Below, piece after piece: positions 1-64,000 of a DNA stretch of 64,000 nucleotides. How positions within the stretch are numbered: the first letter of the stretch is position 1; every line of letters starts with the position of its first letter. Source of the stretch: a virus. Below the pieces are notes generated by a model. It was not told the origin of the DNA and did no database searches. It was given only the letters and a program-made list of their open reading frames with translations. The position numbers were made by a program, and so were the translations under genes. Location of the stretch: positions 7,444-71,443 of the IMG/VR virus record IMGVR_UViG_3300009545_000020, one strand, 5' to 3'.

Positions 1-1197
1 CTTCGCGTCGTCGGTGGCCGCCGGCTTGATCTTCTCGGCCAGGCTGTCGTAAAGATTCTTTACGTGGCCGATCGCTTGCTCGCCGAGGTCTTGGGCTTTC
101 TTCGCGGCGGCGACGGTCTGTTGGCTGGCCTGGTCGCCGAGGTTCGCCATGGCGTCGCTGACTTGCTGTCGACGCTCCGGGTCGAGCCCGGCCTTGCCGA
201 GCAGCTCCTCGCCCCAGGCCTTGGCCTTCTGGGCGGCTTGGCTGTCGGAGAGATCCATCAGCTCCCTCAGCCGGCCGCCCTGCGCCGTGGAGAACTCGTT
301 CAGGTCACCGAGCGGCACGCCTTCGGCCACGCGATCGACGGAGTCATCCGCCGCGGCCTTGCCCTTGGCGATCAGGTCGGGGATCGTCGTGTCCGGTGCC
401 GGGCCGGTGACCAGAGCCTTCGCCTTGTCGGTCGCCGAGCCCACGGCGTCGCGCGCCGTGCCCAGCGCATCGCCCACGGATGCACCAATCTGGGCCTTCT
501 TCCCGGTCAAGCCGCCTGCAGCGCCGAAGCCCGCACCAAGCACCCCACCCCCTACCGCGGCGTCAATCGCCTGCTGTGGGTCGATTCCGGTGCCCGCGCC
601 GAGCTGTTTCGCCACTTCGCCCCCTGCCCCGAGCGCGGCTTGCTCGCCCGCGCCCTTGACGATGCCGCCCACCACGCTCGAACCAAGGTGCCCGCCGGCC
701 GCCAGGCCGGGCACGACGTTCTGCAGCGCGGCCGAGCCCACGCCGGCCAAGCCGGCAGTGCGCAGGCTCGGGGTCTGCCCGGCGGCATCCTGTCGCTGCA
801 GCACATCCCCGGTCTCCAGCGGCGCCTGCAGCGCGGTGCCGGCCAGCATCGTCGGGATCGCCCGGCCACGTGTCAGGGCCGCAGCGCCGAGCGCGAGGCC
901 CGCCTGCGGCGCAGCCTGGCCCGCGAGCCCGGCCACGTAGTCTCCCGCGTCGCGCAGGCTGTGCACGTCGCGGTAGGAGCCCACGCGCGGGGCTTCCGTG
1001 GCGGCCTCAGCCGCGAGATCCCTGCTGCGCTGCAGCATCTCGGGAGAGTCGAGCGCCGCCGCGCCAAGCGCGTTGAGCTGGCCCTTCGCGCTGGTCAGCC
1101 CGGAGCGCAGTCCCTTCGAGAACTCGCTGGGGGTGTTGAAGTCGTCCTCGGGGACGCTGCCGCCCAGCTCCTTCACCGCATCGATCAGCGCGCCCAT
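1..1197 (-). CDS. Internal virion / DNA-ejection protein, partial (runs off the window edge)
   Basis: Not in the ORF track. The minus frame is open from ATG at 1197 (MGALIDAVKELGGSVPEDDF...) to the edge and is coupled to the upstream stop (TGATG). It is Ala/Gly-rich and lies at the distal end of the structural arm. Confidence 0.6.
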   Translation of the reverse strand, partial: MGALIDAVKELGGSVPEDDFNTPSEFSKGLRSGLTSAKGQLNALGAAALDSPEMLQRSRDLAAEAATEAPRVGSYRDVHSLRDAGDYVAGLAGQAAPQAGLALGAAALTRGRAIPTMLAGTALQAPLETGDVLQRQDAAGQTPSLRTAGLAGVGSAALQNVVPGLAAGGHLGSSVVGGIVKGAGEQAALGAGGEVAKQLGAGTGIDPQQAIDAAVGGGVLGAGFGAAGGLTGKKAQIGASVGDALGTARDAVGSATDKAKALVTGPAPDTTIPDLIAKGKAAADDSVDRVAEGVPLGDLNEFSTAQGGRLRELMDLSDSQAAQKAKAWGEELLGKAGLDPERRQQVSDAMANLGDQASQQTVAAAKKAQDLGEQAIGHVKNLYDSLAEKIKPAATDDAK

Positions 1198-3134
1198 CAG
1201 CGAGCGCTCCGCAGGCTACGGCGCTCGGCCGGCGTCGGCCCGAGATCCGCGGTCGGAGTCTTGAACGCATCCGGCAGGAACGCGTTCGCCGGTTCGGTGT
1301 AGCGGAGGTCGTTGGCGCCGATCGACTGGCCGCCCGCCATGCGGAGCCGGTTCTGCACCAGCGTGCCCGGATCGTTGCCGGTGATGGCGTAGTCGAACAG
1401 GTCGTTGCTCACCGGGCCGCCAGCCGAGAACGGCCCGATGCCACGCGTCTGCGCGTGCCGCTGCTGCCGATCGAACAGCGTCTTCATGTAGGCAAGGTCA
1501 TCGGGTTCGAGGCCGGCGAGGCCACGGTCCCTCAGCTTCTGTGCGCCGGCCGTGTTGCCCGAGGCTTCGAGGCGCTGGATGAGGCCGCCGAGCGTTTGCT
1601 GCGCGGCCGTGGTGAACTGGCCCACCTTGGCCTTGTCCGACACCACGTTCCCCTTGTCGTCCGTGGTCGTGAACATCGTGCCGAGCTTGTCGCCCAGCGC
1701 TTTGTCCGCGCTCTCGCGCGCGGTGCGGTTCTGCTCGGCGACCTGGGTGCCGTACTTTTGGACGTCGAGCTGGTAGGCCCGGTCCTTGTTGAACTGGTCG
1801 ATCCGCGCAGCGTTGCGCGCGGTGGCAGCGGTCATGTCCTGGCCGCGCAACGTCACGTCCTGGCCACGAGCGGTGAGCTGCGCGTTCTGGTTGCCGAGGT
1901 ACCGCTCGGTCCGATCGCGGGCCATCGCTCGCGTGCTCTCGCCTGCTTCACGCAGTCGCGCGGTCTGCACGCCGGCATTGGCGTTCTGACGCTGCGCTTC
2001 CGCGCCAAGGATTGCATTCGCCTGCTCGGCGCCGCGGCGCGGGTTCATGCGGATCGCCTGGTCGGCGAGGTAGTTCGCGCGGTCGCGTTGGTACTGGTCC
2101 TCGTTGCGCGCGGTGACAAGCGGGCCGCTGCCGCCGAGATCCGCCGCACCGCCGCCCGTGGCACCAGGGCCAAACGGGTCTTGACCAGCGGGCGCAGGGG
2201 AAGCGCTCGGCGTGAAGCCCGGCACCGTCGTCACGCCTGCACGCAGCCCGGCCGGTCCGTTCTGGCCACCGCTCGGCGAGCCGTCGGAGTAGCTGAAGCC
2301 GGGGGTAATGTTCGAGCCTGAGAACGAGCTGCCCGAGCGAAGGATCTGGTTCTCGGGCGGTGCCGTCGGCAGCTGCGGGCCGATGCTCGGGTCCGCGGTC
2401 TGTGCCCCCGGCGTCGCGGCGTTCGCCACGCCCGTCGGCAGCGAGGCGTTGGGCAGCGACGGCAGCGAGGCAGGCGCAGCGCCCGAGATCTGCGCACCGC
2501 GCAACGTGTTCGCCGCCACGTCGGCGCCTTGAATGCCGCGCAGCGCCGCGCCACCAGCTCGCAGCGTCGCCCCGAGCGCGCCGGCCGGGAGACCCAGCGT
2601 AGCGTTCAGGGTGTTCGAGATGTTCCGCGTCACCTCGTTGTCGCCGCCGAAGCCGAGCGGCTGGGGCTCGGGCTGCGCAGGCGGCGCTTCGTAGCCGGGA
2701 GCCTGACCGGGGATCACGCCGGCACCAGTCGTGGGGTCCGGAGCACGGCCCGGCTGCGGCGTGGTGTCTCCACGCAGCGCCGTCGCCCCGAGGTAGCCGA
2801 TGGCACCAGGCAATGCGCCCTTCACCGCCGCGGTGCCGGCGCTGCGCAAGTTCTGCGCGAGCGCCGCGCGCACGGAGGTAGGAGCTGCGGGCGGCGTCGT
2901 GATGTTCGGTTGGATGCCGGGAGCGGGCGGCCCTTGGAAGCCAGGGGCGCCGGGCGCCGAGTTCGCCTGACGGAACGCCGTGGCTTCCGGCGATGCACCC
3001 TGCCGCAAGCTCTGCACCGGGGGCGGCTGGCGCAGTTCGGTTGCATCCCCGACGGGGATGTGCGGGATCTCCATGGCATCGCCGACGGGGATCGAGTCAT
3101 ACGCCTCACCGACAGGGATTCGAAGGCTCGCCAT
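1197..3134 (-). CDS. Putative internal virion / ejection protein (645 aa)
   Basis: Pro/Ala/Gly/Gln-rich with repeated RGQD motifs (TARGQDVTLRGQDM), as in pilot/ejection proteins; consistent position. Confidence 0.5.
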   Translation of the reverse strand: MASLRIPVGEAYDSIPVGDAMEIPHIPVGDATELRQPPPVQSLRQGASPEATAFRQANSAPGAPGFQGPPAPGIQPNITTPPAAPTSVRAALAQNLRSAGTAAVKGALPGAIGYLGATALRGDTTPQPGRAPDPTTGAGVIPGQAPGYEAPPAQPEPQPLGFGGDNEVTRNISNTLNATLGLPAGALGATLRAGGAALRGIQGADVAANTLRGAQISGAAPASLPSLPNASLPTGVANAATPGAQTADPSIGPQLPTAPPENQILRSGSSFSGSNITPGFSYSDGSPSGGQNGPAGLRAGVTTVPGFTPSASPAPAGQDPFGPGATGGGAADLGGSGPLVTARNEDQYQRDRANYLADQAIRMNPRRGAEQANAILGAEAQRQNANAGVQTARLREAGESTRAMARDRTERYLGNQNAQLTARGQDVTLRGQDMTAATARNAARIDQFNKDRAYQLDVQKYGTQVAEQNRTARESADKALGDKLGTMFTTTDDKGNVVSDKAKVGQFTTAAQQTLGGLIQRLEASGNTAGAQKLRDRGLAGLEPDDLAYMKTLFDRQQRHAQTRGIGPFSAGGPVSNDLFDYAITGNDPGTLVQNRLRMAGGQSIGANDLRYTEPANAFLPDAFKTPTADLGPTPAERRSLRSAR

Positions 3135-3167
3135 GATCTTTGCTCCGTCTAAGTTAGATGTGAGAGT

Positions 3168-4169
3168 TTAGAGCGATTCACTGCCCGAAATACCCGCTGC
3201 GGCGTGCAGGGCGTTGAGCGAGGCGGCCGCCTGCGTAGCGAGCATCTGCGCCGCTGCGATGGCGGTACTCACGCGCTGAGATAGAGCTTCGATCGCCGCA
3301 CGCAGGTTCGCCTCTTTGGCTCTAACGTCGAACTCGGCAGTAGATGTGTCGGCCCGGAGCTTCGTCTCAGCGGCCGAGATCTGCGCGCGGTAGAACTCCG
3401 ACACGGCGCCGGTCATCTTCGCCTGCGCATCGACGATCGAAGACATGAGCTGCGCGCCGACCTGGGGGCCGAGCGCGATGGCACGGATGAAGTCACCCGC
3501 CGCGCTCACCGCGATCTGGCGCAGGCTGATCGCCTTGTCGACCGCGAAGCGTACGTTCTCGATCTCCGTGTCGAACACCTTGATCGCGGTGCCACGCGAC
3601 GATTCCGCGATCTTGTCGGCAGCGTCCTTCTGTGCTTGGAGGAGTTGATACGCCGCAGCGCCAGGCGGCAGGGGAAACCGGCGGCTGGCCCAGGTCGAGA
3701 TCAGTTCCTCTTGAACACGGCCGGAATCCTTCAGCACGCGGGAACGATCACGCTCCCAGATCTGATCTTCGACCGCGGCATTGATCCCCGAGCCGCCGGT
3801 CGAGATCGCGTCGGCGAGCCAGGTCTGCGCCGCGGCGAGTTCGCTGCCGACGGGGAAGTACGTCGTCAGGAACGTATCGAACGAACTCGTCAGCAACGTC
3901 ACGACTTCGTTCTTCGCTGTCTCGAACAACGACAGCGCCGCGGTCTGGTCGAGGGGCGTCGGTGCAGTGGGTGCGGTCGGCAGCGTCACGCCCACGGTCG
4001 GCGTCGCTGCGATCGTCGGCGCCGTCGAAGCGAGCGCAATCGCTGCATCGGTGCGGGTCAATGCATCGACGGACTTCGCCGCGGCCAGATCCCATGACAG
4101 GTTGAACACGCCAGCGGTGAACGCCGCGCCGACCGACGGGCCGGAATAGGTAAATGCAGGACTCGGCAT
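3168..4169 (-). CDS. Virion structural protein, helical and Ala-rich (333 aa)
   Basis: Coupled ORF in the structural operon with a coiled-coil-like C-terminal half. Confidence 0.5.
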   Translation of the reverse strand: MPSPAFTYSGPSVGAAFTAGVFNLSWDLAAAKSVDALTRTDAAIALASTAPTIAATPTVGVTLPTAPTAPTPLDQTAALSLFETAKNEVVTLLTSSFDTFLTTYFPVGSELAAAQTWLADAISTGGSGINAAVEDQIWERDRSRVLKDSGRVQEELISTWASRRFPLPPGAAAYQLLQAQKDAADKIAESSRGTAIKVFDTEIENVRFAVDKAISLRQIAVSAAGDFIRAIALGPQVGAQLMSSIVDAQAKMTGAVSEFYRAQISAAETKLRADTSTAEFDVRAKEANLRAAIEALSQRVSTAIAAAQMLATQAAASLNALHAAAGISGSESL

Positions 4170-6052
4170 TAGAGCCTCCGGTTGATGTCGACGATCGCGA
4201 ACTCCAGCTGTTCAAGCTCGAAGTCGCAGCCGTCCTTGTTGTAGATCTCGAACGTCAGGTAGTTCGCCCTGATACCGCGGCCCGTGTCGAAGCGCTGGGT
4301 TTCGAGCGACTCCTTGAACCCACGGGCTGTGTAGAGGTACTCGGCCGCCTGCGGGCTTCCTTCATCGACGATCACTTTCAGCACCATGACGCCCGTCGAA
4401 GACATCGCCGCGTAGCACGCCTCGATGCGCTTCTGCTTCAGCGTGCCGAAGTTCTTCTTGCCGAAGCCCATCGAAGCGCGGATCGGCTGGCCGTTGTCGT
4501 CGTCGCCTTCGAGGAGGTACACGCCATCGCTGCGCGCGCCGTAGTAGCTGTCGCCGATGCGCGCGAAGCTGTTGAAGTCGTACTGCTCGTACGAGTAGCT
4601 CGCGGACGTGTTGAGGTTCATCACCCACGTCTGGTTGTCTTCGTCCGCCAGCGGCACGCCGGCCAGCATGTTGATCGCAGACATCATCACCGCCGAGATG
4701 TCGGCACTGATCGCGTCGAAGATCGGAGTCACCGCGAGCAGCGAGACGATCGAGGTTTCCTCGCGCGTGGTGAACGTCATGGCGTCGGTGATGACGCCGC
4801 TCTCGTTCATCAGCGCAGCGATGAGTACCGAGCCGATCATCGTTGGAGGAATGTTGACGACTTGGATCATCGATCCGGTACCCATCGGATCACTGCGCGC
4901 AAATACCATGGGGTACTCCATAGCGAGCTTCGCCTCGCCGTAGGGATGGTCCGCCGCCAGCATCGCCAAGCGCTTCATTGTCATCGTCGCGCCGCCAGAG
5001 CCCACGTACGAGAAACCGACAAAAGTCAGTGGTTCCATGGACATATTCGAACCGCTCGCGACGAGAAAGTCCGTTGCGTAGCTGTACATCTCCATCGGCG
5101 CCATACGCAGTGCGACCCCGCCAACGGGGTAGTTCGACGCCATCATGGTCAGCGGTAGCATGGTCAGCGGCGACTTGTCCACCGCTCCGCTGACCATGCG
5201 CAGGGGGAGCAGGTTCATCGCCACATCCACAACCGCGCGGCCCGCGTTCATGGCCATCGGGCGCATAACCAAATCAGCAGCAACGACAGGCCGAAGCACT
5301 GGATCGTAGATATAGTCGCCAGCCGTGTACAACGCAGCATCGGCGTAAAGGTAGTTGTACGGCGGTACGTAGAGTCCCGTGTGTCCGACAAAGATAGTCC
5401 GGTCGTTTGGAGTGCCTGCACCAGGATCAAGTGCTTCGTTGTGCGGCGAGGAGTAGTACAGCAAGTAATTCAACGTCCCGTCGAGCAGTTCGCTCACAGT
5501 CATGAAGATCGTGTCGCCGTGGCGCACAATCGTGAACGTGGCGCCTTCGGCGTACGCGACCCGTAGATCGTGGTCTACTGATCCATTGTCGCGGCTGCTC
5601 ACATTGCCGCCATACAAATTGAACCCGATCGATGGGTTCATGCGGTATGGGCTGTAAAAAGCTAACCCAACAATAGCGCCAGTGAGAGATCGTGGCGCTT
5701 TGAAGCTGAATACAAGATCCGTCTGAAGCGACTTGATCGACAACGCACCAGCGTTCCATCCGACATTCAGACTTTCAACCGTGGCGGGTACTGTAACCGT
5801 ACGCGGCGGGATCACGATCGAACCTGATGTCACGACGGCTACTTTTATAGCAGAGGCAAAGACACTGACCCCGCCGCTGCCGATTGGGTATTCCTTGCCG
5901 CCAATGAGTTGCGATACTGCATTCGCAGGCGGCGGCACGGACGGTCCTACCCAGTGGTACTCTATGAACGTCGTCGGGATCGTGTACCCCGGAATGACAA
6001 CTTCACGTGTCGTGTTGACCGTGATTGTGTCCTTGATCAGTTTGTTGCTCAT
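4169..6052 (-). CDS. Virion structural / tail protein (627 aa)
   Basis: Coupled ORF with a beta-rich C-terminal domain (YDFNSFARIG...GRGIRANY) and a Met-rich internal repeat. Confidence 0.55.
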   Translation of the reverse strand: MSNKLIKDTITVNTTREVVIPGYTIPTTFIEYHWVGPSVPPPANAVSQLIGGKEYPIGSGGVSVFASAIKVAVVTSGSIVIPPRTVTVPATVESLNVGWNAGALSIKSLQTDLVFSFKAPRSLTGAIVGLAFYSPYRMNPSIGFNLYGGNVSSRDNGSVDHDLRVAYAEGATFTIVRHGDTIFMTVSELLDGTLNYLLYYSSPHNEALDPGAGTPNDRTIFVGHTGLYVPPYNYLYADAALYTAGDYIYDPVLRPVVAADLVMRPMAMNAGRAVVDVAMNLLPLRMVSGAVDKSPLTMLPLTMMASNYPVGGVALRMAPMEMYSYATDFLVASGSNMSMEPLTFVGFSYVGSGGATMTMKRLAMLAADHPYGEAKLAMEYPMVFARSDPMGTGSMIQVVNIPPTMIGSVLIAALMNESGVITDAMTFTTREETSIVSLLAVTPIFDAISADISAVMMSAINMLAGVPLADEDNQTWVMNLNTSASYSYEQYDFNSFARIGDSYYGARSDGVYLLEGDDDNGQPIRASMGFGKKNFGTLKQKRIEACYAAMSSTGVMVLKVIVDEGSPQAAEYLYTARGFKESLETQRFDTGRGIRANYLTFEIYNKDGCDFELEQLEFAIVDINRRL

Positions 6053-7926
6053 GGCTTGTCGAACTCACCGGGGAATGCCGCGTACACACTCTTGGCGTAG
6101 TTGGCGAAATAGTGATCCATCGTCCAGGCGCTGAAGTACGCACCAGAGTCGAGGCTCGACGGACCAGGGTGCAGGGTATAGAGCGTCTTCCAATCGACGA
6201 AGTTACCATCGGTCGACATGAATGTCAGCGTGCCCGCAGCATGGTCCGGTGCGGCGAAGATGATCTTGCCGGGGTTACCAGAGTTCACATACGGCTTCAC
6301 GACGATGCCGTAGATCCCGCCCTGGCCAGGATTCCCGGCAGATGTCGGCTTGTTGATCGACGGCGCGACGATTGCCTCGGGCACGGGTGCAGAAGTAGTC
6401 CACGTTGCCCCGAAGTCGCGGCTGAATACGATGCGCCACACGAAGCCGAACGTGCCCTCGTCGTAGAGCGTCGGGACGTACACACAGCCGTTGCCGAACG
6501 CCATCGGGAGCGGGCGCATCCAACCGAGCAACGTCGTGCCAGGGATTGGGTTGGTCGTCACCGAATTGCTTAGGTCCGGGTTCCGCTTCTCGCGATACCC
6601 ACCAGTCATGTTCACCAGGAAGTTTTCGAGCGGCCAAGTGATCTTGGTGTACCCAGTGCCGCCAGTACCGATGAACGCGATGCAACGAAACACCGCGCCG
6701 ATGTCGCCGATGTTGTACGGCGGCCCGCCCGCAGCCTGGTAGTCCGGATCACCCTGCATGTACGCATTCGGCACGATCACGAGCGACTTGTTGCTACCCA
6801 GATAGACAACCTTCATGTTCTTCAGCATGTACATCAACTGAGAGTCGTTGTAGAAGCCGAGAGAGGGAAGGTTATCGTCATCAGGGCCGATGCCTTCAGT
6901 CACACCAGGGTCGGTCAGGTTCGTGTAGATGTACGGCGTCAGGAAGTCCGCGTCATGCTCGGTCCAGGTATCTCCGTGGTCGGTCGTCAGCACGAGCTTG
7001 ATTGGGCCGTAGACTGGAGGATCGGAGTAGCCGGGGTCGACAACCGGCAACCCGGTATGAACATCGGTGTGGCTGTTGCGCACGCCGATGTAGTTGTTCA
7101 GCGGCGCGCGGAAGCAGATCGCTTTCCCACGACCGATGCACTCAGGCATGAGCGTCCATGACGCCCAGCGTCGACCCGTCGCCAGGTTGTCTACGCCAGT
7201 TATCGCCGGCAGATCAGTCGCGGTGTACGTCGTCTCGGTCAGTGAATAGTCGCCCGTCGCGCCGATGAGGATGTGCGGCCGCGGCGAGATCAGGAAGCCG
7301 CCGAACGCCTCGTATGTGACGACGTTCTCAAGATAAGAAGTCAAGTATCGGTATCGCTTCGTGTCGTTGTCCCAACCAGTCGGCACGGTCGTGACGGTGA
7401 GAAGGAACGCGGCATACCCGATGGGGTCACCGATCGGGTCAGGCGGCACGATCGGCAACGTGTCAGCGAAGGAGATCGTCTTCTTCTCGTGCCCTAGCTC
7501 GGTCGCGCTGTACTCCCGGCTCGCGATGCTCGCGCGCGCGATCGAGAAGTGATACATCACACCGTCATGGCTCGTACCCGTCGTGTCGGCCAGGCCGGTG
7601 ATGCGAGCGATGTAGTCGTCGCCCACGAACGCCTTCCAAGGCGTGATCTCGTAGGTCGTGACGCCGTAGGAGTATTCGGTCTTGTGCTTCTTCTCCGGAT
7701 TCGTCGTCAGCATCTCGAAGCCACTGGTGCCGAGAGTCTGATGCCCCCAGAGGTAGTCAACCACCTTCACAGGCTTGTTGACGAACACCTCATAGAACCC
7801 GTTCTTCTTGTAGCTGACCGAATCCGGCCCGTAGGTCGTCAGGAACGGAGCATCGATGCCCTGCTGAGCGCGGGTCTGAGCTTCACCGATCGGAGACGAG
7901 CCGTCCCATAACTTAGGGTACTTCAT
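6049..7926 (-). CDS. Tail-associated beta-propeller protein with Asp-box (BNR / sialidase-like) repeats (625 aa)
   Basis: Asp-box-like motifs TTDHGDTW, SRDFGATW and STDGNFVDW; lower GC than the core genes. Confidence 0.55.
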   Translation of the reverse strand: MKYPKLWDGSSPIGEAQTRAQQGIDAPFLTTYGPDSVSYKKNGFYEVFVNKPVKVVDYLWGHQTLGTSGFEMLTTNPEKKHKTEYSYGVTTYEITPWKAFVGDDYIARITGLADTTGTSHDGVMYHFSIARASIASREYSATELGHEKKTISFADTLPIVPPDPIGDPIGYAAFLLTVTTVPTGWDNDTKRYRYLTSYLENVVTYEAFGGFLISPRPHILIGATGDYSLTETTYTATDLPAITGVDNLATGRRWASWTLMPECIGRGKAICFRAPLNNYIGVRNSHTDVHTGLPVVDPGYSDPPVYGPIKLVLTTDHGDTWTEHDADFLTPYIYTNLTDPGVTEGIGPDDDNLPSLGFYNDSQLMYMLKNMKVVYLGSNKSLVIVPNAYMQGDPDYQAAGGPPYNIGDIGAVFRCIAFIGTGGTGYTKITWPLENFLVNMTGGYREKRNPDLSNSVTTNPIPGTTLLGWMRPLPMAFGNGCVYVPTLYDEGTFGFVWRIVFSRDFGATWTTSAPVPEAIVAPSINKPTSAGNPGQGGIYGIVVKPYVNSGNPGKIIFAAPDHAAGTLTFMSTDGNFVDWKTLYTLHPGPSSLDSGAYFSAWTMDHYFANYAKSVYAAFPGEFDKP

Positions 7927-8581
7927 GGGTACCGACGAACATTGTCCAGAAGTCGGGCGTGTCTTCAGGGGGCGGAGCGTCGATGCTATAGATCGTGACG
8001 TAATCGAAAGTCGAGTCAGTGGATTGCTGGATATTCAAGTAGTCCAGGTCGAGACGGTCCGAACTGGTGTACGAGTTCGACACGGTCACCACCGTGGCTC
8101 CGAACGTCAAGATCGTTGTACCCGGAATCACCTTGATAGATCCGAGATACGTTCCCCCGCCGGCAAGAGTCACCGGTTGGGTGATGCTGTAGCCAGCGAC
8201 GTTCATGATCCATTGAGAGCCATCCCATTGAATCGTGAACCCATCCTGAAAGGTGTAGCCCGCATGCCGGCCGCCGACACCTATCGCCGATTTAGACGTG
8301 TCGAGAGTGGGCGCCGCAGTCCACGAAAACCGCATATCCCAGCCGCCCGCCGGGGTGTAGGCGATGTGATCGGGGGTCGAACCATCCTCTCCGTAGGATG
8401 ACGAAGTAATGAAGCTCCCGGTCGGGTACGGACTGGTCGTGGTGAGCTTTCCCGAGGAGCGAACAGCTGTACCGTTCCCCGTCGACCACGCAAACGAGTT
8501 GAAGCCCAGCGTATCCGGAGAAGCGCCGTTATTGTCCCCCGAGCCGGAGAACTGGTCGTCAAAAAAGACTACGCTGGGCAT
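7913..8581 (-). CDS. Tail-associated beta-sandwich / lectin-like protein (222 aa)
   Basis: Ser/Thr/Gly/aromatic beta-strand composition; located in the tail module. Confidence 0.4.
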   Translation of the reverse strand: MPSVVFFDDQFSGSGDNNGASPDTLGFNSFAWSTGNGTAVRSSGKLTTTSPYPTGSFITSSSYGEDGSTPDHIAYTPAGGWDMRFSWTAAPTLDTSKSAIGVGGRHAGYTFQDGFTIQWDGSQWIMNVAGYSITQPVTLAGGGTYLGSIKVIPGTTILTFGATVVTVSNSYTSSDRLDLDYLNIQQSTDSTFDYVTIYSIDAPPPEDTPDFWTMFVGTHEVP

Positions 8582-8584
8582 GTC

Positions 8585-9028
8585 TTACAGCGTCGGCAAC
8601 GCCACCGAGTAATAGTCGATGGTCTGCGTTGCGGCGTTTACCAGCGCCACACTCGTCAGGTTCAGTTCCCCGCCCGCGAGCGCGACCAATCCTTGAATGC
8701 GCGCTTGCGTCGTAGACGAAGTACCGTCATCACCAACAGCGACATGACGGAAGAACGTCGCGGTGCCGGATGCTGCATTGACGCCACTCCACACCTCCGC
8801 CGACGCTTTCTGAAGGACACCGCTGGCCGCGGCCGAGGCGAAATTGATGCCAGTGCCGGTACTGTTGTTGCTGATCGTGCAGAGCAGCGTCGCGCTCCCG
8901 AGTGCCGAATCGGCATCGGGCGGAACGGCCCCACCGTAGATCTTGATGAACCCCGCGGCGAAGATTGTCTTCAGCGGGTTCGTGTCGAGCATTTTGTTGC
9001 GCAGCCCGGTCGAAAGTTGCATTGACAT
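8585..9028 (-). CDS. Virion structural protein (147 aa)
   Basis: The IKIYGG..P.DAD and GTATFFR pattern is typical of small phage tail proteins; RBS GAGG upstream. Confidence 0.55.
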   Translation of the reverse strand: MSMQLSTGLRNKMLDTNPLKTIFAAGFIKIYGGAVPPDADSALGSATLLCTISNNSTGTGINFASAAASGVLQKASAEVWSGVNAASGTATFFRHVAVGDDGTSSTTQARIQGLVALAGGELNLTSVALVNAATQTIDYYSVALPTL

Positions 9029-9040
9029 GCTATGTGCCTC

Positions 9041-9538
9041 TTAGTTGGACGTGAGAGTGAAGCCCGCAGTGATCCGGAGCACGCTGCCCGAATCGAGTAC
9101 CTTGGGAGAAGAGAACTTGACGGCCGAGACCAGCACGCCGGTCGTCGCACCCTTGGCCGACGACGACGACATGAAGCCGCCGTAGATCGTCTTCGTGGCG
9201 TTCATCGTGAACTCGGCGCGGCTCGCGGAGTTGTCGAGCGCACCAGCTGCTACGGTGCCTGGCACGAATGCCACGCGCGTCGTCTCGGCGTAGGCCGTTG
9301 ACTCGGTCGCGGCGGCCGGCAACGTCGCGGCCGTCACGCCTGCGCTCGGGGTGTAGTTGCCCTCGTAGATTCCGATGTACCAGGTACCGACTTGCGACGT
9401 TCCTTTGAACTCGGTAGTGAGGAAGTGGTTGAGGCCCTCGGTTGGAACGAGGTTCGAGATCCATTCGGACTCGACGACTTCGCCGCCTTTGAGGACTTCG
9501 ACGAGATAGCGGAATCCGCCACGTAGTTGATCGATCAC
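9041..9538 (-). CDS. Virion structural protein (165 aa)
   Basis: NLVPTEGLN / WYIGIYEGNYTP / AEFTM pattern of small phage tail proteins; GTG start coupled to the upstream stop. Confidence 0.55.
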   Translation of the reverse strand: MIDQLRGGFRYLVEVLKGGEVVESEWISNLVPTEGLNHFLTTEFKGTSQVGTWYIGIYEGNYTPSAGVTAATLPAAATESTAYAETTRVAFVPGTVAAGALDNSASRAEFTMNATKTIYGGFMSSSSAKGATTGVLVSAVKFSSPKVLDSGSVLRITAGFTLTSN

Positions 9539-10797
9539 AGCACTGTTTCCTTTCGAACGATTTCCGCTTCCATGAAGCTACCTGCGGCAGCAACATCCGG
9601 CCCAGTACCGAAGAGCGTCGATGTCACGCGCTTCATGCCGTCAGCATCTCGGTACAACGTCGCGCCGGCCTTCGCCGTCGGGACTCCGATGGTCTTGTCT
9701 TGCGGGTATTCGACCGACCCGTCTTCATGCGCCACGACATAGCCGTTCGGACTCATCCACCAGACATCGGTCGTATCCGGCGAGCGCGCGCTGCTGCGCG
9801 CGTATCCCGCGTATGGGGACTTCACCGAGAGCTGGGAATCATCGATCGGGTCGGGCAACCAGTAGGTCTTGTCGGCGACGATGAACACGCCACCACCACA
9901 GGGTTCGAGAACCGAGATCACCTCGGGGAACGGGATGTATCCCTTCGCCGGGTTGTAGAGGCCGAACGCATAGGGCTCCGAATAGAAGAGCACCGTGCCG
10001 CTCGCGACCAGCAAACGCCCATTGAACGCCCTCACGATGTTGCCCGGCGGCATCTGCTGCATCAGCACGGTCTGGCACCGGCCGCCGAGCGTCGGGATCA
10101 CCGTGATGCTGGTCGTCGCGCCTGCGCTGTAGTTCTGCGCCGTGCCGGTGCTGAGCAGGAGGTCGCTGTTGACCGGGCTCATGTAGATCCGCGCGTAGCC
10201 CGCAGGGATGTTCGAGATCGTGATCTTCCCGTTCGCCGGTACCTCGACTTGCACAGGCACCGTCGAGCCCGACTCCTCGCCCGTGGCCTGGTTGACCGCG
10301 GTGAGGCAGACCAGGTAGACGCCGGCCGGCAGCGAGCCCCCTGAGAGCCCCGAGACGCCCGGTTCCGGGCTGAGCCGCGGCACCCCTACGCTGAAGTCGG
10401 CCGCGCCCTGCACGCGCCCGATAGCGGCCCCGTTGGAGTAGTAGGTGCTGCCGTCGCCCGGAGAGGCGTAGGAGACCGGGGCGGCCGGGTCGAGACCGCC
10501 GCGCACAGCTGTCGGCACCGCGGCGGCCGAGAGCGCATACAGCGTGCCGTTGTCGACGAAGAACGCAGACCCGTCCTCGTCGCCCCACAGGCTGTGTGCC
10601 TTGGTCGCGTCGATCACCCGTGTGTAGCCCAGTCGGCGCTTGAGCGTGCCGGCTTCGGTGATGTCCGCGTTTACGGCGTGGCGCAGGAACGTCTGCTTGC
10701 CCGACGCGTTGCGCTGTTCGAGCTGCGTCGGCGGCAGGCGGTTGTTCACGCCGGCCGGGAACGGTCCGAGCGGGGCGGGGCGGAATGGCGCGGTCAT
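9535..10797 (-). CDS. Tail tubular / nozzle (head-closure-like) protein (420 aa)
   Basis: N-terminal GVNN...NADI...G.LKRR.G motif and propeller-like repeats resemble podoviral nozzle/stabilisation proteins. Confidence 0.5.
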   Translation of the reverse strand: MTAPFRPAPLGPFPAGVNNRLPPTQLEQRNASGKQTFLRHAVNADITEAGTLKRRLGYTRVIDATKAHSLWGDEDGSAFFVDNGTLYALSAAAVPTAVRGGLDPAAPVSYASPGDGSTYYSNGAAIGRVQGAADFSVGVPRLSPEPGVSGLSGGSLPAGVYLVCLTAVNQATGEESGSTVPVQVEVPANGKITISNIPAGYARIYMSPVNSDLLLSTGTAQNYSAGATTSITVIPTLGGRCQTVLMQQMPPGNIVRAFNGRLLVASGTVLFYSEPYAFGLYNPAKGYIPFPEVISVLEPCGGGVFIVADKTYWLPDPIDDSQLSVKSPYAGYARSSARSPDTTDVWWMSPNGYVVAHEDGSVEYPQDKTIGVPTAKAGATLYRDADGMKRVTSTLFGTGPDVAAAGSFMEAEIVRKETVL

Positions 10798-10973
10798 GTC
10801 GGGATGTAGTTGTCGAACTGCGCGTCGAACTCGGCGGCCGGGAGCGTGAACCAGACGTTCGTGTCAACGGCGCGGATCACCTTCATGGCGGCCGAGCCGT
10901 CCCACGAATAGGCGAGCGCCACCATGGATTCATAGATCTTCCCGGTCGCACGGCAGACGTACATCTCGCTCAT
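10794..10973 (-). CDS. Hypothetical protein (59 aa)
   Basis: ATG at 10973 overlaps the upstream stop (ATGA), and its own stop overlaps the next start. Confidence 0.5.
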   Translation of the reverse strand: MSEMYVCRATGKIYESMVALAYSWDGSAAMKVIRAVDTNVWFTLPAAEFDAQFDNYIPT

Positions 10974-13900
10974 AGCTTCCAGAACTCCATCGGGTGATCG
11001 GCGCTCGGTTGAACGAGCCATGCATCGAACTCAGCCACGTACTTCGGTCGACCGAAGTTCATCTCGCCCGCGGCATAGTTCGTGTAGTTGCTCGTGCCGG
11101 TGAGCGCATGACGCGCCCAGGTCCACGTCCCCGAAACAAGGTCTGCGAACGTCGTGGCACCGGCCGGGCGGCTGAGTTCGAAGTACCCAGTCGGCGGAGT
11201 CGTCGATGTATCGAGGATGATGAAGGTGTCGGTCTTGTTCGCCGAACGGCCTTGACCGTTGCGATGCTCGATACCGAAACCACCCATCGTGACCGGACCG
11301 GTCCCCGTGAAGTTGATGACGCTGAAGCCCGCGGGGATGTTGTTGGCGTCGCAGATGCAGAGGTTCGAGCCCGCATACGCGGAGCCCCATTGCACGCCGG
11401 CCAGGATCGCGTCGAAGACCGGGTCATAGACACCGCCCGCTTCGTTCGAGTGCGGGTACAGGCCCGAGACTTGGTCAACGCTGCCCCAGTTGCCGACCCG
11501 CGCAGCCATCGTGCCGGACTGCCACGTGTTTGCGGAATTCGTGTAGTCGAAGGTGAAGTAGTTGGTACCGTTGTCCGACGGGAAGCGGATGAACAGCTTG
11601 CGCTTCGTGTCCTTGACGAAGCATTGAACGATAGACGACGGCGTGATGGTCCCGGAGTCTCCGAAGCGGCTCCAAGTCTTCGAGACGAGATTGAACGCGT
11701 GCGCCTGCGCAGCGCTGATCGCACCGGAGCCAACAGCAGAGCCATAGGCTTGAACGATGCAAGGACTGCTTGCTTCGTTGCTGTCGAGAGCCAGCAAGTT
11801 GAAGTACATGTGCTGACTGGCGGGACGATTTGCGATGTCTTCGCCGTGCACGGTGTCAGCGGTCGCCACTGGGTCGACGCGCGACGGAGCGAGCATCAGC
11901 TCCCATGCGTTCGTGCTCGCGCGCCAGGCAATGACACCGTCATAGCCCGTGTCGCCGTGACCACCGCCATAGACGACGTACAGGAGATCGCTCAACGCAC
12001 CGTTGGCGTCGTAGATCCGAACGAGTTGCGCACTACCCCACGCACCCAGCACCTTCGGCAAGTTGAATTGAACATCGCCCGCGGTGAAGCCGCTGCCGTT
12101 CGCAGCGGTGTCGTTCGGCACGCTCGATCCGAGCTGGCCGATAGTGCCGGCGGCCGGGAGCGTGAACGGCCAGTCATTCGGGCATGCCGGCATCACTGCC
12201 GAGTTGCCAGCTGCGAAGATGATCTGACCGAAGTCCATGTAATACGAAGCTGCGGGCGGGATCGCCCCCAACTCCATATTCAAGTACCCAGTCAGGGACA
12301 CAGCATTCCAACCCGGCAATGCCGTTGTCCAGGTGTTCTCCGTCGGACCGCTGGAACCGAAGATGATTGCTTCGTTGGTCTTCGAGATGACCTTGGTGTA
12401 GACCGTCTCTTTGAACTTCGCTGCGTACAACTCGACAGTGGTGTCTTGCACACCCGTAGCAGTGGGGTTGCCAGTCGGGTCCCAGTTGTGGCCCGCCTTG
12501 ACGTGCAAGAGGAACGTCACCCACTGACCGCTCGGGTTTTCGTAGGCGGACCCGACCGGAGCATCTGCCGTGCCGTTGATCGCGGTGAGGTCGTACGGAC
12601 CGCCAGGCTGGAGGGAATGGTTCGTGCCTTCGATGAGTCGGCCTGCGAGTCCGCCGTTGACCGAATACGCCGCGATGGCAACGACGGGTTCCGGAGTCGA
12701 CGGGATCTGATAGCGCGTGCCGCCCGGCCCGTACCCCATGGCCAGCTGCTGCGGCACCGTCATCTGCGACTGCAGCATGAAAGTCTTGCGACCCCAGCGA
12801 TTGTCATTGTTGTAGTTGGGGACGTTCAGAGCCAGCATGCGCGGGTCGACGTACTGGCGCCACTGCAGCCAGAATTCATCCCCGTCCCACACGTTCGAGC
12901 GAAGAACGCTGTCGATATTGACCGGGCCGTAGTCACTCGGCCGCCACGTGGGGTGAGCAGCTTGTTCGTCAGCATGTCCGTACCACGCATACCCGAAGGC
13001 TTGGCCACCATGCGGGAAATTGGTTTGGTCGTTGACGCTCCGCAGGATCTTGCCCGGCTTGTTGATGTCGTCGACCACGCGCCCGGTACTGTCCGCCTTC
13101 AACGCGGAGAACAGTCGCGACCAGTTCACTCCGCACTGGTGACCGATATAGACGGTGTTCGCCGCCACCCAGTCCTTTTGTGCTCCGTACAGTGGCTGAC
13201 CACTCTGGGCTTGATAGGTCACGGTCAGAGTGTTGCCCGACTTGGCGGTGACGAGCCACAGGTTGTTCTGTTGATCGGCGAACTCGGCCGTGGTGTGCAC
13301 GTAGTAACTGCCGTATGGCGCGCCCGTCATCGGGTTCGTCGCGGCCGGGTCGGGCCAATAGGTGGCGTCATTTATCGTCACCGGCCGCGGCCCAACGCCA
13401 CCACTGACCAACAAGTCCGAAGTGATCTTCGCCCCGAGCGCGTAGAAGCGCATCGCGGTACCCAGCACCGGCACCGTGACCTTGGAAGGATGAAGGGCCG
13501 TACCCGCTTCGAGCACACCGGCCGAAGACCCCGTCAGGAACGACGTGATCTCTTCCTTGGCGCTGATGTCATGCGACCAGACAACACCGGCCGCGGTAGA
13601 TCGGGCCGTGTAGTCAGCAGAGACAGACGGAGGAGGAGCTGGCGGCGCGGCTACGAGAAACGTGGCGGCGTCGATATAAAACGTCGCGCCATCCCCCCTG
13701 GTAATACGCCACGATTGCGACGTGCCGTTGATCTGTTCTTTGATCGATGCAATCGAGTAGCCGACGATGTATCGCTTGAACCAAGCGAACACGCTGGCGC
13801 ACAGCGCTTCGGACGTTGGCCCGAACCACTTACGCCCCGAGTTGTCGGTATTGAGTCCCGACTTGATCTGGAATGGGCTGAAGGTATTCGCTCCGAGACA

Positions 13901-15751
13901 GAACGCATTCAGCAAGTGACTGGCCAAGAAGAGACCACGCTGGCCGTCGTCCGCCAGCGCGTACATCGGGTTGGTGAAGCCGCACTCGGTTACGTCGAAG
14001 CCGCCCCAAGTACCGCCGAGCGAGATGACTTCCTCCATCGCTTCCGCGATGCAGCCTTTGTTCGAGCTGAAGAGCGCGTCGCCGACGTTCGACGTGTTGG
14101 CCGACATTTCGTTCGGCGAGCAGTCATAGGGGTGAGCCCCCCAGCTGTCGAATGTCTGATATCCCTTGACGCTGGTGTTGACTGCGCCGCTCGCGTTCAG
14201 GAACGTGCGAACGCCTTTCAGTGCATCGCCTGACCCGATCCACCCGGCCGAGACGATGACGAACCGCGAGTCGACCGCTTTCGCGGCGGTCTTGATCGTG
14301 TGGTGAATATCGACCAGCTGCGCCATCGAGCCGGTGAAGAAGTTGCCGCCGGCCGGTTCATTCCAGCACTCGACTCGATCGATCGTTCCGTACCCGTATC
14401 GAGTCAGGAACGTCGTGACGAACGCCGACAGATCGGCGAGGTTCGCCCAGGGCACTCCCGTGAACTCGTCCGTGATACTCGGGTTGGTCGACTTGACCCG
14501 CGGAGTCCCGAAGAACGAGATCGTGATCTTCAGCCCGAGCGCAGCCGCGGCAGCGATGCGCGCGTCGTACCAGGTCCAGGTCGGATTCGCTGGGTCGGAG
14601 ATGATCGACTGCGCCGGGCCGGCCGCGCCGACGTGCGTGCCGTTCGCCAAAGTGCCGACGCCATCTTCCCAGCCGAATGCCCGCAGGCCCCCGATGCTGC
14701 CGGCGTAGGCCGGCGCGGAATACTGCGTGCCGTAGCCGCCAGCCGGGCCAGGCCACCCCGGCTCGACTGGGCGGATGAACGTCGCAGGGAAGACCCTCGG
14801 ACCGTTGTAGAGGCGTTCGGCACCGCGCCAGGCCCCCGGCGGGTTCGTGCCGGCGATCTCCAGCATCCGCCAGCAGCCGAGGCCGCCCTTGCGGCCGGGA
14901 CTGCCGCTTACGCCGCCCGAGCCACCGGAGCCATAGGCCGTGTTGATGATGCTGTCGGTAGCACCAGCGGAGTACGAGTCAGCCTTGCCGTTGTAGCCCT
15001 GGGTCCAGCTGAAGCCGGGGTTGTTGCCGCCCGCCCCTGCATCGGCACCGCCGTTCACGCCCTGGTTGTTGACCCCGGCGTTGCCGTTGATCGAATCAGC
15101 GGCGCCACCGAAGCCACCCGTGCCGGCGGTCGAATTCGAACGGGTCGATTCATAGAAGCCGCCCCCGCCGCCGCTCGCGCCAGGTACGACGTTCCCCGCG
15201 GTGATGTAGCTCGCGATGTCGCCGGGGAAGTTGCCCGTGCCACCACGCGTACCGACCGCGTTGCTGCCAGCTCCGCCGACCATCTCACCGTTGGGCGAGC
15301 TGGCACCGTTGCCACCGTTCACACCCACCGCGCTGAACCCGCGCGCGCCGCCGCGTAGCGACTGCAGAAGTACGGTCGTGTTGTTGGCCAGCACGGCATA
15401 GGCCGTGCTGTTCTGGGCATTTACACCGTCGGTCGACGACGGAGCATTCGCCCGTCCAGGGGTGCCCAACAAGCCGTTGTAGAAGTCGATTGCCTTCGTC
15501 GTCGCCGGCAGGTTGTATAGCTTCCCGAGGCTCGCCGAGCCGACGTACTCGCCGGCCGAGCCGCCGCCACCGCCACCGCCAGCGGTCTTGCCGCCGCCAC
15601 CGGGGCCGCCCGGAGCGATGCCCTGCAGGCGCACCTGGGTCACGCCAGGCGTGATCGGCACCCGCACCGTGGTTCCGGGCAGGATGATCAGGTGGGCCTG
15701 GGTCTGGTAGGCGGTCTCGATCGCCTGCGCCAGTACGCCAGTCGAGATCAC
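10970..15751 (-). CDS. Multi-domain tailspike / depolymerase: Gly-rich N-terminus, clan GH-A glycoside hydrolase, lyase/lectin-like domain, C-terminal propeller (1593 aa)
   Basis: GH-A motifs ECWNEP (acid/base), HPY and VTECG (nucleophile); WLQWRQY...WVTFLLHVK jelly-roll-like segment; YGGGHGD...SQHMY propeller-like segment. Confidence 0.65.
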   Translation of the reverse strand: MISTGVLAQAIETAYQTQAHLIILPGTTVRVPITPGVTQVRLQGIAPGGPGGGGKTAGGGGGGGSAGEYVGSASLGKLYNLPATTKAIDFYNGLLGTPGRANAPSSTDGVNAQNSTAYAVLANNTTVLLQSLRGGARGFSAVGVNGGNGASSPNGEMVGGAGSNAVGTRGGTGNFPGDIASYITAGNVVPGASGGGGGFYESTRSNSTAGTGGFGGAADSINGNAGVNNQGVNGGADAGAGGNNPGFSWTQGYNGKADSYSAGATDSIINTAYGSGGSGGVSGSPGRKGGLGCWRMLEIAGTNPPGAWRGAERLYNGPRVFPATFIRPVEPGWPGPAGGYGTQYSAPAYAGSIGGLRAFGWEDGVGTLANGTHVGAAGPAQSIISDPANPTWTWYDARIAAAAALGLKITISFFGTPRVKSTNPSITDEFTGVPWANLADLSAFVTTFLTRYGYGTIDRVECWNEPAGGNFFTGSMAQLVDIHHTIKTAAKAVDSRFVIVSAGWIGSGDALKGVRTFLNASGAVNTSVKGYQTFDSWGAHPYDCSPNEMSANTSNVGDALFSSNKGCIAEAMEEVISLGGTWGGFDVTECGFTNPMYALADDGQRGLFLASHLLNAFCLGANTFSPFQIKSGLNTDNSGRKWFGPTSEALCASVFAWFKRYIVGYSIASIKEQINGTSQSWRITRGDGATFYIDAATFLVAAPPAPPPSVSADYTARSTAAGVVWSHDISAKEEITSFLTGSSAGVLEAGTALHPSKVTVPVLGTAMRFYALGAKITSDLLVSGGVGPRPVTINDATYWPDPAATNPMTGAPYGSYYVHTTAEFADQQNNLWLVTAKSGNTLTVTYQAQSGQPLYGAQKDWVAANTVYIGHQCGVNWSRLFSALKADSTGRVVDDINKPGKILRSVNDQTNFPHGGQAFGYAWYGHADEQAAHPTWRPSDYGPVNIDSVLRSNVWDGDEFWLQWRQYVDPRMLALNVPNYNNDNRWGRKTFMLQSQMTVPQQLAMGYGPGGTRYQIPSTPEPVVAIAAYSVNGGLAGRLIEGTNHSLQPGGPYDLTAINGTADAPVGSAYENPSGQWVTFLLHVKAGHNWDPTGNPTATGVQDTTVELYAAKFKETVYTKVISKTNEAIIFGSSGPTENTWTTALPGWNAVSLTGYLNMELGAIPPAASYYMDFGQIIFAAGNSAVMPACPNDWPFTLPAAGTIGQLGSSVPNDTAANGSGFTAGDVQFNLPKVLGAWGSAQLVRIYDANGALSDLLYVVYGGGHGDTGYDGVIAWRASTNAWELMLAPSRVDPVATADTVHGEDIANRPASQHMYFNLLALDSNEASSPCIVQAYGSAVGSGAISAAQAHAFNLVSKTWSRFGDSGTITPSSIVQCFVKDTKRKLFIRFPSDNGTNYFTFDYTNSANTWQSGTMAARVGNWGSVDQVSGLYPHSNEAGGVYDPVFDAILAGVQWGSAYAGSNLCICDANNIPAGFSVINFTGTGPVTMGGFGIEHRNGQGRSANKTDTFIILDTSTTPPTGYFELSRPAGATTFADLVSGTWTWARHALTGTSNYTNYAAGEMNFGRPKYVAEFDAWLVQPSADHPMEFWKL

Positions 15752-16356
15752 GGCTTACCCCCCACCATGTCGTAGACGTTGGTTGCCGTCGGGACCAGCG
15801 TGCACCAGGGATTCGCAGCGCCGCTCGTGCGTGCCTCATTGACCGTCACGCCAGAGGCAGCGGCGAAGGTCATGGTCCCCTTGGCCTCGACGCGCCGCAT
15901 GAACCCGAGCGGGACGGTCAGTACCGGGGAACTGGTGCAGATGAGCGGCGCCTGTGCGTCCGCCGTGGTCAGAACTCGATCCGCCGACACCGGGATCGGA
16001 GTCAGGACCGAACCGGCGTCAACATACTGCTTGGTCGCTGGCTGCAGCGCTGCAGTTGGATCGGCCGCGAGCACGAGCGGACCGGTCATCGTGTCGCCGC
16101 CCTTCGCGACCTTGCCGCTGACTGACGAGGTCAGCGCGGACACTGCCGACGACAGCGTACTCAGTGCGTTGGATAGCGCTGTGTTGATCGTGGTGAGATC
16201 AACCGAGGCCGCATCGGTGAGGCCCGCATAGGTCGATGACCCTCCCCCACCGCCACCGCCGGTGAGGTTGATCGTGACTGCGCCGATGCGCATGCCGGTG
16301 ATCGCGCCGCTCGAATCGCGGATGAACTCAGCTTGTCCGACTTCACCGAATGCCAT
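15748..16356 (-). CDS. Short tail fibre / adaptor protein (202 aa)
   Basis: Fibre motif GKVAKGGDTMTGPLVL...ATKQYVD; shares a module with 22989-25157. Confidence 0.6.
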   Translation of the reverse strand: MAFGEVGQAEFIRDSSGAITGMRIGAVTINLTGGGGGGGSSTYAGLTDAASVDLTTINTALSNALSTLSSAVSALTSSVSGKVAKGGDTMTGPLVLAADPTAALQPATKQYVDAGSVLTPIPVSADRVLTTADAQAPLICTSSPVLTVPLGFMRRVEAKGTMTFAAASGVTVNEARTSGAANPWCTLVPTATNVYDMVGGKP

Positions 16357-16385
16357 GATGATCTTCCTTACTTCTTACTTAGACG

Positions 16386-17027
16386 TTAGAGGCCGCCATA
16401 AGCGATGAGGCCGGGCTTGTAGTTGCGGCGCTCCAGTTCGAGCTTCGCTTCGGCACAGCGCGACCTGAACCGCGCTGCAAACGATTCACTCCGCGTGCGG
16501 TTGTATGTGTCCGCGTCGTCCTTCAGGTACGCCAGCTCGAACATCCCATCGATCAAGTACGCCACGTACTCGTCGCGGATCTCGAACGACGACGTGCTGT
16601 CGACGATAGAGGTAAGAGGCAGACGCCCGACTGTGAGATTGATCGTCGTGTTCGCGCTCGGCCGATCGACGGCGCGCAGCATGTTCTCGCTCTCGCCGAT
16701 GACGAAGTAATTCAGGTTCGCCGTACGCGAGAACCCGCGCACTGTCGGGTCCGTATGGTTGTAGATCTTGTAGTCACGAAGCGCCGTGAGATCCTTCGCG
16801 TCGAACACCCGCAAGATCCGCGGATCGAGCGCGGTGTACGTGTCGGTCGGCGTCACGACGATCGAGCAGATCGAAGACACGCTGTCGCGAATGCCGTCGG
16901 TCAGCCGCGCGAACGTGATCTGCGCTTCGTCCATGTACCCATAGATCTCGTCGTCGGCCCACATCGGCGGGTCGGCCTTGTCGCCCGACTGACTGCGGAA
17001 CTTCGCGAGGAGTTGAACCGGAGTCAT
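16386..17027 (-). CDS. Head-tail adaptor protein (213 aa)
   Basis: FR...D...P.MW.DDEI..Y.DEAQ N-terminus and AYLKDDADTYN C-terminus resemble podoviral adaptors. Confidence 0.6.
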   Translation of the reverse strand: MTPVQLLAKFRSQSGDKADPPMWADDEIYGYMDEAQITFARLTDGIRDSVSSICSIVVTPTDTYTALDPRILRVFDAKDLTALRDYKIYNHTDPTVRGFSRTANLNYFVIGESENMLRAVDRPSANTTINLTVGRLPLTSIVDSTSSFEIRDEYVAYLIDGMFELAYLKDDADTYNRTRSESFAARFRSRCAEAKLELERRNYKPGLIAYGGL

Positions 17028-17614
17028 GGCGTTACCAGGTCGAATGAAGCGGGGGGTTGGGAAGCCGGCAACATGAACCCGGCACGAAGACCCCCACCCC
17101 CCGCTGGGGATCGGTCAACGTTCTTCTTGATCGAACGGATGTAGCTCTGCAGACCGATCACTTTGTTGGCGTCGGACTCAGCTCCTGCAGCCACCTGTTG
17201 ATATTGGCCGACGCACTCGCTGAAGCGCCGACTGACTTCGGCGGCGTCATCAATGAGGCGTCCGGGTCCGGGATCACTGGCGCTGGGGGCACTACGGGCA
17301 GCGGCGAGAAGCTGCTGCAGCCGGCGAACGCTTGACTGAGCAGCAGAAGCAGCGGAAGCAGCAGCTTCCGCACGTTGAACGTCCTGAACATGTGCACTCT
17401 CCACGTTGGCCCGGACACTCGCGTCCTCTGCCTTTTGCTTTTCGACGGCAGCATCGAGATCCTTCTGGGCCTGCTCGCGCATCGCGGTCTGGCCGTCCGC
17501 CACGCCGTCGCGGTACTGGTTGTGCCCGTAGCTCCAGACGGCCAGGCCGGCGCACGCCAGCGCGAGCGCGGCGATGATCAGGTCGGTCTTGATACTGGAG
17601 AACGCGGCGAACAT
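17024..17614 (-). CDS. Rz: Inner-membrane spanin (Rz-like)
   Basis: ATG at 17614 just after the endolysin; N-terminal transmembrane segment, then a coiled coil; contains an embedded lipoprotein ORF. Confidence 0.8.
   Translation of the reverse strand: MFAAFSSIKTDLIIAALALACAGLAVWSYGHNQYRDGVADGQTAMREQAQKDLDAAVEKQKAEDASVRANVESAHVQDVQRAEAAASAASAAQSSVRRLQQLLAAARSAPSASDPGPGRLIDDAAEVSRRFSECVGQYQQVAAGAESDANKVIGLQSYIRSIKKNVDRSPAGGGGLRAGFMLPASQPPASFDLVTP
17158..17391 (-). CDS. Rz1: Outer-membrane spanin lipoprotein (Rz1-like), embedded in Rz
   Basis: Signal peptide RKLLLPLLLLLSQ, lipobox AFAG-C and Pro-rich mature region, in an alternative frame inside Rz. Confidence 0.8.
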   Translation of the reverse strand: MFRTFNVRKLLLPLLLLLSQAFAGCSSFSPLPVVPPAPVIPDPDASLMTPPKSVGASASASANINRWLQELSPTPTK

Positions 17615-17615
17615 C

Positions 17616-18017
17616 TCAGCCCACCGTGATCGCGATGTCTTCGCCCGCGGACTTCGCGGCTTGGAGCTGGGCAAACAGGGCATTGAATGCCGCGCGCGAG
17701 TTGCCGATGAAATCGGTCGACCGCGTCTGCCCGACGAGAATGCAGCCGTCGGTGTCTCCCGAGGAGTTCCCCGGATGAATGCGGATGCCGATGAAGTTCG
17801 GCACGTCGATCAGCAGCGGCAGCATCGTCTTGAAGCGCGGGCTGAACGTTATGTCGACTTTGTAGTTGCCAGCGGGAATCGCGGTCTCACCGTAGATCTT
17901 TACCCCGTTGGGGCGGACCACGTCTTCGAGCGTGTAGCACTCGAACTTGCCATTGATCGCGAGTTCTCCGATCGTCGAGTCCGAGCTGAAGTTCTTGCGA
18001 GCCAGAGTGAGCTTCAT
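17616..18017 (-). CDS. Putative endolysin (DUF5675 family)
   Basis: STIGEL...CYTLED...AIPAGNY...IRIHPGN...DTDGCILVG motif; lies between holin-like genes and the spanins. Confidence 0.75.
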   Translation of the reverse strand: MKLTLARKNFSSDSTIGELAINGKFECYTLEDVVRPNGVKIYGETAIPAGNYKVDITFSPRFKTMLPLLIDVPNFIGIRIHPGNSSGDTDGCILVGQTRSTDFIGNSRAAFNALFAQLQAAKSAGEDIAITVG

Positions 18018-18310
18018 AGATTGCCAGCCTTCGAATTCATGTATGCCGGTGGAACAAACTTGACGCCGCGCTGATGAGTGACGCTGAGATGAGAGATAGC
18101 GGTACCGATCGCAGCCATCGAGTCGATGTCGACAGTCTTCGTCACGAGCAGCTTGGCAATCGCAACGATCAATCCGGCCCCGAGGAATCCATGCAGAGCG
18201 ACGTAGTCAATGCGCTGAGTCTTGTAGTGCAGCTTCACCATGCGAAGGAAGTACGCTGCGAAGCAAACGCACCCTAGCGCCGCAGCGCTGTATGCGAAGA
18301 ACTCCATCAT
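18014..18310 (-). CDS. Membrane protein, holin/antiholin candidate (98 aa)
   Basis: Two to three hydrophobic segments; in the lysis cassette. Confidence 0.5.
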   Translation of the reverse strand: MMEFFAYSAAALGCVCFAAYFLRMVKLHYKTQRIDYVALHGFLGAGLIVAIAKLLVTKTVDIDSMAAIGTAISHLSVTHQRGVKFVPPAYMNSKAGNL

Positions 18311-18729
18311 GGCTGTCCTCCATCCGAAGGCGGCCGAGGCGCAATAGGCGGGAGTCCGAAGGCCCTCCGGATACCTTCGACGACGATGTTTGGCAGAACC
18401 TTGATCAGCGTCTTGGTGATCGGGTAGAAGCCAAAGGCGAGGCCGACCGCAGTGAGGTACCGAACAGTCGGCTCTTCGATGTGCGTCAACTTGCTGAGCG
18501 CCGTGGCTGCGAGAGCTGAGATCAAACTCGACAGGACGAACTTCGCGATGGCCTTCGGGATGCTCTTCTCGGGGTCAAGACCCTGACCGAAGAACCCACC
18601 CGCGAATGCGTACAGGAAAGTCGTCATGTCGATGCCGAGCACCGCAGAGACAGTCGTACCGATACACGCAACGGCAGTCGTGCACGCTACGCTGATACCG
18701 ATGCCGACCGTGCTTGCGGGCTCAGCCAT
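18307..18729 (-). CDS. Holin candidate (140 aa)
   Basis: Several transmembrane segments; first gene of the lysis cassette. Confidence 0.6.
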   Translation of the reverse strand: MAEPASTVGIGISVACTTAVACIGTTVSAVLGIDMTTFLYAFAGGFFGQGLDPEKSIPKAIAKFVLSSLISALAATALSKLTHIEEPTVRYLTAVGLAFGFYPITKTLIKVLPNIVVEGIRRAFGLPPIAPRPPSDGGQP

Positions 18730-18732
18730 GGA

Positions 18733-19098
18733 TCACTTCGACTCGCCGAACTTCTTCTGGAAAGCAGCCCAGCTCGAATCGCGTTCCGCGACCGACACGG
18801 AGAAGCCCACCAGGCCCGACACGACGCGCGCATGGGGCTCACCGCCCTTGGCCAGGTCGTTCGGCTCGCCGCGCTTCATGATCTCTTCGTACGCCATGAA
18901 GATCTGCTTCAGGCGCTCGGCCGCGGTCTGTTCCTTCTCGGCTTCGAGCACGAGTTCGGTGTCCTCGGCGACACCATCGGCGGCCATGGCCTCGGGCCAG
19001 AGCTTCGGGGGAACGTGTGTGGGCACGCCCTTCTTGAACTCGACGGAATGGCCGAAAATGGACGGGATCGTGATGTCCCTGGGCATGACGAATTTCAT
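18733..19098 (-). CDS. Hypothetical head-region protein (121 aa)
   Basis: ORF with GGAG RBS downstream of the capsid genes. Confidence 0.55.
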   Translation of the reverse strand: MKFVMPRDITIPSIFGHSVEFKKGVPTHVPPKLWPEAMAADGVAEDTELVLEAEKEQTAAERLKQIFMAYEEIMKRGEPNDLAKGGEPHARVVSGLVGFSVSVAERDSSWAAFQKKFGESK

Positions 19099-19121
19099 GT
19101 GTGAACTCCAGTTGTGAAACA

Positions 19122-19158
19122 GGCCGAGCTACGGGCAAATGCACGCGGCTCGGCCTGC
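19122..19158. terminator. Intergenic hairpin after the capsid/decoration genes
   Basis: CAGGCCGAGC...GCTCGGCCTG inverted repeat followed by TTT on the minus strand; coordinates approximate. Confidence 0.4.
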
Positions 19159-19180
19159 GAAGCGGCGAAGGTGCCGGGGA

Positions 19181-19615
19181 TCAGGCGATCTGTGACTCGT
19201 TGGCGCGACCGCGCACGACGTAGGTGACGCGGACGGTGACCTTGCCGGCGGTGGCGTTGGCACCCGCGTTCGCGAGCGCGATGCGGACGTTCTCGCCGAC
19301 ACCCACGTAGCCCGTCGGCACGAGCACGGTGCGGCCGGTCGCCTTGATGTTCGTGGCACCCAGGTAGCGCGTCGCGTTGCCCGAGTCGCCGACGGTGATC
19401 GTCGCGGTGCTGGAGTCGTTCGAGGCGATCTCGACGGTCACGTCGCCGCCGATCACGATGGCGTTCGGCGGGAGCGGAATCACGTCGGCGATCGGCGCGG
19501 CGACCGAGAACGCCTTGACGGTGCCATCGGTGGCGAGGATGGTGTCCGTCAGGTTGAAGACGAACTCCGCGTGGAGGGCGTACTGCGCGGTGCGCGAGGC
19601 ATTGAGCTTGGCCAT
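19181..19615 (-). CDS. Capsid decoration / minor capsid protein (144 aa)
   Basis: Directly after the major capsid gene; LPPNAIVIGG...ITVGD beta-sandwich pattern; GGAGG RBS. Confidence 0.6.
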   Translation of the reverse strand: MAKLNASRTAQYALHAEFVFNLTDTILATDGTVKAFSVAAPIADVIPLPPNAIVIGGDVTVEIASNDSSTATITVGDSGNATRYLGATNIKATGRTVLVPTGYVGVGENVRIALANAGANATAGKVTVRVTYVVRGRANESQIA

Positions 19616-19628
19616 GATCTGGGCCTCC

Positions 19629-20741
19629 TTATTGCTGAGCCACGTACGTCGAGATGACGCCGAAGTCTTCGGTGGAGTTGCCCTCGTAGATCGAGCCGAA
19701 TTTCGGCTTCAGGAACCCGAAGATCTTCCCCAGCTCGATACCTTGCTGGTTGCCGTAGTCGAACTCTTTCTCGTTCCACTCGGGCTCGCCGATGTCGGCC
19801 ATGCCCAGCGCTTGAGCGCCGCAGAAGAGAACCTGGCATCCGTCGACCGTGCCCGAGCTGCCGTACTTCGAGCCCGAGGCCGCGCCCAGCGTGTTCGGCA
19901 CGTGGCGGAACTCGTGCAGGTAGATGCCGTCGATGTTGACGGCGTCGCCCGTGAACAGCTCGTTCTTGTCGCCGCGCGTGATCGCGTGGCGCAGGTTGAG
20001 CATGTAGTCCTGGTCCATCTTCAGCTTGGCCATGGCCAGCGGGGTCAGGAACGCGTGATAGGTCTCGCGGCCGCCCGATTCCTTGACGCCGCGGATGTAG
20101 CGGGTCTTGGCGTAGGCCTTGAGCTGCACGAACATGTTCCAGGTCGGGAAGTCGACCGAGGTCACAGCGCTCGACGCGGCGTTCGCCACCAGCGTCTTGT
20201 TCGTCGCATCCCAGCGCAGGCGGCGGTTCGAACTCGGCGCGGCCACGTCGGCTGCGAATTCGAGGAACGGGAGATCCGACGAAGACCGGGTCGAGCCGTC
20301 CGGCTTCAGCGTGTAGCTGATGCCGGCGAGGGTCAGGAACGCGAGCTGGTCGATGCGGTCCGCGAGCCAGTAGGACAACACGTCCTTGCTGTTCGAGCGG
20401 AACTCGACGACGCTCTTCTGGTTCGCCATCTTGCCTTCGTGGCGATTGGCGTGGCGCAGCTGGTCGATGCGGATCACCTGGTCGTAGGTGAGCATCGATT
20501 CTTCGTTGCCTTCCAGGGTGCGGTCGCCGGCCACGCCGTCGCCCACCAGGTCCGCCAGCAGCGTGATCACGGCGCGGGCGCCCTTCTCGCTTTGCTTCAG
20601 CTCGGTGATGTGCTGGATCAGCGAGTTCGGACCGGAACCCAGGAACCGGTTGACGAAGGACATGTTCCGGGCATTGCGCCAGGTGTCGCGAGACCAGATG
20701 GTCTTCTGCTCGTTCGTGAGCAGCGAGAAATTGGTAAGCAC
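19629..20741 (-). CDS. Major capsid protein (N4 gp56 / DUF4043-like)
   Basis: TNFSLLT.EQK..WSRD, GDRTLEGNEE, IDQLRHA and DYGNQQGI motifs; GTG start with GGAGG RBS. Confidence 0.9.
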   Translation of the reverse strand: MLTNFSLLTNEQKTIWSRDTWRNARNMSFVNRFLGSGPNSLIQHITELKQSEKGARAVITLLADLVGDGVAGDRTLEGNEESMLTYDQVIRIDQLRHANRHEGKMANQKSVVEFRSNSKDVLSYWLADRIDQLAFLTLAGISYTLKPDGSTRSSSDLPFLEFAADVAAPSSNRRLRWDATNKTLVANAASSAVTSVDFPTWNMFVQLKAYAKTRYIRGVKESGGRETYHAFLTPLAMAKLKMDQDYMLNLRHAITRGDKNELFTGDAVNIDGIYLHEFRHVPNTLGAASGSKYGSSGTVDGCQVLFCGAQALGMADIGEPEWNEKEFDYGNQQGIELGKIFGFLKPKFGSIYEGNSTEDFGVISTYVAQQ

Positions 20742-20849
20742 TTGGTGTGCCTCCTGCGGGGTCTAAGTTAGAGACTCGGGTTCCTTGCCGAATCTCGCTT
20801 CGGACCTGCGCAGGGTTCGCGCCGTATCGTGGCGCCGCCGATGCGCGGC

Positions 20850-20880
20850 AGTTTACTCTAAGTTAGAGCTTCGATGTCAA
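20850..20880 (-). promoter_or_regulatory. Sigma70-like capsid promoter: TTGACA-N19-TAAACT with a palindrome in the spacer
   Basis: -35 at 20880-20875, -10 at 20855-20850; palindrome CTCTAA-C-TTAGAG at 20856-20868. Confidence 0.6.
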
Positions 20881-20885
20881 GCCGC

Positions 20886-20912
20886 AAAGAGAAAGGCCCC
20901 TTTCGGGGCCTT
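20886..20912 (-). terminator. Rho-independent terminator upstream of the capsid promoter
   Basis: The minus strand reads AAGGCCCC-GAAA-GGGGCCTT-TCTCTTT. Confidence 0.75.
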
Positions 20913-21033
20913 GGTCAGTCCAGCAGGTAGAGCCGTAGCCTCGTGGGCGTCGGGATCTTGACCAGCCTCGGGTGAGGCGGCTTCGGCCGGCAGAGCCGCG
21001 CGAGAACGCGGACCAGGCGGCAGAAGTCGCACA

Positions 21034-21351
21034 TCACGCCACCGACAGGGTCAGCTTGGTCGGCGTGGCGATGGTGATCGTCACCGGGGCCGTGGGCACG
21101 ACAATCGTGGCGTCGGCCGGCACGACGGGGCCGATGGGCGCCTCGTCGGCGTCGACCAGGCTGATGGTGCCGGCGTAGGTGCCGGGCACGGTGACCACGA
21201 CGCTGATGCTCGTGGCGCCGATCGCCGCGGTCTGCTTGACCTGGGCGCCGGTCGTGGTTTCGGTCAGGGTGAGGAGCAGGCCGACGGCGGCGGTGCCGTC
21301 GGGGTAGGTTGCGTTGGGGTCGTTCTCGATGGTGCCGTTGACGGTGGACAT
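21034..21351 (-). CDS. Small Ig-like beta-sandwich protein (105 aa)
   Basis: Thr/Val/Ala-rich beta strands with a PGTY motif; AAGGA RBS. Confidence 0.5.
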   Translation of the reverse strand: MSTVNGTIENDPNATYPDGTAAVGLLLTLTETTTGAQVKQTAAIGATSISVVVTVPGTYAGTISLVDADEAPIGPVVPADATIVVPTAPVTITIATPTKLTLSVA

Positions 21352-21440
21352 GGGGGCTGTTCCTTGCAAGGGGGAAGCGGGGACCATCATCGTATCCCCG
21401 TTCTTAGATCGTGGTTAGAGCTTAGATGTTTCAACGTGTT

Positions 21441-22979
21441 TTAGCTGATCCGAATCAGACCGACCCGCCCGATCGTCAGTCGCGCGGTGCCCGCGCCAGC
21501 GAACGTCGCAGTGAGATTGATCCGGAAGATCGACGGCGTGCCGGTACCGGGGATCGTCAGCGGCCGAGTCTTCGAGACCAGAGTGAACGACTCGGGGTAG
21601 GGTCCGTCGGTGGAAGCCCACGCGTTCTCCCACGAAAAATAGTTCGTGGTTCCGTCGTAGTACTGCAAGTAAAACTGAATACCCGACAGATTCCCGGCAC
21701 TCGTCAGCGCCGCGCCACCGGCACCCGAGGCCGAGATCTCGGCGACAGCGATATACGTCGCACCGACGACGGCGTTCGCATGTTGACTCGGGAATCGCGC
21801 TTCGTATGCGTCACCAGCTGCGGTAGCGGTGACTTCCATGGACATATCTTGTCCGAACCCGTCCGCGCGCGAAGCCACCGAACAGACGCACGCTGACGGA
21901 GAACCGCCGCGGTTGATCGAGATGCCGCCGGTCGGGATATTCCCCGAGACGTTCGTGCCGGTCGCAGCAGTCGAACCAGTGAGCAACGGGTTCGGTTGAA
22001 GCTGAAGAATCGCACCGTCTGCGGCGATCGTCGCAGCGTTCGATGCCGGCAAGATGTCGGTGTACGAAGGGATCGTCGCGAGAATCCACGATTTCAGTGC
22101 TTGTGCTTCGCGATAACCGCCGAGATTGTTCTCGTGCACCGTCGCATCGCGGAAGTACGTCGACAGCGACTCGATGTTCGCCGAAGTCGGCGCGAGCATC
22201 GAGTTGTAGATGTCGACAATCTGCATGCCCGGAGTCGCCGCGACATAGTCACGGATCTTCCGGTTCAGGTTGTCGAGTTCCCGCGCTTTCGCAGTCGTCA
22301 TGCCGCCGGTAGCGAATGCCGGCAAAGGAATCGTGAGTGCGACCGGAGTGATCCCGGCGGCGAAGAGCGCCTTGTAGATCTTGATGATAATCGGCATCGT
22401 TGCTGATGCCGTCCCACCATTCGTGATGATGTCGTTGAAACCAATCGACACGAAACAATACCGCGGCGCGAATGGAATCACGCCGGGGGAAGTTGTCACG
22501 ACGGCGGCCTGACTACCGATAGCGCCGAAGCCTGCTCCGAACGTCGCGTTCGAGAGCCGGTTCAACAGCCCCTGCGCGGTGTCGCCGGAAACACCAGCGT
22601 TCGCCACGAGATTCAGACGCTGACGAGCAAGCGCGTTGCCCAACGTGAACCACCGCGGACGGCCGGTGATTGCAGTCGAGCTTTGGTCATAGTGCTGTTG
22701 AACGCGCGAGTCGCCAGCGATTGCGCACGTCACGCCGAGATCGGGCCGCTGTTCGATGGCGTTGATCTGAAACGACGAAGCGTTCGACCCATCAACGAGT
22801 GTGAAGCTCTGGCGGCGGAAGTACGGCCCGAAGGTCGTGACCCCTGCGGCCAGCGGCGTCGCGAGCGATGCCCCCGACGCGTTTGTACGAGTCACGGTGC
22901 AACCGGCGGCGCCAGCCGTGACTGTCATGATGGAGCCGACTTCGAGTGCGACGGCGTGATTTCCGACTGTGATAGTCAT
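21441..22979 (-). CDS. SGNH/GDSL hydrolase (polysaccharide deacetylase-like) virion protein (512 aa)
   Basis: Conserved blocks IAGDS, NAGVSG, IGFND and DATVH. Confidence 0.75.
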   Translation of the reverse strand: MTITVGNHAVALEVGSIMTVTAGAAGCTVTRTNASGASLATPLAAGVTTFGPYFRRQSFTLVDGSNASSFQINAIEQRPDLGVTCAIAGDSRVQQHYDQSSTAITGRPRWFTLGNALARQRLNLVANAGVSGDTAQGLLNRLSNATFGAGFGAIGSQAAVVTTSPGVIPFAPRYCFVSIGFNDIITNGGTASATMPIIIKIYKALFAAGITPVALTIPLPAFATGGMTTAKARELDNLNRKIRDYVAATPGMQIVDIYNSMLAPTSANIESLSTYFRDATVHENNLGGYREAQALKSWILATIPSYTDILPASNAATIAADGAILQLQPNPLLTGSTAATGTNVSGNIPTGGISINRGGSPSACVCSVASRADGFGQDMSMEVTATAAGDAYEARFPSQHANAVVGATYIAVAEISASGAGGAALTSAGNLSGIQFYLQYYDGTTNYFSWENAWASTDGPYPESFTLVSKTRPLTIPGTGTPSIFRINLTATFAGAGTARLTIGRVGLIRIS

Positions 22980-22988
22980 GGCTGTTCC

Positions 22989-25157
22989 TTAGATCTTTTC
23001 GAGAGAGAAGTCGTCGGCGTGACTCGTACCGGTGAATGAGTTCCACGCGACTTCGACCTTCACCTGTGCTGCGCCGGTAGGAGCCCGGTACGTCGACCCG
23101 TAGAGGGTGAATGCCTGGGTCGCAGACAAAGACGCAACGGATTGCGTGCCGTCGGTCGCAACGACTTGGCCATCAGCAGAGAGCCAGTACAGCGTGAAGG
23201 TGACAGTGCCGGTGGAGATCGCCTCGATGCTCAGCGAGCCGCGCAGCAGATACTCCATGCCGGGCTCGACACCGCCGAACGCCTGGCTGAGGTTCGTTGT
23301 ATCGCCGACGCCGACAACCTGCAGCGACGTGAGGTTGCGCAGCGGGATCGTTGCCGTCGCGCCCGTGCCGTCGCCGGTCACCGTCAGCGTCACCGTGCCG
23401 GTGACTGCGTAGGCCTCACGCGTCTTGGTGTAGCTGGTGATCTGGCCGCCGACGATGTTCGGCGTGATCTGCAGTCCCGAGCAACCCGTCACCGTCACGG
23501 CGGCCGTCGTGTACCCGCTGCCCAGCGCGCCAGGCACCGGGTTTCCGAAGCCACTGAACGACGCCAGATCGGTGTTGTAGACCGCCGTGTCCTGGCTCAG
23601 CGTGTTGCCGCCGTCGACATACGTCCAGCCGGTCACGACACCCAGCTCGAAGCCGCCGTTGCGCAGCAGGTTCGTGCGGGTGCTGATACGGCTCGGGGCG
23701 CCGCCTTGGCGCTGCGTGTTGATGTTGCGTGCCGAGACCGTGCCGAGCCCCGCGCCGGTATGACTGAACATCTGCGTGCGCTTGCGCCCGAACGCAGTCC
23801 AGTAGACGCCGTCGACCGATGCTTTGATTCGGTCGCCAGCATTCGGCGCGATCTCGAAGAGGTGCGCGCGGCCGGCCGCGTTCTCGGTCTGCACGCCGTT
23901 CGGACCGTTCTGCGTGATCGCGCCACCGCGCATGTTGAAAGAAGTGGCCGGGCCGCCGCCCGTGTAGCTGAAGACGCCCATCGGCGCCTCGTTGTTGTTC
24001 TCCAAGTGCACGTTCGAGAGATTCAGCGCACCTTGTTGCCAATCGAAGAAACGGTCGCAGTAGTCGAAAGACCCGTCTCGCATCGACATATCGAGTGTCG
24101 AGCTGCTTGCTGGGTTGTAGATCGCGATGCAGTTGCCGGCGGCGTTGCGGCAGTTGTAGATGTCGAAGCCACCTGTGAACGAGATGTTCTCGCCCGCGTT
24201 CGTCGTGCCTGCGAAGTGAAACCCGTACTTGTGTGCCGACGCGATCGTGAAGTGATCGAAGTTCACCACGTACACGTTGCTGCCGAGCACTACCCCGCGG
24301 GAAAAGCCCTGGAAGATCATGTTCTGCACACGCACACGGCCAGGGCCTGTACCACCCAAGGAAATACCGTCCTGAGTCGCCGCATCGGTGTCGGCGCCGA
24401 TGAAGTGCCCGTTCATCACCATCGACAGCGCGGAGCTGTCGTATGCGATGCCGCTGGTCGCACCGATCAGGTTGAGCGCAGCAACACCAGCGCCGAGTCC
24501 GGCGCAGTTGAATTGGATCTTCCCGAAGTCGACCGTGTAGTTCGACGAGGCAATGGTCAAACCCATCGCAGTCAGCGCCGCCTTCTTCGCATCACGCGGG
24601 AAGCGCGCGATCTTGTGCGCGGCGCTTGCATTGGCCGGAGCGAATGAGAGCAACGACGCAGCGATGTTCGCGCTGTCGTCCGTCGAACCGTTCAGTACGA
24701 CGTTGTTCGCCGACAGGACCGTCTCGAACTTGCCGAAGTCGCTCGGCACATAGATCGATTGCCCGTACCACGGCGAAGCCGCTGCGATCGTCGCTTTCGC
24801 GCTGATCGAGGTGCTCATCCCGCTCAACGTGGAGTTGATCGTCGTGAGCGCGTTGGACAACGGGGTGTTGACGGTCGTAAGATCGACGCTGGTCTTGTCG
24901 GTCAGTCCAGCGAATGTGGTGGAACCACCTCCGCCACCGCCGATGGAACCCGTGATGTCGGTGTTCCGCGCGTAGAACTTGCCGGTCTGCGGGTCGTAGG
25001 TGACGAGTCCGCTGCCGATGGCAGTAAAGACGTAGTCGATACCACCATTGGCGAGTAGCAGCGTACGCGTCGAACTGTCAACGTCGTACACCGTATTGCG
25101 CTCGTACAAGAGCCCACCGCTCACTTGGTAGTCCGCGAGCATTCGCACGAGGGACAT
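22989..25157 (-). CDS. Tailspike-like beta-helix protein with a C-terminal carbohydrate-binding module (722 aa)
   Basis: NGSTDDSANI start typical of pectate-lyase-3-like beta helices; NLLRNGGFE CBM-like motif. Confidence 0.65.
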   Translation of the reverse strand: MSLVRMLADYQVSGGLLYERNTVYDVDSSTRTLLLANGGIDYVFTAIGSGLVTYDPQTGKFYARNTDITGSIGGGGGGSTTFAGLTDKTSVDLTTVNTPLSNALTTINSTLSGMSTSISAKATIAAASPWYGQSIYVPSDFGKFETVLSANNVVLNGSTDDSANIAASLLSFAPANASAAHKIARFPRDAKKAALTAMGLTIASSNYTVDFGKIQFNCAGLGAGVAALNLIGATSGIAYDSSALSMVMNGHFIGADTDAATQDGISLGGTGPGRVRVQNMIFQGFSRGVVLGSNVYVVNFDHFTIASAHKYGFHFAGTTNAGENISFTGGFDIYNCRNAAGNCIAIYNPASSSTLDMSMRDGSFDYCDRFFDWQQGALNLSNVHLENNNEAPMGVFSYTGGGPATSFNMRGGAITQNGPNGVQTENAAGRAHLFEIAPNAGDRIKASVDGVYWTAFGRKRTQMFSHTGAGLGTVSARNINTQRQGGAPSRISTRTNLLRNGGFELGVVTGWTYVDGGNTLSQDTAVYNTDLASFSGFGNPVPGALGSGYTTAAVTVTGCSGLQITPNIVGGQITSYTKTREAYAVTGTVTLTVTGDGTGATATIPLRNLTSLQVVGVGDTTNLSQAFGGVEPGMEYLLRGSLSIEAISTGTVTFTLYWLSADGQVVATDGTQSVASLSATQAFTLYGSTYRAPTGAAQVKVEVAWNSFTGTSHADDFSLEKI

Positions 25158-25262
25158 GATGATCTTCCTTAGAGATTAGATGTCGGGTTTCATTTGCGTC
25201 TCCAGCGGTTCATGCGCTGTGGGTTGAGGAACGGGTTGTTGGGTTGAAGTTGGCTGCTGCGA

Positions 25263-26261
25263 TTACTCGGACGACACGGTGTCGCCGCGGAGTTTCGCCA
25301 TCAGCCTCTCGTCGGATTCCGCGAGCTTCGCGAACTCCGCCTGATTCATCTTCATCACGTCTTTGGCCGTGATGTTCGCGAGCGAACCGCCCGCCTTGTC
25401 GTGATCGCCGCCGACCTTGGAGATGTCGGGGGGTTGCTTGCCGACTGCCGTGGCCGTTTTGTCGACCGCGGCCTTCTTGCGCTCCTTCTCGACTTCCTTG
25501 GGATCGACGCGCGCCGTCACTTCGACGGCGGTCTTCTCGGCCACGGTCTTCGGTGCGCCCATCACGTACTTCACGGCCTTCTGAAGCGCAGCGCTCGGGG
25601 CCATGCCCTTCGCCTTGAACGCTTCGTGAAGCTCCAGCACTTCGGCGCTCTTCGCCTTGTCGAAGGTCTCGTGATCCTCGTTCAGCTCGGGGTACGCTTC
25701 TTCGATGCGTTCGAGCGTGGTGTTGTAGCGCACGGTCTCGACGGCCTGCGCGGTCGCGGCCTGCAGCCGCATCTCGCTGGTCTGCTCGATGATCGAACGT
25801 TCGAGCACGCGGATCTCGCGCGCGACGGCGAGCGCCTTTTCGGTCTCACCGTCGAGACGATGCTTTTCGAGCTTCTCTTCGAGCCCGGCGAGCTTTGTTT
25901 CCGCCTCGGTCACCTTCTGGTTGACATTGGCAGCGACACGACCGGCCGTGAGGGCGTCGATCTGAGCTTGCAGGCGGTCGCGCTCGGCCTTGGCCTCGTC
26001 GCGGGCCTTCTGGAGGATCTCCTTGTGGCGCGAGGCGGGAATGCGCGTGTCTTTCTTGCCGTCGCCCTTGGTTTCCTTGTCCTCATCGGTCTCGGTCTTG
26101 GGTTCGGGCTCTTCGACCTTCGGCTCGGGCTTCTTGGTCGTTGTCTCATCGACCTCGTCTTCCGTCGGCGTGAAGTCATCGCCGCGGTCTTCGCCGCCCC
26201 CTCCCCCGCCGTCTTCGCCTGCGGGTGCCATGAACTGATGGAACAACCAATGGAGCTTCAT
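25263..26261 (-). CDS. Capsid scaffolding protein (332 aa)
   Basis: Follows the portal; acidic N-terminus (DRGDDF, IPASR), coiled coil, and C-terminal MNQAEFAKL...LRGD. Confidence 0.7.
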   Translation of the reverse strand: MKLHWLFHQFMAPAGEDGGGGGGEDRGDDFTPTEDEVDETTTKKPEPKVEEPEPKTETDEDKETKGDGKKDTRIPASRHKEILQKARDEAKAERDRLQAQIDALTAGRVAANVNQKVTEAETKLAGLEEKLEKHRLDGETEKALAVAREIRVLERSIIEQTSEMRLQAATAQAVETVRYNTTLERIEEAYPELNEDHETFDKAKSAEVLELHEAFKAKGMAPSAALQKAVKYVMGAPKTVAEKTAVEVTARVDPKEVEKERKKAAVDKTATAVGKQPPDISKVGGDHDKAGGSLANITAKDVMKMNQAEFAKLAESDERLMAKLRGDTVSSE

Positions 26262-28396
26262 GCTGTCTTTTCCGGTGAGGTGAATGAAACCTTTGCTTGG
26301 GCTGCGGCCTGGGCCGCAGCGGCGCGGGCGTCGGCGCGTTTCTCCGCGTCGTCCTTGGCCTTCAGTTGGAGCTTGGCCTGCTCTTTCTCGCGATCGAGCG
26401 CGAGCTTCGCGAAGTCAACCTGTTGCTCGTGAGCGAACTTCTGCTGATCGAGCTGGATGTCGGCGTGGGCCTTTGTCAGCGCGGCGCCGCCATCGCCCTG
26501 TTCCTGCTCTGGAGGCGTTGCAGCGTCCTTGTGGGCCTTAACCATGGTCTCGGCGGCCTTGGCCTGCTTGAGGCCCGCGTCGGCGTGTTTCTGCACCGTC
26601 TCGGCGTTCGTCTTGTCGACCTCGGCCTTCTGGCCTTCCAGCGCGAGCTGCTGCGCTTGCTGGGCCTGCGGGCTCGATGCCGCTGCGGCCATCTTCTTGA
26701 TGATGTCCTTCTTGTTCATCAAGCGGCTGCTGTCGATCAGCACTTCGTCCGGGATGCCGATGCCTTCCTGACGCATCGCCAGCGCCTGGTCGAACTGGCT
26801 GTCTTCGAGCACTTCGCGCTGCGGCACTGACGTGACCACCACGTCGTACTCACCGATCATCAGATCGTTGACGACTTCGCCCGTGGTCTGGTCGACCTGG
26901 TTGATCGCGACCTGTTCGGTCTCACCCGTCGCGCGGTCGTGCGTGATCGTGAAGATCCGCGCTTCGGTGTAGAACTCTTGGACGATGTCGAGGATGTTCC
27001 GCGCGAGCATGAAGTCCGTGCGGGTCAGGTTGTCGAGCGGCTTGGCGAGGTGCGTGGAGCCGGCCTGACGCTTTTGCTGGATGGCTTTCGCTGCAACATC
27101 CGCGCGGTCCATGCCTTGCGCGGAGTCGGAGACACCCGAGATCGTTTTGATGCTCTCCTCGGCCTTGAAGCTCATCCGATCGAGGCCCTGCGGCGTCGTG
27201 TTCGGCTGAATCTTCTCGGCGTCGTCGATCTCCTTCAGTTCGAGCACGATCCCGGTCTGAGCGCCCTTCGCTTCGAGCTGCTCGGCGCTCATGTTGATCA
27301 ACGAACCCGCTTTGATCTTCCAACCGCTGTTCGCGGTTGTATTCAGGACGTGGAGTTCTTGAGAGGTTGTCTTGTTCAGCAGTTCCTGAGGACCCGTGAG
27401 GTTCTCGACCAGGCCGATCGTGCGGCCGTGGCGGAAGTGCGGGAAGAACGGAATGATCGTGAAGTGCTTGTACGGGCTCCAGTCATCGTGCAACAGCACG
27501 TCGTCGGCAATGACGCACCATTTGATGCGGCGCACGAGCTTCTTGATGACTTTGAAGCCGAACTTCTCGACGAAGAACGCGATCTTGTTGCGATCGAACT
27601 CCTCGGGGATCGGACGCATGTCGCCTTCGTTCGAAACGAAGTGTTTTTGCGCTGTCAGCGTCCGATACTGACGTTCGATGAGCCGGATACTCCGGTTCAC
27701 GTTCGAATCGTCGTAGGTCGTCGAGGTATAGAACGGGTTGTTCGGGGCGCCGATGCGATCACGTCGCGTGTCGATCGAGTCATAGCCGAACGGATAGGCA
27801 GCGATGCCCTTGTTACGGAGAATCTCGGCGTCTTTCTCGTTGTAGAGGACCGCGATATCGTCGGCAGTGACCCATTTCGTGAGGAATACTTCGGACCACG
27901 AGTCGGGGTCATATTCCTCGCCGTCGGGATCGAGAATCACGTTCTTCGGATTCGGAACCTCGATGCGCACTTCGCCTTGCATCTGGTCGTCGTGACCGAG
28001 GCGAACGTCGTAGAAACCTCGGCTCCCGATGATTCCATCGGTGAAAACGTCGCTGCGCTTCCAATCGAGCTGGTTGTTGTCGGAGATCTGCTTGAAAACC
28101 TTGTTCAACACGTCCGCGGTCGCTGCGGGCGCACCAGAACGCGGCCGGTAGCTGATTTCGCTGCGGTTGTAGATCTGCTCGCCGAGAACGTTCGAGACCG
28201 TGCTGAGAATCTTGTTGATCGTCAGCGCGGGGCGGCGTACCTTGGCGAGCGCTTCCTTATCTTCGTGCCGCCACTGGTCGCCCGCGAACATGCTCTCGCA
28301 CACGTCGACCTTTTCGACGTACTTCGCGTGCCCGGCATCGCGGCAATACGCGTACCGGACCCAAACCTCTTGCGTCTTGGCGGTGTTGACTGGCAT
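26258..28396 (-). CDS. Portal protein (about 712 aa)
   Basis: GDQW...RPALTINKI, PQELLNK and Gln/Ala-rich barrel tail of P22/N4-like portals; ATG at 28396. Confidence 0.85.
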   Translation of the reverse strand: MPVNTAKTQEVWVRYAYCRDAGHAKYVEKVDVCESMFAGDQWRHEDKEALAKVRRPALTINKILSTVSNVLGEQIYNRSEISYRPRSGAPAATADVLNKVFKQISDNNQLDWKRSDVFTDGIIGSRGFYDVRLGHDDQMQGEVRIEVPNPKNVILDPDGEEYDPDSWSEVFLTKWVTADDIAVLYNEKDAEILRNKGIAAYPFGYDSIDTRRDRIGAPNNPFYTSTTYDDSNVNRSIRLIERQYRTLTAQKHFVSNEGDMRPIPEEFDRNKIAFFVEKFGFKVIKKLVRRIKWCVIADDVLLHDDWSPYKHFTIIPFFPHFRHGRTIGLVENLTGPQELLNKTTSQELHVLNTTANSGWKIKAGSLINMSAEQLEAKGAQTGIVLELKEIDDAEKIQPNTTPQGLDRMSFKAEESIKTISGVSDSAQGMDRADVAAKAIQQKRQAGSTHLAKPLDNLTRTDFMLARNILDIVQEFYTEARIFTITHDRATGETEQVAINQVDQTTGEVVNDLMIGEYDVVVTSVPQREVLEDSQFDQALAMRQEGIGIPDEVLIDSSRLMNKKDIIKKMAAAASSPQAQQAQQLALEGQKAEVDKTNAETVQKHADAGLKQAKAAETMVKAHKDAATPPEQEQGDGGAALTKAHADIQLDQQKFAHEQQVDFAKLALDREKEQAKLQLKAKDDAEKRADARAAAAQAAAQAKVSFTSPEKTA

Positions 28397-28400
28397 GACT

Positions 28401-28733
28401 TCAGTTCTTCGGACCGACTGCGTCCATCTGCTCGTCGACAGCGAGGACCGCCTGGCCGGAGAGAAGCGGCGCAACGTTCTGGGCACCGAGCCACGTGCGC
28501 GGACCAGGGAACGGGTAGCTGTCCTCGATGCGATTCGGACGATCGGGCTTCGGGTCGCGGTTGATCTGGTCGAAGATCGAGGGCTGCTGGCGGATCGGCG
28601 GGGGGACCAGCGCCGCCGTCCCTACCTTGTCGATCTCGGCGACGATGCGGTCCCAGACGATGGGCGGCGGTGCCTCGGGCGCGAACGAATCACGGATGCC
28701 CTTGAGCCAGGTGACGAAGTCGTGGGGGGTCAT
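28401..28733 (-). CDS. Hypothetical protein (110 aa)
   Basis: MTPHDFVTWLKG N-terminus; ATGA coupling with GGAGG RBS. Confidence 0.6.
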   Translation of the reverse strand: MTPHDFVTWLKGIRDSFAPEAPPPIVWDRIVAEIDKVGTAALVPPPIRQQPSIFDQINRDPKPDRPNRIEDSYPFPGPRTWLGAQNVAPLLSGQAVLAVDEQMDAVGPKN

Positions 28734-29044
28734 TTCGCCTCCCTGATGTGCCGCGCAATCAAGCGATTGGCAGGGGAATGAAGGAAACGGAGCCGCACAA
28801 CACTCGGGTCGCTCTCGGTTCGAACCCCGAAGCGCGCAGTGAGCGCGCCTTCGCGGAAGGAAAATCCGACCCCTGTGATCGAGAGGAACCCGACCAGCAG
28901 CGGTGCGTACCAGGCCGGCAGCTCGGTGAAGTCCCCGCGCGCGAGCTGGTGCTCTCGCTCGGCGCGCGTCGAGAACTGTTCTCGCGCGAGGAAGAAGGCG
29001 CCACGCGGGCGGCGAAGACGAAAGGCGTGATACGCAGTTGCCAT
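28730..29044 (-). CDS. Hypothetical protein (104 aa)
   Basis: Fills the gap after terL and is coupled to the next gene. Confidence 0.4.
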   Translation of the reverse strand: MATAYHAFRLRRPRGAFFLAREQFSTRAEREHQLARGDFTELPAWYAPLLVGFLSITGVGFSFREGALTARFGVRTESDPSVVRLRFLHSPANRLIARHIREAK

Positions 29045-29045
29045 G

Positions 29046-31058
29046 TCAGGCCGCCATGTGAGAGACGCCGTGCGTCACGCCGGCCTGGAGCCGGTCCTTC
29101 CAGGACTTCATGCCCTGGGGCTTCGGGGGGACGGGGGCGGCTGACTCGACCACCATCTGGGTCACCCAGGCAAGGGAGTCGACGCAGTCATCGTGCACAC
29201 CAGCGGGGAAACGCAACATCTCATTCCTCACGGTCTCGTACCACTCAGCACCCTCAGCGAACGACACCATGCCCTGCTGCATTCGGCCCTGGAGCGCTCG
29301 ACCACGGGTCAATTTGTCGGTTAGCGGTTTGAGCAACGTGATGGACGGATACAGCTTCCTCTCACGTTCTCTCATGGTCTTCGTAAATAGAGCTTCGAGG
29401 CTGCGCCAAATTTGACCGTCCTCGAAGCCCAATCTTAGAGCCGGACTGTACCACTTCTCGCAGAGAGACAATATGGCGTCTACGATGAAGAAGGCGTTTC
29501 CGCTCTTGAATCTAACGACTTCTACGACGTGCATTAGATCGTTTTCGTCCTGCAGGGCCACGGTACCAACGGTGTAGTCGTTGGTTTTCTTCTCGGATAT
29601 CGCAAAGTCCCACGCGATAAACACGTTGCAGCGCTTGTAGTGCGGCGGCGGCCCGCGCCGGAACTGTTCCTTCAGGAAATACCCGCCGTCGTCAGGGACA
29701 GGGTTTTGTTGGTACAGCGCGGACCACCACCGGCCGCCCTTGTGCTGCGCCTTGATCCGCAGCAGCTTGTTCAGGTCGTAGCGCGCGGGGTGCAGGGCCT
29801 CGCCTTTGCTGCGAAGAAGACGAAGGTCCGCCAGGTCGTGGGCGGAGGTATCGACGATGATCTGGTGCGTGAGGGGGTCTACGTACTCATCCTGCTCCGC
29901 GATCGCCGGGTACTTCACGACCTCGAACTGGTCGATGTGCTCCCGGTCTGGATCATCCGCGTCGACCTTCATCATCTGCTGCAGGCGGCCGGCGAGATCG
30001 TCGTCGTGCCACCAGGTCTGGATGACGAGGACACCGCCGCCAGGTGCGAGCCGCGAATACGCGGTGGAGAGGTACCACTGCCAGATCTTTTCGCGCGCAT
30101 CGGCGCTGTCGGCTTCCTCAGCGTTCTTTACCGGGTCGTCGATGACCAGGATGTGCGCGCCCTTGCCCGTGATCGGGCCGCCGATGCCGGCCGGGAGGTA
30201 CGCACCGCGCGAGCCCGACAACGCCCACGAGCTGGCCGATCGGTTGTTCGGGTCGAGCTTCGTGCCGAAAACGCTCTGGTATGCCTCGTCGTCGATGATT
30301 CCCTGAACTTTCCGCGAGAAGTCGAGGGCCAGGTCAAGGTTGTACGAGCACGAGATGAATTCGTGATCGGGATTGCGGCCGAGGTGCCAGGCGGGGAAGT
30401 TTTTGGAGGCGAGTTCGCTCTTTCCATGCCGCGGAGGCATGAGGAGCATGAGCCGCGGGCTTTTTCCGTCGACAACGTCTTGAGAGAAGCGTTCGAGGCG
30501 CTCGCAGATGTCTCGATGCACCCAGCCGTCGAGATACCGCGGGTTGAGGCGCTTCACGAACGGCATCAGACGACGCCGCGCGAGAACGCGCTCAGCTAGT
30601 TCCTTCTGAACTGCGGCGAGCTTAGGGTCAGAAGGGGCATTCGACGCCGTCGAGCTTGCGTGAGGCAACGGCGCCGGCGCGCTGAGAGGTGTCGATGTCG
30701 GGGACGGTGAGCCAGTCGCGCTCGGTGTACGTGCCGGTTGCTTTGAAGTCTTCGAGGGCTCGGACTTTCCACTCGCGCTCGGCTTTGCTGTCCCAGAGGT
30801 CGGGCTCGATTTCCTCGGGGGCTTTGGCTTTGCGCCAGTCGATGTAGAGGTCGACTTCGCTTTCTTTGTAGCCTTGGCGACGCGTGAGGAGGACGCGGCG
30901 GTTTGGGATGTTGTCGATCGGGATGCCGAGGATGCGGTCTGCGATCGAGGCGTATTCGAGCTTGTCGCTGGCGACGAAGGGGCGTTCGAACGGCGTGTCG
31001 ACTTGGATGACGATGTTGATTTCGTCGTCGGCAGGAACTCGTTCGCAGGCTTCTTCAC
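29046..31058 (-). CDS. terL: Terminase large subunit (start ambiguous: GTG 31058, TTG 30668 or ATG near 30567)
   Basis: Walker A MPPRHGKS, Walker B LVIDDP, QTWWHDDDLAG, nuclease AWDFA and HDDCVD. Confidence 0.92.
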   Translation of the reverse strand: MKKPANEFLPTTKSTSSSKSTRRSNAPSSPATSSNTPRSQTASSASRSTTSQTAASSSRVAKATKKAKSTSTSTGAKPKPPRKSSPTSGTAKPSASGKSEPSKTSKQPARTPSATGSPSPTSTPLSAPAPLPHASSTASNAPSDPKLAAVQKELAERVLARRRLMPFVKRLNPRYLDGWVHRDICERLERFSQDVVDGKSPRLMLLMPPRHGKSELASKNFPAWHLGRNPDHEFISCSYNLDLALDFSRKVQGIIDDEAYQSVFGTKLDPNNRSASSWALSGSRGAYLPAGIGGPITGKGAHILVIDDPVKNAEEADSADAREKIWQWYLSTAYSRLAPGGGVLVIQTWWHDDDLAGRLQQMMKVDADDPDREHIDQFEVVKYPAIAEQDEYVDPLTHQIIVDTSAHDLADLRLLRSKGEALHPARYDLNKLLRIKAQHKGGRWWSALYQQNPVPDDGGYFLKEQFRRGPPPHYKRCNVFIAWDFAISEKKTNDYTVGTVALQDENDLMHVVEVVRFKSGNAFFIVDAILSLCEKWYSPALRLGFEDGQIWRSLEALFTKTMRERERKLYPSITLLKPLTDKLTRGRALQGRMQQGMVSFAEGAEWYETVRNEMLRFPAGVHDDCVDSLAWVTQMVVESAAPVPPKPQGMKSWKDRLQAGVTHGVSHMAA

Positions 31059-31074
31059 GAGATGCGGATGTCAT
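30628..31074 (-). CDS. DGWEYAS-family paralog 5 (148 aa), overlapping the terL N-terminal frame
   Basis: RPFVASDKLEYASIADRILG matches the four upstream paralogs. Confidence 0.7.
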   Translation of the reverse strand: MTSASREEACERVPADDEINIVIQVDTPFERPFVASDKLEYASIADRILGIPIDNIPNRRVLLTRRQGYKESEVDLYIDWRKAKAPEEIEPDLWDSKAEREWKVRALEDFKATGTYTERDWLTVPDIDTSQRAGAVASRKLDGVECPF

Positions 31075-31369
31075 TGACGAAGATCCGAGTCGCTCGGAAC
31101 CCAGGCATGATGAAAACCGCGTCGTTGAAGTTGTGGCTCAGGAGCGAGCCGTGCTCCTTGTTCCAGTTGTGTTCGCTCGGCCACTTCTTCCGCCCGATCA
31201 TGAGATCGCCGAGGTTCGCGTACTCCCATCCATCAGGTCCGATGCGCGCCGTGAAGGCGGCCAGCTGCTCACGAGCCTGCTTCCCGTACGCCGGGCCGAG
31301 CTTCTTCGCCAGGTTCCGCTGCTGGGCTTCGAGCGAAGCAGCGCGGCCGAAGCGGTCAGCCTTCCGCAT
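31055..31369 (-). CDS. DGWEYAS-family paralog 4 (104 aa)
   Basis: Contains GPDGWEYANLGDLMIG. Confidence 0.7.
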   Translation of the reverse strand: MRKADRFGRAASLEAQQRNLAKKLGPAYGKQAREQLAAFTARIGPDGWEYANLGDLMIGRKKWPSEHNWNKEHGSLLSHNFNDAVFIMPGFRATRIFVNDIRIS

Positions 31370-31982
31370 CGCCGTCTCCGTCGCCGAGCACTTCTTCCAC
31401 GAGTTCGGGGCTCTTCGAGATGCCGTCGGTGATCAGCTTCAGCAACTCGGCGTCGCTGAGCTTGTTCATGCGCTCCATCACGAGGTTGCCTGTGAGGTTG
31501 ATGTCGAGGGTCTTCTTGATCGGCTCGTAGTAGCCGCACATGCGGCCGATCTCGCGCCAGCCGCTGATCATCGAAGCAGGCTCGGCCATGAGCTTCGCCA
31601 TCTCGATTCCTTCGAGCAGGCCATCCATGACCCGCTTCCGGGTCATCTGGCTGGCTTCCTCATAGAGCTTCTTTTCCTTCTCGTACAGCGCAATCACCTG
31701 GGGCAGATGCACGATGCGGTACGCGTAGGAGGCGCCGTCGCCGTAGCCGGCGCGCGCCGAGGCGTTCGGGATGGACTCGCCCTGAGCCCAGAACTTCACG
31801 AACAGCTTCGCCTTGTCGGTCAGCGGCTTGTTCGGGTCGGCACGTTCGGCGAGTTCAGCGACAGGGACTGCGCTGAGGTTGAGGTACTTCGCACGAGCGT
31901 TGAGAGCCGAGCCCTTGCGGTCGACGGCGCTGGCACCGCGCTTCTTGGCGTACCCGCTGCCCTTGCCTTCGCGCGCGGTCAC
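31356..31982 (-). CDS. terS: Terminase small subunit (208 aa)
   Basis: LTDKAKLFV...NASARAGY HTH, EIGRMCGYY; GTG start overlapping the upstream stop; lies upstream of terL. Confidence 0.8.
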   Translation of the reverse strand: MTAREGKGSGYAKKRGASAVDRKGSALNARAKYLNLSAVPVAELAERADPNKPLTDKAKLFVKFWAQGESIPNASARAGYGDGASYAYRIVHLPQVIALYEKEKKLYEEASQMTRKRVMDGLLEGIEMAKLMAEPASMISGWREIGRMCGYYEPIKKTLDINLTGNLVMERMNKLSDAELLKLITDGISKSPELVEEVLGDGDGDAEG

Positions 31983-32194
31983 AGGTACTCCTCGGGGTCG
32001 CGATGACCATGCTCGGTGACGTGGTAGGAGGGAAACGCTTTCCAGTTCTTCAACAGGTTCGAGGCTTCGCGCAGCGCGTTGTGCTGGCTGAAGAGGTAGC
32101 CGATCCGCTCGCCGAGCATGAAGTCGCCGATCGAGGCGTATTCCCACCCGTCCACGGCGACGAAGGGTTTGGAGATGTCGACGGCGGAGGTCAT
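31979..32194 (-). CDS. DGWEYAS-family paralog 3 (71 aa)
   Basis: Contains KPFVAVDGWEYASIGD. Confidence 0.75.
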   Translation of the reverse strand: MTSAVDISKPFVAVDGWEYASIGDFMLGERIGYLFSQHNALREASNLLKNWKAFPSYHVTEHGHRDPEEYL

Positions 32195-32415
32195 ACGGCG
32201 GCGCCCTTCTTCAGGGTATTGAAGTACGACGGGCGCTTCGCGGCGATGAACAAGGCATCCGACCAGATGGATTCCACGGGGGCGCGTACCTTGGCTCGGT
32301 TATGCGCGCTCAGAAGCGGCGATATCGGCCTGTCAAGGACTCGATCGGCCAGCGACGCGTACTCCCAACCGTCGGAGGCAATGAAGGGTTTGGTGACGTC
32401 GACGGCGGGGGTCAT
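32191..32415 (-). CDS. DGWEYAS-family paralog 2 (74 aa)
   Basis: Contains KPFIASDGWEYASLAD. Confidence 0.75.
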   Translation of the reverse strand: MTPAVDVTKPFIASDGWEYASLADRVLDRPISPLLSAHNRAKVRAPVESIWSDALFIAAKRPSYFNTLKKGAAV

Positions 32416-32786
32416 TGGCGGCCGTACTGCTTCACAGCGGCTTCGACGGCGCCGTACTTCGCCACGAGACGCTCGACGAGACCGGGGACCGGTTCGAGGA
32501 TGTCGAAGGCATCGTGCCGGCGGAGGAACTTGGCCAGCAGCTCTCGATGATGGTTGTGATCGGAATCCATTCGGTTCCCGAGCAAGCGATCCGCGATCGA
32601 GGCGTACTCCCAGCCGTCGGAGGCAATGAAGGGCTTGGAGGCCAGCATCTTTCCGACCACCTCATCGGTGTCCTTCTTCTGCTCTTCGAGCATGTCCGTC
32701 AGCTCGTCTACCACGTCATTCAGCTCGACGTAGATAGGGCCGAAGGGCGCGGGCGGCACCGGTTCGAGGGGGAGGGGCTCGGTCAT
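32412..32786 (-). CDS. DGWEYAS-family paralog 1 (124 aa)
   Basis: Contains KPFIASDGWEYASIAD; first gene of the late arm. Confidence 0.75.
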   Translation of the reverse strand: MTEPLPLEPVPPAPFGPIYVELNDVVDELTDMLEEQKKDTDEVVGKMLASKPFIASDGWEYASIADRLLGNRMDSDHNHHRELLAKFLRRHDAFDILEPVPGLVERLVAKYGAVEAAVKQYGRQ

Positions 32787-32790
32787 GTGG

Positions 32791-32825
32791 CTCTAAGCTC
32801 TAAGTTAGACGAGATTCTCGTCTAA
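32791..32825. promoter_or_regulatory. TCTAA multimer plus a perfect palindrome at the head of the late arm
   Basis: CTCTAAGCTCTAAG followed by TTAGACGAGA-T-TCTCGTCTAA (10-bp arms). Confidence 0.55.
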
Positions 32826-33024
32826 AAAATTTTTCAGAGCAAGGCCTTAGAGAAAGGGGTGGGGGTACCGGGGATTTTTCCTGGGTACGGAGGATGAAAA
32901 ACTTCGTGCTGGGGGCTCAGAAACGGGGGTGTGAGGCTCCCCTCCCCGTCCCTCGTTCGACGCCCCCCACTTCGGATTCGTGATCCCACGGGCTCAAAAA
33001 GGAGTCTCTTCGAGTGGGGGCCAC

Positions 33025-33096
33025 GCAGACGACAAAAACACGTCGTCTGCTTCGATCTTCGAGCTATGTCATTAACTCATTGAGGTCTACATCATG
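33025..33096 (+). repeat. Early leader unit 1: hairpin plus conserved translation-initiation region
   Basis: GCAGACGAC-N8-GTCGTCTGC...TTAACTCATTG...ATCATG; repeated at 33270. Confidence 0.7.
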
Positions 33097-33255
33097 CTCT
33101 CACTCCTCAAGGCTCTTGGCCTCGTAGCTATCGCTGTGCCGTTGATTCTCTTTGGCGTTGATCAACACTTCGTCGGCGCCGACCAGAGTGGTTGGTACAT
33201 CGTTGCTGGTGCGTTGGTATTCGTACGCGCAGTCTTCGTTGCTGCGAGTGAATAA
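33094..33255 (+). CDS. Small membrane protein (53 aa)
   Basis: MLSLLKALGLVAIAVPLILFG...; GAGG RBS; below the ORF-track length cutoff. Confidence 0.6.
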   Translation: MLSLLKALGLVAIAVPLILFGVDQHFVGADQSGWYIVAGALVFVRAVFVAASE

Positions 33256-33269
33256 CGTGCTACTCAGTC

Positions 33270-33337
33270 GCAGACAACACAAACACGTTGTCTGCATCGA
33301 TCTACATCCTTGTCCTTAACTCATTGGAGTCATCATG
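33270..33337 (+). repeat. Early leader unit 2
   Basis: GCAGACAAC-N8-GTTGTCTGC...TTAACTCATTG...ATCATG. Confidence 0.7.
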
Positions 33338-33742
33338 CCCAAAGTTCGCCCAATCAATGCAGCCATGTCGGAAGATCAACACAACTCCGACTCCGCAACT
33401 CATTCCGCCATTGAAACCATCGTCTCGGGTTTCAAGTTCCAGATTGCCAGCTTCATCGCGAATCTCTTCGTCGCTGGCACTCTTTGCTACGTTGGCATGA
33501 ACGTCGTCACGTGGCTCATCGTTGGTGCAACGATGTTGACGGGTTCGGCGTTCCTCGCGTTCATGATCGCGTTCATCGGTTATGCGATCGTCTTCATCGG
33601 CAGCATGGCTGTTGGCAGCTACGTTGCGAAGTACATCGCACAAGGAACTGCGCTCGACGACATGAAGGCGGTGAAAGATGTCTGCGTAGCGAAGCTCGTT
33701 GATGTTCGCGCGTGGTTCGATGCACGTGTTGCCAACTTCTAG
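33335..33742 (+). CDS. Membrane protein (135 aa)
   Basis: Long hydrophobic core; GGAG RBS. Confidence 0.65.
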   Translation: MPKVRPINAAMSEDQHNSDSATHSAIETIVSGFKFQIASFIANLFVAGTLCYVGMNVVTWLIVGATMLTGSAFLAFMIAFIGYAIVFIGSMAVGSYVAKYIAQGTALDDMKAVKDVCVAKLVDVRAWFDARVANF

Positions 33743-33754
33743 GAGTTAACGATC

Positions 33755-34039
33755 ATGATTGAAATGGCGTTGCTCGTAGCAGCGGGTCTCATTGTTATTT
33801 GGTGGCGACTCTCGTGGAAGTGGAAGCTGAGAATGTTGTCCCATCCGACTGCAATCGATGTATTTGTATTCATCGGATTGACTGCGCTCCATTGGGGCAC
33901 GTTCGCCGGCGTAATGGTCGCTGCGATCGCCGCGCTCGCAGTTTCCGTGAGCCTTTCACTCGGTCGCTGGCTCTTCGGTTATTACTTGAAGGGCGAGTTC
34001 CATCAAGGCCGGATCAACATTCGGAGCAAGCTGCAATGA
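33755..34039 (+). CDS. Membrane protein (94 aa)
   Basis: Three hydrophobic segments, LHWGTFAGVMVA; AGGAG RBS. Confidence 0.65.
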   Translation: MIEMALLVAAGLIVIWWRLSWKWKLRMLSHPTAIDVFVFIGLTALHWGTFAGVMVAAIAALAVSVSLSLGRWLFGYYLKGEFHQGRINIRSKLQ

Positions 34040-34218
34040 GCCTCATACCTTTCACCTTCCTCATCCTCATCTCCGATAACCACACACAACTAGCGAAGCT
34101 CTCAGGCACCGATCAACTGATCCGCTGGTTCGACGAGCACAGAGATTTCATCGAGATCCATCGCAGCTACAAGGATCTCCCCGACGGCTCGACCATCTGC
34201 AAGGTGTTCGTGTCGTGA
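34036..34218 (+). CDS. Hypothetical protein (60 aa)
   Basis: ATGA coupling to the upstream gene. Confidence 0.5.
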   Translation: MSLIPFTFLILISDNHTQLAKLSGTDQLIRWFDEHRDFIEIHRSYKDLPDGSTICKVFVS

Positions 34219-34273
34219 TCAACAAGGAGCTGAACATGCCGCCCTAGACCCTAACAACTCCACTGCTCTTTTC

Positions 34274-34311
34274 AAGGGCCAACGTTTTTACAGCGTTGGC
34301 CCTTTTTCTTT
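34274..34311 (+). terminator. Rho-independent terminator
   Basis: AAGGGCCAACG-loop-CGTTGGCCCTT followed by a T tract. Confidence 0.8.
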
Positions 34312-34337
34312 GCACCAACCAATGGAGATCACCGTGA

Positions 34338-35378
34338 ATGGAACTTAGCTACTCCCAATGCTCTTCACTCGCGTTGCATGTCGAGTCCATACATGCAGAT
34401 CGCAGCGATCCCATCGAACACATCGCTGCCCTCGAAGAACTGTTCGGCTCATCCATATACGCACACCACATCATGAACCACACTGTCCAAACCAACGCCA
34501 TCACCGAAGCCATGACCCAACTCCCCGCCGACGCCATCGCCAAGGTCGTGAACTCCTCGTACGTCTACTTCGACCTCCACGAGACGCTCAAATCGCTGCT
34601 GCCGCACGAACTGCTCTACGCCCGCGTTCTCAGCTCGCTCGCCTGGACGCTCGACACCAACATCGTGAACAACGCGCGCGGTGTGGTCTACGATCTCTAC
34701 AGCGAAGCGATGGCCACCGGCACGATCGACAGCTGGGCCGAGTTCATCAACGCGCTGAAGGAAATCGAAGCCTCCGAAGCCAACGCGGTGCTCAACGGCT
34801 TCGAGGAAACCGGCAACTTCAAGGTGCTGGTGGAACTCTTGAACCAGTCGAAGAGCTGGCACGATCAAGCCGAAGCCGCAGCCGATCGCGCCGAGATCAA
34901 GTACCGCAAGCGCTCGCTCGAAGAACTCCTGGCCAACGAGCAACCGCAGCGCGTCGACACCTTCACGCGCGACAACCTGGCCACGATCGCAAAGCACGTT
35001 GCGAAAGGCGACACCAACCGCGAGCGCATCACCACCGAGATGCTCATTCGCCAGCGCACCAACCAGGCCGCCTCGCAGCACGAGCAACGCCAGAAGCTGC
35101 AACCTGCCGTCTTGCGCGTCCTCCACGAGGCACAGCGCCGTTGCGACAACGCCGGCTACGACAACGAAGACATCGCGTTCCACACGTTGCCGCTGGCCGT
35201 TCAGGTGCGCATGATCGAGGCCACCATCCGCATCATCGAGCGCACCCTCACCGATCTGTCCGGCTACCGCCAGATCACGCCGATCGCGTTCGCCGGCATC
35301 ACGGCTGAAGGCTTCGATGCGATGGATCACTTGAAGCTCGTGCTCAAGGCTCCGAAGTACGCGAACGCCACGCGCTAA
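34338..35378 (+). CDS. Hypothetical alpha-helical early protein (346 aa)
   Basis: Long ORF with core-like codon usage; GGAG RBS. Confidence 0.7.
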   Translation: MELSYSQCSSLALHVESIHADRSDPIEHIAALEELFGSSIYAHHIMNHTVQTNAITEAMTQLPADAIAKVVNSSYVYFDLHETLKSLLPHELLYARVLSSLAWTLDTNIVNNARGVVYDLYSEAMATGTIDSWAEFINALKEIEASEANAVLNGFEETGNFKVLVELLNQSKSWHDQAEAAADRAEIKYRKRSLEELLANEQPQRVDTFTRDNLATIAKHVAKGDTNRERITTEMLIRQRTNQAASQHEQRQKLQPAVLRVLHEAQRRCDNAGYDNEDIAFHTLPLAVQVRMIEATIRIIERTLTDLSGYRQITPIAFAGITAEGFDAMDHLKLVLKAPKYANATR

Positions 35379-35379
35379 G

Positions 35380-35690
35380 CATCTGAGATGTACGGGTTCA
35401 CAGCCCGTACATCTCGCATTGATTAAAAATGAGGCACTCACGGACTGCCTCATTTTTAGGCAATACATCCCATTCCTTCCAACCAAAACGCTTTTCCCTC
35501 TATAGGGACACTTTTTTGTAGAGATGTATCGACCCCTATAGCACCTCCTTAGGAGGATATCTTTTGGAATGGAAGATTGTAAGAAGTGAATAAAATCAAC
35601 GACTTAGAACATCTCCCCTCTTCCAAAAAAAGAGTGTTTGGAAGAAAAAAAAGACGCTCTAAAATGACGCTCTAAACAAAGGGCACGTGA
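35380..35690. other. AT-rich non-coding region with several inverted repeats; candidate replication origin
   Basis: Hairpins GAGATGTACGGG/CCCGTACATCTC, AAAAATGAGGCA/TGCCTCATTTTT and CTTCCAAA/TTTGGAAG; directly upstream of the primase-helicase. Confidence 0.45.
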
Positions 35691-35694
35691 AACC

Positions 35695-38076
35695 ATGCAA
35701 CTGCATCATTTTGAGGCACCTTTTCCCCTGACAAAGAGCTACGAACGTAATGCCGATTCGACGCTCTCGAAAGAAAGTTATCCACAGGCGTACGAGGTCA
35801 CGAGCCACGCAGACAACGTCTCGAACATCACTGACTTCTATGCCTGCATCAACAAGCACGCAGCCCTCGGTCACTGCATCAGCAAGGGCGAACTGAACCG
35901 CCAGCTGGTCAAAGAATCACGTGCCGGCAGCACCGACCGAACTGCCAAGACCTGGTGGATGTGCCTCGACTTCGACGGACTTCCCACCACATACGAAGAC
36001 CAGCTCGAAGACGGCACACCCGTGAAGCTGAAGGTCACCCCGGACTTGGTTATGCAGCGCCTCGGGCTCGGCGACATCTCCTACGTTCTGCAATGGAGCG
36101 CCTCGTACAACATCGCTGATCCCCTGCTCCGCTTCCACGCCTTCATCATCCTCAGCACCCCTGTACCAGCCACGATCCTGAAGGAATGGCTGAAAGAGCG
36201 AAACCACAACACCAAGCTGCTCAGCGACAACATCACACTGACCAAGACGCACAACGCTCTGCACTGGCCGCTCGACGTCACCACGTGCCAAAACGACAAG
36301 CTGATCTACATCGCGCCGCCGGTCCTCAAGAAGATCCCCAATCCGCTCGGTCGCCAGAAGCGAATTCAGCTGATCATCAAATCCAAGGCTACGTACACGT
36401 TCCCGACCGCCCTGCCCGACATCCAGAAGAACAAGGTCGCCACAGAAGCCAAGATCTCCGAACTTCGCATCGCATCCGGTCTACCGGCCCGCAAGTTCGT
36501 CACGAAAGTTGCCAACGGCGTCGAATACCTCACGAAACCCGGAGCTGCTCACATCACGGAGATGAAGCAAGACCGCGGCTTCACCTACTTCAACCTGAAC
36601 GGCGGCGATTCCTGGGGCTACTACCATCCCGACGACCGGCCCGACTACATCTACAACTTCAAAGACGAACCGATCTACCTGACGAAAGAGCTGCTGCCTG
36701 AATACTGGGCCGATCTCTGCGCCCAAGGCACCAGGAAAGACGCATCAGGTTCCGAGCTATTCGCGTTCATCGACCTGAGCACCTCCGTCTACTACCGCGG
36801 CTCCTACAACCCGCAGACCGATGATCTGATCATCGACGCCGCGAAGAACGATGGCATGGTGCGCAACTTCCAGAAGCTGCACAACCTCCCCGCCGACGGA
36901 CCAATCCCCGAATGGCGGGTGATGTTCGACCCGCACGACAACGCCAGGTTCGACACGGTCAACAAGACCCTGAACCTGTTCCAGCTTACGCAATACATGC
37001 GCGCCACGGTCAAGCGCGTCGCTCGATGCCCTCAGACCATCTTCAAGGTGATCCATCACGCGTTGGGCCTGGACACCGCGATCACCGAGCACTTCATCAA
37101 TTGGCTCGCGTTCATCCTTCAAGAACGCACACGCACACAAACCTCGTGGGTGCTGCACGGCGTCGAAGGAACCGGCAAAGGCATCCTTATGAACCGGATC
37201 ATTCGCCCGATCTTCGGCTTCAGCCAGACCGCCGTGCGCCGCGTCGAACAGCTCAACGAGCTTTACAACGACTACATGGCCCGCAGCCTCGTAGTCTTCG
37301 TCGATGAGATGGAGGCCGATGCTCTCTTGAACGAGAAGGGCGCGATGGCCAAGATCCGCGGCTTCATCACCGAACCAATCGTTCCCGTGCGGCGAATGTT
37401 CGCCATGGCCACGGATGAACCGAACTACGCGAACTTCATCTTTGCAAGCAACAAGGCACGACCTGTCGCGATACCCCCCACGGATAGGCGTACGAACGTG
37501 GCGAAGTACCAGCCTCAGCGGTTACGCTTGTCTAACTTAGATCTACAAGCCGTCGAAGACGAACTGCAAGAGTTCCACGACTACCTGATGAGCTTCACCG
37601 TCGACCACAATGCCGCAGGCACGCCGCTCGAAACCGATGACCGAGCAACGTTGATCTCGATCTCCGAGACCAGCATCGACACGATCACGACCGCGCTGCT
37701 CGAAGGGAACATGGACTACTTCATCGATCTGCTGCCGTCATCCTCGAACCCTTCCTCGATGGCATCGCAGATCAAGATCGACGATTACAAGCACACGCTC
37801 GCCCTACTCCTCGCTCGAACCCACCCGGCTACAGGCTCTTGCAATATCTCTCGCGACGAGTTGCGCGTGCTGTTCGATTACGCGAATGGCGGGATGCCTG
37901 AGTCCCCGAACAAGTTCACGTCTCTGCTCAAACACCATCGGCTTCACATGACCAAGGTCTGGGTCGACAAAACCGTCAACGGGATCACAGTGCTATGGAA
38001 AACGTACAAGACATTCCCGAAGCTGTTGCTGGAGCTGCAACCGAAAAAGCAAGTGTCGACGACCAAAGCGCGTTAG
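35695..38076 (+). CDS. Primase-helicase (prim-pol-like N-terminus plus SF3/DUF5906-like helicase, 793 aa)
   Basis: CLDFD...RFHAF primase motifs; Walker A GVEGTGKG, Walker B VFVDE, FASN, DRR. Confidence 0.85.
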   Translation: MQLHHFEAPFPLTKSYERNADSTLSKESYPQAYEVTSHADNVSNITDFYACINKHAALGHCISKGELNRQLVKESRAGSTDRTAKTWWMCLDFDGLPTTYEDQLEDGTPVKLKVTPDLVMQRLGLGDISYVLQWSASYNIADPLLRFHAFIILSTPVPATILKEWLKERNHNTKLLSDNITLTKTHNALHWPLDVTTCQNDKLIYIAPPVLKKIPNPLGRQKRIQLIIKSKATYTFPTALPDIQKNKVATEAKISELRIASGLPARKFVTKVANGVEYLTKPGAAHITEMKQDRGFTYFNLNGGDSWGYYHPDDRPDYIYNFKDEPIYLTKELLPEYWADLCAQGTRKDASGSELFAFIDLSTSVYYRGSYNPQTDDLIIDAAKNDGMVRNFQKLHNLPADGPIPEWRVMFDPHDNARFDTVNKTLNLFQLTQYMRATVKRVARCPQTIFKVIHHALGLDTAITEHFINWLAFILQERTRTQTSWVLHGVEGTGKGILMNRIIRPIFGFSQTAVRRVEQLNELYNDYMARSLVVFVDEMEADALLNEKGAMAKIRGFITEPIVPVRRMFAMATDEPNYANFIFASNKARPVAIPPTDRRTNVAKYQPQRLRLSNLDLQAVEDELQEFHDYLMSFTVDHNAAGTPLETDDRATLISISETSIDTITTALLEGNMDYFIDLLPSSSNPSSMASQIKIDDYKHTLALLLARTHPATGSCNISRDELRVLFDYANGGMPESPNKFTSLLKHHRLHMTKVWVDKTVNGITVLWKTYKTFPKLLLELQPKKQVSTTKAR

Positions 38077-38309
38077 AGATCAAAGAAAACGAAGAAGGTG
38101 CTCCCCATCGTTCAGGTTCGTTTCTTCGTTGTGTAGTGATCGATCCCAATATCCTTATCAATGATAAAGCGATGGCGGTGATAGAGATCGAGCTGAACAA
38201 GTGGTGGGTAGTTCCAACATTCCAAGCTGACGAAGACACAACCGAAGACATCGGCCCCTTCCCCACACCCGAAGCTGCGTACACCGCGCTCCTCATGCTG
38301 AAGGACTGA
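37995..38309 (+). CDS. Hypothetical protein
   Basis: C-terminal GPFPTPEAAY motif; start uncertain. Confidence 0.45.
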   Translation: MENVQDIPEAVAGAATEKASVDDQSALEIKENEEGAPHRSGSFLRCVVIDPNILINDKAMAVIEIELNKWWVVPTFQADEDTTEDIGPFPTPEAAYTALLMLKD

Positions 38310-38314
38310 ATCGA

Positions 38315-38662
38315 ATGATCGCAATCAATCCGAATCCAATCCTTGATCGACTCATTCTCTTCCTGATCCCCAAGGTTGCTGCACTACCAAACAAAACGTG
38401 GCACGTCAATTCATTAGGACAGATCAAAGATCAGAATAACAAATCTGCACTTGTGGCGCTCTGTCAAACAACGCCTCAGTTCCAAATTGTCATCGACCCG
38501 AAGACGAACTCTTACGAACAAGTAGTCAACATGGTTCGTTTTCTTCTCGCTGATTTCAACGAAGAAGTCGCTGATTCCGATTGCACGGCACTCGCGACCT
38601 ATTTCCCCGAGTACCCAAAAGACCAACATTACCAACAACTCCACGACGCTCTCATCAAGTAG
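38315..38662 (+). CDS. Hypothetical protein (115 aa), low GC
   Basis: AAGGA RBS; fills the gap before the AAA gene. Confidence 0.5.
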   Translation: MIAINPNPILDRLILFLIPKVAALPNKTWHVNSLGQIKDQNNKSALVALCQTTPQFQIVIDPKTNSYEQVVNMVRFLLADFNEEVADSDCTALATYFPEYPKDQHYQQLHDALIK

Positions 38663-38714
38663 TTCCTTTCCTTCGCCCCGTCCTCTAACCTCTAACTACG
38701 ATCTACCAACCAAC

Positions 38715-39713
38715 ATGAAACCCAGTCACATCGCCCCCGCTCTCGTCAAACTCATCGCCAAGCAGCGCCCCACCTTCATCTGGGGGCCGCCCGGCGTCGG
38801 CAAGTCCGACGTGGTGCGTCAGACCGCCGATCACCTCGGCATCGAGCTGCGCGACGTGCGCATGAACCTGCTCGATCCGGTGGACCTGAAGGGCTTCCCG
38901 GTGGCCAACCAGAAGACCAAGCAGATGAGCTGGCTCCCGCCCGACTTCCTGCCCAGCGACCCGGACAGCCAGGGCATCCTGTTCCTCGACGAGATGAACA
39001 GCGCCCCGCCGGCGGTACAGGCGAGCGGCTACAGCCTCGTCCTGGACCGCAAGATCGGCGACTACGAGCTGCCTGCCGGCTGGACGGTCATCGCGGCCGG
39101 CAACCGAGCCTCGGACCGCTCCGTGGTCAACGCCATGCCCGCGGCGCTGGCCAACCGGTTCGTGCACATCAACTTCGAGGTCGATGTCGAGGACTGGTGC
39201 GTCTGGGCGCAGGGCGCGAACCTCAACAGCGATCTCCGGGCCTTCATCCGCTTCCGCAGCAACCTCCTGCACGACATGAAGGTCGCGGCCGGCGGCACGC
39301 TCCTGGCCTTCCCCAGCCCCCGCAGCTGGGCCATGGTGAACGACATCTACCAGGACGGCCACACGCCCGACGTGGAACACGACCTGATCAAGGGCACCGT
39401 AGGCGAAGGCGCCAGCGCCGAGTTCCTGGGCTTCGTCCGCCTGATCAAGGATCTGCCCACCGTCAACGAAGTGCTGCTGAACCCGGAGACCACGCCGATC
39501 CCCAAGGAACCGGCAGCACAGTACGCCATTGCGTGCGCGTTGGACTCGAAGATCAGCAAGGAGAACTTCGGCAAGGTGATGCTGTACCTGTACCGCATGC
39601 CGGTCGAGTTCCAGATCATCTGCATCCGCGCTGCCTCGCGTCGCGACAACTCGCTGACCAAGACCAAGGCGTTCATCGACTGGGGCCAGAAGAACGCGGC
39701 CGTGCTGACCTGA
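38715..39713 (+). CDS. MoxR-like AAA+ ATPase (332 aa)
   Basis: WGPPGVGKS, LFLDEMN, AAGN, ALANRF and PSPRSW motifs. Confidence 0.9.
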   Translation: MKPSHIAPALVKLIAKQRPTFIWGPPGVGKSDVVRQTADHLGIELRDVRMNLLDPVDLKGFPVANQKTKQMSWLPPDFLPSDPDSQGILFLDEMNSAPPAVQASGYSLVLDRKIGDYELPAGWTVIAAGNRASDRSVVNAMPAALANRFVHINFEVDVEDWCVWAQGANLNSDLRAFIRFRSNLLHDMKVAAGGTLLAFPSPRSWAMVNDIYQDGHTPDVEHDLIKGTVGEGASAEFLGFVRLIKDLPTVNEVLLNPETTPIPKEPAAQYAIACALDSKISKENFGKVMLYLYRMPVEFQIICIRAASRRDNSLTKTKAFIDWGQKNAAVLT

Positions 39714-39763
39714 AGCGTTGTCCTTTGCTCTAAGCTCTAACCTAGGCGAACGAAAGATCTACG

Positions 39764-40165
39764 ATGAACATTCAACGACTCAAGTTCGCCTGGGCGCGAG
39801 GAGCGAGGATTCAATACTGGAACCCTCGCTGCTACGGTTGGAAAGAGAGAGCCACATTCGAGGAATCGGGTGACTATCCCTGGACCAATGCCGAAGACAC
39901 GACGAACTGGTTCCACCCGTGGTATGCGCATTGCCCGAAGCGGATTCATCCGGATGACGAACATCTCGCTTATGGGCCTGTCGCGACGGCATTCCGCGAC
40001 ATGGCCCTGTTCACGGACTACACCGACGACTTGCCAGAGATCGTCACATTGTTCGAAGACCTGGCAGGCAGCAACTATCTCCTCGAAGGTTCGAGCACCG
40101 ACAACGTCGTCACCGATTTCACCCGCCTCTTCTTCGCTGAATACCTGGCGGACGAAGGCCTGTGA
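39764..40165 (+). CDS. Hypothetical protein (133 aa)
   Basis: AWARGARIQ...RIHP pattern; coupled to the next ORF. Confidence 0.55.
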   Translation: MNIQRLKFAWARGARIQYWNPRCYGWKERATFEESGDYPWTNAEDTTNWFHPWYAHCPKRIHPDDEHLAYGPVATAFRDMALFTDYTDDLPEIVTLFEDLAGSNYLLEGSSTDNVVTDFTRLFFAEYLADEGL

Positions 40166-40504
40166 AAACAATCCGATACCGCGATTGCCACGTCGCAGAC
40201 AACACCGATCTATATCGCCTGATTGAACAGGGCAAAGTTAAGAAAGCCTTTGAACACTACCAGAAGGTGATGCATGAGTACCACAAACTCCACGGGACGA
40301 CACCTGACTCCGCAGCAGCTCGTGGACGCGGTGAGGAATCGCATCCCCGGACCAGCTTGCACAGCGATGGCAGCAGTGATCGGCCAGGGTGACTGGAACT
40401 GGATCTCGCTCGAAACCGACGTTCTCGAAGGCCGACCAGGCGCATACGAGAAACTGCTTCGCGGATACATGGCATACCTGGAACACCGAATCCTTCGAGG
40501 TTAG
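40162..40504 (+). CDS. Two overlapping small hypothetical ORFs (40162-40392 and 40274-40504)
   Basis: The first has GTGA coupling; the second ends YLEHRILRG, similar to the array tail. Confidence 0.4.
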
Positions 40505-40507
40505 GCC

Positions 40508-40915
40508 ATGGCGACAAAAGCGAAGTGGCAAACCAAGGACGGCCAGCTCCTTAATGTTGCTTTCATGGATTCAGTGCATCTTCTGCACTCGGCGAACATG
40601 GTGATTCGGAACTACGCCAATCAGCCAGTTTACAGAGCCAATTTCGCTGTCTCTTCTTCCGTCTACAAAGAAGCAATAAAGCGCGGATACAAGCCAATCG
40701 ACAAGCAGCCTGGAAGCGCATTTCGGATTACGAATTTCGTATACCGCGAATCTCGCAAACAACTCTGCATGCTTCAAGCATTGCTCGAAGTATCGAGTCA
40801 TAACGCTCAACCTCGTCCCTTTACCCCCGAACAACTCGATGACTATATCGAGCGATCGAAAGATCACCCAGAACTCTTCGCCCGTTATCTCCACTACCTC
40901 ATGACCAAAGGCTGA
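40508..40915 (+). CDS. Hypothetical protein (135 aa)
   Basis: WQTKDGQ...MDSVHL.H..NM motif, common in phage small proteins. Confidence 0.55.
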   Translation: MATKAKWQTKDGQLLNVAFMDSVHLLHSANMVIRNYANQPVYRANFAVSSSVYKEAIKRGYKPIDKQPGSAFRITNFVYRESRKQLCMLQALLEVSSHNAQPRPFTPEQLDDYIERSKDHPELFARYLHYLMTKG

Positions 40916-40920
40916 ATACC

Positions 40921-41760
40921 ATGCTCCAAGCTCGCGCCATGCTCGTCGCTCTGTCCATTTCCCAATGGACTGCTCGCAAACACGACAGGACGGTTTCCGA
41001 CGAAGTCGACCACAACCACGGGGCGAAGGACGCCGGGCGATACAACAAGCTCCTGATCGACAAGGAACATCTCGAACCACTGGCCAAGTTGTCCGGCGAG
41101 ATCCGTACCCACCACTACGCCAAAACGCTCCCGTGGGGCGACAACGGCGAGCGCCTGCTGTCGTCGCAGCTCTTCTTCGATTACACGCGCCAGATGGCGA
41201 CGTACAAGAATCAGTTCGCCGCGCTAGCCGATACCTTTGTCCAAAACTACCCAGCCATGATCCAGACCGCCCGTCAGCGTCTGGGCACGATGTACGAGCC
41301 CAGGGACTATCCGCTCAGCTCGGATATCCGCAACCGATTCTCCATCGCCCTGTCCTTCACGCCGGTCCCGAGCGCCAACGATTTTCGGGTCGACGTGGGC
41401 AACGAGGCGCTCGAAGAGATTAAAGCCTCGATCGAGGCCACGAACAGGCAGCGCGAGCAAGAGGCCATCAAGGACACCTGGCGCCGTGTGCGGGAGGTTA
41501 TCTCGAAGATCCAAGCCCGCACGGCCGACCCGAAGGCCAAGATCTTCGACACCCTGGTCGAGAACGCCGCCGAGCTGGTGGCCACGTTGCCGGGCTTGAA
41601 TATCAACGACGACCCGGAGCTGACGGCGATCCAGAAGGATATCCAGGACCATCTGCTCGTGCGCCCGACGATCCTGCGAAACAACCCCTTCGCTCGCCAG
41701 CGCGTCGCCGACCAGGCGCAATCCATTCTGGACAAATTCTCGTGGGCAACGAGCCAATAA
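40921..41760 (+). CDS. DUF3150-like protein (279 aa)
   Basis: LSISQWTARKHD, TLPWGDNGERLL, LGTMY...DYP and LNINDDP; usual companion of phage MoxR/VWA genes. Confidence 0.7.
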   Translation: MLQARAMLVALSISQWTARKHDRTVSDEVDHNHGAKDAGRYNKLLIDKEHLEPLAKLSGEIRTHHYAKTLPWGDNGERLLSSQLFFDYTRQMATYKNQFAALADTFVQNYPAMIQTARQRLGTMYEPRDYPLSSDIRNRFSIALSFTPVPSANDFRVDVGNEALEEIKASIEATNRQREQEAIKDTWRRVREVISKIQARTADPKAKIFDTLVENAAELVATLPGLNINDDPELTAIQKDIQDHLLVRPTILRNNPFARQRVADQAQSILDKFSWATSQ

Positions 41761-42766
41761 CCTTCGAGTACGACCTGGTACTCGGCGCACTGAGTGAGCT
41801 AATGCTTGAAAACGAGTATTGGTTTAGCAACTACAAGTTATATATCCAATACGACCGCCCTATGCAGGAATGGTGGTTCCGTCGCGCAAAGCTCCAAGCC
41901 GAGAAAGGAGTACCAGCCATGCGAGAACTAGTTGATCGAGTCATCGCACTGAAGATGCAGTCATGACTGCCGAGAAAACTCTCAATCTCTGGCTCGATGT
42001 ATTGCACGGGAGTACATATACGGCACCCACCGCTGATTACGCGTCAACCCAATGGTTCTGGGGCTTAGTAGTAGGGGCAGGCATATTTGAAAAGATCGAA
42101 GAGACCAAGCGCCTTGCAGCTGAAGGCCACCCTATTGCAGCCGAACTAGTCAGCCTCGTGGTCGCGGAGCGTCTGAAATGAATGAAGTCGACTTCTTCAG
42201 GCAAGTGCTTTACCAAGACGGCCTAATAGACGAATTCGATTATCGATGGACAATTGATGTTGCCGACTCCTGGGAACTCCGCCGACATGTCATCGTCAAT
42301 CTCGCGGCCGCAGGCGACGAACGAGCCACTCGAATCCTCAACGCTGTCATCGCAGAGCGGATGAAATGAGCGACGACGCTGAGACTTTCAGGTACACGCT
42401 AATCGCTAGCGAAGTTAGTAACTTGCATTACCAATGGGTTCGCACTCTAGGAGAAACCTGGGAAGCCCGCCGGCAAGCAATACTGAGTCTTGCAGCCATT
42501 GGTGATGAAACAGCAACCTGGATTCTCAACGCTGTCATCGCAGAGCGGATGAGATGAGCATCAGTACAGCCGAACGTGCATTGTGGTGGAAAGTCTGCGA
42601 AGTAAGACGTGACGATTGGTTCTTTGCCGTAGACGATAACAAAGCAATGAACTTCGTCCAACGCATGGACTACCGAATAACCAGAACCAAAGAACTCGCA
42701 GCTCAGGGCGATCCAAAAGCAATCGAACTCCTCAACCGCGTCATCGCAGAAAGAATCCTCACATGA
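41742..42766 (+). CDS. Array A: five coupled small paralogs (41742-41966, 41963-42181, 42178-42369, 42366-42557, 42554-42766)
   Basis: All end in LAAxG(D/H)xxAxxLLxxV(I/V)AER(M/L/I)-like tails; ATGA overlaps. Confidence 0.8.
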
Positions 42767-43887
42767 ACTCTGAAGTCCTCACCAAATTGACCAAGGCGCG
42801 TATCGCTCTGATCTTCGAACAACCTTTCTTCGGTCAGCTCGCCTTGCGCTTGGCGCTGAAGGAGATGAGCCCGGCGCATGAAGCGATGTTCGCCGCTCAC
42901 GGTATGATCCCAACCCTCGCAGTCGACGGTAAGACGATCTACTACTCGCCGAGCTTCATCCAGGGCCTCAGCCACGAACTCACCAAGTCCGCCCTCGCCC
43001 ACGAGATCGGTCATTGCATCTACGACCACACGGGCCGGCGCGGCGCGCGCGAGCCGATGCGCTGGAATTTCGCTGGCGACTACGTCATCAACGACATGCT
43101 CAAGGACGCGAACTTCGAGATCGGCAAGGGCTGGCTCCTCGATGCGCAATACAAGGGCATGTCGAGCGACGAGATCTACAACAGGTTGCCGACGGAAGAA
43201 GATGGACAAAGCCAAGGCGGCGGAGGCTTCGATATCGTCATGGACGCCGAGGCCGGCGAAGCCGAGGTCGAGGCCCTGGAATGGAAGATCGCCGTCAGCC
43301 AGGCCGCCCAGACCGCCAAGGCCGCGGGCAAGCTGCCGGCGAGCCTCGAACGCTTCCTCGAAGAGATGCAGGCGCCGAAGGTCGACTGGCGTGCTCAGCT
43401 CCGCCAGTTCGTCACCCAGCTCTCGAAGAACGACTACACCTGGATGCGGCCGAACCGCCGGTTCCTGAGCGCTGGCTTCTTCATGCCCAGCCTTTTCAGC
43501 GAGAACATGGGCACGATCGCCGTGGCAATCGACACCTCGGGCTCGATCGACGCTAAGACACTCACCGCATTCGGCGCCGAGATCAAGGCGATCAAGGACA
43601 GCGTGAACCCCGAGAAGATCGTCATCATCTACTGCGATGCGCGGGTCAACCACATCGACACGTTCGAGCAGTACGACGAGCTGCACTTTGACATGCACGG
43701 CGGCGGCGGCACCGACTTCCGCCCGCCGTTCGAGTACCTGAAGGAACACGAGATCAACCCGGCGTGCTTCGTGTACCTCACGGACGGCTACGGCCCGTTC
43801 GGCGAGTCGACGACGTTCCCGACGCTGTGGTGCATGACGACGGAAGTGAAAGCGCCGTTCGGCGAGAACATCCGGATCGAGGTGTGA
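42763..43887 (+). CDS. DUF2201-like metallopeptidase plus VWA domain protein (374 aa)
   Basis: HEIGH zincin motif, MIDAS DTSGS, GGGGTDF and YLTDG. Confidence 0.88.
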   Translation: MNSEVLTKLTKARIALIFEQPFFGQLALRLALKEMSPAHEAMFAAHGMIPTLAVDGKTIYYSPSFIQGLSHELTKSALAHEIGHCIYDHTGRRGAREPMRWNFAGDYVINDMLKDANFEIGKGWLLDAQYKGMSSDEIYNRLPTEEDGQSQGGGGFDIVMDAEAGEAEVEALEWKIAVSQAAQTAKAAGKLPASLERFLEEMQAPKVDWRAQLRQFVTQLSKNDYTWMRPNRRFLSAGFFMPSLFSENMGTIAVAIDTSGSIDAKTLTAFGAEIKAIKDSVNPEKIVIIYCDARVNHIDTFEQYDELHFDMHGGGGTDFRPPFEYLKEHEINPACFVYLTDGYGPFGESTTFPTLWCMTTEVKAPFGENIRIEV

Positions 43888-43888
43888 A

Positions 43889-44512
43889 GTGAGCTTCGCT
43901 CGCGAACACTTTGCTGCATACAAAGCGTTGCGGGAAAAGTATTTCCCGTACATGAGCCCGGACTCAGCGCTTTGGCATGTTCGAAACGACATCAACAACG
44001 CAATCATTCGCAAGCTGCTTCCTCCCGAATTCGAGATCCAAGGAATTTATCGAGATGCGAAGTTTGATGTCGAAGATCACACGATCAAAGCTGGTAGCAA
44101 GTCCTTCGACGATCGCGACATTCTCGAAGGATTCGCAATGATCATCGAACCTGGTCGGAATAGCCAAGGTGCAAGCCAACGATGCAGCGAATACCAACTC
44201 CAAAGTGGCAGCTACACCATCCTCAACTATTCGGAAGATACCGCTTACAAGGATCTACGCAAGGAAAAGGTTGGCAAAGCAGACGCACGCCGCCGGGCAA
44301 TAGAGAGTCGTCAAAGAGATGTGGTCTACGTTGAGAACGTTCAACGTGGAAACATTTACGAAGTTGATGTATTTGTTGAATGCGACGACATCGACTTCTG
44401 GGAATGTGAGGTTTTTTCAACCGATAGCGAAGACGAAGCAACCGCTTGGCTCGAAGACACCATAACCAAATGCGCCGCCGAGATCCGAGCAACCGTTGCC
44501 GCCAAGGAATGA
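43889..44512 (+). CDS. Hypothetical protein (207 aa), low GC
   Basis: ORF directly after the VWA gene. Confidence 0.55.
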   Translation: MSFAREHFAAYKALREKYFPYMSPDSALWHVRNDINNAIIRKLLPPEFEIQGIYRDAKFDVEDHTIKAGSKSFDDRDILEGFAMIIEPGRNSQGASQRCSEYQLQSGSYTILNYSEDTAYKDLRKEKVGKADARRRAIESRQRDVVYVENVQRGNIYEVDVFVECDDIDFWECEVFSTDSEDEATAWLEDTITKCAAEIRATVAAKE

Positions 44513-44690
44513 CATGCCCCCCACCCCCAAGTTCATCCTCGTCCCACAGCCCCTTCTGCTGCGTGCCATCCGTGCCCTTCGCTACAAGGCCCAACACGAG
44601 GGAAACGGCTACAAGAACAGCGTGGACTGGGCCGATGCCAATGCGCTGAAGAAGCTGGTCGACGAGGCAAAGGCTTCCCCCGGCGTCTAA
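44496..44690 (+). CDS. Hypothetical protein
   Basis: Small coupled ORF; start uncertain. Confidence 0.45.
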   Translation: MPPRNDMPPTPKFILVPQPLLLRAIRALRYKAQHEGNGYKNSVDWADANALKKLVDEAKASPGV

Positions 44691-44734
44691 GCTCGTAGTA
44701 CGATCTAACCTTCAGCCATTAGAGATCGACCGCC

Positions 44735-45619
44735 ATGCCCATCAATTCCTGGTCTTATAGCTCCCTCGCCGAGTTCGAGAAGTGCGCCTTCCGGGCCTAC
44801 CTGAAGTACGACCAGCGAATCCCCGAGCCCCAGCGCGAGTTGCCCCCAGGCAAGACCGAGCATGCCAACGATCGCGGCACCCGTATCCATACGGCCGCTG
44901 AGATGTTCGTGCAGAGCAAAGGCCCCTTCATCCCTGAGATGAAGAAGTTCGAGGCCGAGTTCATAACCCTGCAGCAGCTCTACAAGCAGGGCAAGGTCTC
45001 ACTCGAAGGCGAATGGGCGGTGACCGACCAGTGGGAGCCCGTAGCTTGGGGAGGGGAATGGAAAGAAGGCTACTTCTTCGGCGAAGAAGCCGACAACGAG
45101 ATCAAGGTCGTCAAAAAGCTGCCGCAATACGGGCGCTTCGGCGATGTCGTCAAGCTCGGCAAGAAGCTCTACGGCTGGATGCCCGCCTGGCACCGATCGA
45201 AGATCGACGCCATGGTGACATACAACGAAGGCACTTCGGCCGTCGTCATCGACTACAAGTCCGGCAAGAAGTTCGGCAACGAGATCAAGCACGGCGAGCA
45301 GGTTCAGCTCTACCAGCTCAACGCCTTCATGCGGTACCCGCATCTCGAAGAGGTCGTCACCGAACTCTGGTACCTCGATGTCGATGACATCACGCGCATG
45401 AAGTTCACGCGGGACCAAGGGCTTCGGTTCAAGCGCTCGTTCGACATACGCGGGAACAAGATGGTCAACGCCACGACCTTCCCGGCCAACCCCAACAAGT
45501 TCAGCTGCCAATACTGCATGTATTCGAACCGCCCCGACGGCGGCACGAGCCAATGCACCGTCGGCGTCGACAAGGCCGGCCGGCGCTGGCCGAGCGGGAT
45601 CGCGGTCGTCGCAGCCTAA
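44735..45619 (+). CDS. PD-(D/E)XK exonuclease (Cas4/RecB-like, 294 aa)
   Basis: WSYSSL..FEKC, RGTRIH, KID...IDYKSGK, QVQLY and CQYC...C. Confidence 0.85.
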   Translation: MPINSWSYSSLAEFEKCAFRAYLKYDQRIPEPQRELPPGKTEHANDRGTRIHTAAEMFVQSKGPFIPEMKKFEAEFITLQQLYKQGKVSLEGEWAVTDQWEPVAWGGEWKEGYFFGEEADNEIKVVKKLPQYGRFGDVVKLGKKLYGWMPAWHRSKIDAMVTYNEGTSAVVIDYKSGKKFGNEIKHGEQVQLYQLNAFMRYPHLEEVVTELWYLDVDDITRMKFTRDQGLRFKRSFDIRGNKMVNATTFPANPNKFSCQYCMYSNRPDGGTSQCTVGVDKAGRRWPSGIAVVAA

Positions 45620-45631
45620 CCCGAGAGAACC

Positions 45632-45928
45632 ATGACACCCTTCACCGACAACCGCGGCAAGAACTGGCTACCAGAGCATTACCGCCTGATCAAAGACCTG
45701 TTCATCGCGGGTACATCTCTGCAGGACATCGCCAGGCGATCCGGCCGCACGCCCGTCGCCGTGGTGTCGAAGCTCAGCGAACTGGGACTGATCACGATCA
45801 AAGGACGTGATTACCACAAGGTTGACCCCGATCCCTGGATGAGCTGGACGATGCTGAAGATCGAGAACGAAGAGTTCGAGGCCAACATCAAGAGCTTCTA
45901 CGCCAAGTCCAAAGAACCGCAGCCATGA
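45632..45928 (+). CDS. Small HTH/Myb-like protein (98 aa)
   Basis: NRGKNW...IARRSGRTPVAVVSKLSELGL. Confidence 0.55.
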   Translation: MTPFTDNRGKNWLPEHYRLIKDLFIAGTSLQDIARRSGRTPVAVVSKLSELGLITIKGRDYHKVDPDPWMSWTMLKIENEEFEANIKSFYAKSKEPQP

Positions 45929-46093
45929 CCGAGACCAAGAAAAAGCGGTTACGAAGCACAACGCGACTTCGTAGAGACGTCAATCGATTGAAGAACAAGT
46001 TCGTGACTTGCAAGATGCTCGGACACGAGAACCTAGCAACACATTGCCTGGACATGCTCAACAGACGGATGTCGCGGCTCGCGAAGGTCGAGC

Positions 46094-46285
46094 ATGGATA
46101 GAGACGAACTCCTCGGGCACATCGCAAGGTGCACAGCCGACCTCGTGAGGATCAAACTCATCGAAGGAGATGAGACCGAAGAATACAAATGGATTCGCTG
46201 GAATCGAACCATATACCAGATGAAACTTAACGAACTTGACCGTCACCCTTCAGTCATCTCTGCCGCCCTCACCTCTAAGCCCTAA
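46094..46285 (+). CDS. Hypothetical protein (63 aa)
   Basis: Small ORF in the plus-strand operon. Confidence 0.45.
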   Translation: MDRDELLGHIARCTADLVRIKLIEGDETEEYKWIRWNRTIYQMKLNELDRHPSVISAALTSKP

Positions 46286-46290
46286 TCAAG

Positions 46291-47751
46291 ATGCTCGCTT
46301 CGATCAAACCCTTCCGGCATCAAGTCCTGTCCATCAAGCACAACGACAAGACGCCGATCGTGTACGACACGAGCGAGCCCGGCACGGGAAAGACATACGT
46401 CCGCATCGCGGCCTACGCGAAGCGCCAGAAGCGCCTCAAGCACAAGCTCCTCGTGCTCTGCACTCGCTCGACGATGCAAAGCGTCTGGGCCGCGGACTTC
46501 AAGAAGTTCGCCCCGCATCTGCGTGTGGTGATCGCTGACGCTGCACACCGCGAAGCTGCATTCGCAACTGATGCCGACGTGTACATCGCGAACCATGACG
46601 CGGTGAAGTGGCTGAGAGCGAAGAAGAAGGCGTTCTTCGCGAATTTCCGCGAACTCGCGGTCGACGAGTGCACAGCCTTCAAGCACCACACGAGCCAGCG
46701 CAGCAAGGCGATCGTGAAGATCCGGAAGCACTTCGAGTACGTGGCCCTGATGACCGGCACGCCGAACCCGAACGGCATCTGCGATGTGTGGCACCAGGTC
46801 AAGATCCTCGACAACGGCGAGCGCCTGGGTACCTCGTACTACGCCTTTCGCAACACGGTCTGTGCACCGACACAGAAGGGCAAGAACGAGAACGCCATCG
46901 AATGGACCGACAAGGAAGGCGCCGAGGAAGCTGTGTTCGGGCTGCTCACCGACATCGTGATCAGCCACAAGCGGGACAAGTGCCTGGATCTGCCCGAGAA
47001 CCACCAGTATTCGGTGCCCTACTTCCTCAGCGAGAAGCAGAAGAAAGCCTACGTCACGCTGCACGAAGACCAGATCATGCTGTTCGGCACCAGCAAGCCG
47101 CTGACCGCCAAGCAGAAGGTCGAGTTCGTCCGGGCCAAGATGCTCGGCACCCCGGCACCCACCGTGAAGATCTCCGCGGTGAATGCTGCTCAGGTGGCCA
47201 ACAAGCTGCTGCAGGTCTCCTCTGGCGCGGTCTACGAATCCGCCGGCAAGTACCACGTGATCGATCAGGCCCGGTACGAGTTCGTCATGGACCTCGCCGA
47301 GGAGAGCCCGCATAGCCTGGTGTTCTTCCTCTGGCAACACCAGCGAGATCTCCTGGAGCTGCAGGCGCAGACCCGCAAGCTGCGCTACTGCATCATGGAC
47401 GGCGAGACCAGCGACCGAGACCGCGCTGCGAACGTCATGGCCTACCAGGCTGGCAAGTTTGACATGATGTTCGCCCACCCGCTGGTCATGGCGCACGGGC
47501 ACACGTTGACCCGAGGCCGCCGGACAATCTGGTCGAGCCCGACATACAACCTGGAGTGGTTCAAACAAGGTTCGCTGCGCCAGAACCGGATTGGCCAGAA
47601 GCACAAGACCGAGAACATCGTCGTTGTCGCTGAGGGCACGATCGAAGAAGCCGTGTACTCCGAGATGCTCGCGAAGGATGCACGCATGACGAACCTTCTC
47701 GATTTATTCTCTTCTCTAACGTCTAATCACGATCTAAGGAAGGCGGCATGA
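46291..47751 (+). CDS. SNF2-family helicase (486 aa)
   Basis: EPGTGKT, VDEC, MTGTP, HGHTL and RQNRIGQ. Confidence 0.88.
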   Translation: MLASIKPFRHQVLSIKHNDKTPIVYDTSEPGTGKTYVRIAAYAKRQKRLKHKLLVLCTRSTMQSVWAADFKKFAPHLRVVIADAAHREAAFATDADVYIANHDAVKWLRAKKKAFFANFRELAVDECTAFKHHTSQRSKAIVKIRKHFEYVALMTGTPNPNGICDVWHQVKILDNGERLGTSYYAFRNTVCAPTQKGKNENAIEWTDKEGAEEAVFGLLTDIVISHKRDKCLDLPENHQYSVPYFLSEKQKKAYVTLHEDQIMLFGTSKPLTAKQKVEFVRAKMLGTPAPTVKISAVNAAQVANKLLQVSSGAVYESAGKYHVIDQARYEFVMDLAEESPHSLVFFLWQHQRDLLELQAQTRKLRYCIMDGETSDRDRAANVMAYQAGKFDMMFAHPLVMAHGHTLTRGRRTIWSSPTYNLEWFKQGSLRQNRIGQKHKTENIVVVAEGTIEEAVYSEMLAKDARMTNLLDLFSSLTSNHDLRKAA

Positions 47752-47897
47752 AGGAATTTATTTCGGCTATCGCGATTGCAGCTTGGATATTCGGTCTTGT
47801 CCTTGCCAAAGGATTCTGGTCGACGCTCATTGCATTAACTATCTTCCCATGGAGCTGGTACCTCGTCGCAGAATATTTGATTAAGAGGTTTTCGTGA
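47748..47897 (+). CDS. Small membrane protein (49 aa)
   Basis: MKEFISAIAIAAWIFGLVLAKGFWST...; coupled at both ends. Confidence 0.55.
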   Translation: MKEFISAIAIAAWIFGLVLAKGFWSTLIALTIFPWSWYLVAEYLIKRFS

Positions 47898-48328
47898 ATC
47901 GAAAGTACCGCGACATGGAGGACCGGCTTTTCTCGAACTCCTTCGCGATGGACTGCGGCTACGAGACTGAGTGCTGGGTGTGGATGGGCGCAAGCGATGG
48001 CAAAGGCGCATACCCGCGGATGTCGGTAGGAATCGACAAGACCAGAAAAGTCAAGAAGGCCAGCGCGCATCGAGTCTCGTACGAAACGTTCATCGGCCCG
48101 ATCCCCGCCGGCTTCGAACTCGATCACAAATGCCAGGTGACTCGGTGCATTCACCCGAATCATCTTCAACCACTACCTCCGCCGGATAACCGGCGACTCG
48201 TTCAAGCAAGGAAGAAGCATGCGAGTGTTCCTAATCTGCGTCACGATCCTCCTCGCCATGCGCATGACGATGGAGTTCGTGCTGATCATGAAGAACTCGA
48301 ACACGAACACGAGCTGCAGCACAGCTGA
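47894..48328 (+). CDS. HNH endonuclease
   Basis: CWVWMG, AHRVSY and LDHKC....CIHPNHL. Confidence 0.85.
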   Translation: MNRKYRDMEDRLFSNSFAMDCGYETECWVWMGASDGKGAYPRMSVGIDKTRKVKKASAHRVSYETFIGPIPAGFELDHKCQVTRCIHPNHLQPLPPPDNRRLVQARKKHASVPNLRHDPPRHAHDDGVRADHEELEHEHELQHS

Positions 48329-48337
48329 TCTGACGAC

Positions 48338-48730
48338 ATGAAATATCTGCTCCACACCGCTCCATTGCCAATCACGGTAATCTGCTACGCGAAGGTCGTG
48401 GCAATGCTCAGTGAACAGCCTTGTACCTACGCGCAGATGGTGGCGGAGATCGGCATGACACGCAGCACGATTGCCAAATTCATCGCAGCGTTGCGCAAGG
48501 AAGACTACTGCTACATCGCAGCATGGACCGCCAATGACAACGGCCGGCGCAACCTTGCGATGTTCCAGATGGGCTCCAAGCAAGACGCGAAACAACCGTC
48601 CTATACCGACGCCGAGAAGAAAGCGCGCTATCGCCGCCGAAACAAGGAACGGATCAAGGAGAAGGCGCGCGAGAAGTATCGACAGAGTACCTACAAGCAA
48701 CTGATGTCGATCGCGGAAGTACGAGCGTGA
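48338..48730 (+). CDS. HTH DNA-binding protein (130 aa)
   Basis: TYAQMVAEIGMTRSTIAKFIAALR. Confidence 0.55.
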   Translation: MKYLLHTAPLPITVICYAKVVAMLSEQPCTYAQMVAEIGMTRSTIAKFIAALRKEDYCYIAAWTANDNGRRNLAMFQMGSKQDAKQPSYTDAEKKARYRRRNKERIKEKAREKYRQSTYKQLMSIAEVRA

Positions 48731-49510
48731 ACCAGACGGAGATCCGCGAACTGGTGCGGTCGATCCTGACCGACGCCGGTTGCAAGTTCACGGTCAGGCA
48801 TGTCGACAGCTATCGGTTCGTCACCATCAGCAATGAGCATCACGAAGTGCTGCGAGGTGCTTCGCGAGATCTACGAGCCAGGGTGATCTTCGCTGATGAA
48901 GCCTACCGAGACACGCTGCCAAAGGTTCACCTTCGCAGTCTCGCGCGGCTACTGAAACTGCTCGACATCGCAGTCGCACGCGATGTCCGCAGAAAGATGT
49001 TGTCATGACCGACTACGAGAAGCTCACCGAACTTGAACGGCTGTACTCGCTGGGCAAAGGCGACTCTATTCCGATTAAGGATAGAACGACCGAATGCTGG
49101 ATCAGAGACTTGGCCCTCCGATACAAGCACTTCAGACTTCGCTGGTCATACAGAAACTACTGCATAGATGTCCACGTCGATCAGTACGGGCTCTGCTGCC
49201 TGATCTCCGCGCTGCAGAGAACGATCAACGAGAGAGTTGCGAAGAAGATTCTGTCATGAAGCTCAACCTTACGCTGTTGCAGAAGAAGTCAGAGTTAAGT
49301 GCGCTGATTTCAACGATCGACAAGCATGTCTACCTGACTGACGTGCAGTGTGAATGGGTCCGCGCATTGGCGCTTCATCACCATTTGTCTCCGGATGTTG
49401 TCTTCTTTGTGCATGGGATAGGACGAGCTTCAACTCATTGCCTCGGCCAACTCCTCGATAAAGTCGACAACGAAATCAATGAGCAAGTAGCAAGAAAGAT
49501 GCTCTCATAA
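48727..49510 (+). CDS. Array B: three coupled small ORFs (48727-49008, 49005-49259, 49256-49510)
   Basis: Tails DVRRKMLS, INERVAKKILS and INEQVARKMLS; the last two also share W(I/V)RxLAL. Confidence 0.75.
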
Positions 49511-51564
49511 TGGGCTGGTCATCTGCAATCAAGAAGGTTGAGCAAGCTCCCTTCCTCCGCCCTTCGTTCGAGAAGCATCGAGTCGATTGGGATCGCCTAG
49601 TCTCGGTTGACTTCGAGACGTACTTCGACGACGCCTACACGCTCAAGAAGCTGAGCACATCGGAGTACGTTCGCGACAAGCAGTTCTCAGCGCACATGGC
49701 CTACGTGAAGATCGGCAAGCGCAAGGCGCGGATCATCCCCGCCAAGATGCTCAAGACCTATCTGAAGGCTATCGATTGGTCGACGCACTCGCTCCTCGCT
49801 CACCACAACCAGTTCGACGGCTTCATCCTGTCGACGCACTTCGGCATCAAGCCGAAGTTCAACTACTGCACGCTCAGCATGGCGCGCGGGCTGCACAGCA
49901 ACGAGATCGGCGCTGGCCTCGACGAGGTCTCGCAGTTCTACGGTGGAGGCGGCAAGACCGAAGGCGTCATCGAGTTGATGAGAGGCGTGAAGGACCTCAC
50001 CACCGTCCCCGGCCTCTACGACAAGGCGGCCCACTACTGCATGAACGACGGCGAGGAGATGTACCGCGTCTTCAAGCTGATGATCGACGACATGCCGGCC
50101 GACGAGATCGAGCTGATCCATCGCACGTGCGTGATGTTCAACGAGCCGGTGCTGAAGCTAGACAGGGAAAGAGCCCTACAGGCACTCGCCCAGGAACTGC
50201 AGGACAAAGAGGATCTTCTCTTTTCCATTGCTGGTACACCGGCCCAGGTCAAGCGCCTCATCGCCGACGCTGAGCCCTCCAAGGCCCTGCTCAAGAAGAA
50301 CCCGAACGCCACGCCCAAGGATGCCGTGTTCGAGGCGGCCCGCAAGAAGCTCCGCAGCAGCGAGCAGTTCGCCGATCTCCTGCGCGCTGAGGGCATCGAG
50401 CCGCCACGGAAGATCTCACCAGCCTGGAAGAAGCTGCCCAAAGCCGAGCGCACGGACGACAAGAAGTATAGCTACGCCTTCGCCCAGACCGACCTGAGCT
50501 TCAAACGCCTCCTCGAACACCCCAGGAAGCGCGTGCGCCAGCTCGTGGAGGCTCGATTCGCGGTGATGAGCAACACGACAGAGACGCGCGCCGGCCGCAT
50601 GCTGAAGAGCGGGGAGCGCGGAGCATCCCTGCCGATCTACTACCGCTACGCCGCGGCGCACACACTGCGCTTCGGCGGCGGCGACAAGCGGAACTACCAG
50701 AATCTCGAACGCGGTGGCGAGCTGCGTAAGTCGATCCTCGCGCCGAAGGGCTTCCTCATCGCCGTCGGTGACTCGGGCCAAATCGAGGTACGGGTCACCG
50801 GGTACATGGCTGGCCAGGACGATCTGCTCGAAGACTTCCGCCTGGCCGACCAGGGCCTCGATCGCGACGTGTACTGCAAGTTCGGCGATGTGATCTATGG
50901 CCGCGAGATCAACAAGGTCGACGAGGACGAACGCTTCGTCAGCAAGGTCGGAGTGCTTTCGCTCGGGTACGGTGCGGGCCACCATCGGTTTCAATCGACC
51001 CTCGCGCTCGGCCAGATGGGGCCGCCGGTGTTCATCGACCTGGAGCTGGCGCAGAAGGTCGTCAATGCCTACCGCCGCAAGAACTGGAAGATCGTTCAGT
51101 GGTGGGGCAAGTGCGAGCAGATCCTCGAAGACATGGCGACCGGCCGCACAGGGACCCACAAGTGCATCAGCTGGGAGAAGGAGAAGATCTGGCTCCCGAA
51201 CGGCATGTGCATGAAGTTCCCGAACCTGCGCTGGAAGAAGAAAGACTCGGATGACGAGGACTCGCGCGACGGCTGGGTCTACACCCGCAAGGGCAACGAC
51301 ATCAAGATCTACGGCGCAATGCTCTGCGAGAACATCAGCCAGGCCCTCGCCCGGATCATCGTCACGACGCAGTTGCTCGACGTTGCCCGCCTCGGCTGGC
51401 GAGTCGTGATGACAACGCACGATGAAATCGCCCTCATCGCTCGGATCGCGAAGGCCAAGAAGGCGTACGACGAACTAATGATGAAGATGAAGATCGCCCC
51501 GCACTGGGCGCCGGACATTCCATTGAACTGCGACGGGAAGCTGGAGCCGTACTATGCAAAGTGA
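49510..51564 (+). CDS. polA: Family A DNA polymerase with 3'-5' exonuclease (684 aa)
   Basis: DFET, HHNQFD, YCMND, NYQNL, GDSGQIE, K...LSLGYG and THDE. Confidence 0.92.
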   Translation: MGWSSAIKKVEQAPFLRPSFEKHRVDWDRLVSVDFETYFDDAYTLKKLSTSEYVRDKQFSAHMAYVKIGKRKARIIPAKMLKTYLKAIDWSTHSLLAHHNQFDGFILSTHFGIKPKFNYCTLSMARGLHSNEIGAGLDEVSQFYGGGGKTEGVIELMRGVKDLTTVPGLYDKAAHYCMNDGEEMYRVFKLMIDDMPADEIELIHRTCVMFNEPVLKLDRERALQALAQELQDKEDLLFSIAGTPAQVKRLIADAEPSKALLKKNPNATPKDAVFEAARKKLRSSEQFADLLRAEGIEPPRKISPAWKKLPKAERTDDKKYSYAFAQTDLSFKRLLEHPRKRVRQLVEARFAVMSNTTETRAGRMLKSGERGASLPIYYRYAAAHTLRFGGGDKRNYQNLERGGELRKSILAPKGFLIAVGDSGQIEVRVTGYMAGQDDLLEDFRLADQGLDRDVYCKFGDVIYGREINKVDEDERFVSKVGVLSLGYGAGHHRFQSTLALGQMGPPVFIDLELAQKVVNAYRRKNWKIVQWWGKCEQILEDMATGRTGTHKCISWEKEKIWLPNGMCMKFPNLRWKKKDSDDEDSRDGWVYTRKGNDIKIYGAMLCENISQALARIIVTTQLLDVARLGWRVVMTTHDEIALIARIAKAKKAYDELMMKMKIAPHWAPDIPLNCDGKLEPYYAK

Positions 51565-53011
51565 TGAGCTGCCGGATCACCCGGCGAGGAAGTTGCCGGA
51601 GTTCCATTCACTGCGAGCGATCCGCTACGGGCACGATGGACCTGCTTTTTCGGTTGGTGCAAAAGCCGACTGTCCTGATGGGTATAGGGCTCGTTTTGGG
51701 AACTGGCTTCCCACTGCCCAGGAAGCGCTCGACGTGTTCCTTGCCGAGCACATCGAGAAGAAGTTGCTGGCATGAAGTACATCAGCAACGAAGTTCCGAA
51801 TCACCCTGCAAGAAAGCTCCCGCAGTTTCATTGCCTACTTCATCAACCCTGTCTAGCTGGAAACTTCCGAGTCAGTGTAGTCCGATCAATACCCTTCGAA
51901 CTGCATTGGCACCATACCGCGACAGAAGCACTGGATGAGTTCTTCGCGGCGTGCCTCGCTGAGAAGATGCTGCGATGAACTGTAAAGAACTCCCTGACCA
52001 CCCTGCGCGGCCACTCATGCGCACTAAGAACGTGTGTCTTCATGTGGACAAGACAGTCGTAAAGGCACCCTACGAAATCTTCGATTACGTAGGTCAGCGA
52101 GTGTTCTATGGAAACACTGCAAAAGAAGTTCTCGATGCGTTCTACAACAGCCACATTGAAAGAATGATGCTGCGATGATCTGCAATGAACTTCCTGACCA
52201 TCCGGCTAGAAAGATACCCGTGTTCAATCGACTAGAACTCAACAATTCTAGTACGACACTAGGCCCCAGATACTGCGTCATTCGGTCTAGCTACACTGAT
52301 TCCCGAATAGCGACTAGCGAAACCTGGAGTTACACGGCTGAGGAAGCACTCAATTGCTGCTTTCGAGATTACTTGAGCTGGAAGATGCTGCGATGAACTG
52401 CAAAGAACTCCCTGACCATCCGGCACGTCGTCTGAAGAACTTCCAAGAGATTGAAACAGCAGTGGGGTACGGCGACGGGGTAGATTTTTATCGGGTCTGG
52501 GGCCTAGATTCCTACTTCTGTGAGGCTGCAACCGCGCAAGAAGCACTCGATACCTTCTACAACGAACACATCGCGAAGAAGATGCTGTGATGAATTGTGA
52601 TGACCAACACCCCGATCACCCAGCACGGCAACTGCTCGGCTTCGGAGGGGTGTACAAATCCACCGCTCCAGGAACTCAAGACGAGCCGTTCTATATCTGG
52701 TCGACAAGATCGAATGGGGTGTTCTGGGGTGCGACACCAAAGGAAGCACTCGACGAGTTCTACAACGATTACATAGCGCAGAAGATGTTGGCATGAAGCG
52801 CGATGACTTACCCAATCACCCTGCGAGGATGGCCAACACTTTCGGTTCCCTCGTCTACCTCCCATTGACGAACCCAGAAGCACCGCGTTTCTTCATTTCG
52901 TTCGTTACTGACCCCAGTAGATACATCTCATCCGGCTTTTGGTCCTACACCGCCGAGGAAGCACTCGATGCCTTCTACCAAGACTACCTCGAACGAAAAC
53001 TCCTCGGATGA
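51554..53011 (+). CDS. Array C: seven coupled paralogs (51554-51775, 51772-51978, 51975-52178, 52175-52396, 52393-52590, 52587-52796, 52793-53011)
   Basis: All carry N-terminal P(D/N)HPAR and C-terminal T(A/P)xE(A/V)L(D/N)xF...(K/M)(M/L)L; ATGA overlaps. Confidence 0.9.
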
Positions 53012-53776
53012 GATCGTCGGAATTCATCCGGTGATCGAGCATCCTCAGTTCAGGTCGTTGATCAACATGGACGGGCATTTCCATGTGAGATTGAAGACCG
53101 GGGTCAATGACAAGTTCTACAGTCTCACCGCCAAAGGCGCGCTCGATCTCGCATGGAACGAACTCATTGCAAGGAAGATGATCGATGACTGATACCGAGA
53201 TTCTCGACTACCTCGACAAAGAAGCTATCTCAGGTCGCAATCCGCGCGACGTGATCATCGGCGATGTTCAATTTGTTGTCGGTATCAATCGCAAGACGAC
53301 ATTTCGAGAAGCGGTAATCGGCGGAATCGCCAAGGCCAACGAACTAAAGGTCGATCGAGTCAGAAAGAAGATACTGTCATGAACAAGGTCGAAAAAGAAG
53401 TACGTGCACACCCGTACTTCCAGTCGATCAAGAAACCAGATTCGACTGGATGCGTCTTCGTCGTGTATTGGAGAGATCCGTCTGACCTCGACCACAACAA
53501 AAAGCCGACGTTGAAAGCAGCTTGGAGTTACGACCGCAGTGCTGCTTTCGAAGAGGCTCAGCAGCAGATCCTGACTGCAATGGTGATGAGATGAGTGATG
53601 CCGAGAAGGCAGTCCGGGCGCATCCGTGGTTCAGGCGACTTGGAGAGAGCGATGGTCGGTACTTCGTGCTCTACAAAGACGCTGACTCTTTCCCGGCGAT
53701 CGTGTGGCACGCAGACAAAGACATAGCGTTTCAGATGGCTCTCGAAAACATCCTCAGACATCAACTCCGCCTATGA
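52968..53776 (+). CDS. Four further small ORFs (about 52968-53192, 53185-53382, 53379-53594, 53591-53776); diverged array members
   Basis: HP(Q/Y/W)F motif in three; tails TAKGALDLAWNELIARKMI and RVRKKILS. Confidence 0.65.
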
Positions 53777-54252
53777 CTCTTGCCCTTCATCCCCGAGTCC
53801 TGCCGACGTTCACCTCGTGGATCGTCTCACGCGGTGCTCAAGTCCTGGCTACGACGAACGAGTACGAGATGCTGCGGTTCAAGACCGACACGGGAACTGG
53901 CGTCGTGTACCGCAATAAGCACTTTCGTCTAAAGCTCGTCGGCGAAGCTCCCGTCGCCTTCGAAGCGTTCCGCAAGGGCCTGCCCTGGCGTGCGACGCCG
54001 GCTGTGCCCCGCGTACGACGCTCGGCAGACGAACAAACCTTGCGCCTACGCGACGGCGATCTGTGCTTCTTCTGCCAGAAGGATCTCGGTGACGACGCCA
54101 CGGTCGAGCACCTGGTTGCTCGAACCCACAGCGGACCGAATCACATCAGCAACAAGGTTCTGGCGCACAAGATCTGCAACGCCGACGTGGGCCACATGAG
54201 CGCGATGGAAAAGATCCGCATCCATACCCAGGCCCTATTGTCTAAGCTCTAA
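53773..54252 (+). CDS. HNH endonuclease domain protein (159 aa)
   Basis: RDGDLCFFC...TVEHL...N..LAH..CN. Confidence 0.8.
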   Translation: MTLALHPRVLPTFTSWIVSRGAQVLATTNEYEMLRFKTDTGTGVVYRNKHFRLKLVGEAPVAFEAFRKGLPWRATPAVPRVRRSADEQTLRLRDGDLCFFCQKDLGDDATVEHLVARTHSGPNHISNKVLAHKICNADVGHMSAMEKIRIHTQALLSKL

Positions 54253-54333
54253 GTTAGATGTTAGGATGTCATCCAACGAACCATGGGTGACCCGTACCAC
54301 GCCGATCTCGGCAAAACCACCCAAGGAAAGCAC

Positions 54334-54759
54334 ATGACCGTTGCCTCACCCACCAAAACCGCGGCCAAAAAGGCCGCCAAGGGCGCCACCGTCGGCTCGA
54401 TGATCGATGAGATGTGGCTGCTGCGCGAGCAGAAGCGCGCCCTCGAATCCGAGGTCAAGGTGATCGAGAAGAACATCGCCGCCCTGCAGGAACAACTCCT
54501 CGGCAAGATGGACGCCGAAGGCATCAAGGCCTCCACCGGCCGCGCCGCGAGTGCTTCGGTCACCGAGGTCATCACGGCGAACGTCGAGGACTGGGATGCG
54601 TTCTGGGCCTACATCGCCAAGAACAAGTACTTCCACCTCGTGCAGCGCCGCGCCAGCGACCCCGGCGCGCGCGAGCTGTGGGAGCAGGGCAAGAAGATCC
54701 CCGGCGTCGTGCCGTTCAAGAAGACCAACCTCAACCTCCGTTCGCTTTCCGCCGCCTGA
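54334..54759 (+). CDS. Conserved phage replication/recombination accessory protein (141 aa)
   Basis: Coiled coil followed by VEDWDAFWAYI...LVQRR...IPGV; AAGGA RBS. Confidence 0.65.
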   Translation: MTVASPTKTAAKKAAKGATVGSMIDEMWLLREQKRALESEVKVIEKNIAALQEQLLGKMDAEGIKASTGRAASASVTEVITANVEDWDAFWAYIAKNKYFHLVQRRASDPGARELWEQGKKIPGVVPFKKTNLNLRSLSAA

Positions 54760-54801
54760 GCCTCTAAGCTCTAACTACGATCTAAGAAAGGATCGACCAT
54801 C

Positions 54802-55605
54802 ATGGCAACTGCCAGCAAGCCCGCCGCCAAGAAGGCAGCACCCTCCCCCGCCGCCAAGAAGACCAGCACCGCGGTCGCAGTCAAGAAGCCGGGCGGCGCC
54901 GTCGTCGACATCGCCGCGATGCGCGAGGCCCTGCGTCAGCAGGCCGCCGGCATGGGCGACCGCACCCAACCGGGCAGCGGCCTGAAGATCAGCACGAAGG
55001 GCAAGCGGTTCACGCTACCCGACGGCACGAAGACCACCGACCCGCTCAGCCTGGTCATCCTCGACTTCATCGCGATCAACAAGTTCTACCAGGGCAAGTA
55101 CGACGCGGAGAACCCGGAAGCGCCCGCGTGCTTCGCGATCAGCGTCAACCCGAAGAACATGATCCCGAGCGCGAACTCGCCCGTTCGTCAGTCGGACGCC
55201 TGCAACGGGTGCCCGCTGAACGAGTTCAAGTCGGCCGACAACGGCAAGGGCAAGGCGTGCAAGAACGGCCGGATGCTGGCCGTGCTGTCGCCCGATGCCG
55301 ACGAGGACGACGACATCTGGTTGATCGAGGTCAGCCCGACCGGTCTGAAGGGCTTCGACAACTACGTCGCCGGCCTGGCCCGCATGGGTATGACGCCCAT
55401 GGAGATGATCACCACGGTGTCTCTCGACGAGGCGCAGGACTACCCGGTGCTGCAGTTCAGCAACCCGGTGCCCAACGAGAACCTGGCGGTGCACTTCGCG
55501 CGTCAGGAAGAAGCCAAGAAGCTGCTGGCGACCGAGCCCGATGTGTCGAGTTTCAAGAAGGCCGAGCCGCCGCCGGCCAAGAAGCAGGCCAACGCGCGCC
55601 GCTGA
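54802..55605 (+). CDS. Putative ssDNA-binding / annealing protein (267 aa)
   Basis: PACFA...CNGCPLNEFKS...GKACKN motif of phage SSB-like proteins found near polA. Confidence 0.6.
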   Translation: MATASKPAAKKAAPSPAAKKTSTAVAVKKPGGAVVDIAAMREALRQQAAGMGDRTQPGSGLKISTKGKRFTLPDGTKTTDPLSLVILDFIAINKFYQGKYDAENPEAPACFAISVNPKNMIPSANSPVRQSDACNGCPLNEFKSADNGKGKACKNGRMLAVLSPDADEDDDIWLIEVSPTGLKGFDNYVAGLARMGMTPMEMITTVSLDEAQDYPVLQFSNPVPNENLAVHFARQEEAKKLLATEPDVSSFKKAEPPPAKKQANARR

Positions 55606-55614
55606 TCAAGTTTC

Positions 55615-55688
55615 GGGGGCGCGGTTCGATTCCCGATCGCGCTCGGGTTTGACTCCCCGGCTGGTTGCCTTAATGGCGCGGCGCCCCC
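55615..55688 (+). ncRNA. Candidate tRNA-sized structured RNA with two T-loop motifs
   Basis: GGGGGCGC/GCGCCCCC closing stem enclosing GGTTCGATTCC and GGTTTGACTCC. Confidence 0.4.
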
Positions 55689-55716
55689 TCCCCCTTCCCA
55701 CCACGAGAGAGCCAAC

Positions 55717-55902
55717 ATGGCAACCACGAAGACCTTCAAACCCAAGACCAAGGTGAAGTACACGAAGCGCACGGGCGAGACCCGTGACGGCGTCATCAAG
55801 GAGATCGACGAGACCGGCAGCAAGGGTGCCTGGTACCACGTCGTCGACACCGAGACCAAGGCCGTCGCCAAGGTCCGCCAGGCCAACCTCGCGTTCGCCT
55901 GA
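55717..55902 (+). CDS. Small SH3/KOW-like basic protein (61 aa)
   Basis: Beta-rich Lys/Thr sequence followed by a GC hairpin at about 55910-55928. Confidence 0.6.
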   Translation: MATTKTFKPKTKVKYTKRTGETRDGVIKEIDETGSKGAWYHVVDTETKAVAKVRQANLAFA

Positions 55903-55956
55903 TCGAGCTGGGGCGCTGCGGCGCCCCTTCCTTCTGCCCCTTCACCTGAGACCAAC

Positions 55957-56310
55957 ATGACCAAGACCGACATTGCCCAGATCTGCCACGAGGCCAACCG
56001 CGCCCTGTGCGTGACGCTCGGCGACCTTTCGCAGCTGCCCTGGGCCGATGCACCCGAGTGGCAGCGCGAGAGCGCCCTGAAGGGCGTGACCTTCCGCGCC
56101 GAGAACCCGGACGCGCCGGCCAGCGCCACGCACGAAGCCTGGAGCGCCGACAAGATCGCCGACGGCTGGGTCTGGGGGATGGAGAAGAACGTCATCGCCA
56201 AGACCCATCCGTGCCTCGTGCCGTTCGACATGCTGCCCCCGATGCAGCAAGCCAAGGACGTGCTGTTCGGCGTGATCTGCATGGGTCTGCTGCAGTTCGT
56301 GGGGGCTTGA
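55957..56310 (+). CDS. RyR-domain protein (117 aa)
   Basis: HEAW...DGWVWG...KTHPCLVPFDMLP...KD is the RyR repeat signature. Confidence 0.8.
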   Translation: MTKTDIAQICHEANRALCVTLGDLSQLPWADAPEWQRESALKGVTFRAENPDAPASATHEAWSADKIADGWVWGMEKNVIAKTHPCLVPFDMLPPMQQAKDVLFGVICMGLLQFVGA

Positions 56311-56311
56311 A

Positions 56312-56701
56312 ATGCACAACATCCAATCCCCCGCGATCGACGACAACGCCATCGAGGCCGAGATCCAAGCCAAGGGTCTGACCGCCCCTCGTATCACGCC
56401 GGCCGATGTCGAAGATGCAATCGCATCGACGCACTACTTCACCGCGGGCCAGGGGACGTTGCAGAACGCCATCTTTCGCGAAGACGACGGCGCGCAGGAC
56501 TACCCGGCAGCGCTTGACCTCTTGACCTTCTGCGTGATCGTCCTCTACAACGGCTTCACCGTGACCGGCGAAAGCGCATGCGCGAGCCCCGAGAACTTCG
56601 ACGCCGAGGTCGGCAAGAAGGTCGCACTCGCGAAGGCCAAAGACAAGATCTGGCCGCTGCTGGGTTTCGCGTTGAAGGACCGGCTGCACGCCGAGTCTTG
56701 A
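56312..56701 (+). CDS. N4 gp49 / Sf6 gp66 family protein (129 aa)
   Basis: APRIT...LTFCVIVL.NGFTVTGESACASPENFDAEVG..VA...IWPLLG. Confidence 0.85.
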   Translation: MHNIQSPAIDDNAIEAEIQAKGLTAPRITPADVEDAIASTHYFTAGQGTLQNAIFREDDGAQDYPAALDLLTFCVIVLYNGFTVTGESACASPENFDAEVGKKVALAKAKDKIWPLLGFALKDRLHAES

Positions 56702-56707
56702 TTTCCC

Positions 56708-56795
56708 GAGGGCTGCGTAGATCGACCCGGCGGGCAATAGCGAAGCGCCTCGTGCCCGTGCTCCTAGCACGTACCGGAACCACTACGCACCCCTC
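56708..56795. ncRNA. Candidate multi-branched structured RNA
   Basis: 13-bp closing stem with one mismatch enclosing CCGG/CCGG, CGGGCA/TGCCCG and GTGC/GCAC helices. Confidence 0.35.
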
Positions 56796-56895
56796 ACCTA
56801 CGTGCTTCGTTTGTCGACCGTGATAAATCCCATGTCTCTCCCCGATGCCAAGGGGTTGCCTCTACCCCTCATCGCACGTCGAAGCTCTATCTGAG

Positions 56896-57174
56896 ATGAT
56901 CAATTCACCTCTTCGCAAGTGGCACATGCAAGAGGCGCTTCAGTCATTCAAGCGCTTAGAGGAAATCCTCGCCGAATTGACTGAAGAAGAAGTGTTGGCC
57001 TGCCTCGAACTAGAAGCAGCCTCACGCCGCCGTCGATCGTTGATCGACAGACTTATCTCTAGAGCCGTAAGGCTCCAGGGACTCGTTTATTCAAGCCAAC
57101 TCAAGGAAAAATTCCATGGCACGCGCATCCAGCAAGACAGCCCCGGCGAAGAAGACTCGCACTCCGAAGGCTGA
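56896..57174 (+). CDS. Hypothetical protein
   Basis: LTEEEV..CL.LE...RRR.SLI.RL motif; start uncertain. Confidence 0.55.
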   Translation: MINSPLRKWHMQEALQSFKRLEEILAELTEEEVLACLELEAASRRRRSLIDRLISRAVRLQGLVYSSQLKEKFHGTRIQQDSPGEEDSHSEG

Positions 57175-57490
57175 AGCCGCCCCGGTCGAAGTCGCACCGA
57201 CCAAGACTCGCAAGACTCGCCAGCCGAACCCCGATCTGGTGGCGGCGAAGCGTGCCTTCCAGCAAAAGCTGGTCGAACTCGCCCAGAGCGCCGTCGACAA
57301 GATCGACGAGTCGATCGGCAATGTCGAGAACACCGTCCGCACCGAGCTGATGGCCTCGATCGAAGACAAGGTGCAAGCCAAGGTCGACGCGGCGAACAAG
57401 TTACTCGCCGCCCAGCGCGAGGCCGCCGAGAAGAAGCTCGCCGCCGCGCAGGCGAAGCTCGACGCGCTGCCGGCGCTCGAAGAAGCCTGA
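57116..57490 (+). CDS. Lys/Ala-rich coiled-coil protein (124 aa)
   Basis: AAGGA RBS; histone-like N-terminus. Confidence 0.65.
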   Translation: MARASSKTAPAKKTRTPKAEAAPVEVAPTKTRKTRQPNPDLVAAKRAFQQKLVELAQSAVDKIDESIGNVENTVRTELMASIEDKVQAKVDAANKLLAAQREAAEKKLAAAQAKLDALPALEEA

Positions 57491-57494
57491 TCGA

Positions 57495-57519
57495 AGGGGA
57501 CTTCGGTCCCCTTGTATTC
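57495..57519 (+). terminator. Terminator hairpin
   Basis: AAGGGGAC-TTCG-GTCCCCTT with a UUCG tetraloop. Confidence 0.7.
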
Positions 57520-57599
57520 ATCGATCAGTGCATCTCCCGTGCCCTGCTCAATGAATATTTTCTAGTCCTTGTTCTTCACTCTCAATCAAGGAACGCTCA

Positions 57600-57899
57600 A
57601 TGGCACGCCCACCGTCTCACATCATGACTCTCGTCGAAAAGAAGGTGCAAACCGAGAACCTGAAGAAAGCTCTCGCTACCAGCCAGGCCCCGCTTGTCGC
57701 CGCACGCAACGTGAAGGCCGAAGCGGCGAAGTCCTTGGCCGCTGCGAAGAAGACCGCAGCGAAGGCGCTGAAAGATGCGCAAGCCGTGCTTGACGCCGCC
57801 GAGAAGAAAGAAGCCAAAGCCGCCGCAGCTGCGGCCAAAGGCAGAGCCAAGATCACCGGCCAACTCGAAGTTCTGAAAGCAGCGCCGACAAAGAAGTAA
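57600..57899 (+). CDS. Ala/Lys-rich histone-like protein (99 aa)
   Basis: Composition; AAGGA RBS. Confidence 0.6.
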   Translation: MARPPSHIMTLVEKKVQTENLKKALATSQAPLVAARNVKAEAAKSLAAAKKTAAKALKDAQAVLDAAEKKEAKAAAAAAKGRAKITGQLEVLKAAPTKK

Positions 57900-57949
57900 G
57901 CAAACAAGTCGCCTGGGAGGTTAAGCAGTAATAACCGGAGAAGTAACAA

Positions 57950-58522
57950 ATGAAGTTTGATTCCGTCATGGTTGACATGGAGACAATGGCGACCACGGCC
58001 GATGCCGTGATCCTCAGCATTGGTGCTGTGAAGTTCGACTTGGAGTCCGGAGAAATCAACAACGAAGGCTTCTATGCATCGATCTCTCTCGACTCACAAC
58101 ACGACAAGAAGCGCCGGTTCAGCGAATCAACCATCATCTGGTGGATGAAGCAATCGGAAGAAGCACAGAACGTGTTCCGTGAGCAGAAGCAGACCCTCGA
58201 CTCGGCCCTCGTCGACTTCGGCGATTGGTTCGACAACACCGACGCGTTGATCTGGAGCAACGGCGCCGACTTCGATATCCCGGCGCTCGCCCACGCGTAC
58301 ACCCAGTTCGGCCGCGAGACGCCGTGGAAATTCTGGAACAGCCGCTGCTTCCGGACCTACAAGAACCTGCCCGGCGCGAAGAACGTCGTTGTGGAGCGTC
58401 TCGGCACGCATCACAACGCGCTGCAGGACGCGATCTACCAGGCCGAGCTGCTGGTGAAGATCCACGCGAAGCTGTTCAAGGGCGGCAAGGTGCTCGGGAA
58501 GATGCCGAAGGTGAAGGCATGA
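57950..58522 (+). CDS. DEDDh 3'-5' exonuclease (190 aa)
   Basis: MVDMET, WSNGADFD, RCFRT and HNALQDA. Confidence 0.88.
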   Translation: MKFDSVMVDMETMATTADAVILSIGAVKFDLESGEINNEGFYASISLDSQHDKKRRFSESTIIWWMKQSEEAQNVFREQKQTLDSALVDFGDWFDNTDALIWSNGADFDIPALAHAYTQFGRETPWKFWNSRCFRTYKNLPGAKNVVVERLGTHHNALQDAIYQAELLVKIHAKLFKGGKVLGKMPKVKA

Positions 58523-58833
58523 GCGCGCTCGATACCCAGGTCGGCGGCGACCATTACAAGGAACTCGGCGCCTACCAACCGTGGGAGGTGTTGAAGCACT
58601 GGCTCACGCCCGAGGAGTTCCGGGGCTTCATGAAAGGCACGGCCATCGCCTACTTGGCGCGCGAGCGTTCGAAGGGAGGCATGCAGGACATCTCGAAGGC
58701 CGCCCACACGCTCGACGGCCTGGTGGAGCTGATGGGGATCAATGCACCCCCCACGGCGCCGGCAAAACCGACCCCCGAGCCGGACGACAAATACGGCTGG
58801 GACGCCAAGAAAAAGTGCTGGGTGGGCACCTGA
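58519..58833 (+). CDS. DUF3310-family protein (104 aa)
   Basis: QVGGDHY...QPWE...GFMKG.AI.YL.R...KGG..DI.KA. Confidence 0.8.
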   Translation: MSALDTQVGGDHYKELGAYQPWEVLKHWLTPEEFRGFMKGTAIAYLARERSKGGMQDISKAAHTLDGLVELMGINAPPTAPAKPTPEPDDKYGWDAKKKCWVGT

Positions 58834-59270
58834 TGGCTACCGGCCCCGAAACCACGTTCTACACGGGCGTGCACACCGTCCTGAAAGAAGTCCACGGCAT
58901 GGCGGCCGAGGACATCGAGAAGCAGCATAACGAGTACGTCGGCGGCGTCTGGGACGTGCGCTACGACGGCCCGAAGATCGAGCTTTGGGTGGAATACAAA
59001 TTCCAACCGATCCCGAAGCGCGCAACGACGGTGTGGAAACCTGACCTGAGCGGGCTGCAACGCGACTGGGGCTACCGCAAGTGGCGCTACGGCCACCAGA
59101 TGCTTGTGGTCGTCGGCGTCGAGAACGGCCGCAAAGCGGCAGGCATCGTGTTATCCGACCCCGCCGAATGGCTTTCCACCTACACGCGCGACGAACTTGC
59201 GTCGCGGCTGGTCCCACGCGCGGATATCGCCCGGATGATTTTCAACCGCCTTCATGGTGCTTCTCCATGA
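58833..59270 (+). CDS. PD-(D/E)XK / VRR-NUC-like resolvase (145 aa)
   Basis: GPETTF, GVWD, WVEYK and LSGLQ..W. Confidence 0.7.
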   Translation: MATGPETTFYTGVHTVLKEVHGMAAEDIEKQHNEYVGGVWDVRYDGPKIELWVEYKFQPIPKRATTVWKPDLSGLQRDWGYRKWRYGHQMLVVVGVENGRKAAGIVLSDPAEWLSTYTRDELASRLVPRADIARMIFNRLHGASP

Positions 59271-59486
59271 CTTTGCAACAGCTCATCGCCGCTGAGCGTG
59301 CGTTCAGCTCGATTTACCGAATTACGATCACAGCGGTCCTTCTCTATAGGCTGCTAAGAACCAAGCCCGCTGCACGTCGGGATACTCGTTAGGGACGTGG
59401 CTCAAAGTTTCGGCATACTTCTAACATGCGCCGAACTTAGACCTTGGATGAAAGGCGCTCAATAATTCCAACCACCGGAGTGATAC

Positions 59487-59879
59487 ATGCGATACAGCGA
59501 GGACGGGCTTTATCCTGCCTTGGAAGCCGCTTTGAAGAAGGCGACGGAGCCAGTTGACGCACAGGCGTTCTTTGACATGCCGAGCATCAGAGAACACGCG
59601 CCATCTGCCAACCGCGTCTCAGACTACCTAGGGAACATGTGGCGAAAGGGGCTCGTTACGCGAGTTCCGTCGTCTAACCCGACTTCCCGTTCCAAGTGGG
59701 CCTACCAATGGAAGGGCACGAAGAGCAAAACTCTGCTCGGGAACATTCCCCATGAAGCCCCAATATCGTATGAGCCCAGAATCCTTGCTGACCGTCCGTC
59801 GATGGTTATCACTGAAGAGGGCAGTCTCATTACGATTACCTACCCGAACCTCGTTATTCAGCTCCGGTACAAAGGCTGA
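59487..59879 (+). CDS. Winged-helix-like DNA-binding protein (130 aa)
   Basis: VSDYLGNMWRKGLVTR...WAYQW; own GGAG RBS and a downstream terminator-like hairpin at about 59885-59904. Confidence 0.5.
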   Translation: MRYSEDGLYPALEAALKKATEPVDAQAFFDMPSIREHAPSANRVSDYLGNMWRKGLVTRVPSSNPTSRSKWAYQWKGTKSKTLLGNIPHEAPISYEPRILADRPSMVITEEGSLITITYPNLVIQLRYKG

Positions 59880-59920
59880 CCACTAGCCGCTTCCGCGGCT
59901 TTTCTGTATCCTCTCCTCTA

Positions 59921-60157
59921 ATGTCTAACTTAGACCTTCTCACCAAAAACGAAGCAGTCCAAGCTGCGGCGGAGGGCTGGCTTGTCAGCCACGTCTATGA
60001 CCTCAAGAGCAAGAGTTGGCGCGTGATGATCCTGCCCTATGGCGAGCGCTTCAAGAAGGACGCAAAGAAGGCGAGCTACTGGGTTATGGGGCGAGCACAG
60101 CAGTCCTCAGCCCTCCACCTCAAGGCACTGCGACTCGCAGTCCATGGCCCGCAATGA
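59921..60157 (+). CDS. Hypothetical protein (78 aa)
   Basis: The start lies inside a TCTAA motif. Confidence 0.55.
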   Translation: MSNLDLLTKNEAVQAAAEGWLVSHVYDLKSKSWRVMILPYGERFKKDAKKASYWVMGRAQQSSALHLKALRLAVHGPQ

Positions 60158-60483
60158 AGATCCGTCCGAACGTCCTGGCGCACGTCAACACGATCATGTT
60201 CTTGATGAGTGGACAGCATTCGACGGAAGATCTTTGCAAGCTAACTGGCTTGGCTCTAAGCACGATGCGTGAGTTCATCGCGCTGCTTCATGCGAAGAAG
60301 CTGATCCACGTCGCACGCCGCGGACGCTACGGTCAAGGCGGTTGGAACAAAAAGTTCTATACCTGGGGCGCCGGCGAGGACGTGATGACATCGCCGCCGG
60401 CCGCAGTCCGTCGGGCAAAGATAGAAGCGAATTCAAACCTCGCGCGCAGTCGTGAGATCAAACAACTGGAGATGGCGGAATGA
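60154..60483 (+). CDS. HTH DNA-binding protein (109 aa), similar in type to 48338-48730
   Basis: STEDLCKLTGLALSTMREFIALLH. Confidence 0.55.
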   Translation: MKIRPNVLAHVNTIMFLMSGQHSTEDLCKLTGLALSTMREFIALLHAKKLIHVARRGRYGQGGWNKKFYTWGAGEDVMTSPPAAVRRAKIEANSNLARSREIKQLEMAE

Positions 60484-60866
60484 GTGGTTCAAGCACTAAG
60501 CACCTCGGCATGTTCGGCGTTGGAATTGTAGGAAACCCGAGCGGCGGCGGTGTCATTGCCGGTGGAAGCGGGGGCGTAGGGATTTCGGCCAAAGACGAAG
60601 AGCGATACCTCCGTCAGAAGGAGTTGTACGGTCTTCATGAGAAGCGCCGTACTGCTGTAAAGAAGTTCTGGGTCGCTCTGTGGGTGCTGGTCGGTCTTCT
60701 CACTCTCTCTGCGACGATCACTGGGTACTACTACTGCGGCCCGATTGTGGCTGGCGCCATCGCAATCACCATCGCCATTCTCGTTCTCGGCTACACAGCG
60801 TTCGATGTGTACAAAGCTCAGCGCGCCATCAATGTCGCCGAGGTCGCCAACAAACTGCTCTCGTAA
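60480..60866 (+). CDS. Two-TM membrane protein (128 aa)
   Basis: Two hydrophobic helices; tail EVANKLLS. Confidence 0.6.
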   Translation: MSGSSTKHLGMFGVGIVGNPSGGGVIAGGSGGVGISAKDEERYLRQKELYGLHEKRRTAVKKFWVALWVLVGLLTLSATITGYYYCGPIVAGAIAITIAILVLGYTAFDVYKAQRAINVAEVANKLLS

Positions 60867-60890
60867 TCTAACGTCTAAGGACGATCTATC

Positions 60891-61130
60891 ATGAATCTCA
60901 CCCAAGCCATCGCCGTCCAAAGCAACAACGCGCTGCGCAACCGCATGAAGCAGCGTGTGCACATCTGGTGGCACACGAACAATTGCCCGAACTGCGCCGC
61001 TCGCCGCGCGCTGGCCGGCGGTGCTCCGTCTTCGATGGCCGATCTGATCGAGTCGCTGAAGGCCCGCGGCATCGAGGTCGAAGACGTGAGCAACGTTCAC
61101 GTGCTCGGCGTCCCGCCCAAAGCGCACTGA
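60891..61130 (+). CDS. Hypothetical protein (79 aa, CxxC)
   Basis: AAGGA RBS inside a TCTAA motif. Confidence 0.55.
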   Translation: MNLTQAIAVQSNNALRNRMKQRVHIWWHTNNCPNCAARRALAGGAPSSMADLIESLKARGIEVEDVSNVHVLGVPPKAH

Positions 61131-61140
61131 GCTGCATGCC

Positions 61141-61533
61141 ATGCGCTCCTACCTCAAGTACGTCGTAGCAGCGCTCGTGTTCGCTGCGTACGTGGCCCAC
61201 AAACTCAGCCAGGTGAGCTTTCCGCTATGACCAAGAACGAGAAGCTGTGCCTGGTGTTCGGCGTGCTCGCGCTGAGCCTGGTCACGATGGCCGTCGGGCT
61301 GGTCTTGCTGATGCCGATGCCATGAGGAAGGCCTTCACCGGGTTCGCCGTCGTGATCCTCATCGGATACATCAGCGCGTTCATCGCGAAGTCGCTGGGGT
61401 GGCTATGACGTTCGACGAGTTCTTTGCCTTCCACAATCTGACCGCGGAAGAACGGGCTGAGCTTGTTCGGTACCTCGCCCTCCTCCGCTACGAAGCGACG
61501 ATCAAGGCCTTGTCGGCGCCCAAGGCAGCATGA
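61141..61533 (+). CDS. Chain of four micro-ORFs (61141-61230, 61227-61325, 61322-61408, 61405-61533)
   Basis: Consecutive ATGA overlaps; the first three are single hydrophobic helices. Confidence 0.6.
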
Positions 61534-61536
61534 GCG

Positions 61537-61881
61537 ATGGGCATGATCGACTACCTCGGCCGCGGGCCGAGTCGTGAGGCCCTGCTCCGCGGAGAGGTAC
61601 CGAAATGGATCGCCAACAGCAAACGCGGGCGGTACATCGCCGCCGTCATCCTCAGCGCTCCGCCCTGGGTCGATCGGGCTGAGCTGCGAGCGTTGAAGGA
61701 GCGAGCCGTCTGGGAGACCGAGATGAGCGGTGTGCTCCACGTGCTCGATCACAAAGTACCGCTGAATCATCCCAACGTGTGCGGTCTCACCGTGCCGTGG
61801 AACCTTCAGATCATCCCCTGGCGAGTGAACTGCTCGAAAGGGAACAAGTGGAACCCGGATCAACTGGAGTTGTTTGAATGA
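61537..61881 (+). CDS. HNH endonuclease-like protein (114 aa)
   Basis: PPWVD...HVLDHKVPL....VCGL.VPWNLQ....N..KGN. Confidence 0.8.
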   Translation: MGMIDYLGRGPSREALLRGEVPKWIANSKRGRYIAAVILSAPPWVDRAELRALKERAVWETEMSGVLHVLDHKVPLNHPNVCGLTVPWNLQIIPWRVNCSKGNKWNPDQLELFE

Positions 61882-62372
61882 ACGATCTCAAAACCTGGCG
61901 CTGCTTCCACTGCGACGAGGTATTCAGCGACGCAGTGGCGGCCGGAGAGCATTTCGGTCGCAGCCAGCGGCAGGAGCCGGCTTGCCAGATCGACATTGCG
62001 AAGTACCGCGCGATGGAGGAACGCCATCGTCGAGCCTGCGAAGAAGACACCGATACCGACCGCGCGATGTACCGATTGCAAGGTGAACATCGCCTCGCTT
62101 TGCAGCGCGAAGAAGAAAAGGGCTATGCCCGCGGTCTGCGCGACGCGAACCACGTCGAGCCCGCCGATGTCGCACGATTTCGGAAGGATGCGGAGTGCCT
62201 TGATGCCATCGAGCACTACAGCTGGGCGATTGGCTGCGGGACCGACGACAACGACGCTACGTACTTTCAGATCGTCAACAGCCGCAACGGGCAGTTCGTT
62301 GTTGAGGCAGCAAGCGATATACGGTCTGCCCTTGACCAAGCCATCGCGTTCAGCAAGCCGGCAAGCACGTGA
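61878..62372 (+). CDS. Hypothetical protein with a C2H2-like zinc finger (164 aa)
   Basis: WRCFHCDEVF......EHFG. Confidence 0.6.
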   Translation: MNDLKTWRCFHCDEVFSDAVAAGEHFGRSQRQEPACQIDIAKYRAMEERHRRACEEDTDTDRAMYRLQGEHRLALQREEEKGYARGLRDANHVEPADVARFRKDAECLDAIEHYSWAIGCGTDDNDATYFQIVNSRNGQFVVEAASDIRSALDQAIAFSKPAST

Positions 62373-62701
62373 CCGACGAACTCGCTCCCCGCTTCCTCAC
62401 CACTGAGGAAGCAGCGAAGCTCCTCAGCATTCACCCCGTCACGCTCGCCGCGAAGGCGAAAGCTGGCGAGATCCCCGCTGCCAAGCCCGGCAAGCGCTGG
62501 GTTTTCATCGAAGCTGACCTGATCACGTACCTTCGTTCGCAATACGGAGGCAATCACAAACCGCCATGTCCCTCTACAAGCAAAAAGGCAGCGAAATCTG
62601 GTGGACGCTCGTCTACCACAACGGGCGGGTACGTCGGTCGACTGGAACAACTGATCGCGCAGAAGCGCAGCGGTTCGAGAACAAGCTCAAGGTCGAGCTA
62701 G
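62369..62701 (+). CDS. xis: Excisionase-like HTH protein
   Basis: FLTTEEAAKLLSIHPVTL...GEIPAAKPGKRW; directly upstream of and overlapping the integrase. Confidence 0.8.
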   Translation: MTDELAPRFLTTEEAAKLLSIHPVTLAAKAKAGEIPAAKPGKRWVFIEADLITYLRSQYGGNHKPPCPSTSKKAAKSGGRSSTTTGGYVGRLEQLIAQKRSGSRTSSRSS

Positions 62702-63594
62702 ATCAGAGCAATCCGAAGATCAAGGGCAAGACCTGGGGCGATGCTGTCGGTCTTTGGCTCGACGCCGAACCCAGATCACGGTCCGAGCTGCTCAGCCTCG
62801 CGAAGTTCGGCCGCCTGTATGGCGACCGTGCGCTTCACACCGTCACGCGCGAGTCGATTCACGATGTGCTCGATGCGTTCTGCGAGACCGTCGGCACCTA
62901 CACCCGCTACCGCACCATGATCGCGGCGATCCTGAATCGGGCCAAGGCCGAGGGATGGATCAACGAGGTGCCGAAGCTCACGGTGAAGAAGGATAAGAAG
63001 CGCAAGGCCCGCGAGTGGCTCACGCGCGAGCAGTGGGAGAAGCTCTACGTCGAGCTGCCGGTGCACATGCGACCGATGGCCGAGTTCGCGATCGAGACCG
63101 GCCTGCGGCAAGCCAACGTGCTACAGCTGCGCTGGAAGACCGTCAGCATCGAGCGCGCGCTGGTCTGGGTCGAGGCCGAGGACACCAAGGCCGACGAAGC
63201 CATCGCCGTACCCCTGTCGAGCCGCGCCCTGGAGATCCTGAAGGCGCTCCAAGGGCAGAACGAGGTCTTCGTCTTCACCTACCGCGGCAAACCCGTCACG
63301 GAGGTCAAGACGGCCTTCCTGGCGGCCTGCGTGCGCGCCGGCCTGGGCACCATGACCCGATGGACCGACAAGGCTGGGAAGAAGCACCAGGTCTACGCCG
63401 GCTTCACCTGGCACGGCTTCCGCCACACCTGGGCCACCTGGCACGTGCAGAAGGGCACCCCGCTCGACGTGCTGCAGAAGCTGGGCGCCTGGAGCGACCC
63501 GCGAATGGTCCTCACCTACGCCCACCACAGCGCGGGGTATCTCGCTTCCTTTGCCAACAACCACAGGATCAACAATGTCGACACCAACCAATGA
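62566..63594 (+). CDS. int: Tyrosine integrase (342 aa)
   Basis: ETGLR, TK, HGFRH, LGAW and YAH catalytic boxes. Confidence 0.92.
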   Translation: MSLYKQKGSEIWWTLVYHNGRVRRSTGTTDRAEAQRFENKLKVELDQSNPKIKGKTWGDAVGLWLDAEPRSRSELLSLAKFGRLYGDRALHTVTRESIHDVLDAFCETVGTYTRYRTMIAAILNRAKAEGWINEVPKLTVKKDKKRKAREWLTREQWEKLYVELPVHMRPMAEFAIETGLRQANVLQLRWKTVSIERALVWVEAEDTKADEAIAVPLSSRALEILKALQGQNEVFVFTYRGKPVTEVKTAFLAACVRAGLGTMTRWTDKAGKKHQVYAGFTWHGFRHTWATWHVQKGTPLDVLQKLGAWSDPRMVLTYAHHSAGYLASFANNHRINNVDTNQ

Positions 63595-63754
63595 GATCTG
63601 GCGCCCGGCGTACAACACCAAGCCGCGCTGGGTCGTGTACCCCGATCAGTCGTACGAGCTTCAGGTGCCCATGCAGAACCGGCAGACCGGAGAGATCCGC
63701 TTCGAGACCGTGCAGACCGTGATGGTCGACGCGAACGGGAACGAGCTGGGATGA
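63575..63754 (+). CDS. Hypothetical protein (59 aa)
   Basis: Short ORF after int. Confidence 0.4.
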   Translation: MSTPTNEIWRPAYNTKPRWVVYPDQSYELQVPMQNRQTGEIRFETVQTVMVDANGNELG

Positions 63755-63770
63755 ACGCGGGCCGGTTTAG

Positions 63771-63984
63771 CTATGGCTGGCAACTATGGCTAAACGACCC
63801 GGTCTAAGCCTTTCTAAGGCTTTCTAATGCTCCATCTGTTAGTGGTCCCTAACCCCGGAACCCCTGCAGATGGTAGGCGCGAATGGACTCGAACCATCGA
63901 CCCCCACCATGTCAAGGTTCAAGACATCCGCTGCAAGCCAATGAATCCGGGGCTTCCAACCAACTATGGCTGTTTCACTATGGC
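63771..63984. mobile_element. attP site: core is the 3' half of tRNA-Val(GAC) (63871-63918, minus strand), flanked by arm-type repeats
   Basis: The minus strand reads ACCTTGACATGGTGGGGGTCGATGGTTCGAGTCCATTCGCGCCTACCA; CTATGGC pairs at 63771/63784 and 63964/63978. Confidence 0.88.
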
Positions 63985-64000
63985 CGTTAGATTTTAGAGC

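Follow-up and report, generated by a model that had tools for sequence, protein, structure and literature searches.

A set of small genes scattered through the early region of a temperate phage encodes proteins that end in a shared C-terminal tail, and this tail is specific to the array small genes and selected at the protein level. We read it, with a probability of roughly 40%, as a shared recognition peptide (a docking site or a degron) for a putative partner.

Small-gene arrays between core early genes

The window, the whole stretch of 64,000 nt that was analysed, makes up most of a 71.4-kb temperate-phage contig of soil origin. It contains 20 small genes, organised as three tandem arrays (A, B and C) and one single gene (F1), while a fourth array with the same tail (G1-G3) lies outside the window at contig bases 649-1294, giving 23 array small genes of 58-128 aa (Table 1). 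The earlier note had described about 17 small variable proteins with one tail, in three arrays plus 60480-60866. These loci are all present and the fourth array adds to them; in the window the tail, exact or slightly altered, is found on 18 of the 20 proteins, the exceptions being E1 and E2, and all 13 tails quoted in that note were found at the genes named. Its description of the arrays as lower in GC than their flanks also held, GC being 0.51-0.54 at 42-43 kb and at 52-54 kb and about 0.58-0.64 in the surroundings, and GC3 was 0.52-0.71 in array genes but mostly 0.75-0.93 in core genes. The small array genes are stop/start-overlapping cistrons of long operons: they sit in early/replication-gene operons, and 19 of the 23 share their final 4 or 1 nt with the start of the following gene. 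The arrays were rightly placed between core genes, as relatives without arrays have those core genes directly adjoining at the insertion sites. Both KPP25 and L010 have the helicase gene directly upstream of PolA with no array, and the VWA-peptidase orthologue of L010 directly follows the upstream core gene, with no array A. Small genes specific to this lineage have come to occupy several of the spaces between the phage's core early genes. Pfam bore out the AAA and HExxH-peptidase/VWA identities proposed from the sequence, while at E ≤ 0.001 it gave no DUF3150 call for the product of 40921-41760.

Table 1. Array small genes of the window and the core genes beside them
Feature	Position	Strand	Length (aa)	Tail	Remarks
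A1	41742..41966	+	74	variant	First of array A; GTG start, 19-nt overlap with upstream gene; A5 paralogue over last 22 residues; ATGA overlap with A2
A2	41963..42181	+	72	variant, one residue shorter	A3-A5 paralogue; ATGA overlap
A3	42178..42369	+	63		45% identical to A4, full length; last ~29 nt identical to those of A4
A4	42366..42557	+	63		A3 paralogue; exact unit absent from run X3 contig
A5	42554..42766	+	70	strict	Last of array A; ATGA overlaps start of VWA-peptidase gene
Core gene flanking array A	42763..43887	+			Metallopeptidase DUF2201_N and VWA-like domain; Pfam E 3e-45 and 2e-25
B1	48727..49008	+	93	strict	First of array B; last ~22 residues common with B3
B2	49005..49259	+	84	strict	Tail matches C5, D1 and F1 across families
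B3	49256..49510	+	84	strict	Last of array B; TAATG overlap with PolA start
Family-A DNA polymerase (PolA)	49510..51564	+			Core gene separating array B from array C; 38% identity with the KPP25 polymerase
C1	51554..51775	+	73	strict	First of array C
C2	51772..51978	+	68	strict	Paralogue within C1-C7
C3	51975..52178	+	67	variant	C paralogue
C4	52175..52396	+	73	strict	C paralogue
C5	52393..52590	+	65	strict, no residue after Leu	C paralogue
C6	52590..52796	+	68	strict	Alternative GTG start 52587; outside orthologue P0004
C7	52793..53011	+	72	strict	C paralogue
C8	52968..53192	+		variant, one residue longer	Divergent C member; weak similarity to C1-C7 and E2; start uncertain (sole in-frame ATG overlaps C7 by 44 nt; no start codon at junction)
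D1	53185..53382	+	65	strict	Singleton family inside array C; other families match tail only
E1	53379..53594	+	71	degenerate, fails tail pattern	E2 paralogue, E 3e-8
E2	53591..53776	+	61	none	Weak link to C8; exact unit absent from run X3 contig
F1	60480..60866	+	128	strict	Hydrophobic (possibly membrane); no overlapping downstream gene

Tandem duplication was the main route by which the arrays grew. C1-C8 are paralogous over their full length, with identities of 29-43%, and A1-A5, B1-B3 and E1-E2 form further paralogue sets. The "unrelated bodies" of the earlier note therefore hold between families, where profile comparisons found no body similarity between A, B and C, but not inside the arrays. 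Apart from one distant relative, no homologues of the array families were identified outside the phage lineage, so that the families are orphans. Because most members are in-place tandem duplicates and the families lack outside homologues bar that relative, "unrelated bodies" and a "library of cassettes" were overstatements. A related array is carried by L028, whose PolA is 48% identical: three tandem genes of 72-73 aa (family H) lie directly after the VWA-peptidase orthologue, and their tails are related to the tail of our arrays, vary synonymously and contain no purine run. Family H matched family G with an hhalign probability of 50% and an E of 1.6e-4 over 44 columns.

A C-terminal tail specific to the array genes

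The tail was defined strictly as [KR]-[MIL]-[LI]-x(0-1)-stop. It was found in 15 of the 23 array genes and in none of the 77 other called genes (Fisher p = 2e-12). Six further array genes end in close variants, and in 21 of the 23 the motif ends 0-2 residues ahead of the stop; among the 681 six-frame ORFs of the genome, 17 carry the strict tail, 15 of which are array genes. The consensus is a predicted helix end of 7-10 residues, roughly a hydrophobic residue, A/T/E, x, K/R, M/I/L, L and one small residue before the stop, and no fewer than five families unrelated in sequence share it (A, B, C with E, D and G), perhaps F as well. The A and L028 families carry a shifted variant with K/R where the other families have L, indicating that the "one tail" is in truth a motif family. 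C8, E1 and E2 display a stepwise loss of the tail.

When families A, B, C, G and H were pooled, 15 of 45 columns were invariant in the last nine residues compared with 28 of 341 elsewhere (Fisher p = 1.5e-5). Comparing the profiles of A, B, C and G with one another gave alignments confined to the last 7-18 columns, which in every case ran end to end (P 0.006-0.09). Besides the tail, G and C have an N-terminal E-L-P-D motif in common, and their middles do not align. In the AF2 model of C1 (pLDDT 79), three strands are followed by a predicted helix (residues 55-72) that ends in the tail, with a mean pLDDT of 73 over residues 71-73, and a low-confidence, unreliable model of B1 likewise has strands and then a long C-terminal helix. 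When family C was compared with solved dsRBDs (alpha-beta-beta-beta-alpha), the best VIA Z was 5.8 (rmsd 2.6 over 63 residues), where the noise of the tool lies at 7-8, and the best Foldseek E was 0.18.

The codons of the tail vary about as usage predicts. Between families, same-residue codon pairs were identical in 211 of 447 cases, with 225 expected from core-gene usage or 157 from array-body usage, and up to nine different codons occur at the hydrophobic tail positions. G3 and F1, which have no overlapping downstream gene, retain K-hydrophobic-L-S with AGC and TCG as Ser codons, not TCA; in F1 the TCG codon is accompanied by a TAA stop 24 nt ahead of the next gene, and the F1 tail may be a chance match. 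Codon choice close to the usage expectation, together with the differing Ser codons of G3 and F1, shows that selection acts on the protein; the earlier note had named synonymous variation as support for a protein signal. As judged from the codons, selection retains the residues of the tail and not its DNA, with a weak purine-rich overlay.

Translation, recombination and common descent as rival explanations

The DNA of the stop/start junctions is itself shared, as had been noticed: with up to two mismatches allowed, the window has 12 matches to AAGATGNTGNCATGA where 1.01 would be expected (none of 100 shuffles reached 12), and 11 of the 12 matches are at array junctions. The tail might be the upstream-frame reading of a purine-rich ribosome-binding region, spacer and ATGA overlap. 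The K/R-K codons of the tail occupy positions -14 to -8 before the next ATG, which is the Shine-Dalgarno place of the next gene, so that they probably also serve as a weak initiation region; the overlap forces the last codon to end in A; 5 of the 6 Arg codons in the tail column are AGA or AGG, against an AGR share among Arg codons of 5% in core genes and 25% in array bodies; and identical-codon pairs exceed the array-body expectation. However, the genome has 20 other called genes with a 4- or 1-nt overlap between their stop and the following start, and all of them lack the tail; among distinct coupled (start/stop-overlapping) small ORFs it occurs in 1 of 547 in 83 related loci compared with 11 of 96 in this genome. 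A ribosome-binding by-product of ATGA coupling, by which the earlier note had proposed that its idea could fall, was thus not found. Other coupled genes use GGAG-type elements that encode other residues, whereas the purine run of the arrays stands at the proper SD distance without GG, and anti-SD pairing is weaker at array genes (mean -3.2 versus -4.7 kcal/mol in other genes, p = 0.013). Moreover, no tail precedes the first gene of each array, the last gene retains it even without a coupled downstream gene, and codons vary freely at the hydrophobic positions. The purine run is also lacking in the tails of L028. As the sole cause, translation is already largely refuted, and we consider it very improbable. 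Alternatively, junction DNA could provide short homology for duplicating, deleting or swapping cassettes, with the tail as its translated shadow. Close relatives do differ by whole-gene units cut at junctions: in run X3, an independent soil run with a closer strain, whole genes are absent, cut exactly at start/stop junctions. One X3 contig (joint 42365->42554) lacks exactly A4, the two junctions sharing about 29 identical bases, and another (53590->53773) lacks exactly E2; the best-conserved DNA of array C is a 47-nt stretch over the tail, ATGA and the start of the next gene, 91% identical between two junctions. Nevertheless, the E2 joint shares only 4 bases, unit-precise X3 gaps hit tail-less genes too (47752->47899, 48341->48721 and 45603->46078), and no recurring inverted repeat or attC-like structure was identified at the junctions (seven inverted pairs were found, none recurring there). 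The sole integrase, a phage-type tyrosine integrase at 62566-63594, is about 9 kb distant, next to the contig-end repeat. As none of the families has an outside source, there is no sign of cassette import. Between families the tail-coding DNA is no more conserved than amino acids and codon usage require, and the tail is therefore not primarily a DNA site. From the earlier proposal of a recombination element, variation between strains by whole-gene units cut at junctions is supported and a primary DNA site is not, and we regard this origin of the tail as improbable.

Residual homology is a more serious rival, possible though doubtful in our judgement: all families might descend from one ancestral small gene, their bodies having diverged past recognition, with the last helix turn kept by structure and dual-coding codons and with no shared partner. 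The families are without exception orphans confined to the lineage and alike in size, duplication is clearly how the arrays grow, the C1 model and the low-confidence B1 model have the same order of strands and long C-terminal helix, and the E-L-P-D motif and tail common to G and C flank unalignable middles. The gradient of tail loss in C8, E1 and E2 fits as well, and G and the L028 family show that the tail is inheritable over long distances. On the other hand, the dissimilar bodies of A, B and C in profile comparisons speak against a single origin, as does the Atlas model of B3, which resembles small helix-turn-helix folds more than the C fold, although this is a lead below the tool's bar; and G3 and F1 keep the tail with no gene overlapping downstream. 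In L028, moreover, dual coding does not explain why tails free of a purine run are conserved. The earlier note had favoured a hub, in which the tail docks the small proteins on a phage MoxR-type AAA/VWA-metallopeptidase machine. Array A is translationally coupled to the VWA-peptidase gene, and the L028 array directly follows the orthologous gene, but arrays B, C and G and gene F1 are located elsewhere, and L010 has the AAA and VWA-peptidase genes yet neither array nor tail. MIDAS sites take acidic ligands, whereas the tail is basic. What stood of that model is a real, gene-specific tail that is selected at the protein level and fits a shared recognition helix in general; nothing ties it to this machine or to a named hub, and we consider docking there very improbable.

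The tail as a putative recognition peptide

Sequence comparisons argue for a recognition peptide in that the tail is specific to the array genes and is the best-kept part of the proteins, the families align at the tail only, selection acts at the protein level, and a related tail is present in L028 despite its distance. Several observations weigh on the other side. Degrons are usually free, disordered ends, whereas the tail of C1 is modelled as the end of an 18-residue helix. C6 and P0004, its only outside orthologue, are identical at 54 of 62 aligned residues, and BLASTP stops before the last two residues; read by eye, 3 of the last 5 residues differ, including the conserved Leu, against 5 differences in the middle 56. 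The shifted variant of the A and L028 families and the possible chance match of F1 also count here. Finally, all families are orphans of one lineage, for which a single diverged superfamily is possible.

As a recognition peptide, the tail would give all array accessory proteins one shared fate. They might all dock on a single partner, or be removed at a set time by an unfoldase or protease that reads basic-then-hydrophobic C-termini, as ClpX does with the MuA-type tag, while the variable bodies would do individual jobs, probably in host takeover or counter-defence. The K/R-K codons probably double as a weak purine-rich initiation region, which may help to freeze that part of the tail. In a bolder and tentative form, the peptide could be an address tag that routes a fast-evolving, phage-made library of host-takeover or counter-defence proteins to one machine (a host ClpX-type unfoldase, the AAA/VWA-peptidase pair of the phage, or, for injection, the procapsid). 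It would then match the T4 capsid targeting sequence (CTS), but at the C-terminus and in early operons, and would have lasted long enough to be retained in L028 at 48% PolA identity. Each new member would carry the tag from the outset, since the arrays enlarge through duplication of units at tail-bearing junctions.

The CTS stands at the N-terminus and is cleaved off by the prohead protease. Like the array tail, it is a short terminal peptide that is all that diverse, fast-evolving small phage proteins share, and it serves one destination; the array peptide stands instead at the extreme C-terminus, and the array genes lie in early/replication operons rather than with head genes. The T-even internal proteins are described as highly diverse defence proteins in which only the CTS is conserved (PMC3012670). 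The MuA C-motif-2 tag read by ClpX has, at its C-terminal end, a run of basic residues and then two that are small or hydrophobic (PMC12723719). The array tail is similar in its extreme C-terminal position and in its basic residues followed by two small or hydrophobic ones (strictly in 15 of 23 genes), and differs in being predicted helical, in a conserved hydrophobic residue seven from the end and in an often final Ser. ATGA-coupled genes with a ribosome-binding site inside the upstream ORF resemble the arrays in their overlaps and in purine-rich codons at SD distance, but coupled genes in general, here and in the related loci, have no common tail. Accessory hot spots and tandem paralogue arrays likewise show insertions at core boundaries, presence or absence of units, low GC3 and no homologues. 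To our knowledge, such hot spots have not been described with one C-terminal motif common to unrelated families, and a literature search for this combination found nothing relevant. Integron cassettes, too, are small ORFs in a row that lack promoters and are read through from upstream, each with a recurring element at its 3' end; unlike them, the arrays have no recurring inverted repeat, the integrase is of the phage tyrosine type, and the members are in-place paralogues.

Small orphan early genes abound in phage genomes and their functions are very hard to find singly. The natural variants at this locus show gene sets growing and shrinking by whole units at overlapping junctions. If the tail is the last trace of common descent, dual-coding junctions can preserve homology that is otherwise erased. 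If one tail means a single partner or fate, one pull-down or degradation assay would open some twenty proteins, and the tail could find use as a portable tag.

Genome setting and arrays of small genes

The window covers bases 7444-71443 of a single contig of 71,443 bp. The minus strand of the contig encodes a P22-like portal, a capsid protein and a terminase, and the plus strand carries a long early/replication block with an AAA ATPase, a metallopeptidase/VWA protein (VWA-peptidase), a PD-(D/E)XK nuclease, a SNF2 helicase, a family-A polymerase and two HNH endonucleases. A tyrosine integrase is encoded at window 62566-63594, and beside it a 103-nt exact direct repeat, present near both contig ends (window 63898-64000; contig bases 95-197), looks like the attachment-site repeats of a prophage. 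The source is therefore a temperate phage or prophage. The translation just before the start copy of the repeat resembles a tRNA fragment, and ARAGORN, run on the first 7.5 kb, detected no tRNA gene. The head-gene block also encodes, upstream of the capsid gene, a 512-aa GDSL-lipase-like protein (21441-22979, minus strand; Pfam E 3e-10; PHROG 'lipase'). Among named phages, Pseudomonas phage KPP25 was the nearest, although its polymerase was just 38% identical; the best uncultured relatives reached 48-49%. Megablast of window 41000-54000 against phages gave no match; near-identical DNA was found in rhizosphere and soil metagenome runs.

All small genes and C-terminal tails quoted in the earlier note were present, their lower GC was borne out by both GC and GC3, and a further array with the same tail was found outside the window.

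Small genes carried in arrays or singly
Genes	Position	Strand	Product size	Remark
A1-A5	window 41742-42766			
B1-B3	window 48727-49510			
C1-C8	window 51554-53192			
D1	window 53185-53382			
E1-E2	window 53379-53776			
F1	window 60480-60866			
G1-G3	contig bases 649-1294 (locus L027), outside window	+	71-73 aa	further (fourth) array, same tail

The bodies of these proteins had been described as unrelated, which held between families but failed within arrays, where the genes are paralogues. Full-length alignments of C1-C7 gave 29-43% identity and showed an N-terminal motif, P-x-H-P-A-R, that is invariant among them. A3 and A4 were 45% identical, the C-terminal ~25 residues were common to the A genes and the C-terminal ~20 to the B genes, and E1 and E2 were paralogues with a weak link to C8. 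Array G carried an N-terminal E-L-P-D motif like that of family C. Between families, profile-profile comparison aligned nothing beyond the last 7-18 columns, in every case end to end and with low probability (P of 0.007 for C-B, 0.006 for B-G, 0.015 for C-G, 0.06 for C-A and 0.09 for A-B). The small genes thus form five or six families, most of which grew where they now lie, with the tail as their sole common part. C8 (52968-53192) has no start codon at the C7 junction, its sole in-frame ATG lying 44 nt inside C7; translation may begin at this ATG or be poor, or the gene may be in decay.

Searches of 10 small proteins each against Pfam and PHROGs gave nothing usable, the sole rows being a weak match of F1 to MscS_TM and a single PHROG match with E 0.04. 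The family C profile, run against 1.84 billion representatives and a 5.8-billion index, recovered only proteins of this phage and one C6 orthologue (P0004), apart from seven long-protein matches that appear spurious; family A found only proteins of this phage, and family G, searched together with the three-gene family of the related locus L028, found only the proteins of these two sources. The families are orphans. The 40921-41760 product, previously named DUF3150, had neither a Pfam nor a PHROG match at E <= 0.001; L010, a locus of another uncultured relative, has a 319-aa gene of similar size at the same place upstream of the VWA-peptidase gene. Within 40500-54500 on the plus strand, no promoter-like site and two terminator-like sites, both weak, were detected.

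A common C-terminal motif selected at the protein level

We defined the strict tail as K/R followed by M/I/L and L/I, with no more than one further residue ahead of the stop. This pattern ended 15 of 23 array genes but none of the other 77 called genes (Fisher p = 2e-12); close variants occurred in six further genes (A1-A4, C3 and C8), and E1 and E2 had neither. Among all six-frame ORFs of the contig (n = 681), 17 matched, 15 of them array genes, and in two sets of related loci the matches (14/4,361 and 19/3,958 six-frame ORFs) were scattered and mostly in wrong frames. A scoring matrix made from the tails of this genome, which scores its own tails by construction, gave best scores of 11.6, 9.0 and 8.1 over 7,374 ORFs of related loci; the 11.6 match lies inside a polymerase gene and the 8.1 match is an L028 array gene. 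The tail was among the best-conserved parts of each family, with 15/45 invariant columns in the last nine positions vs 28/341 elsewhere.

The earlier note had proposed that synonymous variation in the tail would support a protein signal, and this is what we found. Same-residue codon pairs between families were identical in 211 of 447 cases, where 225 are expected from core-gene usage and 157 from array-body usage, so that codons vary about as usage predicts. Hydrophobic tail positions used many different codons, and the final Ser was encoded by TCA wherever the ATGA overlap requires A at the third position, by AGC in G3 and by TCG in F1. This codon pattern is the signature of selection on residues, and sequence-unrelated families do carry a common, protein-selected C-terminal motif. 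A weak purine-rich overlay at the DNA level is also apparent: Arg before Lys was encoded by AGA or AGG in 5 of 6 cases, though these codons are rare here, and the K/R-K codons fall at -14 to -8 relative to the next ATG. The DNA consensus noted earlier for stop/start junctions recurred, with 12 occurrences vs 1.0 expected, 11 of them at array junctions.

In the C1 model (pLDDT 79, moderate confidence), three strands are accompanied by a C-terminal helix of 18 residues, the end of which is the tail. Foldseek with this model against PDB and BFVD returned nothing at E <= 0.001, and the best match of a wide VIA search (Z 5.8), a dsRBD-like arrangement, lay under the noise level of the tool. An Atlas model of B3 resembles small helix-turn-helix proteins below the bar of the tool, a lead only, and the B1 model (pLDDT 50) was unusable.

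Insertion at core-gene junctions and turnover between strains

In KPP25 and L010 (49% polymerase identity) the helicase gene directly adjoins the polymerase gene, and the VWA-peptidase gene of L010 is abutted by the gene upstream of it. The arrays are therefore insertions at core-gene junctions. These paralogue-rich arrays are real. L028 (48% polymerase identity) carries three tandem 72-73-aa paralogues directly after the VWA-peptidase gene (L028 881-1573, plus strand), with a related tail (L, x, I, T, D/Q, R, F/L, K/R, S) that ends in TCATGA, varies synonymously, has no purine run and resembles the A-family variant. This family matched family G in hhalign (probability 50%, E 1.6e-4, 44 columns). 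The tail is therefore old and heritable. A larger ORF at L028 1685-2518 has an internal stretch that resembles the L028 array tail. P0004 was identical to C6 at 54 of 62 positions by BLASTP, in an alignment that ends before the last two residues; read from the sequences, three of the last five residues differ, Leu included, which counts against strong constraint on the tail.

Identity to the window was mostly 90-99% in contigs of the metagenome run X3, which come from an independent soil study. In one contig 42365 is joined to 42554, so that exactly A4 is missing, and another joins 53590 to 53773, so that exactly E2 is missing; the joints share ~29 identical bases for the A3/A4 junctions and four for E2. 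(A joint of 53211 to 53406 was left out, having just 26 letters on one side.) X3 also lacked tail-less genes, with joins across 47752-47899, 48341-48721 and 45603-46078; the genes concerned (47748-47897, 48338-48730 and 45632-46101) comprise a small hydrophobic ORF, a gene for an ArsR-type HTH protein and two further small genes. Turnover is thus unit-wise, although the comparison of contigs rather than reads gives no frequencies. X2 and X4 gave short pieces only, those listed being identical or near-identical (0-1 other letters).

The arrays are therefore not fixed between close strains, contrary to the fixed identical arrays that the earlier note had named among the grounds for refuting its idea. 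Gene units are gained and lost at start/stop junctions, sometimes via junction homology, and close strains differ by gene units throughout the early region, including outside the tailed arrays. One HNH endonuclease gene (47894-48328) lies ~400 nt upstream of array B, with the ArsR-type HTH gene in between, and the second (53773-54252) directly follows array C; as nucleases of the homing type next to variable regions, they could promote the turnover of genes at these sites. Adjoining array G, a 186-aa ORF (contig bases ~1331-1891, L027, plus strand) has a P-E-P motif, a hydrophobic stretch and an Arg-rich end, which we take to resemble a PEP-CTERM sorting signal. A real signal of this kind would hint that the host has an exosortase.

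Readings of the tail

If the tail were a recombination element, junctions with ~29 identical bases on either side of the A4 gap would fit, but the four common bases at the E2 joint and the absence of tail-less genes in X3 do not, and we consider this unlikely. Still less likely is a by-product of ribosome binding sites in overlapping genes, which the earlier note had named as a ground for refuting its idea and which failed here. Of the other called genes in this genome with a 4- or 1-nt overlap between their stop and the following start, the tail ended 0 of 20, these having GGAG-type elements that encode different residues. In 83 related loci, where chains of at least four overlapping small genes are common and their tails diverse, it ended 1 of 547 distinct coupled small ORFs, vs 11 of 96 in this genome. 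Pairing with a generic anti-SD motif, which may not be the host's, was weaker in array genes (-3.2 vs -4.7 kcal/mol in other genes, p = 0.013). The first gene of each array has no tail upstream of it, and the last gene keeps its tail even where no gene overlaps downstream (G3, F1); therefore, the tail belongs to the gene it ends. On the same two observations we rejected the idea that the tail is a translated shadow of a mobile initiation region of the downstream gene.

The main rival, which we regard as possible, makes all these genes members of one family that has diverged except for the tail, with structure and dual coding keeping this remnant unchanged. The least probable of the readings considered makes the phage AAA/VWA-peptidase machine the hub for the tail; complex prediction of VWA-peptidase with A5 gave a score of 0.00 and 'no answer', which weighs neither way. 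The remaining probability belongs to readings not yet conceived. Among the papers listed in a literature search on tandemly arranged small paralogues of phages that have a conserved C-terminus, none was relevant, and we make no claim of absence from print.

We tentatively favour, at a probability of about 0.4, a recognition peptide that these proteins have in common. The tail resembles the MuA-type ClpX tag, which consists of a basic run followed by two small or hydrophobic residues at the extreme end (PMC12723719). The same logic is seen in the T-even internal proteins, which are diverse apart from a common targeting peptide (PMC3012670). On this reading, the C-terminal peptide common to sequence-unrelated small proteins of this phage would be recognised as a docking site or degron.

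Follow-up and report, generated by a model that had tools for sequence, protein, structure and literature searches.

The stretch of DNA analyzed here (the window; 64,000 nucleotides) comes from the 71.4-kb record of an uncultured soil/rhizosphere siphovirus-like phage. Its + strand encodes a family-A DNA polymerase (polA, 49510–51564; Pfam DNA_pol_A, 1.3e-11; phrog_17, 2.8e-60), which has 38% identity to the polymerase of Pseudomonas phage KPP25. Array C begins 11 nt inside the 3' end of polA and consists of seven head-to-tail + strand open reading frames (ORFs) of 65–73 amino acids (51554–53011), with stop/start overlaps of ATGA at six junctions and TGATG at one. An earlier note had described seven genes of about 200 bp directly after polA, and these were confirmed by ORF prediction, alignment, BLASTP, and jackhmmer. 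The genes are m1 (73 amino acids, 51554–51775; jackhmmer E 1.5e-22), m2 (68 amino acids, 51772–51978; 3.5e-25), m3 (67 amino acids, 51975–52178; 7.3e-31), m4 (73 amino acids, 52175–52396; 1.1e-28), m5 (65 amino acids, 52393–52590), m6 (68–69 amino acids, 52587–52796, starting at GTG 52587 or ATG 52590), and m7 (72 amino acids, 52793–53011), all seven being recovered by both jackhmmer and alignment. Copies within the array match one another by BLASTP with E-values from 5e-5 to 9e-15, and the other copies have 31–44% amino acid identity to m1.

The array extends beyond these seven genes. A jackhmmer search of the 976 ORFs of the genome converged on m1–m7 together with an ORF at 52968/53010–53192, which is a diverged eighth member (m8, +, 52968–53192; jackhmmer E 6.9e-9, supported by alignment). 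In m8, HPxxxHPQF replaces PDHPAR and the protein ends in KMIDD; its candidate starts are ATG 52968 and GTG 53031. Three further small + strand ORFs follow, ending at 53776. The first, m9 (65 amino acids, 53185–53382), shares only an RKKILS tail with the family. The other two, m10 (71 amino acids, 53379–53594, with an AHPYF start) and m11 (61 amino acids, 53591–53776), are paralogs of each other (38%), and m10 is possibly a distant relative of m1–m8 (hhalign probability 6%, P 0.006). The slot is closed by an HNH endonuclease gene (+, 53773–54252; Pfam HNH, 5.5e-4; phrog_7785, 2.2e-18), whose start is likely ATG 53773, overlapping the m11 stop. Directly upstream of polA lies array B, which is composed of three + strand ORFs encoding 84–93 amino acids (48727–49008, 49005–49259, and 49256–49510) with the tails RKMLS, KKILS, and RKMLS. 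Among the copies of array C, m1 alone has GGAG ahead of its start codon. Within 51554–53776, neither promoter-like sites nor + strand terminator-like sites of note are present, and the first strong terminator-like hairpin is at 55910. The array C genes would be read as one operon, in which every copy would restart at its ATGA overlap.

Conservation among the seven copies is concentrated at the two ends, with amino acid identities of 51% for the N-terminus, 13% for the core, and 52% for the C-terminus. The P(D/N)HPAR motif near the N-terminus that the earlier note reported occurs in seven of seven copies. Its C-terminal motif held in part: T(A/P)xE(A/V)L(D/N) is present in all seven, while the following F is C in m4 and the terminal KML is not universal, being KLL in m1 and m7 and MML in m3. 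Synonymous variation in the PxHPAR codons was found as described (Pro by CCG, CCT, CCC, or CCA; Arg by AGG, AGA, CGG, or CGT), and the proposed protein-level selection on the ends was borne out by comparing amino acid identity with the fraction of shared codons. At positions with identical residues, this fraction is 0.37, 0.30, and 0.58 for the N-terminus, core, and C-terminus, respectively, as against 0.51–0.56 expected from codon usage. Since codon matches are no more frequent than codon usage predicts, the copies appear to be old, synonymously saturated duplicates rather than products of recent amplification. The codon comparison likewise shows the two ends, which form a strap and a helix in the model described below, as regions under purifying selection on the protein. 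The E-A-L-D codons are almost invariant at the nucleotide level.

The junctions form a degenerate direct repeat, as had been noted, comprising families D1 (six copies of 81 nt), D3, and D4. The match between 51963–52000 and 52381–52418 exists as a 38-nt run with one mismatch, but its length is not significant: in a test for gene conversion using 2000 synonymous-codon resamplings, P was 0.08 given the amino acids. Tandem Repeats Finder detected no array whose period is close to 200 nt.

AlphaFold predicted for m1 (pLDDT 81, pTM 0.65) a fold having an N-terminal strap (ELPDHPAR), a three-strand β-meander, and a long C-terminal helix (H10–13, E17–24, E30–40, E43–48, and H55–72). The predicted helix ends in a basic-hydrophobic tail (KKML-x). 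The idea of a fixed scaffold bearing variable surfaces is thus upheld as to a common predicted fold, but the variable core is the β-sheet itself and not loops. The model for array A repeats this arrangement of strap, three strands, and helix (pLDDT 70). Foldseek searches of the PDB and BFVD returned no match at E≤0.001. The best VIA match to the array C model had a Z of 5.4, and the tool regards Z < 8 as possibly a mere common arrangement; for the array A model the best Z was 7.3, to the C-terminal half of PH domains. The best ESM Atlas feature score was 0.88, under the 0.9 level. The elements of the array C model (short helix, three antiparallel strands, and long helix) follow one another as in dsRBD-like and other small β-meander-plus-helix domains. 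The VIA match to a dsRBD (7zpj_D; Z 5.4, 63 aligned, rmsd 2.7) is below 8, as is that to T7 Gp1.2, a dGTPase inhibitor with the same element order (7u65_G; Z 5.0, 70 aligned, rmsd 3.8). Foldseek gave a best E of 0.23 for the dsRBD, and the Pfam dsrm profile did not match the array C proteins.

By these searches, the family appears to be private to one uncultured lineage of soil phage. None of the ten array proteins matched a Pfam family at E≤1, and their best matches in PHROGs were to unrelated families (E 0.12–0.32). Neither these searches nor Foldseek and VIA yielded a clue to function from homologues, families, or structures. A blastn search with 49510–53600 found no match among 50,697 phage records. 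A profile search of 1.84 billion protein representatives gave nine matches, six from the phage's own lineage and three that are repeat-protein artefacts, and all seven matches among 5.8 billion clusters belong to the same lineage. No relative was found with m6 alone as the query, nor with the alignment A3 in viral contigs. Against metagenome contigs, A3 matched only one fragment of this phage, 1444 nt long and 99.93% identical, and it had no match in genome contigs; m5 has an identical copy on a metagenome contig (L030). No match to the family at E≤0.1 occurs in the 26 polA-related loci (21 viral, 4 from MAGs, and KPP25). In genome contigs, polA matched four distant MAG contigs, all without the array C family. 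In the closest polA relative (L017, 49%) and in KPP25 (38%), the slot after polA holds two or three unrelated small genes. From these comparisons, array C sits in a variable slot of the replication module, between the DNA polymerase and a Gp157-like gene. In the literature, concept searches found nothing on arrays of this type, and a paper on vibrio phages (PMC12028318) proved irrelevant.

A KKML-type C-terminal tail occurs on 14 of 17 small private ORFs distributed over the three arrays A, B, and C, 11 of them having the strict pattern and three more having E, W, or Q at the first place. The strict pattern is present in 11 of 975 ORFs of this genome versus 3 of 4193 in related loci. Homology between the arrays is not established by sequence, because hhalign probabilities for array C against A, B, and m10/m11 are 2.6–8%. 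Such a shared tail may point to a signal for docking or degradation that these proteins have in common. According to the excerpt of PMC8138137, MuA carries the C-terminal ClpX signal RRKKAI, which like the array tails (AKKML, RKMLS, KKILS, and EKKLLA) has a basic-basic-hydrophobic-hydrophobic pattern at the extreme C-terminus, a likeness seen by eye and of pattern only. Unlike the signal as described in that excerpt, the array C tail is the end of a predicted helix.

A diverged soil strain (run X3) retains the order m6-m7-m8 on one contig of 1003 nt. Over this region, 56 of 598 nt differ, changing only ~20 amino acids; m6 has 12 differences from its ortholog P0004 and m7 has 9 from P0011, with P0015 being the ortholog of m8. 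These changes do not cluster in the core: 8 fall in ~83 core residues and 12 in ~114 end residues. A rough estimate, from differences counted by hand in three proteins on one short contig, gives pN of ~0.05 and pS of ~0.23, a ratio close to 0.2. The polA genes of this pair of strains differ at 36 of 1278 nt; of the 25 differences listed, 23 fall on third codon positions, counting from 49510. Amino acid divergence is ~12–13% for m6 and m7, as against the well under 1% suggested for polA. As judged from this pair, the array C proteins evolve much faster than polA, in the manner of accessory proteins, although part of the apparent speed may reflect recombination with a more distant lineage, since synonymous divergence in m6–m8 is about twice that of polA. 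In the X3 strain, m4 differs at 5 of 237 nt and the body of m9 does not align at ≥80%. The X3 contig is unaligned on both flanks, for 185 nt before 52614 and for 220 nt beyond 53211.

Strains also differ in gene content. An X3 contig joins 53590 to 53773, skipping 182 nt that correspond exactly to m11, at a 4-nt ATGA microhomology; this evidence comes from a single contig (depth 3.5) with a 35-nt side, aligned at 80% likeness. Another X3 joint (53211 to 53406) was set aside, as its side is only 26 nt. Runs X2 and X4 contain the same array, with no other letters in the pieces listed; parts of the window that lack cover in runs X4 and X6 were left aside. No copy-number variant was seen inside m1–m7 in contigs, which drop rare variants. 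Of the accordion-like behavior proposed earlier, loss of a gene unit at a junction thus stands (m11 in X3), and recent amplification was not found. The description of the array as hypervariable and antibody-like is unsupported, since the copies are old and the changes in m6–m8 are no faster in the core than at the ends. The profile of reverse transcriptase (PF00078) had no match in the 71,443-nt record, with control genomes positive, and the genome therefore contains no DGR. Together, these comparisons support array C being a diversified accessory repertoire with turnover of gene units.

The explanation we favor, at about an even chance of being right, is that array C arose long ago by tandem expansion of a single family of small proteins (~65–73 amino acids), whose copies would be specialized, host-directed accessory binding modules. 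The β-sheet is near-random between copies and yet appears conserved within each copy between strains, which argues that the copies are specialized and not hypervariable; strains would differ by whole-gene insertions and deletions at junctions. The conserved strap and helix/tail would account for the fold and possibly for a docking site in common, and each copy would owe a target of its own, in host takeover or counter-defense, to its diverged sheet. The array C proteins are probably accessory proteins, putatively aimed at the host. The variable sheet could instead be tolerant of change, with function residing in the conserved ends alone. An explanation of this kind, which we consider tentative and rather doubtful, has all copies and the KKML-tailed genes of arrays A and B acting alike through the strap and helix/tail, either by docking to a single machine, of phage or host, or by being recognized by an AAA+ unfoldase. 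The sheet would then be a drifted, tolerant spacer, and copy number would record past selection for dosage. Consistent with this are the concentration of conservation in the ends, the recurrence of one tail type on 14 of 17 small ORFs from three arrays that show no detectable homology in their bodies, the enrichment of the strict pattern over related loci, the likeness to the MuA signal, and the matching model for array A. Conservation of the core between strains about as well as the ends is unexpected for a drifting spacer, however, and seven or eight synonymously saturated copies held for dosage alone would be unusual. By analogy, the tail might tag the proteins for one hub (a ClpX-like unfoldase or phage machine) while the sheets grip different host proteins, amounting to a phage toolkit for targeted degradation, which we regard as quite improbable. 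If true, tail-tagged adaptors would deliver chosen host proteins to the host protease or would be timed by it.

It is unlikely that array C is an actively diversifying anti-defense or decoy repertoire, as first proposed, in which a fixed scaffold displays hypervariable surfaces and recombination between junction repeats expands or contracts the array. The 13% identity of the core, with insertions and deletions, would suit such a repertoire, as would the degenerate repeats at junctions, the one gene-unit difference between strains, the unaligned flanks of the X3 contig, and the suggested excess of m6 and m7 divergence over that of polA; amplification of T4 dmd-tifA in counter-defense through microhomology is documented in the excerpt of PMC9391042. 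Weighing against it are the age of the copies, the lack of excess core change between orthologs, the roughly estimated dN/dS near 0.2, which indicates purifying selection, and the nonsignificant 37/38-nt junction match (P = 0.08). The X2 and X4 arrays likewise have no other letters in the listed pieces, and no homology related to defense was found. Packaging in the virion and injection, as for T-even phages, where the N-terminal motif would signal capsid targeting or processing and the variable body would be an anti-restriction payload, seems very unlikely: the genes lie within the replication operon, between polA and the HNH gene, and not beside head genes; the C-terminus is as strongly conserved as the N-terminus; and there is no similarity to PHROGs, head proteins included. 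Least probable is a nongenic repeat that acts at the DNA level, as origin iterons or as a recombination array, and is open by chance. In its favor, direct repeats of degenerate sequence recur every ~200–220 nt beside replication genes, and the E-A-L-D codons hardly vary at the nucleotide level. This reading is already contradicted, as conserved residues use different synonymous codons in different copies, one frame alone stays open through every unit and the ATGA junctions are exact, Tandem Repeats Finder gave no period near 200, no Rfam match reached the gathering score, and the predicted fold is confident.

Several known systems resemble array C in part. The tandem arrays of the large phages G and 121Q are likewise head-to-tail paralogs of one gene, whose function is not known, and are attributed to tandem duplication. 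Unlike these, array C has only eight clear copies (up to 11–17 counting tail-sharing genes) in a 71-kb genome, and the copies are highly diverged (31–44% identity) and unrelated to other phage proteins searched. The loci for T-even internal proteins, in the excerpt of PMC3012670, attach a short constant terminal peptide to very diverse small proteins of phage-host conflict. Array C is similar in having a short constant terminal peptide but differs in that both ends are constant, it lies in a replication module, and there is no sequence similarity. In accordion amplification, as excerpted from PMC9391042, recombination between short microhomologies produces small early genes in tandem, T4 dmd-tifA being the example, with poxvirus K3L cited there as well. 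The one gene-unit difference at a 4-nt microhomology seen here is similar, whereas accordion copies are near-identical and transient and those of array C are synonymously saturated and individually conserved.

Array C represents a mini-fold family that had not been described, with a sharply conserved motif at either end. Many counter-defense and host-takeover proteins have come from the private small genes that occupy variable slots in the replication modules of phages. If the shared tail turns out to act in docking or as a degron, the compact modular scaffold of strap, sheet, and tagged helix may serve to study or engineer targeted binding and degradation in bacteria. The array itself offers a clean natural example of how small genes multiply, specialize, and are swapped as units at stop/start overlaps.

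Array C consists of seven successive plus-strand ORFs encoding 65–73 amino acids (m1, 51554–51775; m2, 51772–51978; m3, 51975–52178; m4, 52175–52396; m5, 52393–52590; m6, 52587–52796; m7, 52793–53011), in a 71,443-nt IMG/VR virus record rated complete by CheckV, of which the window spans bases 7444–71443. The starts are located at or inside the preceding stop codon, through six ATGA overlaps and one TGATG. In the protein alignment (A2), P(D/N)HPAR occurs at residues 7–12 in all seven copies, as does a C-terminal T(A/P)xE(A/V)L(D/N)...K(M/L)L segment. BLASTP E values between pairs of copies reach 9e-15, and a jackhmmer search from m5, run over the genome's full set of 976 stop-to-stop ORFs, recovers at convergence just m1–m7 and a more diverged eighth member, m8 (52968/53010–53192, plus strand, E 6.9e-9). 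By both results m1–m7 are true paralogues, and the head-to-tail arrangement with constant ends described in an earlier note was borne out. Three further small plus-strand ORFs, m9 (53185–53382), m10 (53379–53594), and m11 (53591–53776), are joined by overlaps like those of array C and are followed by an HNH endonuclease gene (probable start ATG 53773, to 54252).

The junctions carry the degenerate direct repeat that had been proposed (D1, six 81-nt copies with 60–74% identity to the reference; also D3 and D4). The 38-nt run with a single mismatch at the m3 and m5 junctions (51963–52000 versus 52381–52418) is real, as is the synonymous variation of the PxHPAR codons (Pro CCG/CCT/CCC/CCA, Ala GCG/GCA/GCT, Arg AGG/AGA/CGG/CGT). 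We divided the m1–m7 codon alignment into N-terminal (columns 1–24), core (25–58), and C-terminal (59–79) regions and obtained pairwise amino acid identities of 51%, 13%, and 52%, in that order. Where two copies share a degenerate amino acid, codon choice agrees 37%, 30%, and 58% of the time, as compared with an expectation of 51–56% from the codon usage of seven large phage genes. Synonymous sites between the copies are thus saturated; the ends of the array C proteins are maintained by selection at the protein level, as the earlier note had proposed, and the duplications are old. Gene conversion is weakly evidenced by the 38-nt run, which is unexceptional when codons are resampled synonymously with the proteins fixed (P = 0.08, 2000 resamplings). 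Where the C-terminal helix begins, E-A-L-D is encoded almost without variation (GAA in 7 of 7, GCA in 5 of 6, CTC in 6 of 7; GAAGCACTCGAT-like), whereas the codons of other conserved residues vary synonymously. The E-A-L-D codons lie at approximately 51724–51735, 51927–51938, 52127–52138, 52345–52356, 52542–52553, 52745–52756, and 52960–52971, and their near-invariance possibly reflects short conversion tracts or a signal at the RNA or DNA level.

AlphaFold2 modelled m1 (eight-row alignment; pLDDT 81, pTM 0.65) as a coil containing one short helix (residues 10–13), followed by three strands (17–24, 30–40, and 43–48) and a long helix (55–72). In this model, the variable core is predicted to be the β-meander itself with its loops, and the constant parts to be the N-terminal strap and the helix. 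The model thus does not bear out a fixed scaffold displaying variable loops. A Foldseek search with the model gave no match at E≤0.001 in the PDB or BFVD. Among 48,161 chains, the best VIA-align match was the TARBP2 dsRBD (7zpj_D, Z 5.4), with ribosome hibernation factors and T7 Gp1.2 near Z 5; values of Z under 8 may reflect a common arrangement only.

The C-terminal tail of the array C proteins, defined as two basic and two hydrophobic residues followed by 0–2 residues at the ORF end, occurs in 11 of 975 ORFs of the genome and in 3 of 4193 ORFs of 26 related loci. All 11 are small, lie on the plus strand, and fall in three places. One is array C with m9, where three more array C copies match if E, W, or Q is allowed in the first place. 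Another, array B, comprises three ORFs of 84–93 amino acids directly before polA (48727–49510), with ATGA overlaps and the ends RKMLS, KKILS, and RKMLS. The third, array A, lies in the part of the record outside the window (L031:649–1294) and has three ORFs of 71–73 amino acids (649–870, 867–1082, and 1079–1294) that overlap at ATGA, start with M(T/S)ELP(D/E), and end in KKMLG, RKMLS, and KKILS. Homology between the arrays was not shown by profile–profile comparison (probability 2.6–8%), and no similarity to array C was detected in the bodies of array B. For array A, AlphaFold (pLDDT 70) predicts a strap, then three strands and a final helix, the layout of array C, and the VIA lists of the two models share eight entries (e.g., 1h10_A and 6d7k_H). 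The tail-bearing genes of the other arrays are also private to this phage; the position of array B is occupied by a single unrelated small ORF in L017, the locus of the closest IMG/VR polA relative. The ClpX signal at the C-terminus of MuA is given as RRKKAI (PMC8138137), and the resemblance of the array tails to it may offer a lead.

Array C lies within a replication module that comprises genes for a DUF2201/VWA protein (42763), a PD-(D/E)XK exonuclease (44735), an SNF2 helicase (46291), an HNH endonuclease (47894–48328), and an HTH protein (48338), then array B, polA (49510–51564), array C, the second HNH endonuclease, and a Gp157/DUF7307-like gene (54283). The two HNH genes, which differ from each other, bracket polA and the arrays. 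We found no promoter-like site within array C, and a strong terminator-like hairpin first appears on the plus strand at 55910, so that array C most simply belongs to one long operon. Just beyond the hairpin, and also counted in the module, is a gene for a 117-amino acid RyR-domain protein (55957–56310; Pfam 1.9e-11, phrog_5154 8e-39). GGAG is found upstream of m1 only and the other copies begin at ATGA overlaps, a pattern that fits translational coupling of the copies. Most gene starts of the module (42763–56310), and not just those of the array, have no GGAG/GAGG-type Shine–Dalgarno sequence within 20 nt, and many overlap at ATGA, which hints at a host of weak Shine–Dalgarno dependence or at heavy translational coupling.

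Elsewhere in the record, which is classed as linear without end repeats, a 130-nt direct repeat (98.5% identity) is present at the ends (L031:68–197 and window 63871–64000). It may represent a terminal repeat, a duplicated att site, or overlap from the assembly. ARAGORN detected no tRNA gene in either part of the record. Positions 1–4000 of the window have 69–71% G+C, as compared with 52–65% in the rest. An all-against-all ORF comparison also revealed repeated sequence on both strands around 30.6–32.8 kb and a pair of small ORFs (41936–42181 and 42509–42766) with 54% identity over 28 amino acids.

The order exonuclease, helicase, polA, small genes, and Gp157-like gene recurs in Pseudomonas phage KPP25 and in L017 (polA identity 38% and 49%, respectively), and two or three unrelated small genes follow polA in each. 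Array C thus sits in a variable slot. A search of 1.84 billion representative proteins with the A2 profile gave nine matches, six of them from this phage or a near strain; the other three are long repetitive proteins in which many weak repeat matches were summed, and were rejected as artefacts. A word-indexed search of 5.8 billion clusters returned seven matches, all of the same phage lineage, and no family member was found in KPP25 or in the 21 viral loci and four MAG contigs around related polymerases. By a look-up of sequencing runs, the phage occurs in metagenomes of rhizosphere and soil from several studies.

Contigs from runs X2 and X4 have zero differences from the window in the pieces listed, and run X3 contains a diverged strain. 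Its divergence is uneven: 2.1% in m4 (5/237 nt), 2.8% in polA (36/1278 nt), and 9.4% in m6–m8 (56/598 nt), the last on one 1003-nt contig whose proteins P0004, P0011, and P0015 correspond as orthologues to m6, m7, and m8 and keep their order. The unevenness suggests that recombination has turned the array into a mosaic, and mosaic ancestry is also suggested by a synonymous divergence of m6–m8 around double the polA value. The orthologues differ at about 20 residues in the aligned piece (8 in m6, 9 in m7, and 3 in m8); by region, the straps account for 4 of these and the cores and helices for 8 each. At 8 changes per ~83 core residues and 12 per ~114 end residues, the core is not the faster-changing part between orthologues. 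We estimated by hand from the 56 nucleotide and ~20 amino acid differences a pN of ~0.05 and a pS of ~0.23 for m6–m8, a ratio near 0.2. By hand arithmetic, 23 of the 25 polA differences listed fall at third codon positions. The array proteins are thus under purifying selection, yet they evolve far more rapidly than the polymerase. The neighbours of m6–m8 differ in this strain as well, since in the 1003-nt contig the 185 nt before 52614 and the 220 nt after 53211 show no alignment at ≥80%. An X3 joint at 53590→53773 (one contig, depth 3.5, side 35, 4 nt shared) omits 182 nt and deletes m11 exactly, such that the m10 stop codon overlaps the HNH start at ATGA.

The observation in the earlier note stands, and its interpretation is supported in part only. 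The comparison to an antibody or accordion repertoire was overstated, as we see neither ongoing hypervariation of the core nor recent amplification; the genome encodes no reverse transcriptase. Tandem arrays of similar genes are described in phage G and 121Q (PMC5646251), amplification of dmd-tifA through microhomology in T4 (PMC9391042), and, in one account of the T-even internal proteins, a constant targeting peptide as the sole common part of a diverse set (PMC3012670). Array C is an undescribed new family, and the kind of phage feature it represents is already known. It is an old, private, and tandemly expanded family of small proteins, each copy with its own specific and conserved core; it evolves faster than the core genes, and strains differ through turnover of gene units at the junctions. 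Its genes would most simply be read within the replication operon. Phage genes for takeover and counter-defence typically occupy a variable slot of small early genes, are restricted to a lineage, and encode proteins that evolve fast. From these three properties we infer that the array C proteins are candidate accessory binding modules directed at the host.
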